The notes: generated by a model not told the origin, from the sequence alone. DNA of 64,000 bases from Pirellulales bacterium (GCA_035496575.1 DATJEN010000238.1:2459-66458), one strand, 5' to 3'. Positions 1 to 64,000 are shown, counted from the first letter of the stretch. Made by a program: numbers and translations.

Positions 1-278
1 GAGAAAAGCAAGGCCGATTCGCCCCCTTCCAACTCGGCCAGCTTGCGCTCGACCACTTTTTCGCTGGGGTTGCCGTAGCGGCCATACTCTTCGCGCGGCA
101 GCTTGTGTTCGATGAACTCGATCACCGAGTCCGTGTCGGGAAACGTATAGGTGGACGCGCAGAAGATCGGGTCGGTGATCGCGCTTGCGAATTTCTGGCG
201 ATCTTCGCCGCCGTGAACGGCCACGGTCGATAGGCCCAGCTGCGTGCCCGAGGCCGCTTTGTTTTGTTTGCTGGTCAT
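1..278 (-). CDS. PLP-dependent Cys/Met-metabolism enzyme (cystathionine gamma-synthase / beta-lyase / O-acylhomoserine sulfhydrylase family). Only the N-terminal 92 codons are present; the gene runs off the left edge.
   Basis: Translation from the ATG (cat at 276-278): MTSKQNKAASGTQLGLSTVAVHGGEDRQKFASAITDPIFCASTYTFPDTDSVIEFIEHKLPREEYGRYGNPSEKVVERKLAELEGGESALLF. The TVAVHGG...DPI..ASTYTF and YGRYGNPS...LAELEGGE blocks are conserved N-terminal blocks of this family. Confidence 0.8.
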   Translation of the reverse strand, partial: MTSKQNKAASGTQLGLSTVAVHGGEDRQKFASAITDPIFCASTYTFPDTDSVIEFIEHKLPREEYGRYGNPSEKVVERKLAELEGGESALLF

Positions 279-345
279 GAATGCCTCGCGTGTGCCTTTG
301 CTAAGGTGGTTCAGATTGTCGGTGGGCGACACGCGTGCAATCTGC

Positions 346-382
346 AAAAAAAAACCGCGACCCTGCCCCAAGGCAGTCGCGG
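346..382 (-). terminator. Intrinsic-terminator-like hairpin plus U9 inside the 5' leader of the Cys/Met PLP gene (candidate attenuator)
   Basis: The minus strand reads CCGCGAC-UGCC-UUGG-GGCA-GG-GUCGCGG (7 bp + 4 bp stem, 2-nt bulge, 4-nt loop) followed by nine U (plus-strand A-run 346-354). It lies 68 nt upstream of the ATG at 278. Confidence 0.6.
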
Positions 383-429
383 CTCACTTTGCAAGTTGAG
401 ATCGTTGGGCGAAAACTCGCCAAAACGAT

Positions 430-470
430 GGCACTTTAGCAGTCAGGCTGCAAGCGGCCGCAAATCCCAA
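430..470 (-). promoter_or_regulatory. Candidate ligand-sensing leader element (possibly SAM-II/SAM-V-like), upstream of the attenuator hairpin
   Basis: The minus strand reads GGGAUUUGCGGCCGCUUGCAGCCUGACUGCUAAAGUGCC. The GAUUU, UUGCA and GCUAAAG stretches resemble remembered SAM-II/V conserved positions. The context is a methionine/cysteine gene with a downstream terminator. No covariance model was run. Confidence 0.2.
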
Positions 471-934
471 GACGGCATTGTAGCCGTGGCCGAAGTGCGA
501 TGCAACAAGTCGATTGAAGGCGAAAAACGCCGCCGATCTGGCCCTCTCAGTCGCTTACCGATTCACCGCAGGAGCCCGGGGCAGCCAATGGTCTCGCCGG
601 CCGATCTGAGCCGGGCCTCACTGCGGCTTGCCCCTTGGCTTCGAAAGCGAAGTCTTGTCGACGGCAAACCCACCGGGCGGTTCCCCTGGCCGACCGGCTG
701 ATTCCTGGGAGGCCCCGTGACCTGGTTCGCCGCAATCGGCAACTAACAGGCATTTCTTTAGCCCGATTTGGCCCGCTGTTTGCAATTGCAACAGGCGGTT
801 GCCGTGCGCGCTCGTGGCACACAGCGTATCGCCTTTAGCGGGTGCGACAGCGCGGGAGTATGTCAGGCCGCGCGGATCAATAAATCCGCGCCGCCGGAAC
901 GAATAGTTTGCCCGAGCCGCACGTCCCGGAAAAT

Positions 935-962
935 TTGACTTCCACTAACTGACGGCTAGACT
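935..962 (+). promoter_or_regulatory. Sigma70-like promoter candidate for the DUF1573 gene
   Basis: TTGACT (935-940), 16-nt spacer, TAGACT (957-962). Confidence 0.3.
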
Positions 963-1096
963 CGAATATGTCCCGCCAAACAGCCTTGCAACGGCTATCC
1001 AAGGCCTGCCGCGTCGAGCGCGGCGTCCGCCTTTCAAACCTGCCATCGCCGCCGCAAACCGGCCGCGATCCTCACCTTCGTAATTGGGGAGTTGTC

Positions 1097-2092
1097 ATGT
1101 TGCGCACCGCTTTTGCCCTTGCGCTGTGCCTGTCGGCCAGCGTGGCCTCGGCCCAGCAATGGGCGGAGAAGATGTTCAGCGAACGAGCCTTCGACTTCGG
1201 CAGCGTCGCCAAAGCCGGCAAAGTCGAGCATCAGTTCGTGATTACCAATCTTTACAAAGACGACGTGCACATTGCCTCGGTGCGCTCGAGCTGCGGCTGC
1301 ACTCAGCCCCGCATCGGCAACAAAGACACACTTAAGTCTCACGAGCAGGGCGCGATCATCGCCGCCTTCAACACGCGCGCGTTCAGTGGCCAGCGTGGCG
1401 CGACGGTCACCGTGACCATCGACCGGCCCATGTACGCCGAAGTCACATTGAATGTGCGCGGCTACATCCGCACCGACGTGGTGCTCGACCCCAACCAGGT
1501 GAGCTTCGGCTCGGTGTCGGAAGGCAATTCCGCGCACAAGAAAGTCCGCATCGAATATGCCGGTCGCAACGACTGGAAGATCTTGGGAACAAAGATTGCG
1601 TCGCCCTATCTATCCGCCGACGTGAAGGAAATTGGCCGCAACGGCAACCGCACCAGCTATGAGCTGGATGTCGAGCTGAAGCCGGGCGCCCCGGCGGGCT
1701 ACCTGCAGAACCAGATTCTGGTCACCACCAACGATCGCCGCGGCACGGAGTTCCCCGTCAATGTTGAAGGCCTGATCGTGGCCGACCTGACCGTCAGCCC
1801 CACGGCCCTCATGCTCGGCACGCTGCAGCCCGGGCAAACCGTGACCAAGCAGCTCGTGGTCAAGGGTAGCAAGGACTTCAAGATCGTCGAAATTCGCTGT
1901 CACAACGACGCGTTCCGCTTCCAGCCGTCGGATGAAGCCAAGGCCGTGCACCTGGTGCCCATGACGTTCGAGGCCGGCGACAAGCTGGGCAACGTCAACG
2001 AAAAGATCGAGATTGTCACCGATCTGGGCGACCATAAGACAGTCGAGCTGACAGCCATGGGCCAGATCAGCGCTCCGCTGGCGGGCAAATAA
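1097..2092 (+). CDS. Secreted DUF1573 domain-containing protein
   Basis: The ATG at 1097 is preceded by GGGGA (1086-1090) and followed by signal peptide MLRTAFALALCLSASVASAQQ. It carries the DUF1573 hallmark FDFGSV...HQFVITN...V.SSCGCT. The ORF-track start at 968 would add 43 non-signal residues. Confidence 0.8.
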   Translation: MLRTAFALALCLSASVASAQQWAEKMFSERAFDFGSVAKAGKVEHQFVITNLYKDDVHIASVRSSCGCTQPRIGNKDTLKSHEQGAIIAAFNTRAFSGQRGATVTVTIDRPMYAEVTLNVRGYIRTDVVLDPNQVSFGSVSEGNSAHKKVRIEYAGRNDWKILGTKIASPYLSADVKEIGRNGNRTSYELDVELKPGAPAGYLQNQILVTTNDRRGTEFPVNVEGLIVADLTVSPTALMLGTLQPGQTVTKQLVVKGSKDFKIVEIRCHNDAFRFQPSDEAKAVHLVPMTFEAGDKLGNVNEKIEIVTDLGDHKTVELTAMGQISAPLAGK

Positions 2093-2123
2093 CGGCCTGA
2101 CACTTCAGGCGTTCGAAGTCAAA

Positions 2124-2157
2124 GTGGGTCGGCAAAGTCGCCGGCCCACTTTTTTTT
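2124..2157 (+). terminator. Rho-independent terminator after the DUF1573 gene
   Basis: GTGGGTCGGC (2124-2133) pairs with GCCGGCCCAC (2140-2149): 10 bp including one G-U pair, 6-nt loop, then T8 (2150-2157). Confidence 0.8.
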
Positions 2158-2191
2158 GCGCGCTAGCGACGTGGCGGAACAGTCCGTCCCC

Positions 2192-2437
2192 TCAATTCCA
2201 TCTGGCGTTCAGAAGTGGCTCAATGTCGTGTTGGAAGAAAACTCCCGCACACGATTTCACGTGAAGCGGGTTCTTTTTGAAGTGGTAACGGGCGGATGGG
2301 CGCATTTTCTGCTTGATTTTCGGATTCCGGCGGAAGAATTCGTCCGCCTTCTCGACGCCGCCAATCATCCGGTTTACGTGGCGAACAAACTCCTCCCAAA
2401 ACTTTTCTAAATCACGGTCATTTGATGTCTTCCCCAT
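2192..2437 (-). CDS. Hypothetical 81-aa protein in a low-GC patch
   Basis: The ATG (cat 2435-2437) is preceded by GAAAGGG. Sequence: MGKTSNDRDLEKFWEEFVRHVNRMIGGVEKADEFFRRNPKIKQKMRPSARYHFKKNPLHVKSCAGVFFQHDIEPLLNARWN. I recognise no family. A mirror ORF exists on the plus strand (2156-2410), so the strand choice is uncertain. Confidence 0.35.
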   Translation of the reverse strand: MGKTSNDRDLEKFWEEFVRHVNRMIGGVEKADEFFRRNPKIKQKMRPSARYHFKKNPLHVKSCAGVFFQHDIEPLLNARWN

Positions 2438-2996
2438 TTCGGCCCTTTCTGCGTTTGGAGGAGCCCGACGGACATCGAGCGCGCTACCGCAAAACAAAAT
2501 AGATTGCGACTACGATGAACATTGCACTGAATACTATTGCCATCCGTAGCCGTGATGCTGATGGATTTAGCTGCTGAGTCCCTCGCGTCTCGCAGGTGGA
2601 ACCGGCAAGGCTCGTCGGCACGTCCAACCCTTGTGCGAGCAACACGTTCAGCGCGACTTCATCGAGATCGTCTCGCATATGCGAAACAATACCATAACCG
2701 TTCTGAGGCAAAGCCTTACTGATCCGTAGTCTCGAGTTCGAGTCCCCGACAGGCTCGTCTTGCTTTCTCGCGACATGGGCGCTTTCACGCCAAAGCGCGC
2801 TCGGGCGTAGAGTGTGCCGGTTGTGCGGCGCAGGCCCACCGCCCGGCTGGTTCTCTCCGGGCAGCATCGTTCCAGTTGGGAAAGCTCTGCGGTCAAGCCG
2901 GCCCACGTTTCACGCTTGCTGCGCCAACGTCCGAACTTTTATGCAAGGTGCTCATAGTTGCTACCGGACCGTTCCGGCATTTTGGAGACAAAAACC

Positions 2997-3248
2997 ATGC
3001 GACTGAATCATGCGGGCGAACCAGCTCCGCGAGTTCGAGCGACCTTGTATTTGTCCGCCGACGTCCTGGACGAGGCACGCAACGCGGCAGTATTCCTGGC
3101 GGGATATCCTGCGCGGCTGACGCTCGCCAAGCTGGCGGATAATGCGTTGCGACACGAGCTCGACGCGCTCAAGCAGCGCTACAACGGCGGGAGAGACTTT
3201 CCGGATCGATCCGAAGACCTGAGAGGTGGGCGGCCTATCGCCGCCTAG
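2997..3248 (+). CDS. Ribbon-helix-helix DNA-binding protein (CopG/Arc/ParG-like), orphan
   Basis: The ATG at 2997 is preceded by GGAGA (2984-2988). The sequence fits a beta-strand RVRATLYLS, helix ADVLDEARNAAVFL and helix LTLAKLADNALRHELDALKQRY, with a C-terminal NGG..FP....LRGGRPI tail as in actinobacterial ParG/centromere-binding RHH proteins. Confidence 0.6.
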   Translation: MRLNHAGEPAPRVRATLYLSADVLDEARNAAVFLAGYPARLTLAKLADNALRHELDALKQRYNGGRDFPDRSEDLRGGRPIAA

Positions 3249-3259
3249 ACAGATGCGCC

Positions 3260-3385
3260 ATGACCCGTCTCAGCACGAACTCAGTCAAACCTGACGACCG
3301 CGAACAGTTGCGTCGCGAACTTCTGAAGTTGATCGTCAAAAGCGAGGCATTGCGACGCGATTCGCAAAAGGCCAACAGCAAGTGA
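3260..3385 (+). CDS. Possible 41-aa charged/coiled-coil micro-ORF
   Basis: MTRLSTNSVKPDDREQLRRELLKLIVKSEALRRDSQKANSK. Its TGA (3383-3385) overlaps the GTG start (3382-3384) of the protease gene as GTGA. No clear SD. Confidence 0.2.
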   Translation: MTRLSTNSVKPDDREQLRRELLKLIVKSEALRRDSQKANSK

Positions 3386-4368
3386 AGGCGACTTACGCGC
3401 TAGCAGTCCTTGTTGCCAGTGCAGCCACCCTTTTTGGCCAGCAACCATCGGCGGCCGCGCGGGCTTCGCCGGCGACGTCGCTCGCGGCGATTCATCCGGC
3501 GGTTGCGCGAATTGTGGCGCCCGGCAACGGCAGCATCTCGTACGGTTCAGGAACGCTGGTGCATGTGACCGACCAGGCCGGCCTGGTGATCACGAACTGG
3601 CACGTGGTTAACGAAGCCACGGCGCCTATCTCGGTTCACTTTCCTGATGGATTTTATTCGCTAGGCCGCGTCGAGCAGGTCGATCGGGATTGGGACCTGG
3701 CAATCATCTCCATTCGCAAACCGAACGCACAACCTGTCGCACTCGCCAACGAGGCGCCGCGACCGGGAGATGTGCTAACGATCGCCGGCTATGGGTCCGG
3801 TCAGTATCGAGCTGCAAGCGGCCGCTGCACGCAATACGTCGCCCCGGGGACGAAGTTTCCTTTTGAAATGGTCGAGGTTGCCGTGTCCGCGCGGCAGGGC
3901 GACTCGGGCGGTCCGATTTTCAACGAACAAGGCCAACTGGCCGGCGTGCTGTTTGGCGAGGGGCATGGCCGCACGTCGGGCAGCTACTGTGGCCGAGTGC
4001 GCTGGTTCTTGACAAGCGTTCTGCATACGGAGCCGACGGCGGTCATCGCCGAGGCCCCGCTTCGGCAGCTTCCGGCGCGCACTTCGGAACTTGATCCGCT
4101 GGCGCCCGCTGCCGTCGCGCTGGCGCCTTCGTTCAATCAGGCCGCGGGACCAGCGCCCGCTATTTCAAGCTTGTCAGAACCTCCAACGGCTTCGGTGAGC
4201 GCGGCCGTCGATCCCACTCAGCAGGATTTATTTGCCAACATGAGCTGGGAGGACATCGCCGGCCACACACTCGGCGAGCAGATCAAATCCGTGCTCGCCG
4301 GCGTCGGCGTCCTTGCAGTGATTCTGCAGGTTCTGCATTTCGCCAGCCGCGAAACCGCCAAGCGCTGA
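3382..4368 (+). CDS. Trypsin-like (S1/S1C-type) serine peptidase with signal peptide and C-terminal membrane anchor
   Basis: Catalytic triad context: GLVITNWHVV (His), DWDLAIISI (Asp), GDSGGPIF (Ser). N-terminal MKATYALAVLVASAATLFG. C-terminal hydrophobic VLAGVGVLAVILQVLHF. Confidence 0.85.
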   Translation: MKATYALAVLVASAATLFGQQPSAAARASPATSLAAIHPAVARIVAPGNGSISYGSGTLVHVTDQAGLVITNWHVVNEATAPISVHFPDGFYSLGRVEQVDRDWDLAIISIRKPNAQPVALANEAPRPGDVLTIAGYGSGQYRAASGRCTQYVAPGTKFPFEMVEVAVSARQGDSGGPIFNEQGQLAGVLFGEGHGRTSGSYCGRVRWFLTSVLHTEPTAVIAEAPLRQLPARTSELDPLAPAAVALAPSFNQAAGPAPAISSLSEPPTASVSAAVDPTQQDLFANMSWEDIAGHTLGEQIKSVLAGVGVLAVILQVLHFASRETAKR

Positions 4369-4466
4369 CGCGATTGTCCCACGCAATGCCCCGTGGAATA
4401 ATGCCCGAACTTGCACTCGTTTGCAGGGCAGCCTACCATCAATATGGGGTTCTGGAGATTACAAGC

Positions 4467-4838
4467 ATGCGGGAATGCCGGTTCATTGCCGGAGTGCTGG
4501 TGTTGGTCGTGCTCGCGCGCGGGATTGAATGTCTGCGCACGGACCTCGACTTGTGCGCTCACGCGCTGGCCCGTTCGCCGGCCACCCCGCTCGAAGATCC
4601 CACCGATCACGACCCCAACGAGTCGGGCTGCCTGTGCAAGGGCGCAGTCGCCGTGCCCGCGTGTGAGCTATCGCATGGGCGTTCGTTCGAACAGAGCGGG
4701 ACTCTTGCCCCGCATGGCCACTGCGCGAGCGTTCTGTGGACAAGCTCGACGGAGCATGCCGGACTGATCGAGACGAACCTGCCACCGCCGATTGGCTCGG
4801 CCTCTTTGCGCGCGCTACTCTCGGTGTGGCGCATCTGA
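4467..4838 (+). CDS. Hypothetical membrane-anchored Cys/His-rich protein upstream of the RND pump
   Basis: The ATG at 4467 is preceded by GGAGA (4454-4458). It has one N-terminal TM segment (FIAGVLVLVVLA), then HDPNESGCLCKGAVAVPACELSHG and HGHC. No family recognised. Confidence 0.5.
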   Translation: MRECRFIAGVLVLVVLARGIECLRTDLDLCAHALARSPATPLEDPTDHDPNESGCLCKGAVAVPACELSHGRSFEQSGTLAPHGHCASVLWTSSTEHAGLIETNLPPPIGSASLRALLSVWRI

Positions 4839-4932
4839 AATCCGGCCCCGTACGTTTGCGCTTGGCGCGCACGGCTGATGTTGTGCGCGGCGGGCTCGTT
4901 TTCTTCCATCGGGCCGCTCTGGATCTATTGCA

Positions 4933-6168
4933 ATGAGTTCTCCATTGGTTGCACAAGTTCGGCACTCGCGAGTTCTGTGGGGGATCGGCGTTTTGGTTCT
5001 CGCGGCGCCCCTGCTGGCCTGGGGTGTGGCGGAGCGCGAGCGTCTGTTGGCCCTTTACGCTGAAAAGCCGACCGCTGCAGAGGACAACCCGCCCCAGGTG
5101 GACCCGCCCGCGGCCGCCACGGTACGCGTCGACAGCCGTGCCGTTCAAGCGGCAGGCATCGAAATCGAGTCGGTGCGCGTGCTGCCCATGGAGAACACCA
5201 TTTCGTGTCCTGGCGGCGCTGCCTTCAATGCCAACCGCTATGTCGAGGTTCCACCGAAGGCCGATGGCAGCGTGCGCAGGGTGCTGGTGGACGTGGGCCA
5301 GCAAGTCAAGAAAGGTGACGTGCTTGCGGTCGTGAGCTCCGACCCGGTCGGCGAGCTCAAGGCATCGTATCTCAAAGCGCTCGTCCACGAGGAACATCTC
5401 GACTGGCAAGTCGATAGTCTCAAGGCCGCCGGCCAGGGCATTCCCGCCAAAGCGCTGTTTGAGGCCGAACACTTATTAAAGGAGCAAAAAACGGATACCA
5501 AGCGAATTTGGCATCGCTTGCGGTATTTCGGACTGTCGGACCTAGACCTTAAACAGATCGTCGATTCACAAGATCCCAGCGCCGATTTGAACGTGCTCTC
5601 GCCCATCGATGGCACCGTCGTGAGTCGCAAGGCGGTGGAAGGCGAGCCGGTGCAGGCCACGAGTCCCCTGTTTTCGGTGGCGCAACTGGCCAAGATTTGG
5701 GTCAATTTGAAATGCTACGAGAATCAGTTGGCGGCCATCCGGCTAGGACAGCCCGTCACGTTCTTTCCCGACGGACTGCCGGGCCATGGCTTTTCGGGCG
5801 CGATCACCTGGATCAGCGCCGAGCTCAACCCGCAGACGCGCACCGTGCAGCTTCGAGCCGAGGTGGACAACCCGTCCGGGCTGCTGAAGGCCAATATGTA
5901 TGGCCGCGCGCAGATCACGCTTGATCAACCCCAGGAACGGCTGGCGGTACCGCAAGCTGCCGTGCAAATGCATGGCGGCGGACATTACGTCTTCGTCCAG
6001 GAAGGACAGGATACGTTTCGCGCCCGCCCCATCCAGCTTGGGCAGCGAAAAGCCGATGTGTGGGAAGTCACCTCGGGCCTGAGTGCCGGAGAGAAAGTCG
6101 CGACGGTGGGCAGCTTTCTGCTGAAATCGAACTTGGAAAATCCAGAATTCGGAAACGAGATCGAATAG
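4933..6168 (+). CDS. Efflux RND transporter periplasmic adaptor (membrane-fusion protein, CzcB/HlyD-like)
   Basis: N-terminal TM segment, lipoyl-like motif VLVDVGQQVKKGDVLAVV ... LSPIDGTVVSRKAVEGEPV, and beta-barrel/MP-domain-like C-terminus. It sits directly upstream of the RND permease. Confidence 0.85.
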   Translation: MSSPLVAQVRHSRVLWGIGVLVLAAPLLAWGVAERERLLALYAEKPTAAEDNPPQVDPPAAATVRVDSRAVQAAGIEIESVRVLPMENTISCPGGAAFNANRYVEVPPKADGSVRRVLVDVGQQVKKGDVLAVVSSDPVGELKASYLKALVHEEHLDWQVDSLKAAGQGIPAKALFEAEHLLKEQKTDTKRIWHRLRYFGLSDLDLKQIVDSQDPSADLNVLSPIDGTVVSRKAVEGEPVQATSPLFSVAQLAKIWVNLKCYENQLAAIRLGQPVTFFPDGLPGHGFSGAITWISAELNPQTRTVQLRAEVDNPSGLLKANMYGRAQITLDQPQERLAVPQAAVQMHGGGHYVFVQEGQDTFRARPIQLGQRKADVWEVTSGLSAGEKVATVGSFLLKSNLENPEFGNEIE

Positions 6169-6176
6169 GCGGATTC

Positions 6177-9100
6177 ATGCTCGATCGAATCATCAAATTC
6201 AGTCTCGAACAACGGCTGCTAATGCTGGCGCTGGCCGGCGTGCTCGTGATCAGCGGCATCTCGGCCTTCAGACAACTGCCGATCGACGCCTTCCCGGATA
6301 CCACGCCGGTGATGGTGCAGGTCAACACGACAGCGCCCGCCCTCACGCCAGCCGATATCGAAGTGCAAATCACCTATCCGCTGGAACAGGTGATTGCCGG
6401 CTTGCCGGGCCTGCGAGAGGTTCGCTCGATTTCCAAAACCGGATTGTCGCAAGTGACCGCCGTGTTCGAGTCGGGCATGGATATTCTGCGCGCCAGGCAG
6501 CTTGTCAGCGAACGCATCGGCGAGGTCGAGCTTCCCGAGGCAGCCGGCGTGGATAAGCCGCACTTAGGCCCGATCGCGACCGGGCTGGGCGAGGTTTATC
6601 ACTATTTGCTCACGAGCGAACGACACGACCTGACCGAGCTGCGCACGATCCACCAGTGGATCGTCAAAGCGCAACTCCGCACCGTGCCCGGGGTGGCCGA
6701 AGTGAACACCTGGGGCGGGTTCGAAAAACAGTACCACGTCCTGTTCGATCCCGTGCTGCTCGTCAAATACGACCTCAAACTGGAAAACGTTGTCGCGGCG
6801 CTCAAAGCCAACAACGCCAATGTCGGCGGGGGCAGCATCGCGCGAGCGGGCGAGACCCAGCTCGTGCAAGGCGTTGGCCGCCTGACTTCACTCGCGGATA
6901 TTTCGGGCGTGGTGCTCAAGGAGTTCGAAGGCCATGCGGTCCGCGTCAGCGACGTCGCGGACGTGGAGATCGATCATGAAATCCCGTCCGGGGCCGTTAC
7001 GGCGCAGGGGCGCGGTCCGGTGATCTTGGGCATGGGCTTCATGCTGATGGGCGAAAACAGCCGGCAGATCACCGAGCGCTTGCGCGCGAAGATGGAAGAG
7101 GTCCGCCAGGCATTGCCCGAGGGAGTGCACATCCAAGAAGTGCTCGCGCGCACGGATTTGGTGGACGAGGTGCTGGCGACCGCGCGGCACAATCTGAGCC
7201 TGGGAGCGATCCTGGTCGTGGCGGCGCTGTTCGCGCTGGGTGGCGGATTGCGGGCGGGCTTGATCGTCGCCACCGCCATCCCTCTCTCGCTGTTGTTCGC
7301 CGGCAACTTGATGCTGCAGGTAGGAATCGCAGGCACCCTGATGAGCTTGGGCGCGATCGATTTCGGCATCATTGTCGATAGCTCGGTGATCATGGTGGAA
7401 AACTCGGTGCGACACCTCGCGGGAAACCGCGAGAACCGGCCAACGATCGACGTGGTGCGCGAGGCGTGCGTCGAAGTGCGCAAACCCACCATGTTCGGCG
7501 AGCTGATCATCATGATCGTGTACCTGCCGATCCTGACGCTCGAGGGCATCGAAGGCAAACTGTTCCGTCCCATGGCACTGACGGTGCTCTTTGCCCTCGC
7601 CGGGTCGCTCGTGCTTTCGTTGACCTTGATGCCAGCCATGGCCGGTTTGTTTCTGCCCCGGCAAATGCCGGAAAAGGAACCGCTGCTGGTGCGGCTGGCG
7701 CAGCGTTTGTATCGCCCGGTGTTGCGATTCACGCTGGCCCACCGCGGCTTCGTGTTGATGGCGGCGGTTGCGCTGACCTTGGCGGCACTCGCGCTAGCGC
7801 CACAACTGGGCACCGAGTTCATCCCGCGCTTGAACGAAGGATCGATCGTGATCGCCACGCAGCGGTTGGCCAGCGTGTCGCTCGAAGAATCGGTGCGCTA
7901 CGGAACCCAGCTCGAGAAACTGCTTTTGGCCGAGTACCCCGACGAAGTCAAAGACATCTGGACCCGAACGGGCACGGCGGAAGTGGCGACCGACCCCATG
8001 GGACTCGATCAGAGCGACGTTTTCATCACGCTGCACCCGCGCGAGCAGTGGAGCCGGGCCAAGACTCAAGATGAGCTGGTCGTGCGCATGAAGGAAACGG
8101 TGCGCGGTATGCCAGGCATGGCGTTGTTGTTCACGCAGCCCATCGAACAGCGCATCAACGAGATGATCGCCGGGATCCGTGCGGATTTGGGCATCAAGGT
8201 CTTCGGCGAAGATTTCGACAAGCTGACCGAATACACCGAACAAGTCGCGCGCACGGTTGCCGAGATCGACGGCGCCCGGGACGTCGTGCCGGATCAACTG
8301 ACCCATGCGGCCGTGGTGCGGGTCACGGTCGACAACGATGCGTTGTCGCGGTACGGCATCCCGCGGCACGAGGTGCTCGACTTCGTGGCCGCGCTTGGGA
8401 CGCCCCGCGTGGGCGAAGTGTACGAGGGGCAGCGGCGGTTTCGCCTGGTCGTACGGCTGGCCGAGAAATATCGCCGCGACGCCGAGGGATTGGGGCAGTT
8501 GATCGTTCCGGCCACCAATGGCGTGCAGCTTCCGCTCGAGCGGCTGGCCACGATCGAACTTGCCTCGATGCCGACGGTCATCTCGCGCGAGTGGGCCAAG
8601 CGCCGCATGCTCGTGCAATGCAATATCCGCGGCCGCGACACGGGATCGTTTGTCGCCGAGGCTAAACGGCGAGTTGCTGAGTTGAGCAAGAATTGGCCCG
8701 TTGGTTACCACGTGACATGGGGCGGCCAGTTCGAACATATGCAGCGTGGCTATCAGCGGCTGATGATTGTGGTGCCGCTGGCGGGGCTGCTCATTTTCTT
8801 GCTGCTGTACGCCACCTTCTACAGCATGCGCGACGCGATTCTGATTTTTAGCGGCGTGCCATTCGCGGTGGTTGGCGGCATCGTGGCCCTGTGGGCGGGC
8901 GGCCTGCCCTTTTCGATTTCGGCCGCCGTTGGCTTCGTAGCCTTGTTTGGGATTGCCGTGCTCAACGCGCTCGTGCTCGTGTCGTACGTTCACTCGCTGA
9001 CCGCCAAGGGCCGACCCCTGAACGAGGCGGTCCTCGAAGCCGGTCTCGTGCGGATGCGGCCCGTGCTCATGACCTCGGCCACGGCCGCGCTCGGATTTGT

Positions 9101-9260
9101 GCCCATGATGCTGGCCACGGCCGTGGGGGCCGAGGTGCAGCGGCCGCTGGCGACCGTGGTGGTGGGCGGAATCCTCAGCTCGCTCTTGCTCACCCTGATG
9201 GTCTTTCCGGCCCTGTACTCACTGTTCGGGCCACGGCCAATTCCAGCCTCGCAGGTCTGA
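6177..9260 (+). CDS. czcA: Heavy-metal-efflux type RND permease (CusA/CzcA family)
   Basis: Starts MLDRIIKFSLEQRLLMLALAGVLVISGISAFRQLPIDAFPDTTPVMVQVNT, closely parallel to CzcA N-termini. About 1027 aa with 12-TM RND architecture. The ATG at 6177 lies 9 nt after the adaptor stop. Confidence 0.9.
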   Translation: MLDRIIKFSLEQRLLMLALAGVLVISGISAFRQLPIDAFPDTTPVMVQVNTTAPALTPADIEVQITYPLEQVIAGLPGLREVRSISKTGLSQVTAVFESGMDILRARQLVSERIGEVELPEAAGVDKPHLGPIATGLGEVYHYLLTSERHDLTELRTIHQWIVKAQLRTVPGVAEVNTWGGFEKQYHVLFDPVLLVKYDLKLENVVAALKANNANVGGGSIARAGETQLVQGVGRLTSLADISGVVLKEFEGHAVRVSDVADVEIDHEIPSGAVTAQGRGPVILGMGFMLMGENSRQITERLRAKMEEVRQALPEGVHIQEVLARTDLVDEVLATARHNLSLGAILVVAALFALGGGLRAGLIVATAIPLSLLFAGNLMLQVGIAGTLMSLGAIDFGIIVDSSVIMVENSVRHLAGNRENRPTIDVVREACVEVRKPTMFGELIIMIVYLPILTLEGIEGKLFRPMALTVLFALAGSLVLSLTLMPAMAGLFLPRQMPEKEPLLVRLAQRLYRPVLRFTLAHRGFVLMAAVALTLAALALAPQLGTEFIPRLNEGSIVIATQRLASVSLEESVRYGTQLEKLLLAEYPDEVKDIWTRTGTAEVATDPMGLDQSDVFITLHPREQWSRAKTQDELVVRMKETVRGMPGMALLFTQPIEQRINEMIAGIRADLGIKVFGEDFDKLTEYTEQVARTVAEIDGARDVVPDQLTHAAVVRVTVDNDALSRYGIPRHEVLDFVAALGTPRVGEVYEGQRRFRLVVRLAEKYRRDAEGLGQLIVPATNGVQLPLERLATIELASMPTVISREWAKRRMLVQCNIRGRDTGSFVAEAKRRVAELSKNWPVGYHVTWGGQFEHMQRGYQRLMIVVPLAGLLIFLLLYATFYSMRDAILIFSGVPFAVVGGIVALWAGGLPFSISAAVGFVALFGIAVLNALVLVSYVHSLTAKGRPLNEAVLEAGLVRMRPVLMTSATAALGFVPMMLATAVGAEVQRPLATVVVGGILSSLLLTLMVFPALYSLFGPRPIPASQV

Positions 9261-9360
9261 CGCGGCGGACTTATCTGCCGGGGTCGGACGACTCGCATTC
9301 TCTGTTGGGCCGCAATCGCGATAGAATGTCGGAAAGAGCTGCCGCCCACCCGCACGTCGG

Positions 9361-12300
9361 GTGAGCATGGGCCGGCTGCCAATCGCTTTTTCACTTCTTC
9401 CGCTAATGTCGCGCACGCTGCCCAATCCGGTCCTCGAGCCCGAGCCAACGCCCTTGCGCGTGGGCGACCTGGAGCGGGCGCTGCGGGCGGCCGATCCCAA
9501 TGTGTTTCTGGTTTCACCGCGCATCCTGCGGCGGGTCATCAAACAGGACACGGACACGCCGGGGTTTGGACTGCGCGTTCCTCATCGAAAGACGTACGCC
9601 ATCCCGCGCGAGCGATTGCTCGACATCGTCGATCGCGCTGATTTGGACCTTTTGTCGGACGCCGAGCTACCGGACCTGGTGATTCTGATTGCGCGGCCGG
9701 CCGCGGAATCTTTGGCCGAGTTGCGCGCCGAGGAAGCACTGCAGAAGTTTTGGCGGCAGTTGTTTCACATCCGCATTCACGTCGCCTATGAGCAACTGGT
9801 TGACGATGGCCGGATGACCGCCGAAGAAGTTCGCAAGCGGATTGCCGCCGTAGGGCAAACCTCGTTCGACGAAGTCCGCTCCGTGTTGCGGCAAGACGAT
9901 TATCTGTTGCCGCCGAGCTCCGAGCTGAGCGTGTACATCGAGTTCGCGGCCGTCTACTGGGAGCTGCGGTTCTTCGTGCCGTCGTTTCTGCGGACCTACT
10001 TTCCGGGACTAGAGGACCTGGCGCAAGTCGAAGAATTGCTTCGCAGAGACGTCGATGCCGAAGCGATCTTGTCCGCCACGCGCCCGCTAGGAGCGCCCGA
10101 TCCGGAGCTCGTGGCCGAGGTGCCCAGCGACGAACGCGTTCCGTTGGCCGGAAGGGTCGAAACCCCCACTGCCGACAGCGCGCGTAAGTTGCCACCGCCC
10201 AAGCGTTCCAACCGCATCGCGGCCAGCCTGGAAGCCAAGGCCGATCGCGCCAGTGAAGTGGGCAACCAGGTGCGTGCGGCGATTTGGCGGAGCCGAGCAG
10301 CCCGATACGCCGATCCCGACCTAGCCAGCGCGGCTCGGGATCGCGCGCGCACCGAGCTCGCGCGGCTGGTGCGGCGCTTGCAAGCCGCGCTGGGGTTTAC
10401 CGACCCGGAAGGGAGTGAATGGGTTCGCTCTCTGGCGACCTTGCTCGACCAATCGGCGCGTGGAATCTGGACGCCGGAAGCGCGGCTGCTTTATGACTTG
10501 CAGAAAGTGTGCGTCGACCACGAGCGGGGCGTCTATACGCTGGACGCGATCGCCTGGCTGACGTCGTTCGGTCGCAAGCCCATCAAGCGCTTTCTGCCCG
10601 GCCAGCGCGACATTTTGATCTCGAAGCACTTGCGTAGCGCCGCCCATCGCTTGCCGGCCGCCAGGCTCTCGCACCGGTCGCGTGCCCGTCTGGCGGCGCT
10701 CCTGCAATCCGCGGTGCATCGGGCCGAGGGCAATTTGCGTGGCCGATTCAAACCGGCCGTGGACCGGGCGCTCGACGATGTCAAGCTCTTGCCGCAAAAC
10801 CCGCCCGAGCGCGTCGCGCGCAAAAAACTGGTCGACGAGATTTTGGATCGAGTAGTCGAGCGCGGGTTCTTGTCGATGGGAGACCTGCGCGACGCGCTTT
10901 CGCGCAACAATCTCAAGTTGCCCGATCTCGCGAGTGCATCGCAATTCTTGCTGGGCGATCAACTCTTGCTTGCCGACCGCGAGCTGGCCGAAAGCCTGGA
11001 TGGCGTGTATCGCGGGGGCGAGGTGTACCGGCGCTGGCCACAGCGATTGAGCTCGCTGGCGTTCGGAACTCCCCTTGGAAGGTTCATCACGCGCTACGCC
11101 GCCGTGCCATTTGGGGGCGCGTTTGTCGTTCTTAAAGGTCTGGAAGAAGTGCTGTTGATTAGCGCCCACAGCACCGATTCCGAAAGTCTGGCGCGCGTCG
11201 CGCATCTGCTTGTGAGCACGCCCGTCATCGTGGGATGCGGGCTGTTGGTTTTGGGACTGCTGTACCAGCGGCGCTTTCGAATGCTGTGCTGGCAAGTCGG
11301 AACCGCGGCCGCGCGGCTGGCGCGGCGGATTCTGGTTGAAGCGCCCGCCTGGCTGCTGCGCATGACCTGGGTGCAGGAAATCGTGCGCAGCCGGCCGTTT
11401 CGGCTGTTTCAGCGTTATGTGCTCAAGCCGCTGGTGATTTCCGTTCTAGCCACGCCCCTCATCGCCGCCGGAACGGACCTCGAAGCGACGCTGGGTGGTT
11501 GGCTGGCGGTGTTCTTGATCGTGAACCTCGCGCTCAATTCCCGCATCGGCCGCAACGTCGACGAGATGGTGACCGATTGGACCGTGAACACCTGGCATCG
11601 CATTCGGATACACGTGGTCGCGGCGCTGTTTCGCATGATCATGGACCTGTTCCATCAAATCGTGCAGACCATCGAACGATTGCTGTATACGGTCGACGAG
11701 TGGTTGCGCTTCCGTGCCGGCGAGCGTCGCTCGGCAACGATCGCCAAGGCCTGTTTGGGAACGGTGTGGTTCTTTGTGAATTACGTGATTCGCTTCTGCG
11801 TCAATCTGATGATTGAACCGCAGGTTAACCCGATCAAGCATTTCCCGGTGGTGACGGTCTCGCACAAATTGATGCTGCCCCTGATCGTCGTGCTGCAGAA
11901 AACATTGGAGGGCCCGCTGGGCGCCGCCTGGGCCTGGACCATTGCCGTGTTCATCCAGTTTCTGATTCCCGGCATTTTTGGGTTCATGGCCTGGGAGTTC
12001 AAAGAGAACTGGCAACTGTACGCCGCCAATCGCGCCCGCAATCTGCGGCCGATCACGATCGGCCACCACGGCGAGACGATGATCCAGTTTTTGCGACCGG
12101 GCTTTCGCTCCGGCACGATCCCCAAGCTTTACGCCCGCTTGCGCAAAGCTGCCCGCAAGGCCTATTGGACGCGCAATTGGAAAACGTATTCAAAACACCA
12201 CGACGCGCTGCATCACGTGAGTGAATCGCTACGGCGGTTCGTGGACCGTGAGCTGCTCGAACTTTTGCACGAAAGCCGCACCTGGGCCGACCCCTCCATT

Positions 12301-12813
12301 ACCAGCGGCGAGATTCACCTGGCGACCAATCGCATCTCGATCGAGCTCTATTGTCCTGACCTGGCGGAAGACAGCTTATGGCTGTCGTTCGAGGAACAAG
12401 CCGGTTGGCTGGTGGCCGAGGTCACGCGGCGCGGATGGATCGACTCTTTGTCGACCGCCCGCCGCCACGCGCTCGCGAGCGCCATGGCCGGGTTTTTCAA
12501 GATGGCGGGCGTGGACCTGGTCCGCGAACAGATCGAGGCCCTGCTGGCGCCCTCGGCCCCGGGCTACGAAGTCACCGAGACGGCGCTTGTGGTGTGGCCG
12601 GGGCGAGAAGCTCCCCCGCGAAGCTATCCTCTGCGAGATTGGTCGCTGTCGAGCGGAGATCCTGCCGGCCAGGCCCCGTCGGACCGCGAGCAGTGGGTGT
12701 TCGCCTGCGAGCCGATTTCCTGGCGCAGGTGGGTCGTCACTTGGGAACTCGACCAGGTCGGTGGCTTCGTGAGCCATTCGGTGGTCGCGAATATGCATCT
12801 GCTGCCCGCTTGA
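9361..12813 (+). CDS. Large (about 1150 aa) uncharacterised multi-pass membrane protein
   Basis: Uninterrupted ORF with GC-rich third codon positions. It has a soluble helical N-terminal half, a hydrophobic block (roughly residues 580-900, e.g. VIVGCGLLVLGLLY, LGGWLAVFLIVNLAL, AWTIAVFIQFLIPGIFGFMAW) and a soluble C-terminus. No family recognised. The start (GTG 9361 or ATG 9367) is uncertain. Confidence 0.7.
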   Translation: MSMGRLPIAFSLLPLMSRTLPNPVLEPEPTPLRVGDLERALRAADPNVFLVSPRILRRVIKQDTDTPGFGLRVPHRKTYAIPRERLLDIVDRADLDLLSDAELPDLVILIARPAAESLAELRAEEALQKFWRQLFHIRIHVAYEQLVDDGRMTAEEVRKRIAAVGQTSFDEVRSVLRQDDYLLPPSSELSVYIEFAAVYWELRFFVPSFLRTYFPGLEDLAQVEELLRRDVDAEAILSATRPLGAPDPELVAEVPSDERVPLAGRVETPTADSARKLPPPKRSNRIAASLEAKADRASEVGNQVRAAIWRSRAARYADPDLASAARDRARTELARLVRRLQAALGFTDPEGSEWVRSLATLLDQSARGIWTPEARLLYDLQKVCVDHERGVYTLDAIAWLTSFGRKPIKRFLPGQRDILISKHLRSAAHRLPAARLSHRSRARLAALLQSAVHRAEGNLRGRFKPAVDRALDDVKLLPQNPPERVARKKLVDEILDRVVERGFLSMGDLRDALSRNNLKLPDLASASQFLLGDQLLLADRELAESLDGVYRGGEVYRRWPQRLSSLAFGTPLGRFITRYAAVPFGGAFVVLKGLEEVLLISAHSTDSESLARVAHLLVSTPVIVGCGLLVLGLLYQRRFRMLCWQVGTAAARLARRILVEAPAWLLRMTWVQEIVRSRPFRLFQRYVLKPLVISVLATPLIAAGTDLEATLGGWLAVFLIVNLALNSRIGRNVDEMVTDWTVNTWHRIRIHVVAALFRMIMDLFHQIVQTIERLLYTVDEWLRFRAGERRSATIAKACLGTVWFFVNYVIRFCVNLMIEPQVNPIKHFPVVTVSHKLMLPLIVVLQKTLEGPLGAAWAWTIAVFIQFLIPGIFGFMAWEFKENWQLYAANRARNLRPITIGHHGETMIQFLRPGFRSGTIPKLYARLRKAARKAYWTRNWKTYSKHHDALHHVSESLRRFVDRELLELLHESRTWADPSITSGEIHLATNRISIELYCPDLAEDSLWLSFEEQAGWLVAEVTRRGWIDSLSTARRHALASAMAGFFKMAGVDLVREQIEALLAPSAPGYEVTETALVVWPGREAPPRSYPLRDWSLSSGDPAGQAPSDREQWVFACEPISWRRWVVTWELDQVGGFVSHSVVANMHLLPA

Positions 12814-12839
12814 GCCAGCGCCCGGCCGCGGGTTTTCGT

Positions 12840-15800
12840 TTATTTCAACGATTCGAGATACGCGATCACGTCTCGCAGTTGTGCGGCAGACAGCGATTTC
12901 TCGAGTCCCTCTGGCATGATCGACGTTGCGATGGGCGTCAGCTCGTCGATGTCCTTGCGCGGGATGCGAATTTCGACTCTCTCGGGCGTACGTAGGTAAA
13001 CAGCGGTCGACGTCTCGCGGCTCAACAGGCCGCTATGAACGCGACCATCGCCCGTAACCGCCTGAAAGCTCTCATAACCTCGCGCGAGGCTTGCGCTGGG
13101 GAACAAGATGGCCTCGACGAGATCGCGTCGCGAGCGGATGCCGCCGATCTTCGACAGGTCAGGGCCGATGCGTTCGCCTTTCGCTCCCACGCGATGGCAC
13201 GCCGCGCACGCCGCCTTCGCTGAAAAAAACAGCTCTTCGCCGCGGGCTGCGTCGCCAGCGGACACGGAAGCTAGCAGCGACTCGATCTTTTCGGCTCGTT
13301 CGCGCTCGGTCGGCGTTTGTTGGTTCAGAAGTGCGGCCGCGCCCTGTTGAACGTCAGTCGGGAAATGTTCGAGCGCTATGCGGATCCGCTCTTTGGAAAC
13401 GCTGGCGAGTGCCGGCGAGGCGGCCAGCGCCGTTAAAAGCTGCTGACCAAGCTCGCGATCCGATTGGCCTTCGAAGGCGCGCAGAAGCCATGCGATTTCC
13501 AACGGCCCGGCATCGGCGAAGAGTTTCGCGATCACCTTTTGCTGAGGAGCGCTCAGCCGCGCGGTCCCCAATGTTTCCGCCGCCGTCAACCGGTCGCGAA
13601 GCGTAGCGTCGGTTGCCCATTGGCCGATCAAGAGGCGAAAGCAGTCATCGTCGATCGGGCGAGACGCGCGTGCGAATGCCACCAGGGCCTGCAAACGGAC
13701 CGCAGTCGGCTGCGAATCGTTTTTGGCCAAGTCGAGGAGCTCACTTGCAAAGGGCGCCGGGTCGATCGAGGCCACAGCCGCGATAGCCCGCTCGCGCACC
13801 TCCGCTTGGGCATGAGCGAGACTCAGCCGCAAGCCAGGCTCCCAAATCTTTGGGCTGGCAAGCTGGCCTGCCGTGCCCGCCTCGACGAGAGTCTCGAGCA
13901 ACATCAGCCGGATGGACGAGGCCGTTTGTGCACGATCAAGCGCGGCGACACAAGCGCTCTCGACCGCCGGCCTGGCGAGCAGTGCGGCAATCGCGCCGCG
14001 GGCCGTTGTCAGTTCATCTTGCGAAGGCGCCGCCAGCGCAAGCCAGCGCGTCACCTGGCCGGCCAGTTCGTCAGCCCAGTCGGGATGGCGCGTGAGAATT
14101 TCGACTGCGGCGTTGAGCAGAGGCCGGTCATCGGTCGCCAATTGAGCGGCCACCAGCTCGCGCGTCAGGCCCCCTGAGTCCATTTGATCGAGAGCAACAA
14201 GGGCGCCGCGGCGGACTTGGGGGGATTCGTGCGCGAGCCCGGCCAGCGTCGCTTCACGATTGTTGACTTCAATCACGGCGAAAATGAGCGCGTGCTCCAA
14301 AAAACGATCCGCCGGTTTCGCAAGCCTGGCGAGCAGGGCTGGCACGGTGGCCGGCTGCCGCAAGCGCCCTAGCGATGTCGCCGCCGCACGCGCCACGGCC
14401 GGCTCGTCTCGCTCAAGCAGCTCGGTCAGCGGCGCAACCGCCGCGCGATCGCGCAGCTCGCCCACCGCATAGGCAGCCGCCTGTCGCACGGGCGCATCAT
14501 CGTCGGCCAGCGCCTGGCGCAGCAGCAGCCCGGCGTTTTGCGAGCCATTCCGCGCCAAGGCCCACACACCTTGCTGGCGCGCGCGGTATTCGGTCAGCTC
14601 AAATAGCGCGGTCGCCAACGACCCCATCGCCGCATCACCGCGCTCGACCAGCACTTCGACCGCGTGCTCGACCACCGCCGGGCGCGGATCGCCCAACAAA
14701 TCGGCCATTTCCGTATCGGAGATTTCCGCCCACTTGAGCTTGAGCCCCCAGGCGTCCGCCACCCGCGGAGCATCGTCGCGTCGAATGCGGTAAATTCCGC
14801 CACCGACCTCAGGCTTCGCGACTTGCGAGGTTGGGCAGCCAATGCGAAACCACCCGCCCGTGTCGATCACCAGCAAACTTCCGTCGGCGTCTTGCAGGAC
14901 GTCCGTGGGGTGAACGTCCGCGTCATCCGAGACGAGAAAATCCTCATCGGTGCAATCGTAACTTGCTCCTTGCGGCGCGAGCACGTGGCGAATGATCTTG
15001 TGCGTGTTGAATTGCGCCGAAAAGAAGTTGTCGCGATACTCCCGGCCCCAATCGGCGCCGGCATATCGACACAGCCCCGACGGCGCGGTGACGCCAAAGC
15101 GGCTGAGAGCCGGCAGGAAGTCGCCGGTCCGCTTGAACTCGCTTGTGCAAGGATGCTTGCGCGGGTAAACGCCGCCGTACACAAAGTGTACGAGCGCGTC
15201 GTGACGCGCGTCATCCGGGTTGTAAAAGGTCATCGTGCCGATCGTATCGCCTTCGGGCGTGAAGGCGACCTCCACGGGATTGTCCATCCCGCCGCCACAA
15301 AATACTTCCACGTCACTGCCATCGGGACGGCAGCTAAACACGCGCGCGGCCAACCCCTTGCTGGCGGTCTGGCCCGCGGCGTTTTTGAATTCATGGCCGT
15401 GCCGGCCGTCGCACCAGGCGATCCGGCCGGTGGGGGTGATGAAGCAGCCATGAATGTCGGCAGCATTTCCGATGAACCCAAACTTGCGGACCAGCTCCTC
15501 GCGCTTGTCGGCCACTCCGTCGCCGTCGGTGTCCTCTAACCGCCAGATCGACGGCGGGCTGGCCACATACAGGGCACCGCGGAACCACACGGCGCCTTGA
15601 GGAAAGGTCATCTTGTCGGCAAACACCGTGGATCGGTCGAAGCGGCCGTCGCCATCGGTGTCCTCGATCATCCGAATCAGGTTCGGCAGCTTTTCCAGAA
15701 GCTGATCGGCCGGCAAGTTGAGTCCCGCATTATCCGCCACAAAAAGCCGTCCACGGTCGTCGAAGCCGGCCATGATCGGATGCTCGACCAGCGGCGCCCC

Positions 15801-15926
15801 CGCGACAAGCTCGATTGAAAAACCTTCGGGAACTCGGAGGTTTGGGCCAGCCGAGACCAGCGTGACGGCCGCGCACAAATTCAGCAGGGCCGCCCCAACA
15901 CAACTGATTCCGAGACGCTTTTTCAC
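12840..15926 (-). CDS. PVC-type putative membrane-bound dehydrogenase domain + HEAT repeats + C-terminal CxxCH heme-binding domain protein
   Basis: Signal peptide; N-terminal beta-propeller-like region (DDRGRLFVADN, DTDGDG repeats); central HEAT-like repeats (DDAPVRQAAAYAVGEL, EPAVARAAATSLGRL); C-terminal KAACAACHRVGAKGERIGPDL cytochrome c motif. Confidence 0.8.
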   Translation of the reverse strand: MKKRLGISCVGAALLNLCAAVTLVSAGPNLRVPEGFSIELVAGAPLVEHPIMAGFDDRGRLFVADNAGLNLPADQLLEKLPNLIRMIEDTDGDGRFDRSTVFADKMTFPQGAVWFRGALYVASPPSIWRLEDTDGDGVADKREELVRKFGFIGNAADIHGCFITPTGRIAWCDGRHGHEFKNAAGQTASKGLAARVFSCRPDGSDVEVFCGGGMDNPVEVAFTPEGDTIGTMTFYNPDDARHDALVHFVYGGVYPRKHPCTSEFKRTGDFLPALSRFGVTAPSGLCRYAGADWGREYRDNFFSAQFNTHKIIRHVLAPQGASYDCTDEDFLVSDDADVHPTDVLQDADGSLLVIDTGGWFRIGCPTSQVAKPEVGGGIYRIRRDDAPRVADAWGLKLKWAEISDTEMADLLGDPRPAVVEHAVEVLVERGDAAMGSLATALFELTEYRARQQGVWALARNGSQNAGLLLRQALADDDAPVRQAAAYAVGELRDRAAVAPLTELLERDEPAVARAAATSLGRLRQPATVPALLARLAKPADRFLEHALIFAVIEVNNREATLAGLAHESPQVRRGALVALDQMDSGGLTRELVAAQLATDDRPLLNAAVEILTRHPDWADELAGQVTRWLALAAPSQDELTTARGAIAALLARPAVESACVAALDRAQTASSIRLMLLETLVEAGTAGQLASPKIWEPGLRLSLAHAQAEVRERAIAAVASIDPAPFASELLDLAKNDSQPTAVRLQALVAFARASRPIDDDCFRLLIGQWATDATLRDRLTAAETLGTARLSAPQQKVIAKLFADAGPLEIAWLLRAFEGQSDRELGQQLLTALAASPALASVSKERIRIALEHFPTDVQQGAAALLNQQTPTERERAEKIESLLASVSAGDAARGEELFFSAKAACAACHRVGAKGERIGPDLSKIGGIRSRRDLVEAILFPSASLARGYESFQAVTGDGRVHSGLLSRETSTAVYLRTPERVEIRIPRKDIDELTPIATSIMPEGLEKSLSAAQLRDVIAYLESLK

Positions 15927-16087
15927 TGCGAATCACCCCTTCTCGACGCGCGCTTCATTGAGCAGCCATTATCGTTGGCAGCGCGCCAGGTGTACAGCAT
16001 TGTTCGCGACTTGCCGCCGCCGCTAGACTGATCCTGCGCGTCGTCAGGTTTCAGGCCAGCAAGTCTTTCGAGAAACGAGAGTTGCCG

Positions 16088-16978
16088 ATGAAACGCGTGC
16101 CGATTGGTCCGCTTTACTATGAGTTTAGCCGCCACCCCGAGGCGCGGCTTCAGGTTGAGCCCGGCGAAATGTTCGCGGTGGAGAGCGAAGATGCATTCAG
16201 CGGACAAATACAGACAAACGCGGATCGCCGCGACAAGTCCAAGATGCCGTTCAGCAATCCGCAAACAGGTCCCATCACCGTTGTGGGGGCCGAACCCGGC
16301 GACGCGATCGCGGTTCGCATCCACTCGATCGTGCCCTTGCACGGACAATGCGTGACGCGGACCAGCGACCCGTGCCAGCTAACGGAATGGCTTGGTGACG
16401 ATTGTCCGCACGGCACGCACGTATGTGCGATTCGCGACGGCCAGATTCATTGGAGCGACAAGCTAACGATTCCGTTCGCCCCGATGCTTGGCTGTATCGG
16501 CACCGCACCGGCCTGGGGCGCGCCCAGCACCCTGCCGGCCGGCGTGCATGGCGGCAATCTGGACCTGGTCGAGGTCTGTCCCGGCAGCACAATTTATCTA
16601 CCGGTTTTCGTGCCCGGCGCGCACCTATACCTGGGCGATGCGCATGCAGCCATGGGCCACGGCGAGCTATCAGCCAGCGGGTTGGAGATGGCTGCCGAAA
16701 CCGTGCTCTCAGTCGACATCCACAAGGGTTCGCGGCTGCGTGGCCCACGCGTCGAAACCGCGGACACAATTATGGCGGTGGCGACCGGCTGCCCCATGGA
16801 GCGGTCGATGGCCAGGGCGTTTGCCGAGCTGATCCTGTGGATGGAGGCGGACTTTGGTTGGAGTCGCTGGCGGGCTTATGACCTGTTGACCCACGTGGCC
16901 GGCACCTCGATTGGCTACTACGGCATCGGGACCGTGGGCGTAAAAATCGCCAAGCGGTATCTGGCTAGCCCGGAATAG
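16088..16978 (+). CDS. Acetamidase/formamidase family protein
   Basis: MKRVPIGPLYYEFSRHPEARLQVEPGEMFAVESEDAFSGQ...NPQTGPITVVGAEPGDAIAVRIHSI...GGNLD...GDAHAAMGHGE is the FmdA/AmdA pattern. The ATG at 16088 lies 6 nt inside the track ORF. Confidence 0.75.
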   Translation: MKRVPIGPLYYEFSRHPEARLQVEPGEMFAVESEDAFSGQIQTNADRRDKSKMPFSNPQTGPITVVGAEPGDAIAVRIHSIVPLHGQCVTRTSDPCQLTEWLGDDCPHGTHVCAIRDGQIHWSDKLTIPFAPMLGCIGTAPAWGAPSTLPAGVHGGNLDLVEVCPGSTIYLPVFVPGAHLYLGDAHAAMGHGELSASGLEMAAETVLSVDIHKGSRLRGPRVETADTIMAVATGCPMERSMARAFAELILWMEADFGWSRWRAYDLLTHVAGTSIGYYGIGTVGVKIAKRYLASPE

Positions 16979-17096
16979 TTGGCGGCCACCAGCCGAAAGT
17001 TTGCGGGCCAATTTCCGCGGGACTAAAATCTCGGGGCGCCAGGCTCCAGCCGATCCCCGTTCCAGCCGTTCCAGTTTCAGACCAGGAGAACCGGAT

Positions 17097-18488
17097 ATGC
17101 GTCGCACCCGCCTCCAACTCGCGTGGGCTCTTCTCGTTCTCTTCAGCGCCGCCAGCGCAGTGGCGAAAGAGACGGCACTCGATCGGTACATTGCCGCGCC
17201 CGACCCGGCTTATCGTTGGGAACTCGCGCAGACGATCGAAGGTGAAGGCCAAACCACCTACGTGCTCGACCTGACCTCGCAAACGTGGCGCACCGCGGCC
17301 GACGTGGATCGCCCGGTCTGGAAGCATTGGTTGACGATCGTTAAGCCGAAGGAAGTCAAAGGCGGCACGGGTTTCCTGTTCATCGGCGGTGGCAGCAATC
17401 GCGATGCGGCGCCGAAGGCGGCGTCCCAGCGCGTGATCGATCTGGCGCTGTATACCGGAACGGTGGTCGCCGAATTGGGCACCGTGCCCAACCAGCCGCT
17501 GCATTTCGCGGATTCAAAGGACGAGGGGCGTTCGGAAGACAACTTGATCGCCTATACGCGCGTCAAGTACATGGCGACCCGCGATCCAACCTGGCTGGTG
17601 CGATTGGCGATGGTGAAAAGCGGCGTGCGCGCCATGGACGCCATGCAAGAGTTCTTGGCCTCTGAGCAGGGCGGGAAGGTTAAGATCGAAAAGTTTGTGG
17701 TCGCGGGCGGATCGAAGCGCGGCTGGACAACGTGGCTCATCGGCACCGTGGACAATCGCGTGGCGGCGATCGTGCCCATGGTGATCGACGCTCTCAACTC
17801 GGAAGTGATCACGCGGCATCACTACGAAGCTTATGGCTTCTTCTCGCCGGCCTTGAAGGACTATGTCCGCCACGGCTTGTTTCCGAACAAGGTGGGCACG
17901 CCGGAATATCGCGAGATTCTCGCAATCGAAGACCCCTACAACTACCGCGACCGCGCGCGTCTGACGATTCCCAAGTTCATTATCAATGCCTCGGGCGACC
18001 AGTTCTTTTTGCCGGACAACTCGCAGTTCTATTACAACGAGCTGCCCGAGGAGAAGCATCTGCGCTATGTGCCTAATGCCAAGCACAACCTGGAAGGGAG
18101 CGACGCCCGCGAAAGTTTAGCTGCGTTCTACCAGGCGGTGCTCGACGGGACGCCACGCCCGAAGTTCTCTTGGACCAAGGAGAGTGACGGCAGCTTGCGC
18201 GTGACGGTTACGGACAAGCCGGCGGAGGTCCTGCTGTGGCAAGCGACGAACCCCAAGGCGCGCGACTTCCGCGTGGATACGATTGGCAAGGCCTACACGA
18301 GCACCAGGCTTGAACCGCGCAGCGACGGAGCGTACCTGGCCCAGGTCTCGAAGCCGCCGGCGGGTTTCACGGCCTTTTTCGTCGAGCTTCAGTACCCGAC
18401 CGGGAAGAAGTATCCATTCAAATTCTCGACGGAAGTCAGCGTGGTGCCTGACGTGCTGCCGTTCAAAATGCCCGGGCCGACGAAGTAA
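17097..18488 (+). CDS. PhoPQ-activated pathogenicity-related protein (PqaA) family, secreted alpha/beta-hydrolase-like
   Basis: AGGAGA (17083-17088) precedes the ATG at 17097. Signal peptide MRRTRLQLAWALLVLFSAASAVA. Family-like blocks WKHWLTIVKP, FLFIGGGSN, VVAGGSKRGWTTW, YVPNAKH. Confidence 0.7.
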   Translation: MRRTRLQLAWALLVLFSAASAVAKETALDRYIAAPDPAYRWELAQTIEGEGQTTYVLDLTSQTWRTAADVDRPVWKHWLTIVKPKEVKGGTGFLFIGGGSNRDAAPKAASQRVIDLALYTGTVVAELGTVPNQPLHFADSKDEGRSEDNLIAYTRVKYMATRDPTWLVRLAMVKSGVRAMDAMQEFLASEQGGKVKIEKFVVAGGSKRGWTTWLIGTVDNRVAAIVPMVIDALNSEVITRHHYEAYGFFSPALKDYVRHGLFPNKVGTPEYREILAIEDPYNYRDRARLTIPKFIINASGDQFFLPDNSQFYYNELPEEKHLRYVPNAKHNLEGSDARESLAAFYQAVLDGTPRPKFSWTKESDGSLRVTVTDKPAEVLLWQATNPKARDFRVDTIGKAYTSTRLEPRSDGAYLAQVSKPPAGFTAFFVELQYPTGKKYPFKFSTEVSVVPDVLPFKMPGPTK

Positions 18489-18512
18489 GGGGCCGGAGGT
18501 AGACACGACGAG

Positions 18513-19370
18513 TCACTCGCCCTTGTCGGTCCACTCCTTGCGCGCGCCTTCGATGCGCAACGGTCCGATGGGTTTGTTGTCGCGCAGCACGATGTAAGAG
18601 TCTGCGCCCGCCGTGCTGTCCCAGGCGAGTTTGGCGAGGCCACCGGCGCGCACGCTGGCCGATGGAGGCGTGCGCCCGCCTTGCGGCCCGAGTGCAACCA
18701 GCGCATAGCGATGTTCGCCTGAGCCATCATCGGAGACGACCCGCGGCGCGGCCGGTGGGCTGATCGCGTGCTCTCGGATCGATCCTCCCCACAGCTCGAG
18801 CACCTGGTCAGGCGCCGGCAATCCGCCTCCGCCATAACCGCCGCCGCCCAACGACATCATGCCCTGGCCGATCAGGGCATCGGTTAGCGGCTCTGGGTGC
18901 TCGGGCCGGAAGGATTGAAATCGCAGCCGGCCAGGGTGGGTTGAGCCGTTCCATCGCTCGCGCGGCACCTCGGAGTATTCGAGCCCTTCGCCTTGCAGGA
19001 TGGCCATTTGCCGCCAGGCGCCATCCAGCCACACGTTCCAGGAAATATGGCCAGGCGCTCGCCGCAACGTGCCGTCGCGCTCAAGCGCGTGAAAACGGTC
19101 GTCGAACGGATCATCGATCTCGCCCTTGATGAGCCGGCTGCGCACCCACAGCCCGCCGACGTCTTCACCCACGGAGCGGGCGTAGATTCCGCGCGGAATC
19201 TGCTGCGCCTCATACCCCTTTTCCCAAGGATGGCCGCTATCGGAGACGATGAGCTCCTTGCGCACGATGAGCCGTTCGACGTCGAGCTCTTTGACGGGCG
19301 GCGCTTCGGTCTTGAGGATGCCGAGCGTGGCCAGCACCGAAAATGCAATCGTAATCAACCGGTCTTTCAT
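18513..19370 (-). CDS. Hypothetical secreted/anchored protein with Gly-rich linker and FN3-like C-terminus
   Basis: N-terminal hydrophobic MKDRLITIAFSVLATLGIL; central GGGGYGGGG; C-terminal LAWDSTAGADSYIVLRDNKPIG resembles a fibronectin-III strand pattern. No family recognised. Confidence 0.6.
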   Translation of the reverse strand: MKDRLITIAFSVLATLGILKTEAPPVKELDVERLIVRKELIVSDSGHPWEKGYEAQQIPRGIYARSVGEDVGGLWVRSRLIKGEIDDPFDDRFHALERDGTLRRAPGHISWNVWLDGAWRQMAILQGEGLEYSEVPRERWNGSTHPGRLRFQSFRPEHPEPLTDALIGQGMMSLGGGGYGGGGLPAPDQVLELWGGSIREHAISPPAAPRVVSDDGSGEHRYALVALGPQGGRTPPSASVRAGGLAKLAWDSTAGADSYIVLRDNKPIGPLRIEGARKEWTDKGE

Positions 19371-19516
19371 GGAAGTGAGCTCCTAGCGCTTAACCGCAGT
19401 GACACGTACACGACGGCACTTTTACACAGGAAGTTCGTGGCTGCAATGGAACGCGTGAAGGAATGAATAAGGAAAAGCGGGCGTGTGAAGGGAGGCCTGC
19501 GGCAAAACGGCGTCGC

Positions 19517-19624
19517 TCAGATGGCCCCGCACGTTCGCAAGAGCACGATCAGCACCAGGGTGACGAGCGCACTGACAACCAGCGACCCGATGCAACCGAG
19601 CTGATTCGAGAAGAAAAAGAACAT
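19517..19624 (-). CDS. Possible 35-aa hydrophobic micro-protein
   Basis: MFFFFSNQLGCIGSLVVSALVTLVLIVLLRTCGAI. GGAAG lies 9 nt upstream of the ATG (cat 19622-19624). Below the ORF-track length cut-off. Confidence 0.25.
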   Translation of the reverse strand: MFFFFSNQLGCIGSLVVSALVTLVLIVLLRTCGAI

Positions 19625-19786
19625 TTGCGGGCTTCCGGCGTTTGGAGAGAGAACCGCCGGGACAGCGTGCAAAGCGCGTTCCTCGCGTGCTGGGTCAAGC
19701 GCCCGCCGAGGGGCTTAACGGCGAATGGCCGAGCTTGACCGTGTGGGGCCTGGCGCTACAAACTGGTGCTGCTAAGATGATTCATG

Positions 19787-19868
19787 GGCCGCTTGGTGAA
19801 ATTGGCAGACACGCAAGACTTAGGATCTTGTGCCGAAAGGCGTCGGGGTTCGAGTCCCCGAGCGGCCA
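19787..19868 (+). tRNA. tRNA-Leu (anticodon UAG), class II with long variable arm; CCA not encoded
   Basis: Acceptor GGCCGCT/AGCGGCC plus discriminator A. D arm GTG-AAATTGGCAGA-CAC. Anticodon arm CAAGA-CTTAGGA-TCTTG. Variable arm TGCCGAAAGGCGT. T arm CGGGG-TTCGAGT-CCCCG. Confidence 0.95.
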
Positions 19869-19967
19869 CTGTATTCTCTCGAATTCTCCCGATTCTGCCG
19901 CCTGTCACTTCAAGGCGTCAGGAGTCAGATTGCCTCTGTGCGATCTTTTCGCGCGTGCGACGTCGCG

Positions 19968-21188
19968 TCAGCGCACCAGCCAGACGTTATACGAATAAAC
20001 GTATTGGCTGGTCTGGGCACTCCCGCTGATTCCTCCCTTCGTCCCGATGTATGCAGGTTGTATGGTGACCCCCTTGTTTTTCCCGGTCATCTTGACAGCC
20101 ATCACTCGGATGCCAACGAACTGACAAATCGTATACGTCGCATTGTTGCCCGGGTTTATTACGGACTTATAGATCGGAATGATTCGGGGTTGGCCAATGA
20201 TGTCCGACAGTTCTTTTCCTATGCTCGCACTGACGCCCGTATCTCCGTTGATAGACAGCTCGCTGTTGGAATCAAGGGCGAGCTGTCCATTCGGAAGGGC
20301 TTGCATGTCCTGCGGGCTGATTCCGTACGTGATTTGGCGGGATATGTCCGAGGTGCTGTTACTGGCTGAACCAATATCGACCGTGCCGAAGTTTCCCGGT
20401 GTCGTCCCGTCAGGGTACAAGTCGATCTCCAAAACGTGATCACCGTGATTGGTAACCCCGTTCGTTGCGTCCCAGCCGAGTGAATCTGAACCCGTCCCTG
20501 CGAGCATGTCGTTCCATGCCTGAAGTTTGAGCGCGATTGGCAGGATGGCCAGATTCGTGTTATCCGAGGGCGTCTTGAATCCAGCAATTCCTTGGGTTAG
20601 GACGGCGGCCGTGGCAGTCGCTTGCGCGGCCCGGCTGTTGGTTCCCAGCACGCGTGCGAAGAACAACGGCACCTCGCCATTTTGGCTGGTGGTTCGTCGC
20701 ACGGTAACCTGAGCCGCGTTTGCCAGGTTCATGTTGTTGAAGCTCATGGTTTGCGTCGGGTCGGACGGATTCGAAAGGTATCCGATCACGACGTCGCCGG
20801 TCGTAGTGTTGGCCGTGTTAAGATTCACCACGGGTGCGACATTCCGCACTTGATTTAGCCCGGCAAATTGCACGGCCTTGGCGCGGGCCGAAGTAATTTC
20901 AGCGGTCATGTCGGCCTGGCCGTATAAGCCGCCATTATCTGGAATAAGATCGCCGGCGGCCGCTAGCGCCGCCGCATCGGCAGCGTGCTGCAATTCAGTT
21001 CGGGCCAGCATCATGATCCCGATATCGATTGCAAAGGCCGCCATTCCCAGCATGAGCACGAGCATGAGCGCCGTTAATATGATCATCGCGCCACGGCGGC
21101 TTTTCGGTACGTGTGATGTTCGTCTCAACACGGTTGTGCGGCTGCGTACGGCGCTTGTGAAACCAACTTGAGAGATGTGATGTGGCAT
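19968..21188 (-). CDS. TadG-related (Flp pilus-assembly TadE/G-like N-terminal domain) protein
   Basis: N-terminus RRGAMIILTALMLVLMLGMAAFAIDIGIMMLARTELQHAADAAALAAA is the TadG-like membrane anchor. FFARVLG block. The gene has lower GC than its surroundings (28/60 and 32/60 in two lines counted). Confidence 0.75.
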   Translation of the reverse strand: MPHHISQVGFTSAVRSRTTVLRRTSHVPKSRRGAMIILTALMLVLMLGMAAFAIDIGIMMLARTELQHAADAAALAAAGDLIPDNGGLYGQADMTAEITSARAKAVQFAGLNQVRNVAPVVNLNTANTTTGDVVIGYLSNPSDPTQTMSFNNMNLANAAQVTVRRTTSQNGEVPLFFARVLGTNSRAAQATATAAVLTQGIAGFKTPSDNTNLAILPIALKLQAWNDMLAGTGSDSLGWDATNGVTNHGDHVLEIDLYPDGTTPGNFGTVDIGSASNSTSDISRQITYGISPQDMQALPNGQLALDSNSELSINGDTGVSASIGKELSDIIGQPRIIPIYKSVINPGNNATYTICQFVGIRVMAVKMTGKNKGVTIQPAYIGTKGGISGSAQTSQYVYSYNVWLVR

Positions 21189-21200
21189 GGGAATTCTTCC

Positions 21201-21265
21201 GAATAGACGGGCGCTTTTTTGGGGGCATTTACACTCACGTCGGCGGAATCTAACGCCGTCTATTC
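21201..21265. repeat. Inverted repeat in the 5' region of the TadG-like gene
   Basis: GAATAGACGG (21201-21210) and CCGTCTATTC (21256-21265) are perfectly complementary (10 bp, with an imperfect extension to 12). On the minus strand the 3' arm is immediately followed by GGAAG and the ATG at 21188. Confidence 0.5.
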
Positions 21266-21494
21266 CACCCTAATTAGGCGGGTCGAATTGTCAAAAAATC
21301 GCGGAATTCCCGCATAATTCAACCACGATTCGTGGCACAGCGGTCATCCGATTGGTCATGGCAATTCGGCAACTTCCATTAGTTGCGCATGGAAGCGTGC
21401 AGCGACGAACCGCGGTTCCATGAAGCAGGGCTTGTGCGTCGGCGGAACTGACGCAAATGATGGCCGGCCACCGAAAATTGCAGCGCGGACAGGG

Positions 21495-21959
21495 CTAGCG
21501 GATTTTGTCGAGCGCTTCGCGGCCGGACATGCCCACTTCGATGCCCAGTTCTTTCGCCTTGGCCGTGACGGCGGTGACTTTCGAGTTGAGCATGCCGGCG
21601 GTGTCAACGGCCGGAACGATCGCGCAGGCTTCGCCGAATTTTTCGAACGATCCCACGTTCAGGTAAGGGCAACCAATCACGCCTTTCGATCCTTTGACGA
21701 CCAGCAATTTCTGATCGAGCTGAATTTCGTGCCGTTCGAGGCCGCGCCAAGCGCTGTCTTCGCCCGCCGGAATGGTATCTTGATTGGCGAGCTCGGCGGC
21801 CGCCGGTGCAGTGGCAGTCTCGCGCCGTGCGTCGCCAATGGGCCGCCCGCAGCCGGCAGAGCTGATCGCCAAAAAAACGACACAACCGCCGAGCAAGTAA
21901 AGTAGCAAGATCCAGGCCCTTTCCAAAAACTGCCCGTGGGGCGAGGTGAGCACACGCAT
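21495..21959 (-). CDS. DUF1805 (YunC-like) domain lipoprotein
   Basis: Lipobox-like FLAISSAGC after MRVLTSPHGQFLERAWILLLYLLGG. The C-terminal half LLVVKGSKGVIGCPYLNVGSFEKFGEACAIVPAVDTAGMLNSKVTAVTAKAKELGIEVGMSGREAL matches the DUF1805 pattern. Confidence 0.7.
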   Translation of the reverse strand: MRVLTSPHGQFLERAWILLLYLLGGCVVFLAISSAGCGRPIGDARRETATAPAAAELANQDTIPAGEDSAWRGLERHEIQLDQKLLVVKGSKGVIGCPYLNVGSFEKFGEACAIVPAVDTAGMLNSKVTAVTAKAKELGIEVGMSGREALDKIR

Positions 21960-22356
21960 GTCTAAAAAAGCATCTTGGCTATTTGGCTTAGGCGCCGCGT
22001 GGAACATCGTGATTGGACTGTCGATCATTTTTGCACCTGCGATTTCACTCAATCTACTCTATGGCCATGAACCGAGCGCGGACGATCCGCTTTTGTTCAT
22101 GCTGGATCGTGACTTCGGGGTTTGCGTGTTGCTGTTCGGTGTTGGGTACGCAATCGTGGCCTGGAATCCGAGCCGAAATCATGGCCTCGTATGGCTGGGC
22201 ATCGTCGGAAAATTTGTCGTGGTGGCAACGCTCGTACAACGATGGCTGATGGGCGTGGCCACGGCTTGGGTCTTGCCGACAGCAGCAGGTGATTTTGTAT
22301 TTGCGCTGCTGTTCGCCTGGTTTCTTCGGCGGAGCAAACCAAGCGATCATTCATGA
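21958..22356 (+). CDS. Hypothetical 4-TM membrane protein
   Basis: MSKKASWLFGLGAAWNIVIGLSIIFAP..., four hydrophobic segments. The ATG at 21958 shares the CATG tetranucleotide with the divergent DUF1805 start. Confidence 0.55.
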   Translation: MSKKASWLFGLGAAWNIVIGLSIIFAPAISLNLLYGHEPSADDPLLFMLDRDFGVCVLLFGVGYAIVAWNPSRNHGLVWLGIVGKFVVVATLVQRWLMGVATAWVLPTAAGDFVFALLFAWFLRRSKPSDHS

Positions 22357-22636
22357 CAAGCTAGAGTGGCTCAGTCAATTCGATCGACGTCCATTTAGCC
22401 CAACAAAATAGTTCGTGCGACAGTGAATTGGCCGTTGTGCGATCCCTTCTTGCATACTGCCACGAGAGCCAACAATTCTTGCAGCTAGGGCGGCCGATAA
22501 GTATGCTTCAACACCGGTCGAGTGCCGCTTGCCAAAGACCAACTTGGCATTGTGAACCTAGCGCGGCCACTTTGCACCTCGGCTACACGATTGTGAGTGC
22601 GCGCTCAGATCCTATGATTCGGAAATAGAGGGACGC

Positions 22637-23536
22637 ATGCACACCCTTGTCAAGTTCGCCTGCACGCTGCTTTTTAACGTGGCGCCATTGTGCGGCGCGA
22701 TCGGATGCGCCTGCTGCGTGACAAGCGCGCAGGGGGCGATCACCTATTATCGTCTGTTCAAAAGCGCTAGCTATCAACAAACGGCGAATGCCCAGCCGTC
22801 GACACCGGATCTGACATGGGCAAATCTAGATGTTTTTTCCAACAATCCGGCCGACGTAAAACTTGCAACCGTGACGGCGGCCAGTCCGCTCTCACCATTT
22901 CCTTTGAGCCTAACTGGACCCGGCTATGCGCCTCCTTATACCGCGTTCACGTTTAGCACGAGTTATGCCACGGTTAGTGCCTTGACTACGAACTATCCCA
23001 ATTCCACGTCCTATCAATTTGCTATCAGTGGCGGTGCGCTGGGGAGCCAAAGCGCCTCGCTCGTTTCGCCGGCCAGCAACCTGTTTCCAGCTATTCCGTA
23101 CTTCAGTGGCAGCACGTACAGTCAAGCGCAAGGAATGAATTCGTCGCTTCCCTTCACCTTTGCCTGGAACGGCTTTTCAGTCGCTGGCGGCGCCGTGAAT
23201 TTAGAGTTGGCATACTTCACGGTCGCCCGGATTTCTGACGGCCAGGTGGCCTACAGCACGGTCAAAGGAAATGGAGCTGGCTCGGTTACATTGCCTGCAA
23301 ATAGCCTGCAACCTAACACGTCCTACAACGCAACGCTCATTTACGATGCGCGGATCGAGCAAGCAAACGCGGGTTTCAACGGGGCTACCTCGGAAGTCGC
23401 CTTTGACCAGAGAGTTAATCTGACGTTTGCAACAGTTCCCGAGCCCCCCAGCATCGTCCTTGCCGTGTTCGGCCTCGTCGGCATGGCGTTTTGGCGGCGA
23501 CGAACTCGCACACATCTGCCGACATGGACCATCTAA
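22637..23536 (+). CDS. PEP-CTERM sorting-domain protein
   Basis: N-terminal signal-like region. The C-terminus VPEPPSIVLAVFGLVGMAFWRRR is the PEP motif plus TM segment plus Arg cluster. Confidence 0.8.
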   Translation: MHTLVKFACTLLFNVAPLCGAIGCACCVTSAQGAITYYRLFKSASYQQTANAQPSTPDLTWANLDVFSNNPADVKLATVTAASPLSPFPLSLTGPGYAPPYTAFTFSTSYATVSALTTNYPNSTSYQFAISGGALGSQSASLVSPASNLFPAIPYFSGSTYSQAQGMNSSLPFTFAWNGFSVAGGAVNLELAYFTVARISDGQVAYSTVKGNGAGSVTLPANSLQPNTSYNATLIYDARIEQANAGFNGATSEVAFDQRVNLTFATVPEPPSIVLAVFGLVGMAFWRRRTRTHLPTWTI

Positions 23537-23588
23537 GGAACTTTCCCTCCATTTGCGGCGCAGCAACAGGCTGGGTTCACGGGCGTAT

Positions 23589-24104
23589 TTACTTCTTGAG
23601 CTTCGAGGCGAAGCGAAGGCCGACGCCGTCGGGCGCGACAACGGTGAAATCGCGCAGACCATAGTATCGATCGCCGATGGCCCGTTTAACGGGCAACTTC
23701 ATTTCCTGGCACAACTTCCAATAGCGATCGACGTCGCTGACCATGATGCGGATGTTGGCCACCATGGTGGCGGGCGGATTCGGCTGGCCGGGAAGCTGTT
23801 CGAGATACAGCCGCGAGTCGTCCCAGCCAAGCTCCACGAAGGTTGGCTCCCTGCGCACCACGGCGAACCCCAATTGCTCGTAGAACGCGGTTGAGCGCTT
23901 CACGTCGCGCACATAAACCTCGACGATCAACTGTTCCGGCGCTTCGACGTATTTCGGGCGGGGTGACTTGTCACCCTGGGCTTGAACTGGCTCGTCCGCC
24001 GTCGCGAACCGAATACCGGCTGTGAAAGCGAATCCAATGCTCAGGCCGCACACGAACGCCCGCCACAAGCCGCGATGCAGATGTCGATGATTGAGCATCA
24101 GCAA
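23589..24104 (-). CDS. VOC (glyoxalase/bleomycin-resistance/dioxygenase) family protein with N-terminal signal/anchor
   Basis: VVEVYVRDVKRSTAFYEQLGFAVV...FVELG...LYLEQ...IRIMVSDVDRYW...GDRYYGLRDFTVVAPDGVGLRF. Confidence 0.7.
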   Translation of the reverse strand: MLMLNHRHLHRGLWRAFVCGLSIGFAFTAGIRFATADEPVQAQGDKSPRPKYVEAPEQLIVEVYVRDVKRSTAFYEQLGFAVVRREPTFVELGWDDSRLYLEQLPGQPNPPATMVANIRIMVSDVDRYWKLCQEMKLPVKRAIGDRYYGLRDFTVVAPDGVGLRFASKLKK

Positions 24105-24244
24105 CCTCCCACATTGGAATGGTATGCACGCGAAATGAACGGCCCGATTATCGTGCCGACGGTGTGTCGCGTCGAGGCGCTGTCGAGAAGCCGCCTGGCG
24201 TTGAGCGCGCCTCCTTCTTCGGCGATAATTATCCGCACACCGCT

Positions 24245-25168
24245 ATGATTGAATACGATCGTCAGAATTGGCTGAAGTCGGTACTCTCCTTCCGCGGCAC
24301 CGCCTTGCGGCAGGCATGGGGCCGCATTCTCGCGGTCACCGCGTATGCCATTGCCATGGAGGCCGTATTCCAGTTTGCGGCTGCCAATGGCAATCAGAAT
24401 GTGCTGGCCGTCTTCACCAATCTCCCGCCCACAATCCACGCGGTGCTTGGAACCCTGTTGGGATTTCTGATCGTGTTCCGAATGAACGCCTCGAACAATC
24501 GTTACTGGGAAGGACGCTCCAGTTGGGGACAAATCATCAACGCCAGCCGCAACCTGGTACGCGTCGGCGTGGCCCATACGGACGACGGCGCCCGGCTGGC
24601 CAATCTCGTATCGGGTTACGTGATTTGCCTGCGTCGTTCGCTGCAGGGCAGTCTCGACATGATGGAAACCGAGGAATTCCTGCCCGAGGATCTGTGCCGC
24701 CGGGCCGAGTTCTTTGGCAATCCGCCGACGGCGGTGGCTTTCGCGATTTCCGAATGGATCGAGACGGAATATCGGCAAGGCGCCCTCGATTCGTCACTGG
24801 TGCGCCACATGGAAGACCAGCTATCAAAGCTCATCGACGCACAAGGTTCCTGCGAAAAAATTCGCAAGACCCCGATGCCCTTCGTGTATGCCGTGATGGT
24901 CAAGCAGCTCATCATGGTTTATCTGATGACCTTGCCCTTCGCGGTGGGCGACCAGTGCGGCTGGTGGACACCGGTGGTGGTGGCGATGGTGGCGCTCGGC
25001 CTGTTCGGCGTTGAGGAAGCCAGCGTCGAAATCGAAGATCCCTTCGGGTCGGCGGACAACTGTCTCGACATGGTGACTTATACGGTCACCATTTCGCGGG
25101 ACGTCGGTCAAATGGCCGCGCGCAAAAAACCGCGTCAGACGCTGGTGGAGTCGGTCGAAGAAGGCTGA
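24245..25168 (+). CDS. Bestrophin-family (UPF0187/YneE) anion channel
   Basis: MIEYDRQNWLKSVLSFRGTAL..., LLGFLIVFRMNASNNRYWEGRSSWGQIIN, PMPFVYAVMVKQL, EIEDPFG. Confidence 0.85.
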   Translation: MIEYDRQNWLKSVLSFRGTALRQAWGRILAVTAYAIAMEAVFQFAAANGNQNVLAVFTNLPPTIHAVLGTLLGFLIVFRMNASNNRYWEGRSSWGQIINASRNLVRVGVAHTDDGARLANLVSGYVICLRRSLQGSLDMMETEEFLPEDLCRRAEFFGNPPTAVAFAISEWIETEYRQGALDSSLVRHMEDQLSKLIDAQGSCEKIRKTPMPFVYAVMVKQLIMVYLMTLPFAVGDQCGWWTPVVVAMVALGLFGVEEASVEIEDPFGSADNCLDMVTYTVTISRDVGQMAARKKPRQTLVESVEEG

Positions 25169-25315
25169 CGGACCCGGCACCGACCTGCGCGTGCGATGCC
25201 AGGTTTTCTCGGTCCGCTGAGGTCGATTTCCGGCTCGGGAAATCGGCGAATTCTCGCGTCTAAACGTGACCTATGCTTGTGATGCGATCGCTGCCAGCGT
25301 GGATCAATATCCGAA

Positions 25316-26800
25316 TTGCGAGATTGCTGTATGCCCGGTTTTGCCGCCAGCGACGCGCGGGGCGAGTCGACTTACGAGAATCCGGCCCTGTCCAACCGGC
25401 TGATCGTGGCGAGCGAAATTCGCTTGTCCGAAATCATTTCGGCTTTGTCGGTCGCACTCGACATCACCCAGGGCAATCCAAAAGGGCACTGCATGCGCAG
25501 TGCCATCATCGGCATGCGATTGGCCGAGCAACTGCGGCTGTCGACTGCCGATCGCTCGGCCCTGTTCTACGCTCTGCTGCTCAAAGATCTGGGCTGCTCG
25601 AGCAATGCCGCCAAGATGGCGTACTTGTTTGCCGCCGACGATCTCGTGGTCAAGCGGTCGTTGCGAATGATCAATTGGAACCGCCCCGGCGAATGCCTGA
25701 CGAACTGTTGGGCTCAGTGTGCCGCCGGCGGATCGCTGTACGAAAAACTGCTGCAGATGGCTGTCATTCTGCGCAGCGGAGCCAAGGGCGCGCGAAAGAT
25801 CGCCGAAATCCGTTGCGAGCGCGGGGCAGATATTGCCCGCATGTTGCAATTGCCGGAGGCCACGGCCGGGGCGATCTATGAGCTCGACGAGCATTGGGAC
25901 GGCGAGGGAAATCCGTGCGGACTCAAGGGCGAAGAGATTTCGCTCTTGGGCCGGATCTGTTGTGTGGCGCAGACGGTCGAGGTGTTCTATTCGGCGTACG
26001 GCTACCAGGCCGCGCTCAATGTCGCCGTGGAGCGGAGGTCGAGCTGGTTCGATCCGCAATTGGTCGACGCGCTGGTAGCGCTAAAGCAAGACGCCTCGTT
26101 TTGGAACAGCCTGGCCAGCGACGATTTGCTCGTCGAGCTCGGCCACTGGGAGCCGGATGACGCCGTTTTGTTAGCCGACGAAGAGTGCTTGGACCGCGTG
26201 GCCGAGGCGTTTGCCAAGGTGGTCGACGCCAAGTCGCCCTGGACGTTTCAACACTCGACGCGGGTGGCGCAAATCAGCGTCGGCATAGCCGAGCAGTTTC
26301 AGTGCGCGCCAGAGCTGGTTCGCGATCTGCGCCGTGCCGCCCTGTTGCACGACATCGGCAAGCTCGGTGTCTCGAATTTGATTCTCGACAAAGCTGGCAA
26401 GCCGACGCCCGACGAATTAGCCCAGATTCGACGGCACCCGGAGTATACGTTGCAGATCCTGGAGCAGGTCGATGCTTTCCGGACCTTGGCCGACGTGGCC
26501 GGCGCGCATCACGAGCGGTTGGACGGCAATGGCTATCACCGCCAACTGACGGGCTATCAAATCCCGTGGGCCGCGCGCGTGTTGACGGTGGCCGATATTG
26601 CCGAAGCCATGTCGGCCCAACGACCATACCGCGAGGCCCTGCCCTGGCCAAAGATTCAACAAATCATGGCGGCGGACGCGGGCGCGGGCGTCGACGCCGA
26701 CTGCCTCCACGCGCTCGAATGTTGGCAGGACCGCAACCATTTGGAATCGCGCGTCGAGGCTCAACTGCACGAGGTCGAGCTGTTGGCCTCTGGGTTCTAG
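25316..26800 (+). CDS. Tandem HD-GYP domain protein (probable c-di-GMP phosphodiesterase; the first module is degenerate)
   Basis: The C-terminal module has HSTRVA, LLHDIGKLGV, RRHPEYT, HHERLDGNGY. The N-terminal module has HCMRSA, LLLKDLGCS, HWDGEGNPCG in their place. Start may be the ATG at 25331. Confidence 0.85.
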   Translation: MRDCCMPGFAASDARGESTYENPALSNRLIVASEIRLSEIISALSVALDITQGNPKGHCMRSAIIGMRLAEQLRLSTADRSALFYALLLKDLGCSSNAAKMAYLFAADDLVVKRSLRMINWNRPGECLTNCWAQCAAGGSLYEKLLQMAVILRSGAKGARKIAEIRCERGADIARMLQLPEATAGAIYELDEHWDGEGNPCGLKGEEISLLGRICCVAQTVEVFYSAYGYQAALNVAVERRSSWFDPQLVDALVALKQDASFWNSLASDDLLVELGHWEPDDAVLLADEECLDRVAEAFAKVVDAKSPWTFQHSTRVAQISVGIAEQFQCAPELVRDLRRAALLHDIGKLGVSNLILDKAGKPTPDELAQIRRHPEYTLQILEQVDAFRTLADVAGAHHERLDGNGYHRQLTGYQIPWAARVLTVADIAEAMSAQRPYREALPWPKIQQIMAADAGAGVDADCLHALECWQDRNHLESRVEAQLHEVELLASGF

Positions 26801-27079
26801 CTGCCGCGGACTCACCAGGCGCTCGATCGAGCCAACGGACCGACCTATCTATCTAGCTAATCTTTGGCGATTAGCGTCTTCCTGCCGACAACGGCGACGT
26901 GTCCTACCTGACCGTAATAGTTGGAACTGCTGGCACGGCGGGACCGATCGAAATGGAAAGCTGCGCCCTTTGAATTCCGACTGAGATGATGCGCGCAGGC
27001 GCAAACGGGCCAGACTGCGCGCTAGTCACGCCCCGCGCGTATCCCAGGGGTCAAAAGTTCTTGCCGCGGCAGGGAGGCC

Positions 27080-28213
27080 GTGTTGCTACGCGATTCCGCT
27101 TGCATCCTGCGACGATTGCTCGCGATCGCGCAGCTCCTGTGCGCGACGCTGGCGATGGGGCAAGCCCCGACTTCATCGGTCAGCGAGGGCATTTTGGCGC
27201 CAAGCCTCGATACCTCGCTGTTGGACGTCGACGCCAAGAGCGTGCCCATCTGCCTGGCCTCAATCTGGCAAGCCGACATGAGCCAGCCATACGGCGGCGG
27301 CATGCTCGGCAACAACGAATCCTATCAAGATCTTGGCCCGGGCGCGGCCGCCGTTTGCGATGAGTGCCCCCGGCGCGGCGCGCTGCTGTTCGTTGACTAC
27401 GATAGCTGGAAAGGAATGCCCGATGCCGGCTGGCAGAATAATGGAATTAGTAGCGGGTTGAATTTCGGCACACGTCTCGGCCGGGTAAGCGATCTGACTG
27501 GCATCGGCTTTCAAATCGGCGGCAGCGCGGGCGCGTTCAACTGGAATGGAACCGATTTTCGCATCGCGCGGCAGGACCAAGCGCAGCCGCAGGGCTTTAT
27601 CACGTACGGGTTTTTTCACAAGCCGAATGCCGACTCGAGTTGGAGCGCGGCGGTTGTTCAAGATTGGATGATCAACGCCAACTATGGAGTATTCGCGGAG
27701 AATCCCACGCTTAGCCAAGGCAGGGCCCAATTGGGCTATGCCACCAGCGCGCTCAACGAGTTCGGCTTGTGGGGAACATGGCGGATGTGGAACGACCAGC
27801 GCACGGTCGCTGGCTTCGGAAACGTCAGCTGGCGATCCGTGAACCAAATCAACGCCTATTGGCACTACAAGTGGTCGCCAGGCGGAGCGGATACCGTCGT
27901 GTGGGTCGGCGTGCCGGAACACGATCGCCCGGCCCCCCAGCGTGGTAGCTTGGGCGACTATATCATCGGCATCTCTGGCAACATACCACTCAACGATCGC
28001 GTGGCCGTGTATACCCTGGTGACCTACATGCACGCTTCGGCAGCGGCTGGCCCGGCCGGCTTTGAAGACGAGGCCTGGAACTTCACGATCGGCGTCGCGC
28101 TCTATCCGGGGCGCAATGCGCGATCGAGCACGGTCGCCGGTCAGTGCTGGATGCCGCAGTTGCCGGTTGCCAACAACGGCTACTTCCTGGTCGATACGAA
28201 CAGGACTTTTTGA
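27080..28213 (+). CDS. Putative outer-membrane beta-barrel protein (uncharacterised family)
   Basis: GGGAGG (27071-27076) precedes the GTG at 27080. Signal-like LLAIAQLLCATLAMGQA. Many alternating amphipathic strands (GFQIGGSAGAFNW, GFITYGFF, LGYATSAL, NAYWHYKW, AVYTLVTYMH, WNFTIGVALY). Terminal residue is Phe. Confidence 0.5.
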   Translation: MLLRDSACILRRLLAIAQLLCATLAMGQAPTSSVSEGILAPSLDTSLLDVDAKSVPICLASIWQADMSQPYGGGMLGNNESYQDLGPGAAAVCDECPRRGALLFVDYDSWKGMPDAGWQNNGISSGLNFGTRLGRVSDLTGIGFQIGGSAGAFNWNGTDFRIARQDQAQPQGFITYGFFHKPNADSSWSAAVVQDWMINANYGVFAENPTLSQGRAQLGYATSALNEFGLWGTWRMWNDQRTVAGFGNVSWRSVNQINAYWHYKWSPGGADTVVWVGVPEHDRPAPQRGSLGDYIIGISGNIPLNDRVAVYTLVTYMHASAAAGPAGFEDEAWNFTIGVALYPGRNARSSTVAGQCWMPQLPVANNGYFLVDTNRTF

Positions 28214-28264
28214 GCAATCTTGAGCCGCGCCGCGCGCACGGTGCGTCGTTCCGGATCGCGGGTT

Positions 28265-29155
28265 TCAATCGGCGAGTAAGAACTTCAAGAGCGCGGCCGA
28301 TTCATAGAGTTCTGGCCCGTCGTGGCCCTTTGAATTGGCGCGCTCGGCGCCCAGGCCCTTCATCAGAACGATCTCGGCGTCACCTCCCAGCTCGCGGTAG
28401 CGGCGGGCGAGCTCCACCGAGTTCGCGGCCGTCGGCACCAGCGTGTCCGGATCGCCATGCAGGTGCAGAATTTTGACGCCCGCCTTGGCCAGCGGAGCGA
28501 GATTGTCGACCGGGTTGAACTCGCTCGCGCGGCGCTCCAGTTCCTCAAGCGAGACGCCATAGTCCAGCCCCTTGACCGGTCCGGCAATGACGTTGGACAG
28601 GCCTGGATAGGTACGGAAATCCGTCGCGGGGCACATGCCCGCGATCCGCTCGACGCAGGCGGGATTGCGAAACGCCCAGCCATAGGCGATCAAGCCACCA
28701 TGGCTATGGCACAACAGCCGGGCCCGTTTGTGAAGGTTGTGCTTCGCAACGAGTTGCTCGTAAAACTCCTGGCACAGCGCGGCCGCCGCCGGGCTGGCGT
28801 TGGAGGGCCCGACGTCGACGCCCGCGACATGAAAGCCGGCCCCCAGGAGTTTCTCGACATAGTAGCGGTGCGCCACCACGCCAAACCCATCGTTGACGGC
28901 AAGCCAGAATGGAAAGTCCCATACCCAGCGCCGTTCGGAATCGATGTCGCCCGTCGGCTTGATCAGGTAAGCAATGCGGTCCCGGGCGCGAAGCTCGACC
29001 AGCTCACCGCCGCTATACACGCCGGCGATCTTGGTCGGCACCTTCTGTATGTTGCGATTGGCCAGGGCTTTGGCGTCCGCAGCCTCGTCGGCTTGCGCAT
29101 GCGCTACAAGCAAGCAGCACAGCCAAAACGATATCCACCGCACGACGCCGGCCAT
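28265..29155 (-). CDS. Secreted alpha/beta hydrolase (dienelactone hydrolase/peptidase S9-like)
   Basis: Signal MAGVVRWISFWLCCLLVAHAQA; nucleophile elbow-like LLCHSHGGLIAYGWA; C-terminal LHLHGDPDTLVP...KGHDG. The ATG (cat 29153-29155) lies 1 nt after the upstream gene's stop. Confidence 0.75.
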   Translation of the reverse strand: MAGVVRWISFWLCCLLVAHAQADEAADAKALANRNIQKVPTKIAGVYSGGELVELRARDRIAYLIKPTGDIDSERRWVWDFPFWLAVNDGFGVVAHRYYVEKLLGAGFHVAGVDVGPSNASPAAAALCQEFYEQLVAKHNLHKRARLLCHSHGGLIAYGWAFRNPACVERIAGMCPATDFRTYPGLSNVIAGPVKGLDYGVSLEELERRASEFNPVDNLAPLAKAGVKILHLHGDPDTLVPTAANSVELARRYRELGGDAEIVLMKGLGAERANSKGHDGPELYESAALLKFLLAD

Positions 29156-29156
29156 T

Positions 29157-30230
29157 CTAGTGCGCCCTGGGCACAAGCCTGGTCAAGCCCAGCATGGCCC
29201 AAGAACTGGCGGCGCACGTGATGGGGGTCAGCAGCTTCGAGCTACCGGGCGAGCCGTCAGGCGTCGATCGAGAGATCATGGGCCAACTGCCATCGGCCGC
29301 CTGCGTCGCAACCAGAAAGTCGATGGCGCGCTTGATCTCGGGCCGCTCGGCCGTGTAACCGAGCAGCGATAGGACATACAACGTTTGGCCGGTGGCAAAA
29401 GCGTCGCTCTTGAGTTCCGGCACGGTCTGGCTCCAGCCACCATCGGCTCGTTGTAGCGCAAGCAACTCGTCGATGGCGGTTTGCAGAGTATCGCGCGGCT
29501 TACCGGCGCGCGCGGCAAGCAGCAGGTGCAGAGCTTTTTCCTGATGCAGGTCGGAGGGTTTGGCGGCTTCGAGCCAGGCGATCGCTTTGGTGAGCGATGC
29601 GCGGTGCGATTCAGCCCCGTCGGGTCTTGCTTCGCCGTCCAGCGCCATGATGATCCAGGCGGCGTCGGTGATCTGGGTTTCGTTGATTGGTGGGCGCCTG
29701 AGCCCGGCAAACCATTCCCACGATCCGTCGGCCTGTTGCTTGTTGACGATTTCGTCCGCGATCAACTTCAGGCTTTGTTTCTGTCCGTCTCCCAGCCACG
29801 ACAACGAGCGGGCCGCCACAGCCAGAAACGGCAGTCCCATGTTGAGCCCTCGACCCTGGGGCCGTGGATCGGGTGGATCGGCCGGATTGGGAAAGATTCT
29901 AGATGCCAGGAGCTTCTCCTTACTCCCAAGCAGCGATTCGACCGTGTCCGTCAAATACTTCTTGTCAATCGCATATCCTTGCCGTTCGGCTTCGCCGAGC
30001 GCCCAGATGGCCACCGGCGCATGATGGCACGCGGCGCACTTCCGCGTGTTCAGCCAGGAGGCGCTTTCGGTTTGCACGTAAGTGATCGCGCGATCGACTG
30101 TCTGCTGGACCTGCTCGGTCGTCGCCGCGGGAAATTGGGCTGGAGGCGCCGCGGCCGGCGCTTCAGCTCGCGCAAGAGTTGCGCCGCCAAGGCTGAGCGA
30201 CAACAGCGCGCACGCGAGAATGCGGGGCAT
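29157..30230 (-). CDS. Prenyltransferase/squalene-oxidase-repeat (alpha/alpha toroid) protein carrying a CxxCH motif
   Basis: Signal MPRILACALLSLSLGGATLARA. CAACH is encoded at 30024-30038. Repeats of the QxxDGSW/GGW type (QQADGSWEW, QRADGGWSQ, QAADGSWPM). Confidence 0.75.
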   Translation of the reverse strand: MPRILACALLSLSLGGATLARAEAPAAAPPAQFPAATTEQVQQTVDRAITYVQTESASWLNTRKCAACHHAPVAIWALGEAERQGYAIDKKYLTDTVESLLGSKEKLLASRIFPNPADPPDPRPQGRGLNMGLPFLAVAARSLSWLGDGQKQSLKLIADEIVNKQQADGSWEWFAGLRRPPINETQITDAAWIIMALDGEARPDGAESHRASLTKAIAWLEAAKPSDLHQEKALHLLLAARAGKPRDTLQTAIDELLALQRADGGWSQTVPELKSDAFATGQTLYVLSLLGYTAERPEIKRAIDFLVATQAADGSWPMISRSTPDGSPGSSKLLTPITCAASSWAMLGLTRLVPRAH

Positions 30231-30343
30231 GATTCGACCTCGGGCTAAGGGGGGTCGCAAGGTGGGTGGTTTCACGGCGGGCCATCTTATTATAGGCGGA
30301 TCGCAGTCAGCGTCCGAGCGAAACCTTTTAACCGCTAGTCAAT

Positions 30344-30375
30344 AAAAAAAGCGGCGGCCCACGGCTGTCGGTCGC
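30344..30375 (-). terminator. Possible intrinsic terminator after the CMD-family gene
   Basis: On the minus strand an imperfect GC-rich hairpin (plus-strand GCGGCGGCCCACGGCTGTCGGTCGC, 30351-30375) is followed by U7 (plus-strand A-run 30344-30350). Confidence 0.35.
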
Positions 30376-30440
30376 TAACCTATGCGGCGCGTGGAACTTT
30401 GGGGCGCGCGCCGTCTGCGTATCGGCCACTGCTCCACGGA

Positions 30441-30743
30441 TCATTCCAGCGTATGGGTGCCGTGCGTCATGGCGCCCCCAGCCCGGAGTGCGGCCGCGAC
30501 GAGGGTCGTTTCGGCGAGCTCTTGTTCGGTCGCGCCGGCCTTTTTGGCCTTCTTGGCGTGAATTTCGATGCAGTACGGACATTGGGTCGTCAGTGCGACC
30601 GCGACGGCCATGAGCTCTTTGTACTTGAGAGGAATGGCGCCTTCGCTGAAGGCGGCTTCGTCAAATGCCAGGAAGCCCTTGAAGCCTGCGGGCGCAAGCT
30701 CGCCAATCTTCTTGAACTTAGTCAGATTCTTCATGTCGTACAT
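30441..30743 (-). CDS. Carboxymuconolactone decarboxylase (AhpD-like) family protein
   Basis: 100 aa; LKYKELMAVAVALTTQCPYCIEIHAKKAKKAGATEQELAET contains the CxxC-H motif of AhpD/CMD proteins. Confidence 0.85.
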   Translation of the reverse strand: MYDMKNLTKFKKIGELAPAGFKGFLAFDEAAFSEGAIPLKYKELMAVAVALTTQCPYCIEIHAKKAKKAGATEQELAETTLVAAALRAGGAMTHGTHTLE

Positions 30744-30934
30744 GATGGCCTCCTTGAGTCAGAGTTTTGGTTTGTTGCCCGGCACCAGGATAACCGCGGG
30801 CCTCGGGCAGGACACGCTCCGCTGCGGAAAGTTCGGCGGCGGCGCTCGTGTGGTTCGCGTGGGTTGCGTGTGCCCGTGGCAAGACTTAGGATTTTTCGCG
30901 ACCAGGCTACGCTTTTTTTGGCCACCAAACACAC

Positions 30935-32182
30935 ATGCAAACTACGGCCGCACGCCCGCTAGTGTCGGTTGAGGAAAGCGGCGCGTTTATTGAACGATTC
31001 TCGCTTCCGCCCACGCGCGAGGGCGCCCTGTCGGGCCTGCGGTTCGCCGTCAAAGACATCATCGACGTGGCCGGCTATGCGACCGGGTGCGGCAACCCGA
31101 CCTGGCTGGCCACCCACCCGAAGGCAACGGTCTCGGCCGTGTGCGTCGAGCAATTGCGGGCCGCGGGTGCCGCGTGCGACGGCAAAACCGTGACCGACGA
31201 AGTCGCCTTCAGCTTGATTGGCGAAAACTATTTCTATGGCACCCCGCTCAATCCGGCCGCGCCCGATCGCGCGCCTGGAGGTTCGTCGAGCGGGTCCGCC
31301 TCGGCGGTCGCTTGTGGGCTGGTCGATTTCGCACTGGGCAGTGATACCGGTGGATCGGTTCGCGTTCCGGCGAGCAACTGTGGAATTTGGGGCCTGCGTC
31401 CGACGCATGGCGTAATTTCGGTGGCGGGCGTGCTGCCGTTTGCGCCCACGTTCGATACGATCGGACTGTTCTCGCGAGAAGCGGACGTGCTGGTGCGCGC
31501 CGCGCAGGTTTTGCTCGGCGGCGAACCGGTTCCGCGAGCGGCGCCTGCAAGCATTCACCTTGTCAGCGAAGCGTTCGAGCTGGCCGATGAATCGGTGCGC
31601 GCTGCGCTCGCGCCAGCCGTCCAGGGTTTGCGCGCGCAATATCCGGGCCGGGTGCATTCGAGTTCACTCGCCGACATTTGCGGAGACTCGAAAGCCGCGG
31701 ATTTTGGCGTGTGGTTCCGAACGTATTGCTCGCTGCAATGGGGCGAGATCGCCAGCTCGCTCGGCGCTTGGATTGCGGCAGCCCAGCCTGAGTTTGGTCC
31801 TGCCACGAAGATCAGCTTCGAGATGGTCAACGGCTTTGACCGCAGCCGACTGGCCGAAGTGATCGCTGAGCGAGAGAGGCTCGCGCGAGGACTTGCACGC
31901 GGCCTGGCGGCGAATGACTTGCTGTGCCTTCCGACCACGCCCGCGGGCGCGCCGCTTCGCAACAGCGGACAGGACCGGCGCAGCGACTACTATCGGCGCG
32001 CGCTTTCGCTGACCTCGCTGGCCGGCATCGGCCGATTGCCGCAAGTTTCGATTCCCGTGGCGACGGTTGCCAATGCACCGATCGGGCTGTCGCTCGTCGG
32101 TGCGCGTGGGTGCGACATGCACTTGCTGGCCGTCGCAAGAACCCTGGCGGCGCATCTGGGCGCGGCGTCCCCCGATGCGTGA
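30935..32182 (+). CDS. Amidase (amidase-signature family)
   Basis: GGSSSGSASAVACGLVDFALGSDTGGSVRVPAS is the AS-family Ser-cisSer-Lys signature region. Confidence 0.85.
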   Translation: MQTTAARPLVSVEESGAFIERFSLPPTREGALSGLRFAVKDIIDVAGYATGCGNPTWLATHPKATVSAVCVEQLRAAGAACDGKTVTDEVAFSLIGENYFYGTPLNPAAPDRAPGGSSSGSASAVACGLVDFALGSDTGGSVRVPASNCGIWGLRPTHGVISVAGVLPFAPTFDTIGLFSREADVLVRAAQVLLGGEPVPRAAPASIHLVSEAFELADESVRAALAPAVQGLRAQYPGRVHSSSLADICGDSKAADFGVWFRTYCSLQWGEIASSLGAWIAAAQPEFGPATKISFEMVNGFDRSRLAEVIAERERLARGLARGLAANDLLCLPTTPAGAPLRNSGQDRRSDYYRRALSLTSLAGIGRLPQVSIPVATVANAPIGLSLVGARGCDMHLLAVARTLAAHLGAASPDA

Positions 32183-32191
32183 GTCACCGCG

Positions 32192-33439
32192 CTATTTCGC
32201 GATGCGGAACAAGCCACGCCCATCCGACGCGTAGGTCATGAAGTATGCCTCGCCAGTGGCATCTTCGCCGAAGGACATGATGGGGATGCTGCGCGGCAAA
32301 GGAATCTCGCGATTGGCGGTCACTTTGCGAGATGCCTCGTCGTAGAACAGCGCCCACATTTTGCCGGTCACGTAATCGGCGTACAGATAACCGCCGACGA
32401 GCTCGGGAATCTGCTTGCCCCGGTAAACCATTCCGCCGGTGATCGATTTGCCGACGTCGTGGTGGTACTCCCAAATGGGATCGACCATATCGGGGCGGTT
32501 CACGACGTTTTTCGGCGGCGCGCCCCCCTTGCGCACGAAGGGATGGAAGCCTTCGCGCACGTTCCAGCCATAGTTGCCGCCGCGCACGATGAGGTCGATC
32601 TCTTCCCAGGTCTCCTGACCCACGTCAGCGGCCCAGCACAGATTGGTAGCCGGATCGAAAGCCATTCGCCACACGTTTCGCAATCCGAGCGCCCAGATTT
32701 CAGGACGAGCGTCCGCTCGCCCGGCAAAAGGGTTGTCGCGCGGAATCGCGTAGGGCTTGCCGTCCTGGGCGTGATCGACGTCGATACGCAGGACCTTGCC
32801 GAGCAGCGTTGTCAGCTTCTGGCCATTGCCATAGGGATCGTTCGCCAGACCACCGTCGCCGACCGCCACATAGAGATAGCCGTCCGGGCCAAACACGATC
32901 GTGCCGCCGTCGTGGTTCCAAAACGGCTTATCGATCGTGAGGATGACCTCCTCGGAAGCAGGATCGGCGCGGTTCGGATCATCCTTGCTCACACGGAAAC
33001 GGGCGATGAGGTTCTGATGGGGCTTGTGCTTGTTCGTGTAGTAGATGAACAACTGCCCGTTCGTGGCGTACTGCGGGTGGAACGCCAGTCCCAATACTCC
33101 CTCTTCGTTTGTCTTGTCGTGATAGGCGACCTTGGGCTCGAGGTTCAAAAAAATCGAAGTCTGCTTCGCGGCCTGGTCGTTCGGAAAGACATGCACGACG
33201 CCCTGCTGGGTCGGTACGACCACGCGGTTCGATTTGTCGGTCGGTGCGGTCAACAGGATCGGCCGCAATGGATCGTCTCGGCCAGTCTCCTCGACGCTTT
33301 GCCAACCGGTCCATTTCAGATCTGGAAAGGCGACTTCGATTTTGAGGTTTAACGGTCGCTGATCGATCTCAGCCGCACGTAGCACCGGGGCTAATGTGGC
33401 GAGCGGGACCCATAAGAATGCCAAGGCGCGAAGCTGCAT
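32192..33439 (-). CDS. PQQ-dependent sugar (sorbosone/glucose) dehydrogenase-like beta-propeller, secreted
   Basis: Signal MQLRALAFLWVPLATLAPVLRA; GVLGLAFHPQYATNGQLFIYYT, WNHDGGTIVFGPDGYLYVAVGDGG, GLRNVWRMAFD, GGNYGWN. Confidence 0.8.
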   Translation of the reverse strand: MQLRALAFLWVPLATLAPVLRAAEIDQRPLNLKIEVAFPDLKWTGWQSVEETGRDDPLRPILLTAPTDKSNRVVVPTQQGVVHVFPNDQAAKQTSIFLNLEPKVAYHDKTNEEGVLGLAFHPQYATNGQLFIYYTNKHKPHQNLIARFRVSKDDPNRADPASEEVILTIDKPFWNHDGGTIVFGPDGYLYVAVGDGGLANDPYGNGQKLTTLLGKVLRIDVDHAQDGKPYAIPRDNPFAGRADARPEIWALGLRNVWRMAFDPATNLCWAADVGQETWEEIDLIVRGGNYGWNVREGFHPFVRKGGAPPKNVVNRPDMVDPIWEYHHDVGKSITGGMVYRGKQIPELVGGYLYADYVTGKMWALFYDEASRKVTANREIPLPRSIPIMSFGEDATGEAYFMTYASDGRGLFRIAK

Positions 33440-33746
33440 AGGAAAGGTTCTCGAGAAAGAGGGCCTGAAGCGACCCTCCAATTAGCTGGCGGGCGTGCTC
33501 TGTATACCGGCCCGGTGGCCGACCCGCAAGCAAGTCCAAGGCGGAGGTCGCGGGCCGTGTTACGGCCAATTGAGCCGCGAATTACGGCACAACCGGCGAA
33601 ATCGCCCCCGTGACGGCGGTTCGGCGCAACAATTGCCATTCGAGAGGGGGTGGCACGGCATTTTGCGGGGCTATGCGCCGGGTATGCCAGGCCCGCGGGC
33701 CGCGCGCAATTGGACTTAGCGAGTCCGAGTACGGGAGCAGGGCTGA

Positions 33747-35600
33747 ATGCGGCAACGAAAATGGCGAATCGGAGCTGGCTCGACGCTCGCAGCGCTACAA
33801 GCGCTCGTGTTGGGCGGAGTTGTTTTGTACTTCGCCAAACCCGTCTTGCTGCCACTCGTCTTTGCCATCCTGATCAGCTTCATTCTGGCTCCGATCGCCA
33901 ACGCCCTGCAGGGTTGGGGATTGAACCGCGCCTTCGCCGTGCTTGGCACCGTCACGCTCGCGTTTGCCCTGACGGGCTTGCTCGGGTGGGCGACCGCAAC
34001 CGAGGTGCAGCATCTGGCCGTCGACTTGCCCAAGCACAAGGACGAGATTCGCGCGAAGATCGACAACCTGCGCACCCTGCATGGGGGCGCCATCGCCGAC
34101 CTGCTGCAGATGGTGCGCGAGCTCGACGAATCGAGTGGCGACGCGCCACCGCCCGACGCCCCGCGCGTGGTGCTGGCCGAGGGTGAGGATCAATCGAGCT
34201 TGGCGCGAATTTTTGGGGCCGTGCTTCCCGTCCTCGAGCCGCTCGCCACTGTGGGCCTGGTGGTGGTGCTCGTCATCTTCATGTTGATCAATCGCGAAGA
34301 TCTGCGCGACCGGGTTGTCGCGCTCATGTCGCATCGTAATCTGCCCACAACGACCCGCATGTTCGGCGACACGGCCCAGCGGCTGAGTCAGTATTTGCTG
34401 GCGCAGTTGGCCGTGAACTGCGCCTTCGGATTGGTATTCGCGGCCGTGGCATGGTTGATTGGATTGCCGTTTGCGCTTTTGTGGGGCCTGCTGACGGCCA
34501 TCTTGCGGTTCGTGCCGTACGTGGGCACATGGTTGGCCGCGGCTTTCCCAGTAGCGCTAGCGTTCGCGCTATTTCCGGGATGGTGGCAATCGGTGGCGCT
34601 CATCGTGTGCTTCATCGTGATCGACCTGATCACGGCCAACGTCATCGAACCCTTGGTTTTTGGACACAACACGGGCGTGGCGCCGGTGGCGCTCTTGATT
34701 GCGGCGGCATTTTGGACGTGGATTTGGGGGCCGATGGGCCTGGTGCTCTCGACGCCCATCACGGTCTGCCTGGTCGTGTTGGGACAGCACGTTCCACGTT
34801 TTCGCTTTATGTCCGTGCTGCTGAGTGGCCGGCCGCCGGTGCCGCCCCAGGTGGGCTTTTATCAGCGGCTGCTGGCTGGCGACGTGGCGGAAGCCAAACA
34901 GCGGGCGGTCGAATATGCCGAGAAGAACTCCCTGGAAGCGGCTTTCGACGACGTCATCGTGCCCACGCTCGTGCTGACGCGCGTCGATCGCAAGCGCGAA
35001 CTGATCACCGCTGCAGAGGAGGAAGAGGTTTACAAAGCGTGTGAGGAGATTCTGGCCAGTCTCGACGCCTGGCATGCCCAAGCGCGCGAAAACCTTTCAC
35101 CGGATGAAGTGCCGGCTGAGCCCGAGCTCGAGCGTAGCTCGCAAACAACCGCTTCGCCGACGGCACTCTTGGCCGAACCTGCGACGCGCGCGGTCGCGAC
35201 CGTGTCGACGAAGTTAATCCTCGGCTATCCGGCGCATCACACTTCCGAAGAGCTGTTGCTGAGGATGTTGCACACGATGCTCGAGGCGGACGGCCTCGAT
35301 CTGCGGCTGGCCTCCAGCAAGATGCTGCCCTCGGACATCGTAGCGGCCATGCAAACAAACACACCGGCCGCGATGCTCATCACCGTGCTGCCGCCGGGCG
35401 GATTGCCGCAAGCGAGATATTTGTGCGAGCTGGTGCGCGACAACTTTCCCGACGTGCGCATCGTGGTGGCCTATTTTGGCGCGGAAGGCAGCTTCGACCG
35501 CGTGCTCGGCGGTTTGCGCCGCGCCGGCGTCAGCTATGTCACGACGTCACTCAACCAGACGAAGGGGCAGATCGAGTACCTGGCGCGCGAAGCCGGTTAG
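33747..35600 (+). CDS. AI-2E family transporter (PerM-like permease) with a C-terminal cytoplasmic extension of about 250 aa
   Basis: Permease core: LPLVFAILISFILAPI, ILRFVPYVGTWLAAAFP, ITANVIEPLVFGHNTGVAPVALLIAAAFWTWIWGPMGLVLSTPITV. The extension starts near 34857. Confidence 0.8.
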   Translation: MRQRKWRIGAGSTLAALQALVLGGVVLYFAKPVLLPLVFAILISFILAPIANALQGWGLNRAFAVLGTVTLAFALTGLLGWATATEVQHLAVDLPKHKDEIRAKIDNLRTLHGGAIADLLQMVRELDESSGDAPPPDAPRVVLAEGEDQSSLARIFGAVLPVLEPLATVGLVVVLVIFMLINREDLRDRVVALMSHRNLPTTTRMFGDTAQRLSQYLLAQLAVNCAFGLVFAAVAWLIGLPFALLWGLLTAILRFVPYVGTWLAAAFPVALAFALFPGWWQSVALIVCFIVIDLITANVIEPLVFGHNTGVAPVALLIAAAFWTWIWGPMGLVLSTPITVCLVVLGQHVPRFRFMSVLLSGRPPVPPQVGFYQRLLAGDVAEAKQRAVEYAEKNSLEAAFDDVIVPTLVLTRVDRKRELITAAEEEEVYKACEEILASLDAWHAQARENLSPDEVPAEPELERSSQTTASPTALLAEPATRAVATVSTKLILGYPAHHTSEELLLRMLHTMLEADGLDLRLASSKMLPSDIVAAMQTNTPAAMLITVLPPGGLPQARYLCELVRDNFPDVRIVVAYFGAEGSFDRVLGGLRRAGVSYVTTSLNQTKGQIEYLAREAG

Positions 35601-35626
35601 CAACCCTCGATGGCGAGATCGCGATC

Positions 35627-38668
<3,042 letters not shown>

Positions 38669-38690
38669 AACGAAAGGCAAGGAAAACAAA

Positions 38691-39083
38691 GTGCCCAAGA
38701 TTCTTTTGGTCGAGGATAACGAAGCCAATCGCGACGCCTTGTCGCGCCGCCTGATGCGACGCGGTTTTGACGTCGTGCTGGCATTCGATGGCAAGATCGG
38801 CTTGGAAATGGCCCAGAGCGAAAAACCCGATCTGATTTTGATGGACATGAACTTGCCCGAGGTCGACGGCTGGGAAGCGACGAAACGCTTGAAGAGCGAT
38901 TCGGCCACCCACGAGATTCCGATCATCGGTTTGACGGCGCATGCGCTAGCAGGCGATCGTGAACGCGCGATTGCCGCGGGCTGTTTCGATTACCACACCA
39001 AACCGGTCGAGCTGCCGCAGTTGCTTGAGCAGATCGAAGCCGGTTTGAAGCACCGCCAGCACTCAGGCGAGCCAACGAGTTAG
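38691..39083 (+). CDS. Single-domain response regulator (CheY-like receiver)
   Basis: GTG at 38691 after AAGGAAAA. VPKILLVEDNEANRDAL...DLILMDMNLPEVDGWE...LTAHA...DYHTKPV. Confidence 0.85.
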   Translation: MPKILLVEDNEANRDALSRRLMRRGFDVVLAFDGKIGLEMAQSEKPDLILMDMNLPEVDGWEATKRLKSDSATHEIPIIGLTAHALAGDRERAIAAGCFDYHTKPVELPQLLEQIEAGLKHRQHSGEPTS

Positions 39084-39220
39084 GACCCAAGCGACTCCCA
39101 ACTAATCAAGCGACGAACCCCCCGTGAATGAATTGCGAATCGGATATTGCTCTCCTACGCCGGCGAGACGGTGGCTAAACTTCGCCCCGTCCCAGACCGC
39201 CTGCCATGGAGGAAACCGCG

Positions 39221-39484
39221 ATGAATACAAACAAAGTTATCGGCGAATTGTCGTGCTGGTCGGCGGCCGCCGCCCAAGGGCACTTGAGCGAGGCCGAGCA
39301 TCACGCCCGGCAGTTTTATCATTTCGGGTCGGCGCTCGTGGCCTCTCGAGATTTTCAAAGCGAGTGGCAAGCGAAGTACCACGTGCGCCTGGAACCACAC
39401 CACATTGAAGATGCGTGCCGATTGCTAGGCGCGCTGGCCGAAGCAGAAGCTTCTCAACTAGCGCTCTATAAATCGGCTGCGTAG
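39221..39484 (+). CDS. Hypothetical His-rich 87-aa protein
   Basis: GGAGGA (39209-39214) precedes the ATG at 39221. MNTNKVIGELSCWSAAAAQGHLSEAEHHARQFYHF...HVRLEPHHIEDA. No family recognised. Confidence 0.45.
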   Translation: MNTNKVIGELSCWSAAAAQGHLSEAEHHARQFYHFGSALVASRDFQSEWQAKYHVRLEPHHIEDACRLLGALAEAEASQLALYKSAA

Positions 39485-39499
39485 AGTAGATGGACACAC

Positions 39500-39697
39500 A
39501 TGACTACGTCGCCGAACCCTGGTGAACGTTGGATCGCACGGCTGCGGCCCGTGGGATCGACTCAGGCGGTTGCACAGGAGGCGACAGTCACCCTCATCGA
39601 TTTTGACGCGCGCACCGATGTTTGGACGGTCAAAACCGATGACGCTGCGGAACCTCTCGCGCTCGAAGCGGTCGACTTGATCGCGCGCGCTGATTAG
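39500..39697 (+). CDS. Hypothetical acidic 65-aa protein
   Basis: MTTSPNPGERWIARLRPVGSTQAVAQEATVTLIDFDARTDVWTVKTDDAAEPLALEAVDLIARAD. Lies 15 nt after the previous ORF. Weak SD. Confidence 0.35.
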   Translation: MTTSPNPGERWIARLRPVGSTQAVAQEATVTLIDFDARTDVWTVKTDDAAEPLALEAVDLIARAD

Positions 39698-39930
39698 CCA
39701 GTCGCGGCAACTGGCGGCCGATCACGTTCGACCTCTCCCCGCGCGATCATCGCGGGGATAATCTCCCCTCCCCCTGTCGGGCAATAGTCTGGTGCAATCG
39801 CGCCAACTATTCTTTTCGCGCTTCGGTCCGCGAGTACTTGACACACCAGCTCACACCCGCCGAACATGCGGCAACTCGCCAGCCCACGGCGTTCGATGCA
39901 CCGCGATTTTCTGTGGAAAGGAGACGTCTA

Positions 39931-40782
39931 ATGAGTCGCTTGCAACTGCGGTTTTGCATGGCCGCCGTTTTTGTGCTCCTCGTCTCCGCCGCCACCTCCC
40001 GCGCTGCCCTGCTCGCCCCGTACGGCAATCCACCCTACAACAACTCGCCCGCGAACGACCCTGCCGGCAGCGCTTATCTGAACCCGCTGCCCGCCTCTTA
40101 TCGAATTGCCGGCGACTGCCCGTGGGTCGTCCCTGCTTTGCAGGCCCAGGGTTTCACGAAGGCAAACAATTGGACGATCAACACGCAGGCTCTCGTGGGC
40201 GACATTGAATTGGACGTGTATATGCCGTGGACCAACCTCCGTCCCGGCTTCACGCAGGGCACCATCGTGCGACCATCGGCCAACGTGCCGGGCCAAGGAG
40301 GAGCAGCCATCGGCCTGGGCTACGATCCGGACACGGGCGTGGGAAGCAACGACCCGTCGGGCGTCGGCGTGCATTGGCTGCAAGTCATCCACACCAATAA
40401 CCCGCTCGATCTGGCATGGACGCAAGCCAATGGAGTGAACGCGGGTGGGGGCTACTACAACTACATCGATGACCAGGGCAACCCGGCCTTCGATCCGTAC
40501 TACGACACGCAAGCGGCGGCCAATACGACCGACTTTGTCGACCGTCCCTCGCGCAACTTGGGCACCAACATCGATTGGCAAGCGCAGGTTTTCATTGCAA
40601 CCGAGACGCTCAACAACCCTCTCGATCGCTCGCAAGGCGGCACCCTCACGCTCTACGATGGCGTGTGGTGGGGATTTACGCTCGTGGCGCCTGTTCCTGA
40701 GCCAGCCAGCATTCTGCTCGCCGGCTGTGGCTTAGGCTGCCTGGTGGTGGTCGCCTGGAGGAACCGCTCCGGCCGAAACTAG
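39931..40782 (+). CDS. PEP-CTERM sorting-domain protein
   Basis: AAAGGAGA (39917-39924) precedes the ATG at 39931. Signal MSRLQLRFCMAAVFVLLVSAATSRA. C-terminus VPEPASILLAGCGLGCLVVVAWRNR. Confidence 0.8.
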   Translation: MSRLQLRFCMAAVFVLLVSAATSRAALLAPYGNPPYNNSPANDPAGSAYLNPLPASYRIAGDCPWVVPALQAQGFTKANNWTINTQALVGDIELDVYMPWTNLRPGFTQGTIVRPSANVPGQGGAAIGLGYDPDTGVGSNDPSGVGVHWLQVIHTNNPLDLAWTQANGVNAGGGYYNYIDDQGNPAFDPYYDTQAAANTTDFVDRPSRNLGTNIDWQAQVFIATETLNNPLDRSQGGTLTLYDGVWWGFTLVAPVPEPASILLAGCGLGCLVVVAWRNRSGRN

Positions 40783-40836
40783 GCGGCGCACCGTTTGGGC
40801 CTGCTGAATGGGGTATCCTTCGCCATTCGAATCGGT

Positions 40837-41376
40837 ATGCAGTTGCAAGTTTGTGGACGCACGCTCGAGCTCGCGCAGGGCGACATCACGCGCCAACAGG
40901 TCGACGCGCTAGTGAACGCGGCCAACAGCCAGCTCGCCGGTGGCGGCGGCGTGGATGGGGCCATTCATCGCGCGGGCGGTTCGGCGATCATGGCGGACAC
41001 GCGACGCCGCTATCCGCACGGATGCCCGACCGGGTCGGCCGTCATCTCGACAGCCGGCAATCTGCCCGCGCGCCATGTTATCCATGCCGTAGGGCCGGTG
41101 TGGCGCGGCGGACAATCCGGCGAGCCCGAGCTGTTGGCGAGCGCCTACCAGGCTGCGTGCCAGCTCGCATCCGAGCACGGATGCCGATCGGTTGCCTTTC
41201 CGGCCATCAGTTGCGGCGTCTATGGCTATCCGATCGATCTGGCCAGCCGGCTGGCGCTCGCCAGCACGCGCTCATTCCTGGAACAGGATGCAAACGTCGA
41301 GTTGATCCGATTCGTGCTCTTCGGCGAAGGGGCGTACGGCGCGTTCGCGGCTGCGCTTGAAGAGTTGTCCAAGTAG
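40837..41376 (+). CDS. Macro-domain protein (O-acetyl-ADP-ribose deacetylase, YmdB-like)
   Basis: LAQGDITRQQVDALVNAANSQLAGGGGVDGAIHRAGG...VIHAVGPVW...SVAFPAISCGVYGYP. Confidence 0.9.
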   Translation: MQLQVCGRTLELAQGDITRQQVDALVNAANSQLAGGGGVDGAIHRAGGSAIMADTRRRYPHGCPTGSAVISTAGNLPARHVIHAVGPVWRGGQSGEPELLASAYQAACQLASEHGCRSVAFPAISCGVYGYPIDLASRLALASTRSFLEQDANVELIRFVLFGEGAYGAFAAALEELSK

Positions 41377-41388
41377 AATAATCGGCCA

Positions 41389-41898
41389 TCACCCTCTGCG
41401 CCGGGCGCGCGCAAGCACCAGGCGAGATAGTTTTTCTCCCGAGCGGGCCAGCACGTAAGCGGCCAGACAGAACGCCGAGCAGACGATGGCCGCGCTGGCT
41501 TCGTCGTTAGGATTATCTGAATTCAAAAACGCGCGCGTAAAGAGAACAACCCCCAGCAGCACAGCCAGAACGCACAGCGACCATAAAAACATCTGCACGA
41601 TTCGCAGTTGACGTCGCAGACCGCCTGCGCGTGCTGGAAGATGGTTCTTATCGGCAGGCGATTGCAGGCGATCGACGGCCTCCACGAGATTGGGCGCCGG
41701 CCTGGAACCAGGGGTCGCGGCATCTTCTGCGAACAAGCCACGCAGGTTCACGGCCGTGGTCCACGCGTCCATGCCTTCGCGCCACAGCAGGTCGTTGGGC
41801 GAAAGCTGGCCGGCTTCGGCGAGCTGCTTCAAATCCGCAGCGGACACAGGTCCATACTGCTGATCATTGCGCGCGTAGTACCATTGCGTTTCCGCCAT
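41389..41898 (-). CDS. GYF_2 (DUF4339) domain membrane protein
   Basis: N-terminus WYYARNDQQYGPVSAADLKQLAEAGQLSPNDLLWREGMDAWTTA. Two C-terminal hydrophobic segments. Confidence 0.75.
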   Translation of the reverse strand: MAETQWYYARNDQQYGPVSAADLKQLAEAGQLSPNDLLWREGMDAWTTAVNLRGLFAEDAATPGSRPAPNLVEAVDRLQSPADKNHLPARAGGLRRQLRIVQMFLWSLCVLAVLLGVVLFTRAFLNSDNPNDEASAAIVCSAFCLAAYVLARSGEKLSRLVLARARRRG

Positions 41899-41935
41899 CG
41901 CGAACTCTCGGACTCCATGACGATTGGGAGTTCGA

Positions 41936-42889
41936 CTAATCTACCCGTAGCTCCCCCGCCGCTGTAGCCCGCTTGCTGGACTCGGTCCCGGCGGCCGTGC
42001 CGTTGGTCCCCACCGGGTAGCCCGCGCGCGGCTCTTCTGGATGGTCGAGCACCTGTACTAGCTGCGCGCCCAGAAACAACAAGCTGCTTGCGCAGTAGAT
42101 CCACAACAAGATGGCAATGAACGAACCGACCACGCTGTAGGCCGAATAGTGTGCGCCGATGACGAAGCGTGATACCAATTGGCTGCCTAATTGCCATGCA
42201 ACCGCCACGAACACTCCTCCACAAGCCGCATGCGTCAGACTGACTCGTGTTCGCGGAATCAATTTATAGACGAGCGTCAGGACCAGCGCATTGATACTGG
42301 TGCTCACGAATGTCTGAAGCCAGTTCCAAAAGAAACCCTCACCGAGCAATTGATTGGCCCAGCTCGTCTCTTCGCTCCAGGCGCGCAGGGCGGTCACCAT
42401 CAGGCCTGCCACAAACGCGATCACGACGACCAGGCTCAATCCGATCAGCGTCAGAAACGCCTTGAGGCGATTCCAAAGTGCGTTGCGGATGGCTGGCCAC
42501 ACGCCGTGCTGAGTCGGCGTCACGTTGTGCCACAAGCGGTCGAATGCCGATTCCAGGGCCGAAAAAATTCCGATCGCACCGAACAACAGGGTCAGCCACG
42601 CCAGCCAACTGCTGGGCCGGCTCACGCGGACCTGAACCAGCAGGTTATGAATCTCCTTGGCGAACCCCGGATTGGTGCTCTGTGATAGAAAATCGAGGAG
42701 CTGGGCCTGCGCGTCCTGCGCACTGTTGGAAAACTCAAGGGCCAGGGCCATGGCCCAGATCAGGATGAACAGCAGCGGAAATACCGAAAACACGGCATAG
42801 TAGGCCATCGACGTGGCCAACAAGTTGCCGTCGTTGTTGAACCAGCGGGTCACCGTTTCGGTAATAACAAACCAGAAACCCTTGCGCAT
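41936..42889 (-). CDS. YihY/BrkB family membrane protein
   Basis: ETVTRWFNNDGNLLATSMAYYAVFSVFPLL..., six hydrophobic segments, YSAYSVVGSFIAILLWIYCASSLLFLGAQL. Confidence 0.75.
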   Translation of the reverse strand: MRKGFWFVITETVTRWFNNDGNLLATSMAYYAVFSVFPLLFILIWAMALALEFSNSAQDAQAQLLDFLSQSTNPGFAKEIHNLLVQVRVSRPSSWLAWLTLLFGAIGIFSALESAFDRLWHNVTPTQHGVWPAIRNALWNRLKAFLTLIGLSLVVVIAFVAGLMVTALRAWSEETSWANQLLGEGFFWNWLQTFVSTSINALVLTLVYKLIPRTRVSLTHAACGGVFVAVAWQLGSQLVSRFVIGAHYSAYSVVGSFIAILLWIYCASSLLFLGAQLVQVLDHPEEPRAGYPVGTNGTAAGTESSKRATAAGELRVD

Positions 42890-43250
42890 GCCGTCCGCCC
42901 GTGTTTAGAACGCTTCTGATCCGAGATGGCCAAGTGACGGCTGCTTCGAATACAAACCGCGGCCATGTGGAAATATACGGCCCCAAGTGCGCCCGCGGTA
43001 TCGGTTAAGCCACCCGCATGGCTGGTAATCCGCCAATCCAGGCCCCAGCGGCGCAAGAACGGTCCGCGGCGCCGCCGGAATAATTGGGGGCATCCCAAAC
43101 TTGGTCGCAGACACGTTTTGTAGCATAACCGGCACGTAGCGGGCGGCAGGTGAAGTAAGCTCGACGCTTGGCCCGATAGCTAGGAGAGGTGACGCTTCCG
43201 GCGTCACTTCGGTGCCGCATGCCGTAGCTGAGGCGGAACGAGGTCAGACC

Positions 43251-43541
43251 GTGGAATTCAACCGCAACCAGTACTTCATGCTGGGGTTGGTCATCTTGCT
43301 GCTGGGCATCCAGGTGCGGGCAGTCGAGACCTTCGTCCTCAATGAAAAGGCAAGCCGGTTCGTCGCCGAGCGGCTTAGTCCGGTCATGGACGGCGAGGGC
43401 GGAAGCTCGACACTCGTGCCCTCGTTGGCCCCCAATGCGCGCCGGACGCTGCGCCCGCCCGTGTGGCTGGGATATGCACTCATTTCGATCGGCGCCGTTC
43501 TCATTCTGCACAGCCTGGCCATGAAGCGTCCGGGCGGATAG
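43251..43541 (+). CDS. Hypothetical 2-TM membrane protein
   Basis: GTG at 43251, 7 nt after GAGG. VEFNRNQYFMLGLVILLLGIQV ... VWLGYALISIGAVLILHSL. The alternative GTG at 43212 is the track start. Confidence 0.45.
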   Translation: MEFNRNQYFMLGLVILLLGIQVRAVETFVLNEKASRFVAERLSPVMDGEGGSSTLVPSLAPNARRTLRPPVWLGYALISIGAVLILHSLAMKRPGG

Positions 43542-43639
43542 GGGCGTTCCGCGCCCTAAAATGTGCGTCCTCTGAGGGCCTGCCGGGCTTCGGTTCCAGC
43601 AGCCCGCCAGGCTGGCTTCCGGCCCTTGCGGGCGGCGAC

Positions 43640-43668
43640 TTGACCATGCAAAAAGCGACTCTTAAACT
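43640..43668 (+). promoter_or_regulatory. Sigma70-like promoter candidate
   Basis: TTGACC (43640-43645), 17-nt spacer, TAAACT (43663-43668), upstream of the metallophosphoesterase gene. Confidence 0.35.
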
Positions 43669-43764
43669 CAAGTCGGGGTTTATGTTTCTATCTCTCGCGC
43701 CGCCTAATGGGCCCAGGGCGTGGCGGAGCAGCGTGCGCCATCTCGGCGTGAATCGAGCCATCGC

Positions 43765-44514
43765 GTGAAGCGCGCACTGATCAGCGATATCCACAGCAAC
43801 CTCGAAGCTTTCGAGGCGGTCATGGCGGATATCCGTCAGCAAGGCATCACCGAGATCTACTGCCTGGGCGACATCATCGGCTATGGCCCTAATCCGCGCG
43901 AGTGTATCGACCTGGTGATGTCCTGCGACGTGTGCCTGTTAGGCAATCACGATCAAGGCGCCTTGTTCGATCCCGAAGGTTTTAACAGCGGCGCGGAACG
44001 CGCCATTTTTTGGACCCGCGACCAGCTTGAGAGCCCCAAGGGCAATCCGGCCGACAATGCCAAGCGCTGGGACTTTCTGGGCGAGCTGCCGCGCAACCGG
44101 CGCGAAAATGGATTTCTGTACGTGCATGGCTCCGCGCGCAACCCGCTCAACGAGTACGTGTTTCCCGAAGACATCTACAACCAACGCAAGATGGAAAAGA
44201 TCTTCGGACTCATCGAGCACCACTGCTTCCAAGGACACACGCACGTGCCGGGCATTTTCACCCAAGGCATGAATTTCATCAGCCCCGAGGAAGTGAACTA
44301 CACGTACCGTTTGACCGACGAAAAGACCATGATCAACGTGGGCTCGGTCGGCCAGCCGAGAGACGGCGATGCCCGCAGCTGCTACGTGGTGCTGGAAGAT
44401 GGCGGGATCACGTTCCGGCGCGTCCCGTACGAATTCGAAAAAACCATCAAAAAAATCTACGACACGCCCGAGCTCGACAACTTCTTGGGCGATCGGTTGC
44501 GCGAAGGACGCTAG
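43765..44514 (+). CDS. Metallophosphoesterase (calcineurin-like, YfcE/ApaH-related)
   Basis: [12 protein letters not shown] (DxH), CLGDIIGYG (GD), LLGNHD (GNH), VHGS, GHTH. The start could instead be the upstream ATG at 43720. Confidence 0.8.
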
Positions 44515-44748
44515 TTGCCAAGCCGCCGCGTCAGTTTCTAAGCAATTTCGGCTCTTCTCGAGTTCGCGGCGCTTTTTTGACGCTCGAAGCGCCATCGGCC
44601 CCGCTAAAACGAGCCGTTTGCGTTGCCATTTCCAAGGGCGGTCAATTACCGGAGAATAGCCCACAGGGCTCCACTCGCGCGAGACCCGCTGCAAACTCAT
44701 GCCTGCGCGGCCTTGGCCAGGCCAGCCGCTCACGAAGGATTCTGACTG

Positions 44749-47091
44749 GTGGATAAACGTTTTACGGTTTTTGCAATCCTGGTTGCCGCGCTGTTTGTGG
44801 CGAACCAGTTGATCTATTCATTATTCTTCCCACCCAAGCCGGCCGCGGAAGTCGCCCAGAAGGCCGATGCTCCCAAGGCAAAGGACAAAGCCGCGCCCAA
44901 GGCGGCCGAACCGCCGGCCGCCGATGAGACAAAAGACGACCAGGAGAAAGCTGCGGCGGAGCAGCGCGCCGACAACGAAGCGCCCGCGGCTGATGCGCCG
45001 GCAATCGCCGCGGCCGCTGATGAACCCGTGCCGGCGCCAGCACGCTGGGTAGCGCTGGGCTCCGCCAATCCCGATGACCCCTTCCGCATGCTCGTGATTT
45101 TGACGAGCCGCGGCGCGGCCATCGAGCGCCTCGAACTCAACAGCCCCCGCTATCGCGAGCTCGAGAATCGCAGCGGCTACCTCGGGCACTTGGCGCCTGA
45201 GGACGCCACGGATCGTGGCGGGGCGATCGTTCGTGTCGTGGGCGCCGGCACGCCCGCCGCCCTTGCCGGACTTCAACTCGACGACGTCATCACGGCCATC
45301 GGCGATCGTCCGGTCGCAAGCGCCGGCGAGTTCGTCGAAGCCATGCGCGAAACCGAACCCCATCGAGAAATCGCGATCACGGTGATGCGGGGCGCAGCGA
45401 AGCAGATTCTTACCGCGCGTTTGATTCGCCGCCCGCTCGAGGTCATGCGGCCCGAATCGGACAGCCAGCCGGTTGAACTCGTGCGGCCCGGCAATCACGA
45501 CCCGCTTTCATTCTTGATGACGCTCAGCCAGGTGGACGACCAGACGCTCGAAGACGAGAGACCGGAGCTTGCCGGCGTCAAGCTATACACGACCAATTGG
45601 GAAGTTGCCGATGCTAGCCAAAGCTCAGTGACGTTCCGCGCCAACGTGCCCAAGCTTGGGCTCGACGTCTTTAAGACCTACCGGCTCGAGCAGGTTCCAC
45701 TCGACCAGCTTGCGGACCCAGATTACCCGGCCTATCACCTGTGGGTCGAAGTGCAGCTTGAAAACGTCGGCGGGCAAGCGCGGCGCGTGGGCTATCAGCT
45801 CGAAGGCCCGACCGGACTTCCCATCGAGGGCGCGTGGTACGCCAACAAAGTCAGCCAGGGTTCGATGTTCAGCGCTGCCGGATTGCGCGACGTGATCACG
45901 CATTTCGAAGGCGGCAGGACGACGCAGATCACGCCATCGGAACTCGTCGACCCGAACTTCAAGGCCCAGTGGCCCGACGTGTCGCTGAATTACGTCGCGG
46001 TCGACGCGCAATATTTTGCCGCGGCGTTGATCCCGCAGAACGAGCGGCCGACGGACACCTTGTTCTCAAGCGTCAAGGCGACTCGCGTCGGCGCCATTCC
46101 TCCGGACCGCGCCAACTTGAAGCTGCTCAACGTCTCCTTTCAGCTACGCAGCAATACGATCGAGCTGGCTCCACGACAGAAGACGGACCCCCAGCGCTTT
46201 CAAGTTTTCGCCGGACCGAAACGCCCTGGCCTGCTCGCGCACTACGAAGCGCCGGGCACGACCGCCTCGCTGAGTGAGCTCGTGTACTACGGATGGTTTG
46301 GTTTTGTCGCGCGGCCCATGCTGGCCGTGCTGCACGCGTTCTATCGCGTGGTCGGAAACTACGGCATCGCGATCATCATGCTCACGGTGCTGGTGCGCGG
46401 CTGTATGTTTCCGCTCAGCCGCAAGCAAGCTCTGGGCGCGCAGAAGATGCAGCAGCTTCAGCCCGAGATGAAACGGATCAACGAGAAGTACAAGAACGAT
46501 CCGCAGAAGAAGACCAAAGCCACGCAGGACCTGTTTCGCGAACACAACTACAACCCGGTGGGCGGGTGCCTGCTGATGTTCGTGCAGCTTCCGATCTTCG
46601 TGGGCTTATATCGTTCGCTGATGGTTGATGTCGAGCTGCGGCAGGCCCCGCTGATTAGCGAGAGCATTCGCTGGGCCTCGAACATGGCCGCGCCAGACAT
46701 GCTGTGGAACTGGTCCGGCATGATGCCGGACTTTATCTCGCATGGCACGGGCTTCTTCGGTTTAGGTCCCTACTTGAACGTGCTGCCGATCATCACCGTG
46801 GCCTTGTTCATCTGGCAGCAGAAAATGTTCATGCCGCCGCCGGCCGACGAACAGGCTGCCTTGCAACAAAAAATGATGCAGTACATGACCATCTTCATGT
46901 GCATCATGTTCTACAAGGTCGCTAGCGGCCTGTGTCTGTATTTTATTGCCTCGAGCATCTGGGGCATCGCCGAGCGCAAGCTGCTGCCAAAAACCACCAA
47001 CAAGGATGGTACTCCCGCAACGGTTCCGATTGTGGCGGCCGGCAGCAATGGTACGCCCGCGGGTAAACGCCGCCAGCGAGGGCGCAAGTAG
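44749..47091 (+). CDS. yidC: Membrane protein insertase YidC, long form with an Ala/Pro/Lys-rich linker and a PDZ-like insertion in the periplasmic domain
   Basis: C-terminal Oxa1 core: GIAIIMLTVLVRGCMFPLSRKQ, MQQLQPEMKRINEKYKNDPQKK, NPVGGCLLMFVQLPIFVGLY, YKVASGLCLYFIASSIWGIAE. Followed by mnmE. Confidence 0.9.
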   Translation: MDKRFTVFAILVAALFVANQLIYSLFFPPKPAAEVAQKADAPKAKDKAAPKAAEPPAADETKDDQEKAAAEQRADNEAPAADAPAIAAAADEPVPAPARWVALGSANPDDPFRMLVILTSRGAAIERLELNSPRYRELENRSGYLGHLAPEDATDRGGAIVRVVGAGTPAALAGLQLDDVITAIGDRPVASAGEFVEAMRETEPHREIAITVMRGAAKQILTARLIRRPLEVMRPESDSQPVELVRPGNHDPLSFLMTLSQVDDQTLEDERPELAGVKLYTTNWEVADASQSSVTFRANVPKLGLDVFKTYRLEQVPLDQLADPDYPAYHLWVEVQLENVGGQARRVGYQLEGPTGLPIEGAWYANKVSQGSMFSAAGLRDVITHFEGGRTTQITPSELVDPNFKAQWPDVSLNYVAVDAQYFAAALIPQNERPTDTLFSSVKATRVGAIPPDRANLKLLNVSFQLRSNTIELAPRQKTDPQRFQVFAGPKRPGLLAHYEAPGTTASLSELVYYGWFGFVARPMLAVLHAFYRVVGNYGIAIIMLTVLVRGCMFPLSRKQALGAQKMQQLQPEMKRINEKYKNDPQKKTKATQDLFREHNYNPVGGCLLMFVQLPIFVGLYRSLMVDVELRQAPLISESIRWASNMAAPDMLWNWSGMMPDFISHGTGFFGLGPYLNVLPIITVALFIWQQKMFMPPPADEQAALQQKMMQYMTIFMCIMFYKVASGLCLYFIASSIWGIAERKLLPKTTNKDGTPATVPIVAAGSNGTPAGKRRQRGRK

Positions 47092-47104
47092 CCGAGGCGC
47101 TCGC

Positions 47105-48454
47105 GTGTACCGCCACGACGACACCATTGCCGCGATCGCCGCGACCCAAGGCGCGGCGCGCGGAATTGTGCGGCTCAGCGGGCCGGACGTTCTGGCCATC
47201 CTGACGCGCACCCTTGAACCTTGCTCTGCCACGCGGCTGGCCGAGATTCGAGAGCCCACCGTCATCTCAGGCCACATGCGTTGCGGCGGCGCTCGCGAGC
47301 TCAAGCTTCCGACCGATGTCTACTATTGGCCTGACGCGAGAAGCTATACACGCGAGCCGCTGGCCGAAATTCACACGCTGGGATCGCCGCCGCTGGTCGC
47401 CTCCATTCTGGCGCGGGTAAGTTCGGCGGGCGCTCGACAGGCCCAACCGGGCGAATTCACGTTACGCGCCTTTCTGGCGGGGCGCATCGATTTGACACAA
47501 GCTGAAGCGGTGCTCGGCGTGGTCGATGCGCGCGGCCGCCGGCAATTCCAGCACGCACTGGCACAACTCGCCGGAGGGCTGTCCAGGCCACTACAAACGT
47601 TGCGCGACAACCTGCTCGACTTGCTGGCAGATCTCGAGGCGGGACTCGACTTTGTCGAGGATGACATTCAATTCATCACGGTCGATGAAGTGCGATCCGC
47701 GCTGGCGAGCGCCGCGACGGAACTCGAGCGGCTCGCGCAGCAGCTCGCCGACCGCGGTGATCAGGCCGAGCTGCCGCGCATCGTGCTCGTGGGGCTGCCG
47801 AATGTGGGCAAGAGTAGCCTCTTCAATACGCTGGCCCAATCGACGGCTCTCGTATCCGATCAACCTGGGACCACGCGCGACTACCTGACGGCCCTCGTCC
47901 AGGTTGGAGTTTTTCGCTGTGAGCTCGTCGACACGGCCGGCGTTGAAAGCGCAGCAGGTACTCAGATCGCGGCGGCGGCAAGCCGCCGCGCAAAGGCCGA
48001 GCGCGAGCGCGCCGACGTCGAGCTCTTGTGCGTCGACTCAAGCGAGCCGCTGCCCGAGTGGGTCGCTCGCGAACTAACGGCGAACCCCTCCGGCCAACGG
48101 CTTGTCGTACTGACCAAGAGCGACCAACCTGCCCGCTCGAGCGTGTCGGGCGGCATTCAAACGAGCAGCGTGGCAGCCCCCGGCACGAGCGCGTTGACCA
48201 CTGCGCTCGAGCAAAGTCTGAACCGCCTGGCGGGGGACGGCGCCAGCTCGATTGGCCGGCGCTGCGCGGAAAGCATCGAGCGGGCCGGAAAGGCCATTTT
48301 CCGTGCCGGCCAGGCCAACGATGCAACAGCCGGAGACGAGCTGGTTGCGGCCGAGGTACGCTTGGCGCTGGAAGAGTTGGGAAAGACAGTGGGGGCCGTC
48401 TACACCGAGGATCTTCTCGACCGAATCTTCAGCCGCTTTTGCATCGGCAAATAG
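47105..48454 (+). CDS. mnmE: tRNA modification GTPase MnmE (TrmE)
   Basis: GTG at 47105, 7 nt after GAGG. DTIAAIAATQGAARGIVRLSG. G domain GLPNVGKSSLFN, DQPGTTRD, DTAG, TKSD. C-terminal FSRFCIGK. Confidence 0.9.
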   Translation: MYRHDDTIAAIAATQGAARGIVRLSGPDVLAILTRTLEPCSATRLAEIREPTVISGHMRCGGARELKLPTDVYYWPDARSYTREPLAEIHTLGSPPLVASILARVSSAGARQAQPGEFTLRAFLAGRIDLTQAEAVLGVVDARGRRQFQHALAQLAGGLSRPLQTLRDNLLDLLADLEAGLDFVEDDIQFITVDEVRSALASAATELERLAQQLADRGDQAELPRIVLVGLPNVGKSSLFNTLAQSTALVSDQPGTTRDYLTALVQVGVFRCELVDTAGVESAAGTQIAAAASRRAKAERERADVELLCVDSSEPLPEWVARELTANPSGQRLVVLTKSDQPARSSVSGGIQTSSVAAPGTSALTTALEQSLNRLAGDGASSIGRRCAESIERAGKAIFRAGQANDATAGDELVAAEVRLALEELGKTVGAVYTEDLLDRIFSRFCIGK

Positions 48455-48757
48455 CCCCCCGGCTCGCGTGCAGTGCGGCGACAAAAATCTGATTTCGGGC
48501 CAAGATTGCCCATTTCCAAGCGAATGGTTGATTGATGGCACGGCCTTTGGCGGCCCGCTTGAGCGGCTGCTGAAAGACGTGCCAATCCGTCCCGCAACTA
48601 ATGCAAAACTCACGAAACACGCCCGTGCGTGACGGAGTATAACCGAACTGGAACGGAGCCGAATGATCGACTAGACTGACATTCGCACCTCCCCCCAGCG
48701 TGCGCCACGGACTATTCGGGCCACGAATCCAACCTCCTTCGCCAACCGAGGTCTCTT

Positions 48758-51163
48758 ATGCACGCCAAGTTATTTGCGCTAGTGGTGTTGGCTGCCCTTG
48801 CGTCCGCCGACGCGCGGGCCGAGCAGCCCAAGTCAGTGATCGGCAAACGTGTCGATAATTTCACACTGAAGGACTTCCGCGGACAGCCCTTTTCGTTGGC
48901 CGAGAACGCCAAGGGCAAGGTGGTCGTGCTGGCATTCCTGGGAACCGAATGCCCGTTAGCGAAGCTCTATGCGCCGCGGCTGGTGGAGCTCGCCAAGCAG
49001 TATGAATCGAAAGGCGTCGTGTTCATCGGAGTGGATTCGAATCGCCAGGACGCGATAACCGAGATCGACGCCTTTGCTCGCGCGCACGAAATCAAATTCC
49101 CGGTGCTCAAAGATTTGAACCAGGTGCTGGCCGACCAGGTGGGCGCGACTCGCACGCCCGAGGTTGTGGTGCTCGATCGCGATCGCGTCATTCGCTATCG
49201 CGGCCGCATCGACGATCAATATGGCTTCGTGTCGAACATGAACTATCAGAAGCCTGCGCCGAGTGAGCGCAATCTTGGGGATGCCCTGGAGGCGATTACG
49301 TCCGGCAAGAAACTGGCCAGCGCCGAGACGCAAGTGGCCGGCTGTTTGATCGGTCGCGATCGCAAGCCCGTCGCCAATAGCGACGTCACGTACACGAACC
49401 AAATCGCGCGGATCATGAACGCGAACTGCGTTTATTGCCATCGCGAAGGACAGATCGCGCCCTTCTCGCTCACCAACTACGAAGAAGTGGCCGGCTGGGC
49501 CGGCATGATCGACGAAGTCGTACAAGCCGAGCGCATGCCCCCCTGGCACGCCGACGCCAGGTACGGTCATTTTGAAAACGACGCGCGCCTAAGCGCCGCG
49601 GACAAGGCCACGATCTCGAAGTGGGTGGCCAACGGCGCCCCACAAGGCAATTCTAAGGACCTGCCCGAGCCGCCCAAGTTTGCCGAAGGCTGGATGATCC
49701 CCAAGCCGGACCAGGTGCTGTACATGGCCGACAAGGGCTTCGACGTGCCGGCCACGGGCGTGGTGCCGTACCAGATGTTCGTGGTTGATCCAGGCTGGAA
49801 AGAGGACAAGTGGATCACGGCCATCGAGCCCCGCCCGGGCAATCATTCGGTCGTGCATCACATCCTGCTGTTCGTGATTCCGCCGGATGGAAATATCAAT
49901 GGCGGCATCGGCAGCGGCAACGATTTTTTGGGCGCGTTCGCTCCCGGATTGCGGCCAGAGCCGCTGGTTGAAGGCCTGGCTCGCTTTGTGCAGGCCGGTT
50001 CGAAGCTGATCTTCCAGATGCACTACACGCCCAACGGAACGGCTCAGCAGGATCGCAGCTACTGCGGCTTCGTGTTCGCCGATCCCAAGAGCGTGAAGAA
50101 GGAAGTCCGGGTGACGAGCGCCGTCAACGCGGTGTTCGAGATTCCGCCGGGCGACGGGAACTTCAATGTGAAAGCACGCTACATTTTCCGCGACGACAGC
50201 ATGTTGCTGACGCTGATGCCCCACATGCATCTGCGCGGCAAGGCCTTCCGTTACGAAGCCACGTATCCGGATGGCAAACACGAAGTGTTGCTTGATGTCC
50301 CGCGATATGACTTCGGCTGGCAGACCAGCTATCGGTTGGCCGAGCCCAAGTTCATGCCGCGCGGCACGCGGATGGATTGCCTGGCGGCCTTCGACAATTC
50401 CGAAGACAACCTGAACAACCCCGATCCCAAATCCGCCGTGCGCTTCGGCGACCAAACTTTTGAAGAGATGATGATCGGCTTCTTCGAAATGTCGCTGGCG
50501 CACGAAGACCGGCAGCATCCCGAGAAATCGGCAAAACCTCTGTCGCGCATCGAGCAGTTCAACGTCATCATGGCCGCCACCAAAGGCGAGCCGGATGACA
50601 ACGTGAAGGTGGGCGCCTACATGGCCCTCGCGCAGCCGGAAATCTTCCGCCAGTTCGGATTCATCTTGCGGACCATGGTGCCGCAGGTTGATCGCCTGGA
50701 CATCACTGGACTGCAAGATGGGAAGCTGGTCGAGGTGATGGGTCCCTTCGCGGCCCGCCAGGTCGACAAGGACAAGGGCGGCGACGAAGAGGTCGAACGG
50801 ATCATCTCTGAGGCCAAAAAGAATGCCCAGAAGAATGGCAAGGCCGAGGTGGCCGAGAGCATCTATAGCCCGCTGCCACCCACCGACCCGACCGGCGAGA
50901 GCCTGGCCGAATATGCCGCCGGGTCGAAGGTGGTCGTGAACAATGATTTGAGCAAGGCCAAAGGCAAGATGTTCGAGATCATGGCCAAACGTGGCGCGAA
51001 ATCGAGCATGCACGTGCCGGCCGAGATCAAGGGGCAAAAAGTGACGGTCAACTTCTGGAGCACCGACGCCGGCGCGTTTCCGCCCCCGGCCGAAGCGGTG
51101 CTGACGGGAGTCGCCCAGATCATGACGGCCCCCAAAGAAAAAACTCAGGCTGCCGCTCGCTAG
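48758..51163 (+). CDS. Secreted multidomain redox protein: thioredoxin-fold (AhpC/TSA/TlpA-like) + CxxCH motif + copper type II monooxygenase-like (PHM/DBH-like) region + charged C-terminal region
   Basis: Signal MHAKLFALVVLAALASADA. VVVLAFLGTECPLAK...FPVLKD. NCVYCHREGQIAPFSL. His/Met pattern VVHHILLF, FQMHYTP, MPHMHLRG, FEEMMIGFFEM. Confidence 0.75.
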   Translation: MHAKLFALVVLAALASADARAEQPKSVIGKRVDNFTLKDFRGQPFSLAENAKGKVVVLAFLGTECPLAKLYAPRLVELAKQYESKGVVFIGVDSNRQDAITEIDAFARAHEIKFPVLKDLNQVLADQVGATRTPEVVVLDRDRVIRYRGRIDDQYGFVSNMNYQKPAPSERNLGDALEAITSGKKLASAETQVAGCLIGRDRKPVANSDVTYTNQIARIMNANCVYCHREGQIAPFSLTNYEEVAGWAGMIDEVVQAERMPPWHADARYGHFENDARLSAADKATISKWVANGAPQGNSKDLPEPPKFAEGWMIPKPDQVLYMADKGFDVPATGVVPYQMFVVDPGWKEDKWITAIEPRPGNHSVVHHILLFVIPPDGNINGGIGSGNDFLGAFAPGLRPEPLVEGLARFVQAGSKLIFQMHYTPNGTAQQDRSYCGFVFADPKSVKKEVRVTSAVNAVFEIPPGDGNFNVKARYIFRDDSMLLTLMPHMHLRGKAFRYEATYPDGKHEVLLDVPRYDFGWQTSYRLAEPKFMPRGTRMDCLAAFDNSEDNLNNPDPKSAVRFGDQTFEEMMIGFFEMSLAHEDRQHPEKSAKPLSRIEQFNVIMAATKGEPDDNVKVGAYMALAQPEIFRQFGFILRTMVPQVDRLDITGLQDGKLVEVMGPFAARQVDKDKGGDEEVERIISEAKKNAQKNGKAEVAESIYSPLPPTDPTGESLAEYAAGSKVVVNNDLSKAKGKMFEIMAKRGAKSSMHVPAEIKGQKVTVNFWSTDAGAFPPPAEAVLTGVAQIMTAPKEKTQAAAR

Positions 51164-51192
51164 GCGGGCTTTGCCTTGTTGCTATCTGCGAA

Positions 51193-51227
51193 CCGAGGCG
51201 GTCAGGCGTGGCCGCCTCGGTTTTTTT
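51193..51227 (+). terminator. Rho-independent terminator
   Basis: CCGAGGCGG (51193-51201) pairs with CCGCCTCGG (51212-51220); 10-nt loop; T7 (51221-51227). Confidence 0.8.
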
Positions 51228-51366
51228 GCACGCGTCCCCGCAAAGTCCCTCATCCACTGGATGCGCACAGGTCGCGGCGACAATTCTCTGGGGCGAGTTG
51301 CAATCCGGCTGGCGCGCTTGCACACTGAAGCACCCTGCAAAGAGCCGCCTCTGGGAGCCAAATGCC

Positions 51367-52773
51367 ATGTCGCGCCCCTTAGCCTTTTTCTGCACCTGGT
51401 CCCTGTCGCTCCTCGGCATGTCGGGCGTCGCCTTGGGCGCCGACAATGCATTGACCGCCGGCGTCGCCACCGTCGACATCACGCCCGAACCCGGCCAGAT
51501 GCTGTGGGGCTATAGCAATCGAACGCACGGTGCGACCGGCACGCTCGATCCTTTGATGGCCAAAGCGGTCGTGCTGCGCGCCGGCAGCGAGCACGTGGCG
51601 ATCGTGACGCTCGATCTTGGCCGCACGCCCGAGGAATCGGTGCTCGCCAAGGTGCGTGAGAAGACCAAGGCCGAGTGCGGAATTTCGAACTTGTTCATCA
51701 CGGCCAGCCACACACACCACGCGCCTGCACTTGAGTCGACCGTCGATAAGCCAAACCCCTACGGCGAGAAAGTGGGCGAGCAAATCGCCGAAATCATCTG
51801 CCGCGCGGCCCGCGAAGCGGCCCCGGCACGCATCGGCGTGGGTCGTGGACAGGCCGATTTTGGCCACAACCGTCGCAAGCTTCTGAAGGACGGTCGCGTG
51901 GCCATGCAGTGGCGGAATGCCGAGCATGAGCCCACCGAGCCGGTCGATCGGGAATACGCCACCATTCGCATCGATCGGGCTGACGGCACGCCACTGGCCG
52001 TGCTCTTCAACTATGCCTGCCATCCTGTGGTTCTTGGACCCGACAACTACCAGTACAGCGCCGACTATGTCGGAGCGGCCTGCGAGATCGTCGAGCGCGA
52101 ATTGGGCGCCAAGTGCCTGTTCCTGCAAGGCGGCTGCGGAAACATCAACCCTTACATGGACAAAACGCCGCTCGACCAGGGCGGGATCGCCGAGATGCGC
52201 AAGATGGGACACGCCCTCGGCGAGCTGCTCACGAAAACGGCGCGGCAGACCGCGACCACCGCGCCGGCCAAGAACTCCATCCAGTACGAAGCCCGCGTGG
52301 TTCCCGTGCGCACGCGTTGGGACTTGAACCAGCCCGAAGTCCGCGCGGTGCTCAGCAAAGCCTATGGACCGCGCTTCGATAACTACATTTCAAAAGTGGT
52401 CAAGAACAACCAGGTGCCCTGCACGCTCACCACCGTGTTGATCGGCGGGAACCTGGCCTTGGTCGGCATGCCGGGCGAGATCTTCGTGCAGTTTCAAACG
52501 GCTCTCAAAACGCGCTCGCCCATTCGCGACACGTTCCTGGTCGGTTACACCCAGGGCTATCACGCCTACTTTCCGACGCTGCAGGACGCCGCGGCCGGAG
52601 GTTACGGCGGCAAGACAGCCACCTATGTTGAGCCGGGAGCCGGCGAGCGTCTGACGGACGAGGCGCTCATCACGCTCTACAAGATGAGCGACAAACTGCA
52701 TGACGTACCGCGGGCCGACGATTTCAAGCTCCTGGAATACGACGAGGTGCGTCGCACCCAGGCGGCCAAATAA
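51367..52773 (+). CDS. Neutral/alkaline ceramidase-like N-terminal domain protein, secreted
   Basis: Signal MSRPLAFFCTWSLSLLGMSGVALG. VDITPEPGQMLWGYSNR...GTLDPLMAKAVVL...ITASHTHHAP...FNYACHPV. Confidence 0.65.
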   Translation: MSRPLAFFCTWSLSLLGMSGVALGADNALTAGVATVDITPEPGQMLWGYSNRTHGATGTLDPLMAKAVVLRAGSEHVAIVTLDLGRTPEESVLAKVREKTKAECGISNLFITASHTHHAPALESTVDKPNPYGEKVGEQIAEIICRAAREAAPARIGVGRGQADFGHNRRKLLKDGRVAMQWRNAEHEPTEPVDREYATIRIDRADGTPLAVLFNYACHPVVLGPDNYQYSADYVGAACEIVERELGAKCLFLQGGCGNINPYMDKTPLDQGGIAEMRKMGHALGELLTKTARQTATTAPAKNSIQYEARVVPVRTRWDLNQPEVRAVLSKAYGPRFDNYISKVVKNNQVPCTLTTVLIGGNLALVGMPGEIFVQFQTALKTRSPIRDTFLVGYTQGYHAYFPTLQDAAAGGYGGKTATYVEPGAGERLTDEALITLYKMSDKLHDVPRADDFKLLEYDEVRRTQAAK

Positions 52774-52834
52774 CCAAGCGCGCGGCTTCGGATCGCACTT
52801 CTGTCGAAAGCTGCGCTTTGAAGGGATTTCACAA

Positions 52835-53926
52835 ATGGCCATGGAACCGTCGGCAACTCCCGCGATGGTCGTCGATGCGCGGACGGTGCTGCGCAACGTG
52901 GCCCGGCTGGCGGAATATGCCGAAACGCACGAGCTCGACGTCCGCCCGCACACGAAGACGCACAAATCGCGGCAAATCGCCGACCTGCAAATGGCCGCGG
53001 GCGCCATCGGACTCACCGCCGCCAAGGTCGGCGAAGCCCAATTGATGTCGGAGGTGGCAGACGACATTCTGTTGGCCTATCCGGCGATCGACCCGGCTCG
53101 CACCGCGCGGCTCGTGCAATTGGCGGCCCATGCCACTTTGCGCGTCGCGGTCGATTCGATCGACGGCGCACGGCTGGTCGGCGAAGCGGCCAACCGGCAC
53201 AGCGCCACGGTAGGCATCCTGGTCGACCTCGACGTTGGCCTGCATCGCACGGGGGTCCAATCGCCCGGCGCCACGCTTAAAATCGCCCAGTATGTCGACT
53301 CGACAGCCGGACTGCGGCTCGACGGGCTGTTCTGCTACCCCGGCCACATCAATGCTCCGCCCGGCGATCAAGAGCCGGCTCTGACAGCGGTGGCCGACCA
53401 GCTCGCCGAAACGCTTCGGCTGTGGTACGACCATGGGCTGCAAGCGCGGATTGTGTCCGGCGGCTCCACGCCGACCGCGTTTCAGTCGCACCTGGTGACC
53501 GATTACACCGAGATTCGGCCCGGCACCTATGTGTACAACGATATGAACACCGTTCGCGGAGGATTCTGCAAGCTGGAAGACTGCGCTGCCCGCATTATCG
53601 CCACGGTCGTGAGCACTGCCGTGCCGGGGCAGGTCGTCATAGATGCCGGCAGCAAAACGCTGACCAGTGACCTTTGCGGCCCGGCCCCGCAAAGCGGCCA
53701 CGGTCACGTCGTCGAGTATCCCGATGCGCGCATCGCCAAGCTGAGCGAGGAGCATGCGCAGATCGACATCCGCGACTGCCAGCGCGCCCCGCAGTTGGGC
53801 GAGCGGCTGACCATCATTCCCAACCACATCTGCCCCTGCGTCAATCTGCAGGACAGCGTCTGGTGGCGGGACGAAGATGGCGCACTGCAGGAGCTGGCAA
53901 TCGATGCCCGCGGCATGTTGATCTAG
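52835..53926 (+). CDS. D-TA family PLP enzyme (alanine-racemase-fold N-domain + D-serine dehydratase-like C-domain; D-threonine aldolase/D-Ser dehydratase type)
   Basis: PAMVVDARTVLRNVARL...VRPHTKTHKSRQIA (PLP Lys context)...GLTAAKVGEA...YPGH...SGGSTPT...IRPGTYVYND...HICPCVNL. Confidence 0.75.
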   Translation: MAMEPSATPAMVVDARTVLRNVARLAEYAETHELDVRPHTKTHKSRQIADLQMAAGAIGLTAAKVGEAQLMSEVADDILLAYPAIDPARTARLVQLAAHATLRVAVDSIDGARLVGEAANRHSATVGILVDLDVGLHRTGVQSPGATLKIAQYVDSTAGLRLDGLFCYPGHINAPPGDQEPALTAVADQLAETLRLWYDHGLQARIVSGGSTPTAFQSHLVTDYTEIRPGTYVYNDMNTVRGGFCKLEDCAARIIATVVSTAVPGQVVIDAGSKTLTSDLCGPAPQSGHGHVVEYPDARIAKLSEEHAQIDIRDCQRAPQLGERLTIIPNHICPCVNLQDSVWWRDEDGALQELAIDARGMLI

Positions 53927-53973
53927 CGGGACCTTGATTGCCGCTCACATTTGGTCCTAGGCTCCAGCGGTGC

Positions 53974-55377
53974 TCAGTCAGGCATGTCCTCGAGCCCCGG
54001 CTCAGGCAGCCAGAAGCTAGCGATGGTCCCCACCAGATAGACGAACAGGGCCACGCCGGCCGCGGTGTACGCCATGTTCCAGGCGGGTGGAGTTCCCTCA
54101 TCGAACGCGCGGACGGCAATCGTATTGGTGACCCAGGCGAAGGAGGTCCCGATCATGCGGCCGCCGATATTCGCGGCAAAGCCTTCGCCCGTGCCGCGCA
54201 GGTGAACCGGATAGACGCGTGGCAGGTAATTGCCCCAAAAACTGAACTGGGCGACCGTAAACAGCCCGGCTAGAAACGCCCCCGCTGTAAAGACGGTCAG
54301 GCTGTGCATGGGGGCGAACGCGAACACCATCGGCACTACGAACAGCCCCGGCACCTGAAAGACCCGCAGCAGCTTGCGGCGGCTAACGATCTGGACCGCC
54401 AGCACGGCCAACAGCAGCCGGCCCACCAGCCCGCCGATTTCCTGCCCCGTGCTGACCCGGGCCGCATTTTCCTGCTCGATTCTTTTCTGCGCGGGGACGG
54501 GCTTGCCTTCGGTCTGGGCTTTTACCTCGGGGACGCCCGGCACGATCTGCGGGATCTGCTGAATGGCGCCAAACGCCGCTCCATAGCTGCAGGCGAACAT
54601 GATGGTGGTCACGATCGTGGTCTGCCGCAGCCCCGGCGCAAAGAGCTCGAAGATGCTTGGCCGCCGCAACGTGCCCGCGGCCCGCTTGGCCGCCCAGGCC
54701 GGCGACTCTGGCAAGAACGGCCGGATCACGATCAGGGGCAGCGCCGGCACGATGCCAGACATGAGCGTGTATCGCCACGGTGCATTGCCATCGCTGATCG
54801 TGCCCAAGAACGAGGCCCACTCGGGCAGAGCAATGGTGGGGAAGGACTCGGCGTTGGTCGTGACGAGCCAATTCACAAGTGCAACCAACAATCCGCCAAA
54901 CGAGGAAAAGGCCTGCGTGTACCCCAGCACTTGTTCGCGTTGCTTGGGATCGGTGAACAATTCGGCCAGCCAGGCGACCGCCGCCACGAACTCCACACAC
55001 ACGCCCACGAAGGTGGTCGAGCGCAGCACGAGCAACATTTCGATGGAGGTCGAAAAACCGGCCCCAAAGGCTGATAGGGCATAGAGCAGGATGCTCCAAG
55101 TCAGCACGCGCCGCCGGCCCAGGCGATCGGTCAGATAGCCGCCTAACAGGCCGAAAATGCCGCCGGCGAACGCTGGCACGTAAAACAAGCGGCCGGCCCA
55201 CATCGCGAATTCAGGCGTGCCGCGCTTGAAGCCGGTCAGGTCCGTGATGGCCGGCGGGATGATGAACTGCGCCATCAGCAGCTCATAAATATCAAAAGCG
55301 AACCCAATGGCCGCCATGGTGACGATCAGCCATTGGGTCGCGGTCAGGCGAGGACGCGGGGCGGACGCGGAGCTCAT
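53974..55377 (-). CDS. MFS transporter
   Basis: 12 hydrophobic segments. MFS motif A-like GGYLTDRLGRRRV. Divergent from the KamA operon. Confidence 0.85.
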   Translation of the reverse strand: MSSASAPRPRLTATQWLIVTMAAIGFAFDIYELLMAQFIIPPAITDLTGFKRGTPEFAMWAGRLFYVPAFAGGIFGLLGGYLTDRLGRRRVLTWSILLYALSAFGAGFSTSIEMLLVLRSTTFVGVCVEFVAAVAWLAELFTDPKQREQVLGYTQAFSSFGGLLVALVNWLVTTNAESFPTIALPEWASFLGTISDGNAPWRYTLMSGIVPALPLIVIRPFLPESPAWAAKRAAGTLRRPSIFELFAPGLRQTTIVTTIMFACSYGAAFGAIQQIPQIVPGVPEVKAQTEGKPVPAQKRIEQENAARVSTGQEIGGLVGRLLLAVLAVQIVSRRKLLRVFQVPGLFVVPMVFAFAPMHSLTVFTAGAFLAGLFTVAQFSFWGNYLPRVYPVHLRGTGEGFAANIGGRMIGTSFAWVTNTIAVRAFDEGTPPAWNMAYTAAGVALFVYLVGTIASFWLPEPGLEDMPD

Positions 55378-55668
55378 GCAGAAATACCTGTGATAGCGGA
55401 AACAAAGCGGAAACGGCCTTGAGCCCTGCCGCCCGAGCGGCTAAAAGCTCGCCTCGCGCCCTAAGGGCTCGGCACCGATGATAGTAGAGCCCCGTCGCGC
55501 CTGGCAAGCGCGCACCCAGCGGCGAGCCTAGCGCGGGACCGCCACGGAGGGACCTGTTCGAGCGCGCAAAAACTTTGCAAACAAACCGCTGAGCGCCTTG
55601 TCCCTAGAGAGGACTCACAAATAATTTCAGCGCGCGCGGAATTTGCTTGCATTGCGCACGGAACATGC

Positions 55669-55697
55669 TTGTCGCTTTTTACCAATGTTGGTATAAG
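55669..55697 (+). promoter_or_regulatory. Sigma70-like promoter candidate for the KamA operon
   Basis: TTGTCG (55669-55674), 17-nt spacer, TATAAG (55692-55697), about 80 nt upstream of the ATG at 55779. Confidence 0.4.
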
Positions 55698-55778
55698 CAC
55701 GCGAGCTTGGAGTCTCAGGCTGGCTGAGCCGGCCCTCGAGCTCGATGGATCTTCAAGTTGTGGAGGGATTCGCAGCAC

Positions 55779-57203
55779 ATGAACCGTTTCGAAGCCGCGT
55801 CCATTGCGGTGCCCGAAAGCTCACTCTTACCGGACGAGAACGAAGAGCCTCCGGGTAATCCGCGGCGGCATCCCAAATGGAACGACGTCCCCGACGAACA
55901 GTGGGACGACTGGCGATGGCAAATGCAAAATGCCATTCGCAGCACCTCTCAACTGGCCGAATTTTTCTGTTACGGCCCCCAGGAATTTGCCGCCCTGGAA
56001 AGTCTCGAGCAGAAGTACAAGCTGGCGATTCCGCCCTACTACTTCTCGCTGATCAATACCGACGACCCCTCTGACCCCATCGGCCTCCAGGCCCTGCCCA
56101 GCGCCCTTGAGCAGTCGAGCACGGCCGGCGTCGAGCTTGACGATCCGTTGGAAGAGGACAAGGACTCGCCCGTTCCCGGCCTGACGCACCGTTATCCGGA
56201 CCGCGCGCTACTGGTCACCACCCATGTGTGCACCATGTATTGCCGGTTCTGCACCCGCAAGCGGGTCACGATGGACCGCGACGGCTGGGACGCTCCCAAC
56301 CACAACGATCAGCGGATGGTGCAATATGTGCGCGAGCACCACGAGATCCGCGACGTGATCGTTTCCGGCGGCGACCCCCTATCGCTGCCCATGGGCCGCT
56401 TGCGCTGGTTCGTGAATGAGCTGGCCGACATCGATCATCTGGACGTGATCCGCCTCGGCACCCGAGTGCCGGTCACGTTGCCGCAGCGGCTGTTCGATCA
56501 AGAACTGGTCGACATGTTGAAGCAGGCGGGCAAAATCTGGATCCAAACGCATTTCAATCACCCGCGCGAGATCACTCCCGCTTCGGCCCAGGCGTGCCGA
56601 AACCTGGTGAACGCGGGCATGCCGGTCAGCAACCATGCCGTGCTGCTCAAGGGCGTGAATGACTCGGTGATTACCATGCGGCAGCTCGTGCGCGGGCTGT
56701 TGCGGATCAAGGTCCGCCCATACTACTTGTTCCATTGCGATCCGGTGACCGGGGCAGGCCATTTCCGCACCTCGCTGTGGAAAGGCATGGAGATCATCGA
56801 AGGCTTGCGTGGCCACGTGTCCGGGCTGGCAGTGCCAACCTATGTCGTCGACGGGCTGCACGGCGCCGGCAAAATCCCGGTCATGCCCAACTACGTGGTC
56901 TCCGCGGCTGACAACGCCGTCATCCTGCGGAACTACGAAGGGCTGCTTTTCCGCTACCAACCGGAAGATCGCCCGGAGAGCGAGGGTCACGGCTATCAGA
57001 CGCTCGGCGTGAGCTCGCTGCTGAGCGGAACGCGCGAGGTGCTGGTGCCCGACGGCACGCCGCGCATGGCGCGTCGCCAAGACCATGGCAGCGATTCGGC
57101 CGATGGACAGCCCGCCGACGTGATTCAGATCACGGGCTATCAAATGCCCGATTCGCTGGAAGCGGCGCGCACTCCTTGGGCCCGCTTGCCGAAGGCCAAA
57201 TAA
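55779..57203 (+). CDS. kamA: KamA-family radical SAM aminomutase (lysine 2,3-aminomutase-like), with a C-terminal extension of about 60 aa
   Basis: GGAGGGA (55763-55769) precedes the ATG at 55779. WDDWRWQMQNAIRS, CTMYCRFCTRK (CxxxCxxC), VIVSGGDPLSL, RPYYLFHCDPVTGAGHFRTS, IIEGLRGHVSG, VVDGLHGAGKIPVMPNY. Confidence 0.85.
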   Translation: MNRFEAASIAVPESSLLPDENEEPPGNPRRHPKWNDVPDEQWDDWRWQMQNAIRSTSQLAEFFCYGPQEFAALESLEQKYKLAIPPYYFSLINTDDPSDPIGLQALPSALEQSSTAGVELDDPLEEDKDSPVPGLTHRYPDRALLVTTHVCTMYCRFCTRKRVTMDRDGWDAPNHNDQRMVQYVREHHEIRDVIVSGGDPLSLPMGRLRWFVNELADIDHLDVIRLGTRVPVTLPQRLFDQELVDMLKQAGKIWIQTHFNHPREITPASAQACRNLVNAGMPVSNHAVLLKGVNDSVITMRQLVRGLLRIKVRPYYLFHCDPVTGAGHFRTSLWKGMEIIEGLRGHVSGLAVPTYVVDGLHGAGKIPVMPNYVVSAADNAVILRNYEGLLFRYQPEDRPESEGHGYQTLGVSSLLSGTREVLVPDGTPRMARRQDHGSDSADGQPADVIQITGYQMPDSLEAARTPWARLPKAK

Positions 57204-57235
57204 GCAACCAGTTCCCTGTATCAGGAACTTCCACG

Positions 57236-58300
57236 TTGAGAATCGGTTTGACCTTTAACGTCCGGTCGGCCCGCGAACCTGGCCGCCCGGACGATTTCGT
57301 TGAGCGGTTGGCGGGCAGCGGCCCGTTTCGCGCGCGCGACGACATCGACGAAGAGTTCGACTCGCCCGAGACGATCGAGGCCATCGCCGAAGCGATCGCG
57401 AGCCTGGGCCACGAAGTCGAGCTGCTGGGCTACGGCGAAGCCCTGTTGCGGCGGCTGCTCGACGGACCGCGGCCGGACCTGGTGTGGAACTTTGCCGAAG
57501 GACATGGCAGCGCGCGCAGCCGTGAGGCCCGCGTGCCGGCCGTGCTCGAGATGCTCGACGTTCCGTACACGGGTTCAGACCCGCTGACCTTGGCCGTGAC
57601 CCTCGACAAAGATTGTGCCAAGCGATTGGTCGGGGCGGCGGGTGTGGCCACGCCGCGCTGGGCCGTGTACGAGGGTGACTGGCCGCCCGTGCGCGCGCTG
57701 GTGGCGTCCTTGCCGCGGCCGGTGTTCGTAAAGCCCTGCTACGAAGGTTCGAGCAAGGGCATTCTCGGCAGCAGCTTGATTGAGGACCTTGCCACGCTGG
57801 AACACTCGCTGGCCGAGCTGCACGAAGCTTATCAGCAGCCGATCCTGGTCGAGGAATTCATCGACGGAGATGAATTGACGGTTGGCGTGATTGGCAATCG
57901 CTCGCCGGAGGTGCTGGGCATCATGCGGGTTCTGCCGCGCGACAAGTCACAGGCCCCATTCGTCTACAGCCTGGACATGAAGCGGGACTGGCAGCGCCGT
58001 GTGCGCTACGAGTGTCCAGCGAAGCTCAAACCCGCTGATACCGAGGCGGTGCGTGCCGCGGCTTTGGCCTGCTGGCGAGCCCTGGGGTGCCGCGATATCA
58101 CGAGGATCGATTTCCGCCTGCGCGACGGTGTACCCTATTTTCTCGAAACCAACCCGCTGCCGGGGCTATCGCCCCTTTCCGGCGATCTGGTTATCCTGTC
58201 ACGCCAGGTGGGCATCGAATACCGCGATCTGATCGCGCGCATCCTGCAAGCAACCTGTGAGCGCCTGTCGTTGACGCCAGATGCTCCGGTCGTGGCATAG
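57236..58300 (+). CDS. ATP-grasp ligase, D-Ala-D-Ala-ligase-like (first copy)
   Basis: In-frame TTG at 57236 (start uncertain). RIGLTFNV...EFDSPETIEAIAEAIASLGHEV, KDCAKRLVGAAGVATPRW, VFVKPCYEGSSKGI, ILVEEFIDGDELTVGVIG, RIDFRLRDGVPYFLETNPLPG. Confidence 0.8.
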   Translation: MRIGLTFNVRSAREPGRPDDFVERLAGSGPFRARDDIDEEFDSPETIEAIAEAIASLGHEVELLGYGEALLRRLLDGPRPDLVWNFAEGHGSARSREARVPAVLEMLDVPYTGSDPLTLAVTLDKDCAKRLVGAAGVATPRWAVYEGDWPPVRALVASLPRPVFVKPCYEGSSKGILGSSLIEDLATLEHSLAELHEAYQQPILVEEFIDGDELTVGVIGNRSPEVLGIMRVLPRDKSQAPFVYSLDMKRDWQRRVRYECPAKLKPADTEAVRAAALACWRALGCRDITRIDFRLRDGVPYFLETNPLPGLSPLSGDLVILSRQVGIEYRDLIARILQATCERLSLTPDAPVVA

Positions 58301-58337
58301 CCCTGCTGCCGCCAGCGCGCTCGAGGGCCAGCGAACC

Positions 58338-59363
58338 GTGCAAGTTCTCGTCCTCTATAACGAGCCGGCGTTGGCCGCGGCTGACGCCGATGCGGCCGCC
58401 GAAGCCGGCGTGCTGGAATCGGTGGAAGCCGTCTCGGCGGCGCTTGCGCGGCGGAGACATCAACCGCGATCGCTCGGTTTGAGCGAGAGCCAAGAACGAC
58501 TGGCGAGTCTGCTGGCCGAGTTGCCGCGCTACGACGCCGTATTCAATCTGTTCGAAGGATTTGGCGGCGTGGGTCGCGGTGAAGCCGAAATCAGCGGCCT
58601 GGTCGAACGCTCGACCGGTGCCATGACCGGTTCACCCGCGGATTGCCTGGCGCTCGTACGGCACAAGGCGCGCACCAAGTGGATGCTTGCCGGCGCTGGC
58701 GTCCCTACGCCTGAGTTTGTGCTCGTCGAACCAACGCAGCCTATCGACCTTGCCGGGCTGGAAGCGCTGCTGAGTTCCGGCGCCGTGATCGTCAAACCGG
58801 CCCACGAGGACGCCAGCCAGGGAATTCACTCCGGCAGCGTGGTGACCGAGCGGGAAGCCTTGCTCGACCAGGTTGAAACCGTTCGTTCGCGGTACGGTGA
58901 GGTGCTCGTCGAGCGGTTTGTCATTGGCCGCGAATTCAACGTCGCCCTCCTCGAACTCGACCGCCCCCAGGTGCTGCCCGTCGCGGAGATCGAATTCAGA
59001 GGCGCGGGCCGCGCCGGCTGGCAAATCGTAACCTATGATGCAAAATGGGCGGTTGGCAGCTGCGCGGATCTGGAAACCCCGGTTCGCTGCCCGGCGCAAT
59101 TGGACGAACGGGCCGCGAGCACGATCCGCCAACTGGCACTCGCGACGTTTCGCATCACCGGCTGCCGCGACTACGCCCGGGTCGACATGCGGATGGACGC
59201 CAGCGGCCGGGTGTTCGTGCTGGAGGTGAATGGCAATCCCGATATCGGTCCATCGGCCGGCTATGCCCGCGCCCTTGCGGCCGCCGGTTGCGAGTATGAT
59301 GAGTTCATTGAACGCCTGACGTGCAGGGCCCAGCAACGTGGTCGATCCCGCCAATTCCAGTGA
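58338..59363 (+). CDS. ATP-grasp ligase, D-Ala-D-Ala-ligase-like (second copy)
   Basis: GTG at 58338 after GAGGG; the alternative ATG at 58281 overlaps the previous gene by 20 nt. VLVLYNEP, HKARTKWMLAGAGVPTPEF, VIVKPAHEDASQGI, VLVERFVIGREFNVALL, RVDMRMDASGRVFVLEVNGNPD. Confidence 0.8.
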   Translation: MQVLVLYNEPALAAADADAAAEAGVLESVEAVSAALARRRHQPRSLGLSESQERLASLLAELPRYDAVFNLFEGFGGVGRGEAEISGLVERSTGAMTGSPADCLALVRHKARTKWMLAGAGVPTPEFVLVEPTQPIDLAGLEALLSSGAVIVKPAHEDASQGIHSGSVVTEREALLDQVETVRSRYGEVLVERFVIGREFNVALLELDRPQVLPVAEIEFRGAGRAGWQIVTYDAKWAVGSCADLETPVRCPAQLDERAASTIRQLALATFRITGCRDYARVDMRMDASGRVFVLEVNGNPDIGPSAGYARALAAAGCEYDEFIERLTCRAQQRGRSRQFQ

Positions 59364-60288
59364 GCAGAATGAATCGGCCGATCCGCCCAGCGGACCCAAG
59401 CGCCGCGTGCACCCGTGGGTTCGCCGCTGGGTTTATGCGATCTTCTGGTTGCTGATCGCGTGGGCGCTGGCCGCCTACCTGCTCTTGCCGGCGCTGTGGC
59501 GTCACTACGAGCATCATCCCTCGCTTGAAAGCGCGCCCAAGACCACGGAAACGAAAAACGGCATACCGGGTGATCCGCTGAATGTGGGGCTGGTGGGCAC
59601 GAAAGAGGAAATCGTGAGGGCGTTTGCCGCCGCGCATTGGTATCCGGCCGACCCCGTCACGCTGGCCAGCTCACTCAAGATTGCCGAAGGGGTGGTGTTG
59701 GATCGCGCCTATCCGACCGCACCGGTGAGCCCGCTGATGCTATGGGGCCGCCACCAAGACCTGGCATTTGAAAAGCCGGCGGGCGTGAGCCCTCGTCACC
59801 GTCAGCACGTGCGGCTGTGGCAAAGCGAAGATCACGGCGACGATGGGCAACCGCTGTGGATTGGCGCAGCCACCTACGACGACAGCGTGGGCTTGAGCCA
59901 TTACACGGCGCAAATTACGCACCATATCGCCGCGGACGTGGATGCCGAGCGCGATGGCATGATGAGCGATCTTGCCGAGGCTGGGCAGCTCGTGCGGCGT
60001 TATCAGGTGACTGGTGTCGGACTGACCGTTAACGGGCACAATGGCGGCGGCGACCGCTACTACACCGATGGCGAGCTCGATATCGGCGTGATCGCAGTCG
60101 GTAACGTGCGACAGAGCGAACCCCCCGTCGAGCTTGCGAATCCGCCGGCGGTGGTCGTCAAAAATCGCATTTGGAACTGGTTCCGGCCGCTGCTCAAGAA
60201 AACCGATGACACGGCTGGCGATGCGGCGGATATCGCCACTAAAGAGTCCCCGGCCGACGCTCCACGCGGCGACGAGCAAAGCAAGTAG
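59338..60288 (+). CDS. LssY C-terminal domain-containing membrane protein
   Basis: GTG at 59338 overlaps the preceding stop (59361-59363). One TM segment (IFWLLIAWALAAYLLLPALW), then DPLNVGLVGTKEEIVRAF..WYPADP, YPTAPVSPLMLWGRHQDLAFEKP, RHRQHVRLWQS, PLWIGAATYD, ITHHIAADVDAERD, as remembered for LssY_C (PF14067). Confidence 0.7.
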   Translation: MVDPANSSEQNESADPPSGPKRRVHPWVRRWVYAIFWLLIAWALAAYLLLPALWRHYEHHPSLESAPKTTETKNGIPGDPLNVGLVGTKEEIVRAFAAAHWYPADPVTLASSLKIAEGVVLDRAYPTAPVSPLMLWGRHQDLAFEKPAGVSPRHRQHVRLWQSEDHGDDGQPLWIGAATYDDSVGLSHYTAQITHHIAADVDAERDGMMSDLAEAGQLVRRYQVTGVGLTVNGHNGGGDRYYTDGELDIGVIAVGNVRQSEPPVELANPPAVVVKNRIWNWFRPLLKKTDDTAGDAADIATKESPADAPRGDEQSK

Positions 60289-60292
60289 CGGC

Positions 60293-61636
60293 TCAACCAT
60301 CCACGCGACGATAGAGACCAAAGTTCTGGTCCGCCAGTGTCCGCAAGAACACGTCGAGTGGGCCACCCGGTATGCCGGCGCCGATCCCGATTGTGTAGAT
60401 GCTGACCCGGCGAGTCTTATTGGCCGCGGTAATGGCCGCCACGATATCGACCGGGGCGGCAATCTTGCCGCCGTGCGGTGCGCCATCCGACAGGAAGTAA
60501 ATCGCCTCGGTGTCGAAGCCGAGTGCCGCTTCGAGCGCGTCATAGGACGCGGTGTTCGAGTGCGGGCTTTGCGCTTCGACATAATGCATCGCGGCAGCCT
60601 TGGTCTTGTCGTTCGCCTTGACCAGGTCCTTGTGCCAGGTCGCGACCGTGCCATTGAACACCACCACGCCGAACTCAACGTGGTCGGGCAGGCCCTGGAT
60701 GGCCTTCGTTAGCTCGCGCTTGGCCGCTACGATTCGCGGCCCGGTCATGCTGCCCGATGTATCGAGCACGAACACCAACTTTTGTGCAAACAGCGGCAGG
60801 CCATAGTAGTAGCCGCTTTGGCTCTCGAGCGCCACGCTGCGATAGGGCGACTCGACCGATCGGGTCGGGTACTGGAACGTGTCCTTCGACTCTTGCCACC
60901 AGCGACCCCAGGCTTGGGCGTCCATCCCGAAGATTTGGCCCGTGGTTTGGGCGAGATGCTCGACGGCGTCGGCCTTGGCCTCGCCGCCAACCCGGTCCAT
61001 GAGTTCGATCAGCGCGCCAATCGCTTCGCGATCAGCGATGCGCGAGAGTGCGGCAACGGTTGCGCGCCGCAGACCAAAACTATCGGCAAAGGCGCGCGTG
61101 CTGGCGAGCTGCACGAGCGGCGCGACATCTGCCGCGGCGCGGTGAGCGCCCAACTCATCAGCCATGGAGACGAGCACGGGCAATCCATGTCGATTGGGTG
61201 CGACGACCTCATCGACAAAGCCGACCGCATCGCGGCGAACGGCCGGCCAGCTCGTTGAAAGCACCGCGGCCAACGAGAGCGCGGCCGCCGATTGGGAGTC
61301 CTCGCGGCCAATATCCTTCTTGAGCAACAGCAGCAGGGTCTCGCAGACCTCTTGCTTATCGCTCATTTTCACCAGCGACTCGTAAGCGGCCTTCCGCACG
61401 CTCAAATCCGCGTCGTACAGGCTGTTGTGGATCAGCCGTACCGAGTCGGCAATGGGAAAGGCTTGGAGCCGCGCAACGGCGGTGGCTCGATTGCCCGCAT
61501 CCTTGCTGCGAAGCTGGGGCTGCAGACTGCGCCGCGCCTTGGCAAACTCTTCTAAGTGGTCGCCCGCGCGGGCCGCCGCGCTAGCGAGCGCGGCAAGGCA
61601 CAACGCAAAGAGCGTGCATCTCGGAAAAAACAGCAC
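60293..61636 (-). CDS. Secreted HEAT-repeat + von Willebrand factor A domain protein
   Basis: Signal MLFFPRCTLFALCLAALASAAARA. HEAT-like DAGNRATAVARL / DLSVRKAAYESL. MIDAS VFVLDTSGSMTG, VVFNG, IYFLSDGAP, VSIYTIGIG. Confidence 0.8.
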   Translation of the reverse strand: MLFFPRCTLFALCLAALASAAARAGDHLEEFAKARRSLQPQLRSKDAGNRATAVARLQAFPIADSVRLIHNSLYDADLSVRKAAYESLVKMSDKQEVCETLLLLLKKDIGREDSQSAAALSLAAVLSTSWPAVRRDAVGFVDEVVAPNRHGLPVLVSMADELGAHRAAADVAPLVQLASTRAFADSFGLRRATVAALSRIADREAIGALIELMDRVGGEAKADAVEHLAQTTGQIFGMDAQAWGRWWQESKDTFQYPTRSVESPYRSVALESQSGYYYGLPLFAQKLVFVLDTSGSMTGPRIVAAKRELTKAIQGLPDHVEFGVVVFNGTVATWHKDLVKANDKTKAAAMHYVEAQSPHSNTASYDALEAALGFDTEAIYFLSDGAPHGGKIAAPVDIVAAITAANKTRRVSIYTIGIGAGIPGGPLDVFLRTLADQNFGLYRRVDG

Positions 61637-61706
61637 GGCCGTCTGACCCTGGTTCCAACCTGCGAAGTGCCCGCGCGTCTATTTTCTCGTGCGACCCGTT
61701 CGGCTG

Positions 61707-63671
61707 TCAATGAACGTGCGCGCGCATCTGCCGCCACAACTGTTCGAGCTGACCCCGGCCAGCCTCAGGCACTCGGCCCCGCGCATACGCGGCTTGCGCG
61801 TAGAGCTCGGCCAGCGAGCGGGCTTCGTTTTTGATGAATCCGTTGCCCCTCGAGACTTCGTTCACCAGCTCATGCGGCGTGCGGTCTCGCTGGCGCGGAC
61901 AGCCGCGCTCGGCCGACCAGGCTTCAAAAGCCTCGAAGCTATAGCGAACCAACTCTTCGGTCGAAACCTGCGCCGCCAGGCCGCTGACAAACGGGTCGGC
62001 ATAGCTCGAAAACCCAGGCGGCGGCAGCTCGGGCATTTCGCTCGCGGCAAATGCCCGCTTGGGCCGCTTGTTACCGAGCAGCGCGTCCCAAATGCCGCGC
62101 AAGGCCGCCAGGAACTCGCGGCAGGCGGCCGCAAGTTCCGCCCGATAGCGCCAGCATGCAATGGCGGTCACCGTTATCAGCCCGGCATAAAAAACCCAGC
62201 GAAAGATTTTGCTCAACCAATCAGAGAGCCCGCCGGCCACCTCCGGCAACTGAGGCTGCGCCGGCGAGCTCGGCGCGCTAGCCGTGTTCTTGGCGTCTTG
62301 TTCGTCGGGCGGATTCTCGTCGTCCCGTGTGCCCTCATCGCTCGATTCGCTGTCGCCTTCCGGCTTGGGGGATTGCTTAGCCAATCGCTCGGCTTCGTCT
62401 CGACGAGCTTTGTTGTCCTCATCCAGGCGAGCTTTCAACTCATTCATGTTGCGCGGCCGCTCGTTGCTGGCCGGCTGCGGGGCATTTTGCTTGGATGCGG
62501 AGGCCTGTTTCGTTTGCGAAGGGTTATCAGGTTCGACGGGCGCGTCAGGATTCGAGGACTGACCGCCGCCCTCGTTCGCCTTGGAGTTGGACTTGCTGCC
62601 CTGCCCGGCTGCTTTGCTGGCGGATTTTTCCGCTTGATCGCTGGTGGCACCGCTTGCCTGCTGGGATTCTTGATCGGATAGTTCCGCCGGCGCGGCAGCG
62701 GCATTTTCGTCGTCGCGCGTGCCTTCGTTGGAGCTGGGCGCGATGTGAGCCGCGCGCTGCTCGGGCGACCCGACGGAAAATGGCAGGCGCGCCAGCTCAT
62801 ATTCGGCGCTTGGCCGTGGCAGGATCGAAGCCGCGACCAGCAGCGCCAAGATCAGCGCCGTGCCCGTGGACAACCACAAGCTGGTCATGGCCGCCGGCAT
62901 TTCGATGCGCCGCTGCCGCAGATAACGTCTCAACCCCAGGAAGCTGGTCGTGAGCAAGAGCCCCATTCCGCTGGCCACGTAGGTTGCCAACAGCCAGAAG
63001 GCGGCGATCCTGCCGGCCGAGTTCGACTCGGGAATGAACCATTGCCCTAGCCCAAACAGCGGCAAGGCGGCCAGGGAGAAATACACGACCCACACGCCCG
63101 GCGCATGTGGCCGCCGCTGATTCTCAACGTATCGCTGCCAATATCCTTTGGGGACCTGGCGCGAAGTGGTGCCCTCGATGGGCCGCACCGCGGCGGTCGT
63201 GGCTTTCGGCTGCGCATCCGTCGCTTCGCTCGTGGTCTCTAGTCCCGCGGCCTGCAGCAATCCTTCGCCGGAGGCATCCTGCGCGTCGTCGATAACGGTG
63301 CAATCCCACGTCAATCGATGGGCGCACCACCACACGAGCGCGATCAACCCAATGTTGATGATCCAGCCGAAATGGTCGACCCAATCGCCGCGGTAATCGA
63401 GAAAACGCATGGTGGCCAATCCCACCACCAGGGCCAGCGCCGCCCCGAATGGCGCCGCGCGCTCAAACCCTTCCTCGATCGAAATGCGCGAAATCAACAC
63501 GGCCGCGAATACAAAACACGCCATCACCCAGTGCAGCCGCGCTTGATACTCCCCCTCATAAAACACACCGATCAAAAAGAACACCAGGCTGCCCACGAGC
63601 GCCATGATCAGCGCCGGACTGATCGCGATCACGACATAGTCGGCCAGAGTCTGATGAAGCCGTCGTGCCAT
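61707..63671 (-). CDS. Multi-pass membrane protein with long disordered acidic/Ser-rich linker and C-terminal DUF4129 domain
   Basis: About 8 hydrophobic segments. Low-complexity region encoded around 62280-62760. The C-terminus FEAWSAERGCPRQRDRTPHELV...ARSLAELYAQAAYARG is DUF4129-like. Sits between DUF58 and vWA genes. Confidence 0.7.
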   Translation of the reverse strand: MARRLHQTLADYVVIAISPALIMALVGSLVFFLIGVFYEGEYQARLHWVMACFVFAAVLISRISIEEGFERAAPFGAALALVVGLATMRFLDYRGDWVDHFGWIINIGLIALVWWCAHRLTWDCTVIDDAQDASGEGLLQAAGLETTSEATDAQPKATTAAVRPIEGTTSRQVPKGYWQRYVENQRRPHAPGVWVVYFSLAALPLFGLGQWFIPESNSAGRIAAFWLLATYVASGMGLLLTTSFLGLRRYLRQRRIEMPAAMTSLWLSTGTALILALLVAASILPRPSAEYELARLPFSVGSPEQRAAHIAPSSNEGTRDDENAAAAPAELSDQESQQASGATSDQAEKSASKAAGQGSKSNSKANEGGGQSSNPDAPVEPDNPSQTKQASASKQNAPQPASNERPRNMNELKARLDEDNKARRDEAERLAKQSPKPEGDSESSDEGTRDDENPPDEQDAKNTASAPSSPAQPQLPEVAGGLSDWLSKIFRWVFYAGLITVTAIACWRYRAELAAACREFLAALRGIWDALLGNKRPKRAFAASEMPELPPPGFSSYADPFVSGLAAQVSTEELVRYSFEAFEAWSAERGCPRQRDRTPHELVNEVSRGNGFIKNEARSLAELYAQAAYARGRVPEAGRGQLEQLWRQMRAHVH

Positions 63672-63679
63672 GTCATTAA

Positions 63680-64000
63680 CTACCGCAGGGCGTATTCCCC
63701 ACAGATCGTACTGACGCCTTGTTCATCGATGAGCTGGCGCGATTCGATGTGCTCGGCGGCAAGCATTCCAGCCGCTTCCGCGTAGTCGCGCTCTTCGAAT
63801 GTGTTCACGAGCGCAGTGACCGCAAATCCACGCCGGCGCAAGTTGCCAAGCGCGACGGCAGTTTCCGGCGTGACACTGGTCAGAATCGCAACCACGGTCG
63901 CGTTGCGCGTGATGCGGCTGGCCGTCTCGAGCACCAACTGGCTGAACGTAAGTCCATCGGTCAACTCCACGCGAGCGAGCGTTTCCAGGAAGCGCGTAAA
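63680..64000 (-). CDS. DUF58-like protein, C-terminal part only (open at the right edge)
   Basis: The frame stays open to position 64000. ...NATVVAILTSVTPETAVALGNLRRRGFAVTALV... resembles the vWA-like C-terminus of DUF58 proteins. It is followed 9 nt later by the DUF4129 gene, as in MoxR-DUF58 operons. Confidence 0.5.
   Translation of the reverse strand, partial: FTRFLETLARVELTDGLTFSQLVLETASRITRNATVVAILTSVTPETAVALGNLRRRGFAVTALVNTFEERDYAEAAGMLAAEHIESRQLIDEQGVSTICGEYALR

Follow-up and report, generated by a model that had tools for sequence, protein, structure and literature searches.

What do two ligases make when public records label both 'D-alanine--D-alanine ligase', a cell-wall enzyme, and yet they sit in the context of an aminomutase? 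The question is raised by a locus within 64,000 nucleotides of DNA from a Pirellulales bacterium (this whole stretch is called the window), in which four closely packed genes on the plus strand, for KamA, Lig1, Lig2 and an LssY_C membrane protein, lie beside a divergent gene for an MFS transporter (Table 1). The minimal spacing of the four genes had been described in a first-pass annotation, and all of their open reading frames and domains were confirmed; the motifs quoted there (CTMYCRFCTRK, SGGDPL, FHCD, YVVDG, YFLETNP and VFVLEVNGNP) are each present in the translations.

Table 1. Features of the aminomutase-ligase locus and their positions in the window.
Feature	Position	Strand	Basis or remark
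MFS transporter, divergent	53974..55377	-	Pfam MFS_1 / Sugar_tr; lineage-specific neighbour
Operon promoter: GCTTGTCG, 17 nt, then TGGTATAAGCACGC (extended -10)	55667..55702	+	Sequence; Pirellulales alignment
5' leader stem-loop (candidate), directly 3' of the -10	55701..55748	+	dG -24.6 kcal/mol, z -2.3
KamA-type lysine 2,3-aminomutase (radical SAM + PLP), 474 aa	55779..57203	+	Pfam Radical_SAM + LAM_C; predicted to act first in the module
Lig1, Ddl-like ATP-grasp ligase, 354 aa	57236..58300	+	Pfam Dala_Dala_lig_C, E 5e-32
Lig2, paralogous Ddl-like ATP-grasp ligase, 341 aa	58338..59363	+	Pfam Dala_Dala_lig_C, E 1.5e-29
LssY_C membrane protein	59338..60288	+	Pfam LssY_C, E 1.4e-66; lineage-specific neighbour, non-core

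The KamA stop codon (57201-57203) is followed by the TTG start of Lig1 at 57236, which is supported by homologues beginning with MRIGLTFNVR, and the Lig1 stop codon occupies 58298-58300. Two starts had been offered for Lig2, and GTG 58338 is likelier than ATG 58281 because homologues align from about residue 20 of the long open reading frame and GAGGG is found 10 nt upstream. The overlap of the LssY_C start (GTG 59338) with the Lig2 stop (59361-59363) was confirmed. For KamA, the start at ATG 55779 is preceded by the Shine-Dalgarno sequence GGAGGG (55762-55767), both conserved in aligned Pirellulales intergenic regions, and TTG 55758 was rejected as a start in their favour. No terminator-like site exceeding chance was found within the operon, and no PADLOC anti-phage defence model matched any of the four operon proteins.

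The element TTGTCG-17-TATAAG, already noticed ahead of the operon, was confirmed at 55669-55697; it was missed by a generic promoter scan because its -10 ends in G. In an alignment of nine Pirellulales intergenic regions, GCTTG (55667-55671) and TGGTATAAGCACGC (55689-55702) were invariant at 9/9 loci, the mean identity of the same regions being only 49%, and the promoter element is their best-conserved part. The leader stem-loop is a candidate structure with moderate support: a two-tier hairpin recurs in seven of the nine leaders with differing inner-stem sequences, RNAalifold support is weak, and an Rfam search of the leader matched no family. The MFS gene has a promoter of its own on the minus strand (TTGCCA-18-TATCAT, 55478-55507), which was found by the scan and is conserved in the alignment.

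KamA matched clostridial lysine 2,3-aminomutase (2A5H) at E 1e-121, and the two Asp residues that bind the lysine ε-ammonium in 2A5H (Asp293 and Asp330) correspond in the alignment to the D of FHCD and that of YVVDG, in agreement with the earlier alignment. The three radical-SAM Cys (CTMYCRFC) and the equivalents of R134 (the α-carboxylate Arg), D293, D330 and K337 (the PLP-binding Lys) are invariant in 55/55 trio-linked KamA sequences. In model searches, KamA exceeded the cutoff of the KamA-family subfamily model TIGR00238 of NCBIfam (320 bits; cutoff, 199.2) and stayed below those of the AblA equivalog TIGR03820 (455.6; 525.4), the EpmB equivalog (236.9; 369.3), glutamate 2,3-aminomutase (415.7; 650) and arginine 2,3-aminomutase (366.2; 600), the best score among the specific aminomutase models being that to the lysine enzyme. 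By its residues, then, KamA is predicted to be a lysine-type 2,3-aminomutase that keeps every lysine-binding and catalytic residue, as first proposed. The candidate identity of KamA as EpmB, which had been named as an alternative, is opposed by the EpmB score and by the neighbourhood: a tblastn probe of the loci found efp neither in the window nor in any of 85 loci, and no EpmA-like or aaRS-like neighbour occurs among the recurrent gene clusters of 85+ loci.

Scores below all three specific equivalog cutoffs (AblA, glutamate and arginine 2,3-aminomutase) would also suit an enzyme acting on arginine, ornithine or glutamate, so that the product would be built on a different β-amino acid; the AblA shortfall in particular makes a related basic substrate possible. 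Such a change of substrate is nevertheless improbable, since the lysine enzyme takes the best score and both ε-ammonium Asp of 2A5H are kept without exception in the 55 sequences, whereas glutamate 2,3-aminomutases carry Lys and Asn at those two positions, a replacement that Ruzicka and Frey reportedly described in 2007.

The neighbourhood was surveyed in 80 species genomes, with counts restricted to informative loci, i.e., those with enough flank. KamA immediately precedes Lig1 in 58/70 informative loci, and Lig2 follows Lig1 in 58/71, about 18% of the informative loci being without an adjacent Lig2 or KamA. The order KamA-Lig1-Lig2 on one strand is common to Pirellulales, Gemmatales, Isosphaerales and Chloroflexota, the gaps are short (medians, 66 and 31 nt), and the module is present in at least 575 species genomes. 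KamA and Lig1 form a single polypeptide in three cases (P0428, P0469 and P0486), and further layouts include [KamA-Lig1 fusion]-Lig2-GNAT (L086), KamA-[Lig1-Lig2 fusion]-GNAT (L088/L089) and ligase-GNAT fusions (L025, L037 and L050). Going by record titles, soil, groundwater and freshwater are the source of many carriers; a classical salt osmolyte is not obviously required there, which counts against the solute reading given below. The recurrent fourth partner, overlooked in the first-pass annotation, is the small GNAT acetyltransferase, which follows Lig2 in 14/15 Chloroflexota loci and is also present in some Gemmatales and other contigs; no homologue of it was found in the window. At E <= 0.01 nothing of AblB type matched the linked GNATs, whose nearest curated family is RimI (protein N-terminal acetyltransferase), with weak matches. 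Neither a conserved carrier or precursor open reading frame inside the module nor an export or carrier gene conserved alongside it was found.

The functional unit is KamA + Lig1 + Lig2. The linkage of an aminomutase with two ATP-grasp ligases holds across genomes and is reinforced by the gene fusions, but the larger unit first drawn, of four genes plus the MFS gene, does not, LssY_C and MFS being lineage-specific. The LssY_C assignment itself is strong (PF14067, 224.1 bits against a gathering score of 25), and the protein had neither a sequence match nor a fold match in the PDB. Its gene directly follows Lig2 in 2-3 of 80 genome-scan loci (the count depends on the tblastn threshold), plus L084 and the window; the window, L004, L006 and L084, all close Pirellulales relatives, are the only places where it adjoins Lig2, and homologues 57-58% identical occur in unrelated contexts in other Planctomycetes (L082 and L083), which argues against a part in the system. 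The MFS gene was likewise discarded as a component, as it is restricted to close Pirellulales loci within a long shared synteny block; in Gemmatales its position is often occupied by a non-homologous APC amino-acid permease.

Lig1 and Lig2 are 31% identical to each other and, as had been recognised, share the Ddl/ATP-grasp layout, with Dala_Dala_lig_C in each and a complete catalytic set. In DdlB numbering, which is used for both ligases, K97, K144, E180, E187, K215, R255, D257, E270 and N272 are invariant in 81 Lig1 and 57 Lig2 sequences, except that E270 is replaced by D in two Lig2. H63 is replaced by E in both ligases. At the D-Ala site, Lig1 shows the further changes Y216 to W/Y/F and L282 to G/S and retains E15, S150 and S281; in Lig2 the changes are E15 to S/A, S150 to A, Y216 to W, G276 to D and S281 to A. 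An AF2 model of Lig1 (pLDDT 82) has the three-domain fold of Ddl, and the top Foldseek matches of this model are all Ddl (E ~1e-23; TM, 0.65-0.84).

This fold, the best PDB matches of the ligases (again Ddl) and the public label would all suit ordinary peptidoglycan D-Ala-D-Ala ligases that lie next to KamA for no functional reason. We regard that explanation as very improbable: against the best Ddl model Lig1 scored 164.6 bits and Lig2 125.7 bits (cutoff, 243), all other Ddl/Van models being further below, the specificity residues are altered, and the adjacency is kept across two phyla and includes physical fusions with KamA and with GNAT. Lig1 and Lig2 are therefore best described as putative ATP-grasp ligases distinct from true Ddl, which upholds the first reading of their sequences.

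The module probably makes a small β-lysine-containing peptide without an NRPS (rough probability, 0.55); the sequences themselves show conservation, gene fusions and residue patterns, and the substrates, order of steps, product and role are inferred. The best reading is a β-lysine di- or tripeptide made by ATP-grasp synthesis and N-acetylated where a GNAT occurs. L-Lysine would first be converted to β-lysine by KamA, as suggested by the full conservation of its catalytic and lysine-binding residues, and each Ddl-like ligase would then form one amide bond via an acyl-phosphate intermediate. KamA and Lig1 are the tightest pair, so Lig1 probably uses β-lysine directly; it retains E15 and S150, which form the pocket of Ddl type for a free ammonium, and S281, which forms that for a free carboxylate, and has gained an acidic residue (H63E). 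The Lig1 product would next be extended by Lig2, which has lost the residues holding the donor α-ammonium and gained an Asp at position 276, changes that would fit an N-blocked, peptidyl or β-amino-acid donor, or an amine acceptor with no carboxylate close by. These ligase roles are assigned by residue analogies with DdlB and are accordingly tentative. GNAT-bearing lineages (Chloroflexota, some Gemmatales and other contigs) probably N-acetylate the product, which in the Pirellulales version found in the window would remain free, barring a GNAT encoded elsewhere in the genome. The product would most likely be cytoplasmic, a compatible-solute-like or nitrogen-rich metabolite. Among the fates first suggested (a di- or tripeptide, an oligomer, or ligation to an acceptor), the small peptide is thus favoured, and the proposed part of LssY_C or MFS in localisation or export was not supported. 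None of the outcomes that the first-pass annotation had named as refuting its proposal was encountered.

The membrane proteins in or beside the operon vary by lineage (LssY_C, a 79-aa two-TM open reading frame, the MFS transporter and the APC permease), and this variation could indicate an envelope or export fate rather than a cytoplasmic solute. Such proteins and transporters adjoining the operon would suit polymerisation of β-lysine, alone or alternating with another residue, into a poly-β-lysine- or cyanophycin-like polycation serving as a nitrogen store or antimicrobial. Two cooperating ligase activities, sometimes fused, also recall cyanophycin synthetase with its two ligase domains. Double Lig1-like proteins exist as well, once adjoining a gene of the S58 β-aminopeptidase family (PMC9235088). 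We nevertheless consider a polymer unlikely: the genes conserved with the KamA-linked module include no exporter, primer-related gene or depolymerase, and the GNAT cap in many lineages suits a defined small molecule better. Moreover, Ddl-type enzymes usually form a single bond per substrate pair.

Attachment of β-lysine to a macromolecule, either a protein side chain or terminus (EF-P-like or RimK-like) or a cell-envelope precursor, draws similar support from the membrane proteins in the operon of some lineages, from the weak resemblance of the linked GNAT to RimI, and from EF-P β-lysylation reported in Planctomycetota and Chloroflexota, the same phyla (PMC12856214). It is judged equally doubtful: across 85+ loci, no efp, EpmA-like gene or conserved small acceptor open reading frame lies in the vicinity of the module; the KamA score is 237 bits for EpmB (cutoff, 369) and 455.6 for AblA; and the pockets of Lig1 are still Ddl-like, of a size for free amino acids. 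Taken together, the proposals that the paired ligases build a β-lysine oligomer or polymer, or graft β-lysine onto a protein or envelope acceptor, have perhaps one chance in a handful; if true, they would mean a polycationic biopolymer of a new type, made by ATP-grasp enzymes, or a new β-lysylation, common in Planctomycetes and Chloroflexi, with LssY_C, the 79-aa two-TM protein and the MFS and APC transporters handling placement of the polymer or graft.

The biosynthetic logic of the favoured small-peptide pathway is already known, and no description of the KamA + two-ligase combination was found in the literature searched, in line with the earlier view of it as undescribed. The module shares fold, ATP, Mg and catalytic residues and Pfam domain with the Ddl/Van family, but its ligases fall below all cutoffs and carry E in place of H63, Lig2 has other residues at the E15-S150-Y216 triad and at S281, and both genes neighbour one for an aminomutase instead of cell-wall genes. 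In EpmA/EpmB, a KamA-family enzyme likewise makes β-lysine for an amide linkage, in phyla that also carry the module (PMC12856214); EpmA, however, is an aminoacyl-tRNA-synthetase paralogue and not an ATP-grasp enzyme, and the KamA of the module fails the EpmB cutoff, has a LAM_C domain and never adjoins efp in 85 loci. AblA/AblB (methanogens; YodO/YodP in Bacillus) make N-ε-acetyl-β-lysine by a KamA-type enzyme followed by nitrogen modification (PMC12776343), and the GNAT of the module is encoded beside or fused with its partner enzymes in many lineages; unlike that pair, the module has two ATP-grasp ligases between aminomutase and GNAT, its GNAT has no AblB match and is absent from the window, and its KamA is below the AblA cutoff.

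Carnosine synthase (β-alanyl-histidine) also activates a β-amino acid as an ATP-grasp enzyme, with release of ADP and Pi (PMC9235088), but, compared by description, it is eukaryotic and a single enzyme, with β-alanine as substrate. In the NAGGN pathway (Ngg/AsnO), acetylation and peptide-bond formation in the single Ngg polypeptide yield NAGG, an osmolyte that is an N-acetylated dipeptide and is made with no NRPS (PMC8070244), to which the ligase-GNAT fusions of the module are comparable; in a comparison by description, the module differs in having no AsnO-type amidotransferase, a β-amino acid from a radical-SAM mutase, and two ligases instead of one. Related enzymatic logic is found among L-amino-acid ligases and pathways with paired ATP-grasp enzymes. 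In BacD/YwfE, RizA/RizB, the phaseolotoxin pathway with its two ligases, and MysC/MysD, stand-alone Ddl-related ATP-grasps make di- or tripeptides stepwise from free amino acids, and the ligase domain of Ngg is itself an ATP-grasp. To our knowledge, none of these four pathways includes β-lysine or an aminomutase, and they are confined to narrow secondary-metabolite clusters, whereas the KamA-Lig1-Lig2 module is spread over at least 575 species genomes.

The four co-directional genes and the divergent transporter gene reported in the first-pass annotation were recovered at the same coordinates by ORF translation, and its domain calls were borne out by profile search for all five proteins (see table). 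The first three genes, encoding a lysine 2,3-aminomutase-type protein (KamA) and a pair of Ddl-like ATP-grasp ligases (Lig1 and Lig2), are referred to below as the module; Lig1 is 100% identical to HTM55312.1. The ATG of KamA is preceded by a GGAGGG that is conserved in the homologue alignment, the TTG was adopted as the start of Lig1 because its homologues open with MRIGLTFNVR, and the GTG is the most likely start of Lig2, the homologue alignment of the longer ORF beginning at about residue 20 and a GAGGG lying 10 nt 5′ of this codon. KamA and Lig1 are separated by 32 nt and Lig1 and Lig2 by 37 nt, and Lig2 and LssY_C, the membrane protein gene, either overlap by 26 nt or are separated by 43 nt. 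No terminator-like sites above chance were found within the operon.

Features of the window and of related loci in other genomes (L-numbers)
Feature	Position	Strand	Remarks
tRNA-Leu and lower-GC stretch	19787-24000		anticodon TAG
Flanking genes, MFS side	51208-53926		
MFS transporter gene	53974-55377	-	divergent from KamA
TTGCCA-18-TATCAT	55507-55478	-	probable MFS promoter
GCTTG block	55667-55671		invariant, nine intergenic regions
TGGTATAAGCACGC block	55689-55702		invariant, nine intergenic regions
Two-tier stem-loop	55701-55748		-24.6 kcal/mol, z -2.3
KamA	55779-57203	+	ATG 55779; Pfam Radical_SAM + LAM_C
Lig1	57236-58300	+	TTG 57236; Dala_Dala_lig_C
Lig2	58338-59363	+	GTG 58338 (most likely); Dala_Dala_lig_C
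LssY_C gene	59338-60288	+	LssY_C domain; GTG 59338 or in-frame GTG ~59407
Flanking genes, LssY_C side	60293-63671		
Lig1-Lig2 junction insert	L004 11102-13177		
Lig1-Lig2 junction insert	L047 1776-2520		
Lig1-Lig2 junction insert	L049 11404-11805		
Lig1-Lig2 junction insert	L050 11068-11811		
Lig1-Lig2 junction insert	L085 10054-10788		
79-aa ORF between KamA and Lig1	L085 8694-8933		also L049, L051, L058, L073
Glutamate dehydrogenase and APC permease	L029 4988-7912		5′ of KamA
Sigma-54 enhancer-binding protein	L087 884-2353		
Sigma-54 enhancer-binding protein	L088 3892-5349		
Tandem double ATP-grasp and Peptidase_S58	L090/L091 7001-10432		

One genome per GTDB species was scanned with Lig1-specific peptide patterns, which gave at least 575 loci, and the best 80 were retained. 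A co-directional KamA-Lig1-Lig2 order was seen again in Pirellulales, Gemmatales, Isosphaerales and Chloroflexota/Dehalococcoidia (Lig1 identity in the last group, 47-52%). When only loci with enough flanking sequence were counted, KamA was located no more than 700 nt 5′ of Lig1 in 58 of 70 and Lig2 3′ of Lig1 in 58 of 71, with short intergenic gaps (medians 66 and 31 nt), so that the neighbourhood of an aminomutase and two ligases noticed in the window is conserved in other genomes. When all flanking ORFs were clustered de novo, no other broadly conserved neighbour emerged.

The few large gaps within the module are occupied by selfish inserts. At the Lig1-Lig2 junction, which seems tolerant of insertions, the selfish or unrelated inserts comprise a 691-aa peptidase-like protein, a DUF433/PIN-like toxin-antitoxin pair, an HNH endonuclease and DUF4058. 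A 79-aa ORF between KamA and Lig1 is restricted to five loci, all of Gemmata type, and encodes a protein with two predicted TM segments. A small carrier or precursor ORF within the module was thereby rejected.

The two remaining genes proposed as components did not hold up as such. Among the 80 loci of the genome scan, only 2-3 (according to the tblastn threshold) have LssY_C after Lig2, an arrangement also seen in L084 and in the window; all are close Pirellulales relatives. Homologues of LssY_C in Tundrisphaera and a second genome (57-58% identity) stand in unrelated contexts, and LssY_C is a lineage-specific neighbour. The MFS gene is likewise restricted to close Pirellulales relatives, which have in common a long syntenic block (ceramidase-like, Ala_racemase_N/D-Ser-dehydratase-like, MFS, module, VWA, DUF4129, DUF58, MoxR). 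In Gemmatales, genes for glutamate dehydrogenase and for an APC amino-acid permease, the latter divergent, are located 5′ of KamA (L029 and about ten to fourteen other loci). This permease is non-homologous to the MFS protein and occupies the same divergent position in about ten Gemmatales loci, which leaves a transporter link to the module open without establishing it.

The LssY_C protein has a TM helix at its N-terminus; its other part, a domain modelled with confidence (pLDDT 80), has no relative in the PDB by either sequence or fold. Its homologues are unusually conserved across Planctomycetes (55-70% identity), and the invariance of numerous His, Asp, Glu and Arg positions in their alignment (H56, E58, H59, R155, H157, R159, H188, H195, H196, D202, D239, D244 and E246) suggests a metal-dependent active site. 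The flanking genes encode neutral-ceramidase-like, Ala_racemase_N/D-Ser-dehydratase-like, HEAT+VWA and DUF4129 proteins and belong to the DUF58/MoxR block, whose synteny extends to relatives; among NCBIfam models, the Ala_racemase_N/D-Ser-dehydratase-like protein matches 3-hydroxy-D-aspartate aldolase BhcC best, with a score far under the cutoff. Elsewhere in the window, the tRNA-Leu gene is followed by a stretch of lower GC (0.56-0.57 versus about 0.62) with genes for a Tad-pilus-like protein, a PEP-CTERM protein and bestrophin, and this region looks ordinary because no integrase was seen.

KamA was aligned with the clostridial lysine 2,3-aminomutase structure 2A5H over 400 residues (E 1e-121), and it retains Asp293 and Asp330. 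In all 55 module-linked sequences, Chloroflexota included, the three Cys of the cluster and the positions equivalent to R134, D293, D330 and K337 do not vary. Its top score was obtained with AblA (455.6 bits; cutoff 525.4), and it lies above the KamA-family cutoff. The alternative that KamA is EpmB, the aminomutase of EF-P beta-lysylation, was examined; EpmAB is stated in a review to occur in Planctomycetota/Chloroflexota (PMC12856214). Against this identity, KamA falls far short of the EpmB cutoff (236.9 bits; cutoff 369.3) and contains a LAM_C domain, and efp was not found near any module locus. Proteins of cluster 18, located 3′ of Lig2 in Gemmatales and considered as EF-P for their length of about 180 aa, proved to be DUF3109.

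Lig1 and Lig2 share 31% identity and reach 164.6 and 125.7 bits with the best Ddl model (cutoff 243). The Lig1 model (pLDDT 82) has the Ddl fold, and no structural relative closer than true Ddl was found among solved structures. In an alignment of 81 Lig1 and 57 Lig2 sequences with E. coli DdlB (reference sequence identical to 2DLN), all ATP, Mg and catalytic residues are kept in both ligases and H63 is replaced by Glu in both; Lig1 retains E15 and S150, and Lig2 carries E15 to S/A, S150 to A, Y216 to W, G276 to D and S281 to A. With the catalytic set kept and the specificity sites changed, both enzymes therefore look catalytically competent, and neither is specified for D-Ala. H63E, G276D and an acidic N-terminal motif of the ligase pair (DDxDEEFDSPET) are candidate contacts for amino groups. 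A true Ddl function, a reading of lower probability, was rejected, as the cutoffs, specificity residues, genomic context and gene fusions are all contrary to it.

To look for such fusions, 1.8 billion representative proteins were searched exhaustively; 830 of these proteins matched at E <= 1e-30, many of them 560-790 aa long. Among the proteins scanned with Pfam, two kinds of fusion were recognized: Radical_SAM + LAM_C + Dala_Dala_lig_C (P0428, P0469 and P0486) and tandem double ATP-grasp proteins. A GNAT acetyltransferase of about 160 aa follows Lig2 in 14/15 Chloroflexota loci, the 15th contig stopping right after Lig2; it is fused to Lig1 in L025 and to Lig2 in L037 and L050, and in both L019 and L029 it lies about 4 kb to the 3′ side. 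L086 is arranged as a KamA-Lig1 fusion, Lig2 and GNAT, and L088/L089 as a sigma-54 activator, KamA, a Lig1-Lig2 fusion and GNAT. These fusions, together with the conserved gene order, are strong evidence from comparative genomics for a single pathway in which the aminomutase works with both ligases and, at loci that have it, with the GNAT. No GNAT homologue was found in the 64-kb window. Identity of the GNAT with AblB was tried and gained no support, and assignment of the module as a defence system was dropped, there being no PADLOC match.

A sister group lacks KamA: in L090/L091 a 724-aa tandem double ATP-grasp protein, both halves of which are Lig1-like, is followed by a Peptidase_S58 gene, a neighbour seen once, with no KamA nearby. 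Peptidase_S58 is the DmpA/BapA family. Members of that family are beta-aminopeptidases (PMC9235088), and the arrangement in L090/L091 has the look of a sister system, one that may both synthesize and recycle a different beta-amino-acid peptide.

The MFS-KamA intergenic region was aligned between the window and eight Pirellulales relatives (mean identity 49%). The TTGTCG-17-TATAAG element proposed earlier sits in the only long invariant blocks of this alignment, GCTTG and TGGTATAAGCACGC, which, as far as the comparative data show, form a real extended -10 promoter of the KamA operon. The minus-strand TTGCCA-18-TATCAT, kept in 9/9 regions, is probably the promoter of the MFS gene. A two-tier stem-loop lies immediately 3′ of the -10; its architecture is present in 7/9 leaders with differing inner-stem sequences, RNAalifold gave weak support (4 pairs only) because the alignment is poor, and the element could stabilise the mRNA at its 5′ end or serve in regulation. 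The hairpin matched no Rfam family, and no riboswitch or known RNA was found in the 400-nt leader. In two unclassified lineages, sigma-54 enhancer-binding proteins are encoded immediately 5′ of the module or double ligase (L087 and L088), with a hybrid histidine kinase farther 5′ in L088. Sigma-54 control of the window module, prompted by these activators, was rejected: by a simple pattern, no such promoter was found in the window leader or in the L086-L090 leaders, and matches across the window were at chance level.

In the pathway that we infer, KamA would supply beta-lysine. Lig1, which shows the tightest linkage to KamA, sometimes as a fusion, and retains the free-ammonium and free-carboxylate pockets with added acidic residues, would probably form the first amide bond involving beta-lysine. 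Lig2, having lost the residues that hold the donor alpha-ammonium and gained an Asp in the second site, would probably extend the Lig1 product or take a donor with a shifted or blocked amine, and the GNAT, where present, would cap a free amine. The product is accordingly proposed, at a probability of roughly 0.55, to be a small beta-lysine peptide; less probable are a polymeric or oligomeric product, attachment to a macromolecular acceptor, and a different beta-amino acid as building block.

With its occurrence in at least 575 species genomes, the module would open an ATP-grasp route for beta-lysine and, probably, contribute a new metabolite that is widespread in two phyla that have received little study. 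Public labels of the ligases are 'D-alanine--D-alanine ligase', 'ATP-grasp domain-containing protein' or 'hypothetical protein'; judged by sequence, hundreds of Planctomycetes/Chloroflexi entries with the first label are non-cell-wall enzymes, a misannotation that bears on peptidoglycan arguments in both phyla. For enzymology, two new Ddl-derived specificities are indicated, at least one probably for a beta-amino acid. Because the cultured Gemmata palustris and Gemmata massiliana carry the module genes, with Lig1 under accessions WP_246523216.1 and WP_162669997.1, respectively, the module is directly testable.

To our knowledge, beta-lysine has few known fates, namely N-acetylation, EF-P modification, NRPS incorporation and fermentation. 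In the full-text literature searched, outside which most subscription journals lie, no description of an aminomutase and ATP-grasp ligases working together and no paper on beta-lysine in Planctomycetes/Chloroflexi was found, and queries on beta-lysine with amino acid ligase and on aminomutase in these phyla returned nothing relevant among searchable full texts. The product of the module is probably new; the parts of the module all come from known enzyme families, and its chemistry is known logic recombined. AblA/AblB yield N-epsilon-acetyl-beta-lysine in an osmolyte route (PMC12776343), and Ngg combines acetylation and peptide-bond formation in one enzyme in the osmolyte route to NAGG (PMC8070244); the logic of the module resembles the former route combined with the latter. 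Carnosine synthase, an ATP-dependent ligase (ADP + Pi) that accepts a beta-amino acid (PMC9235088), provides the precedent for beta-amino-acid use by such a ligase.
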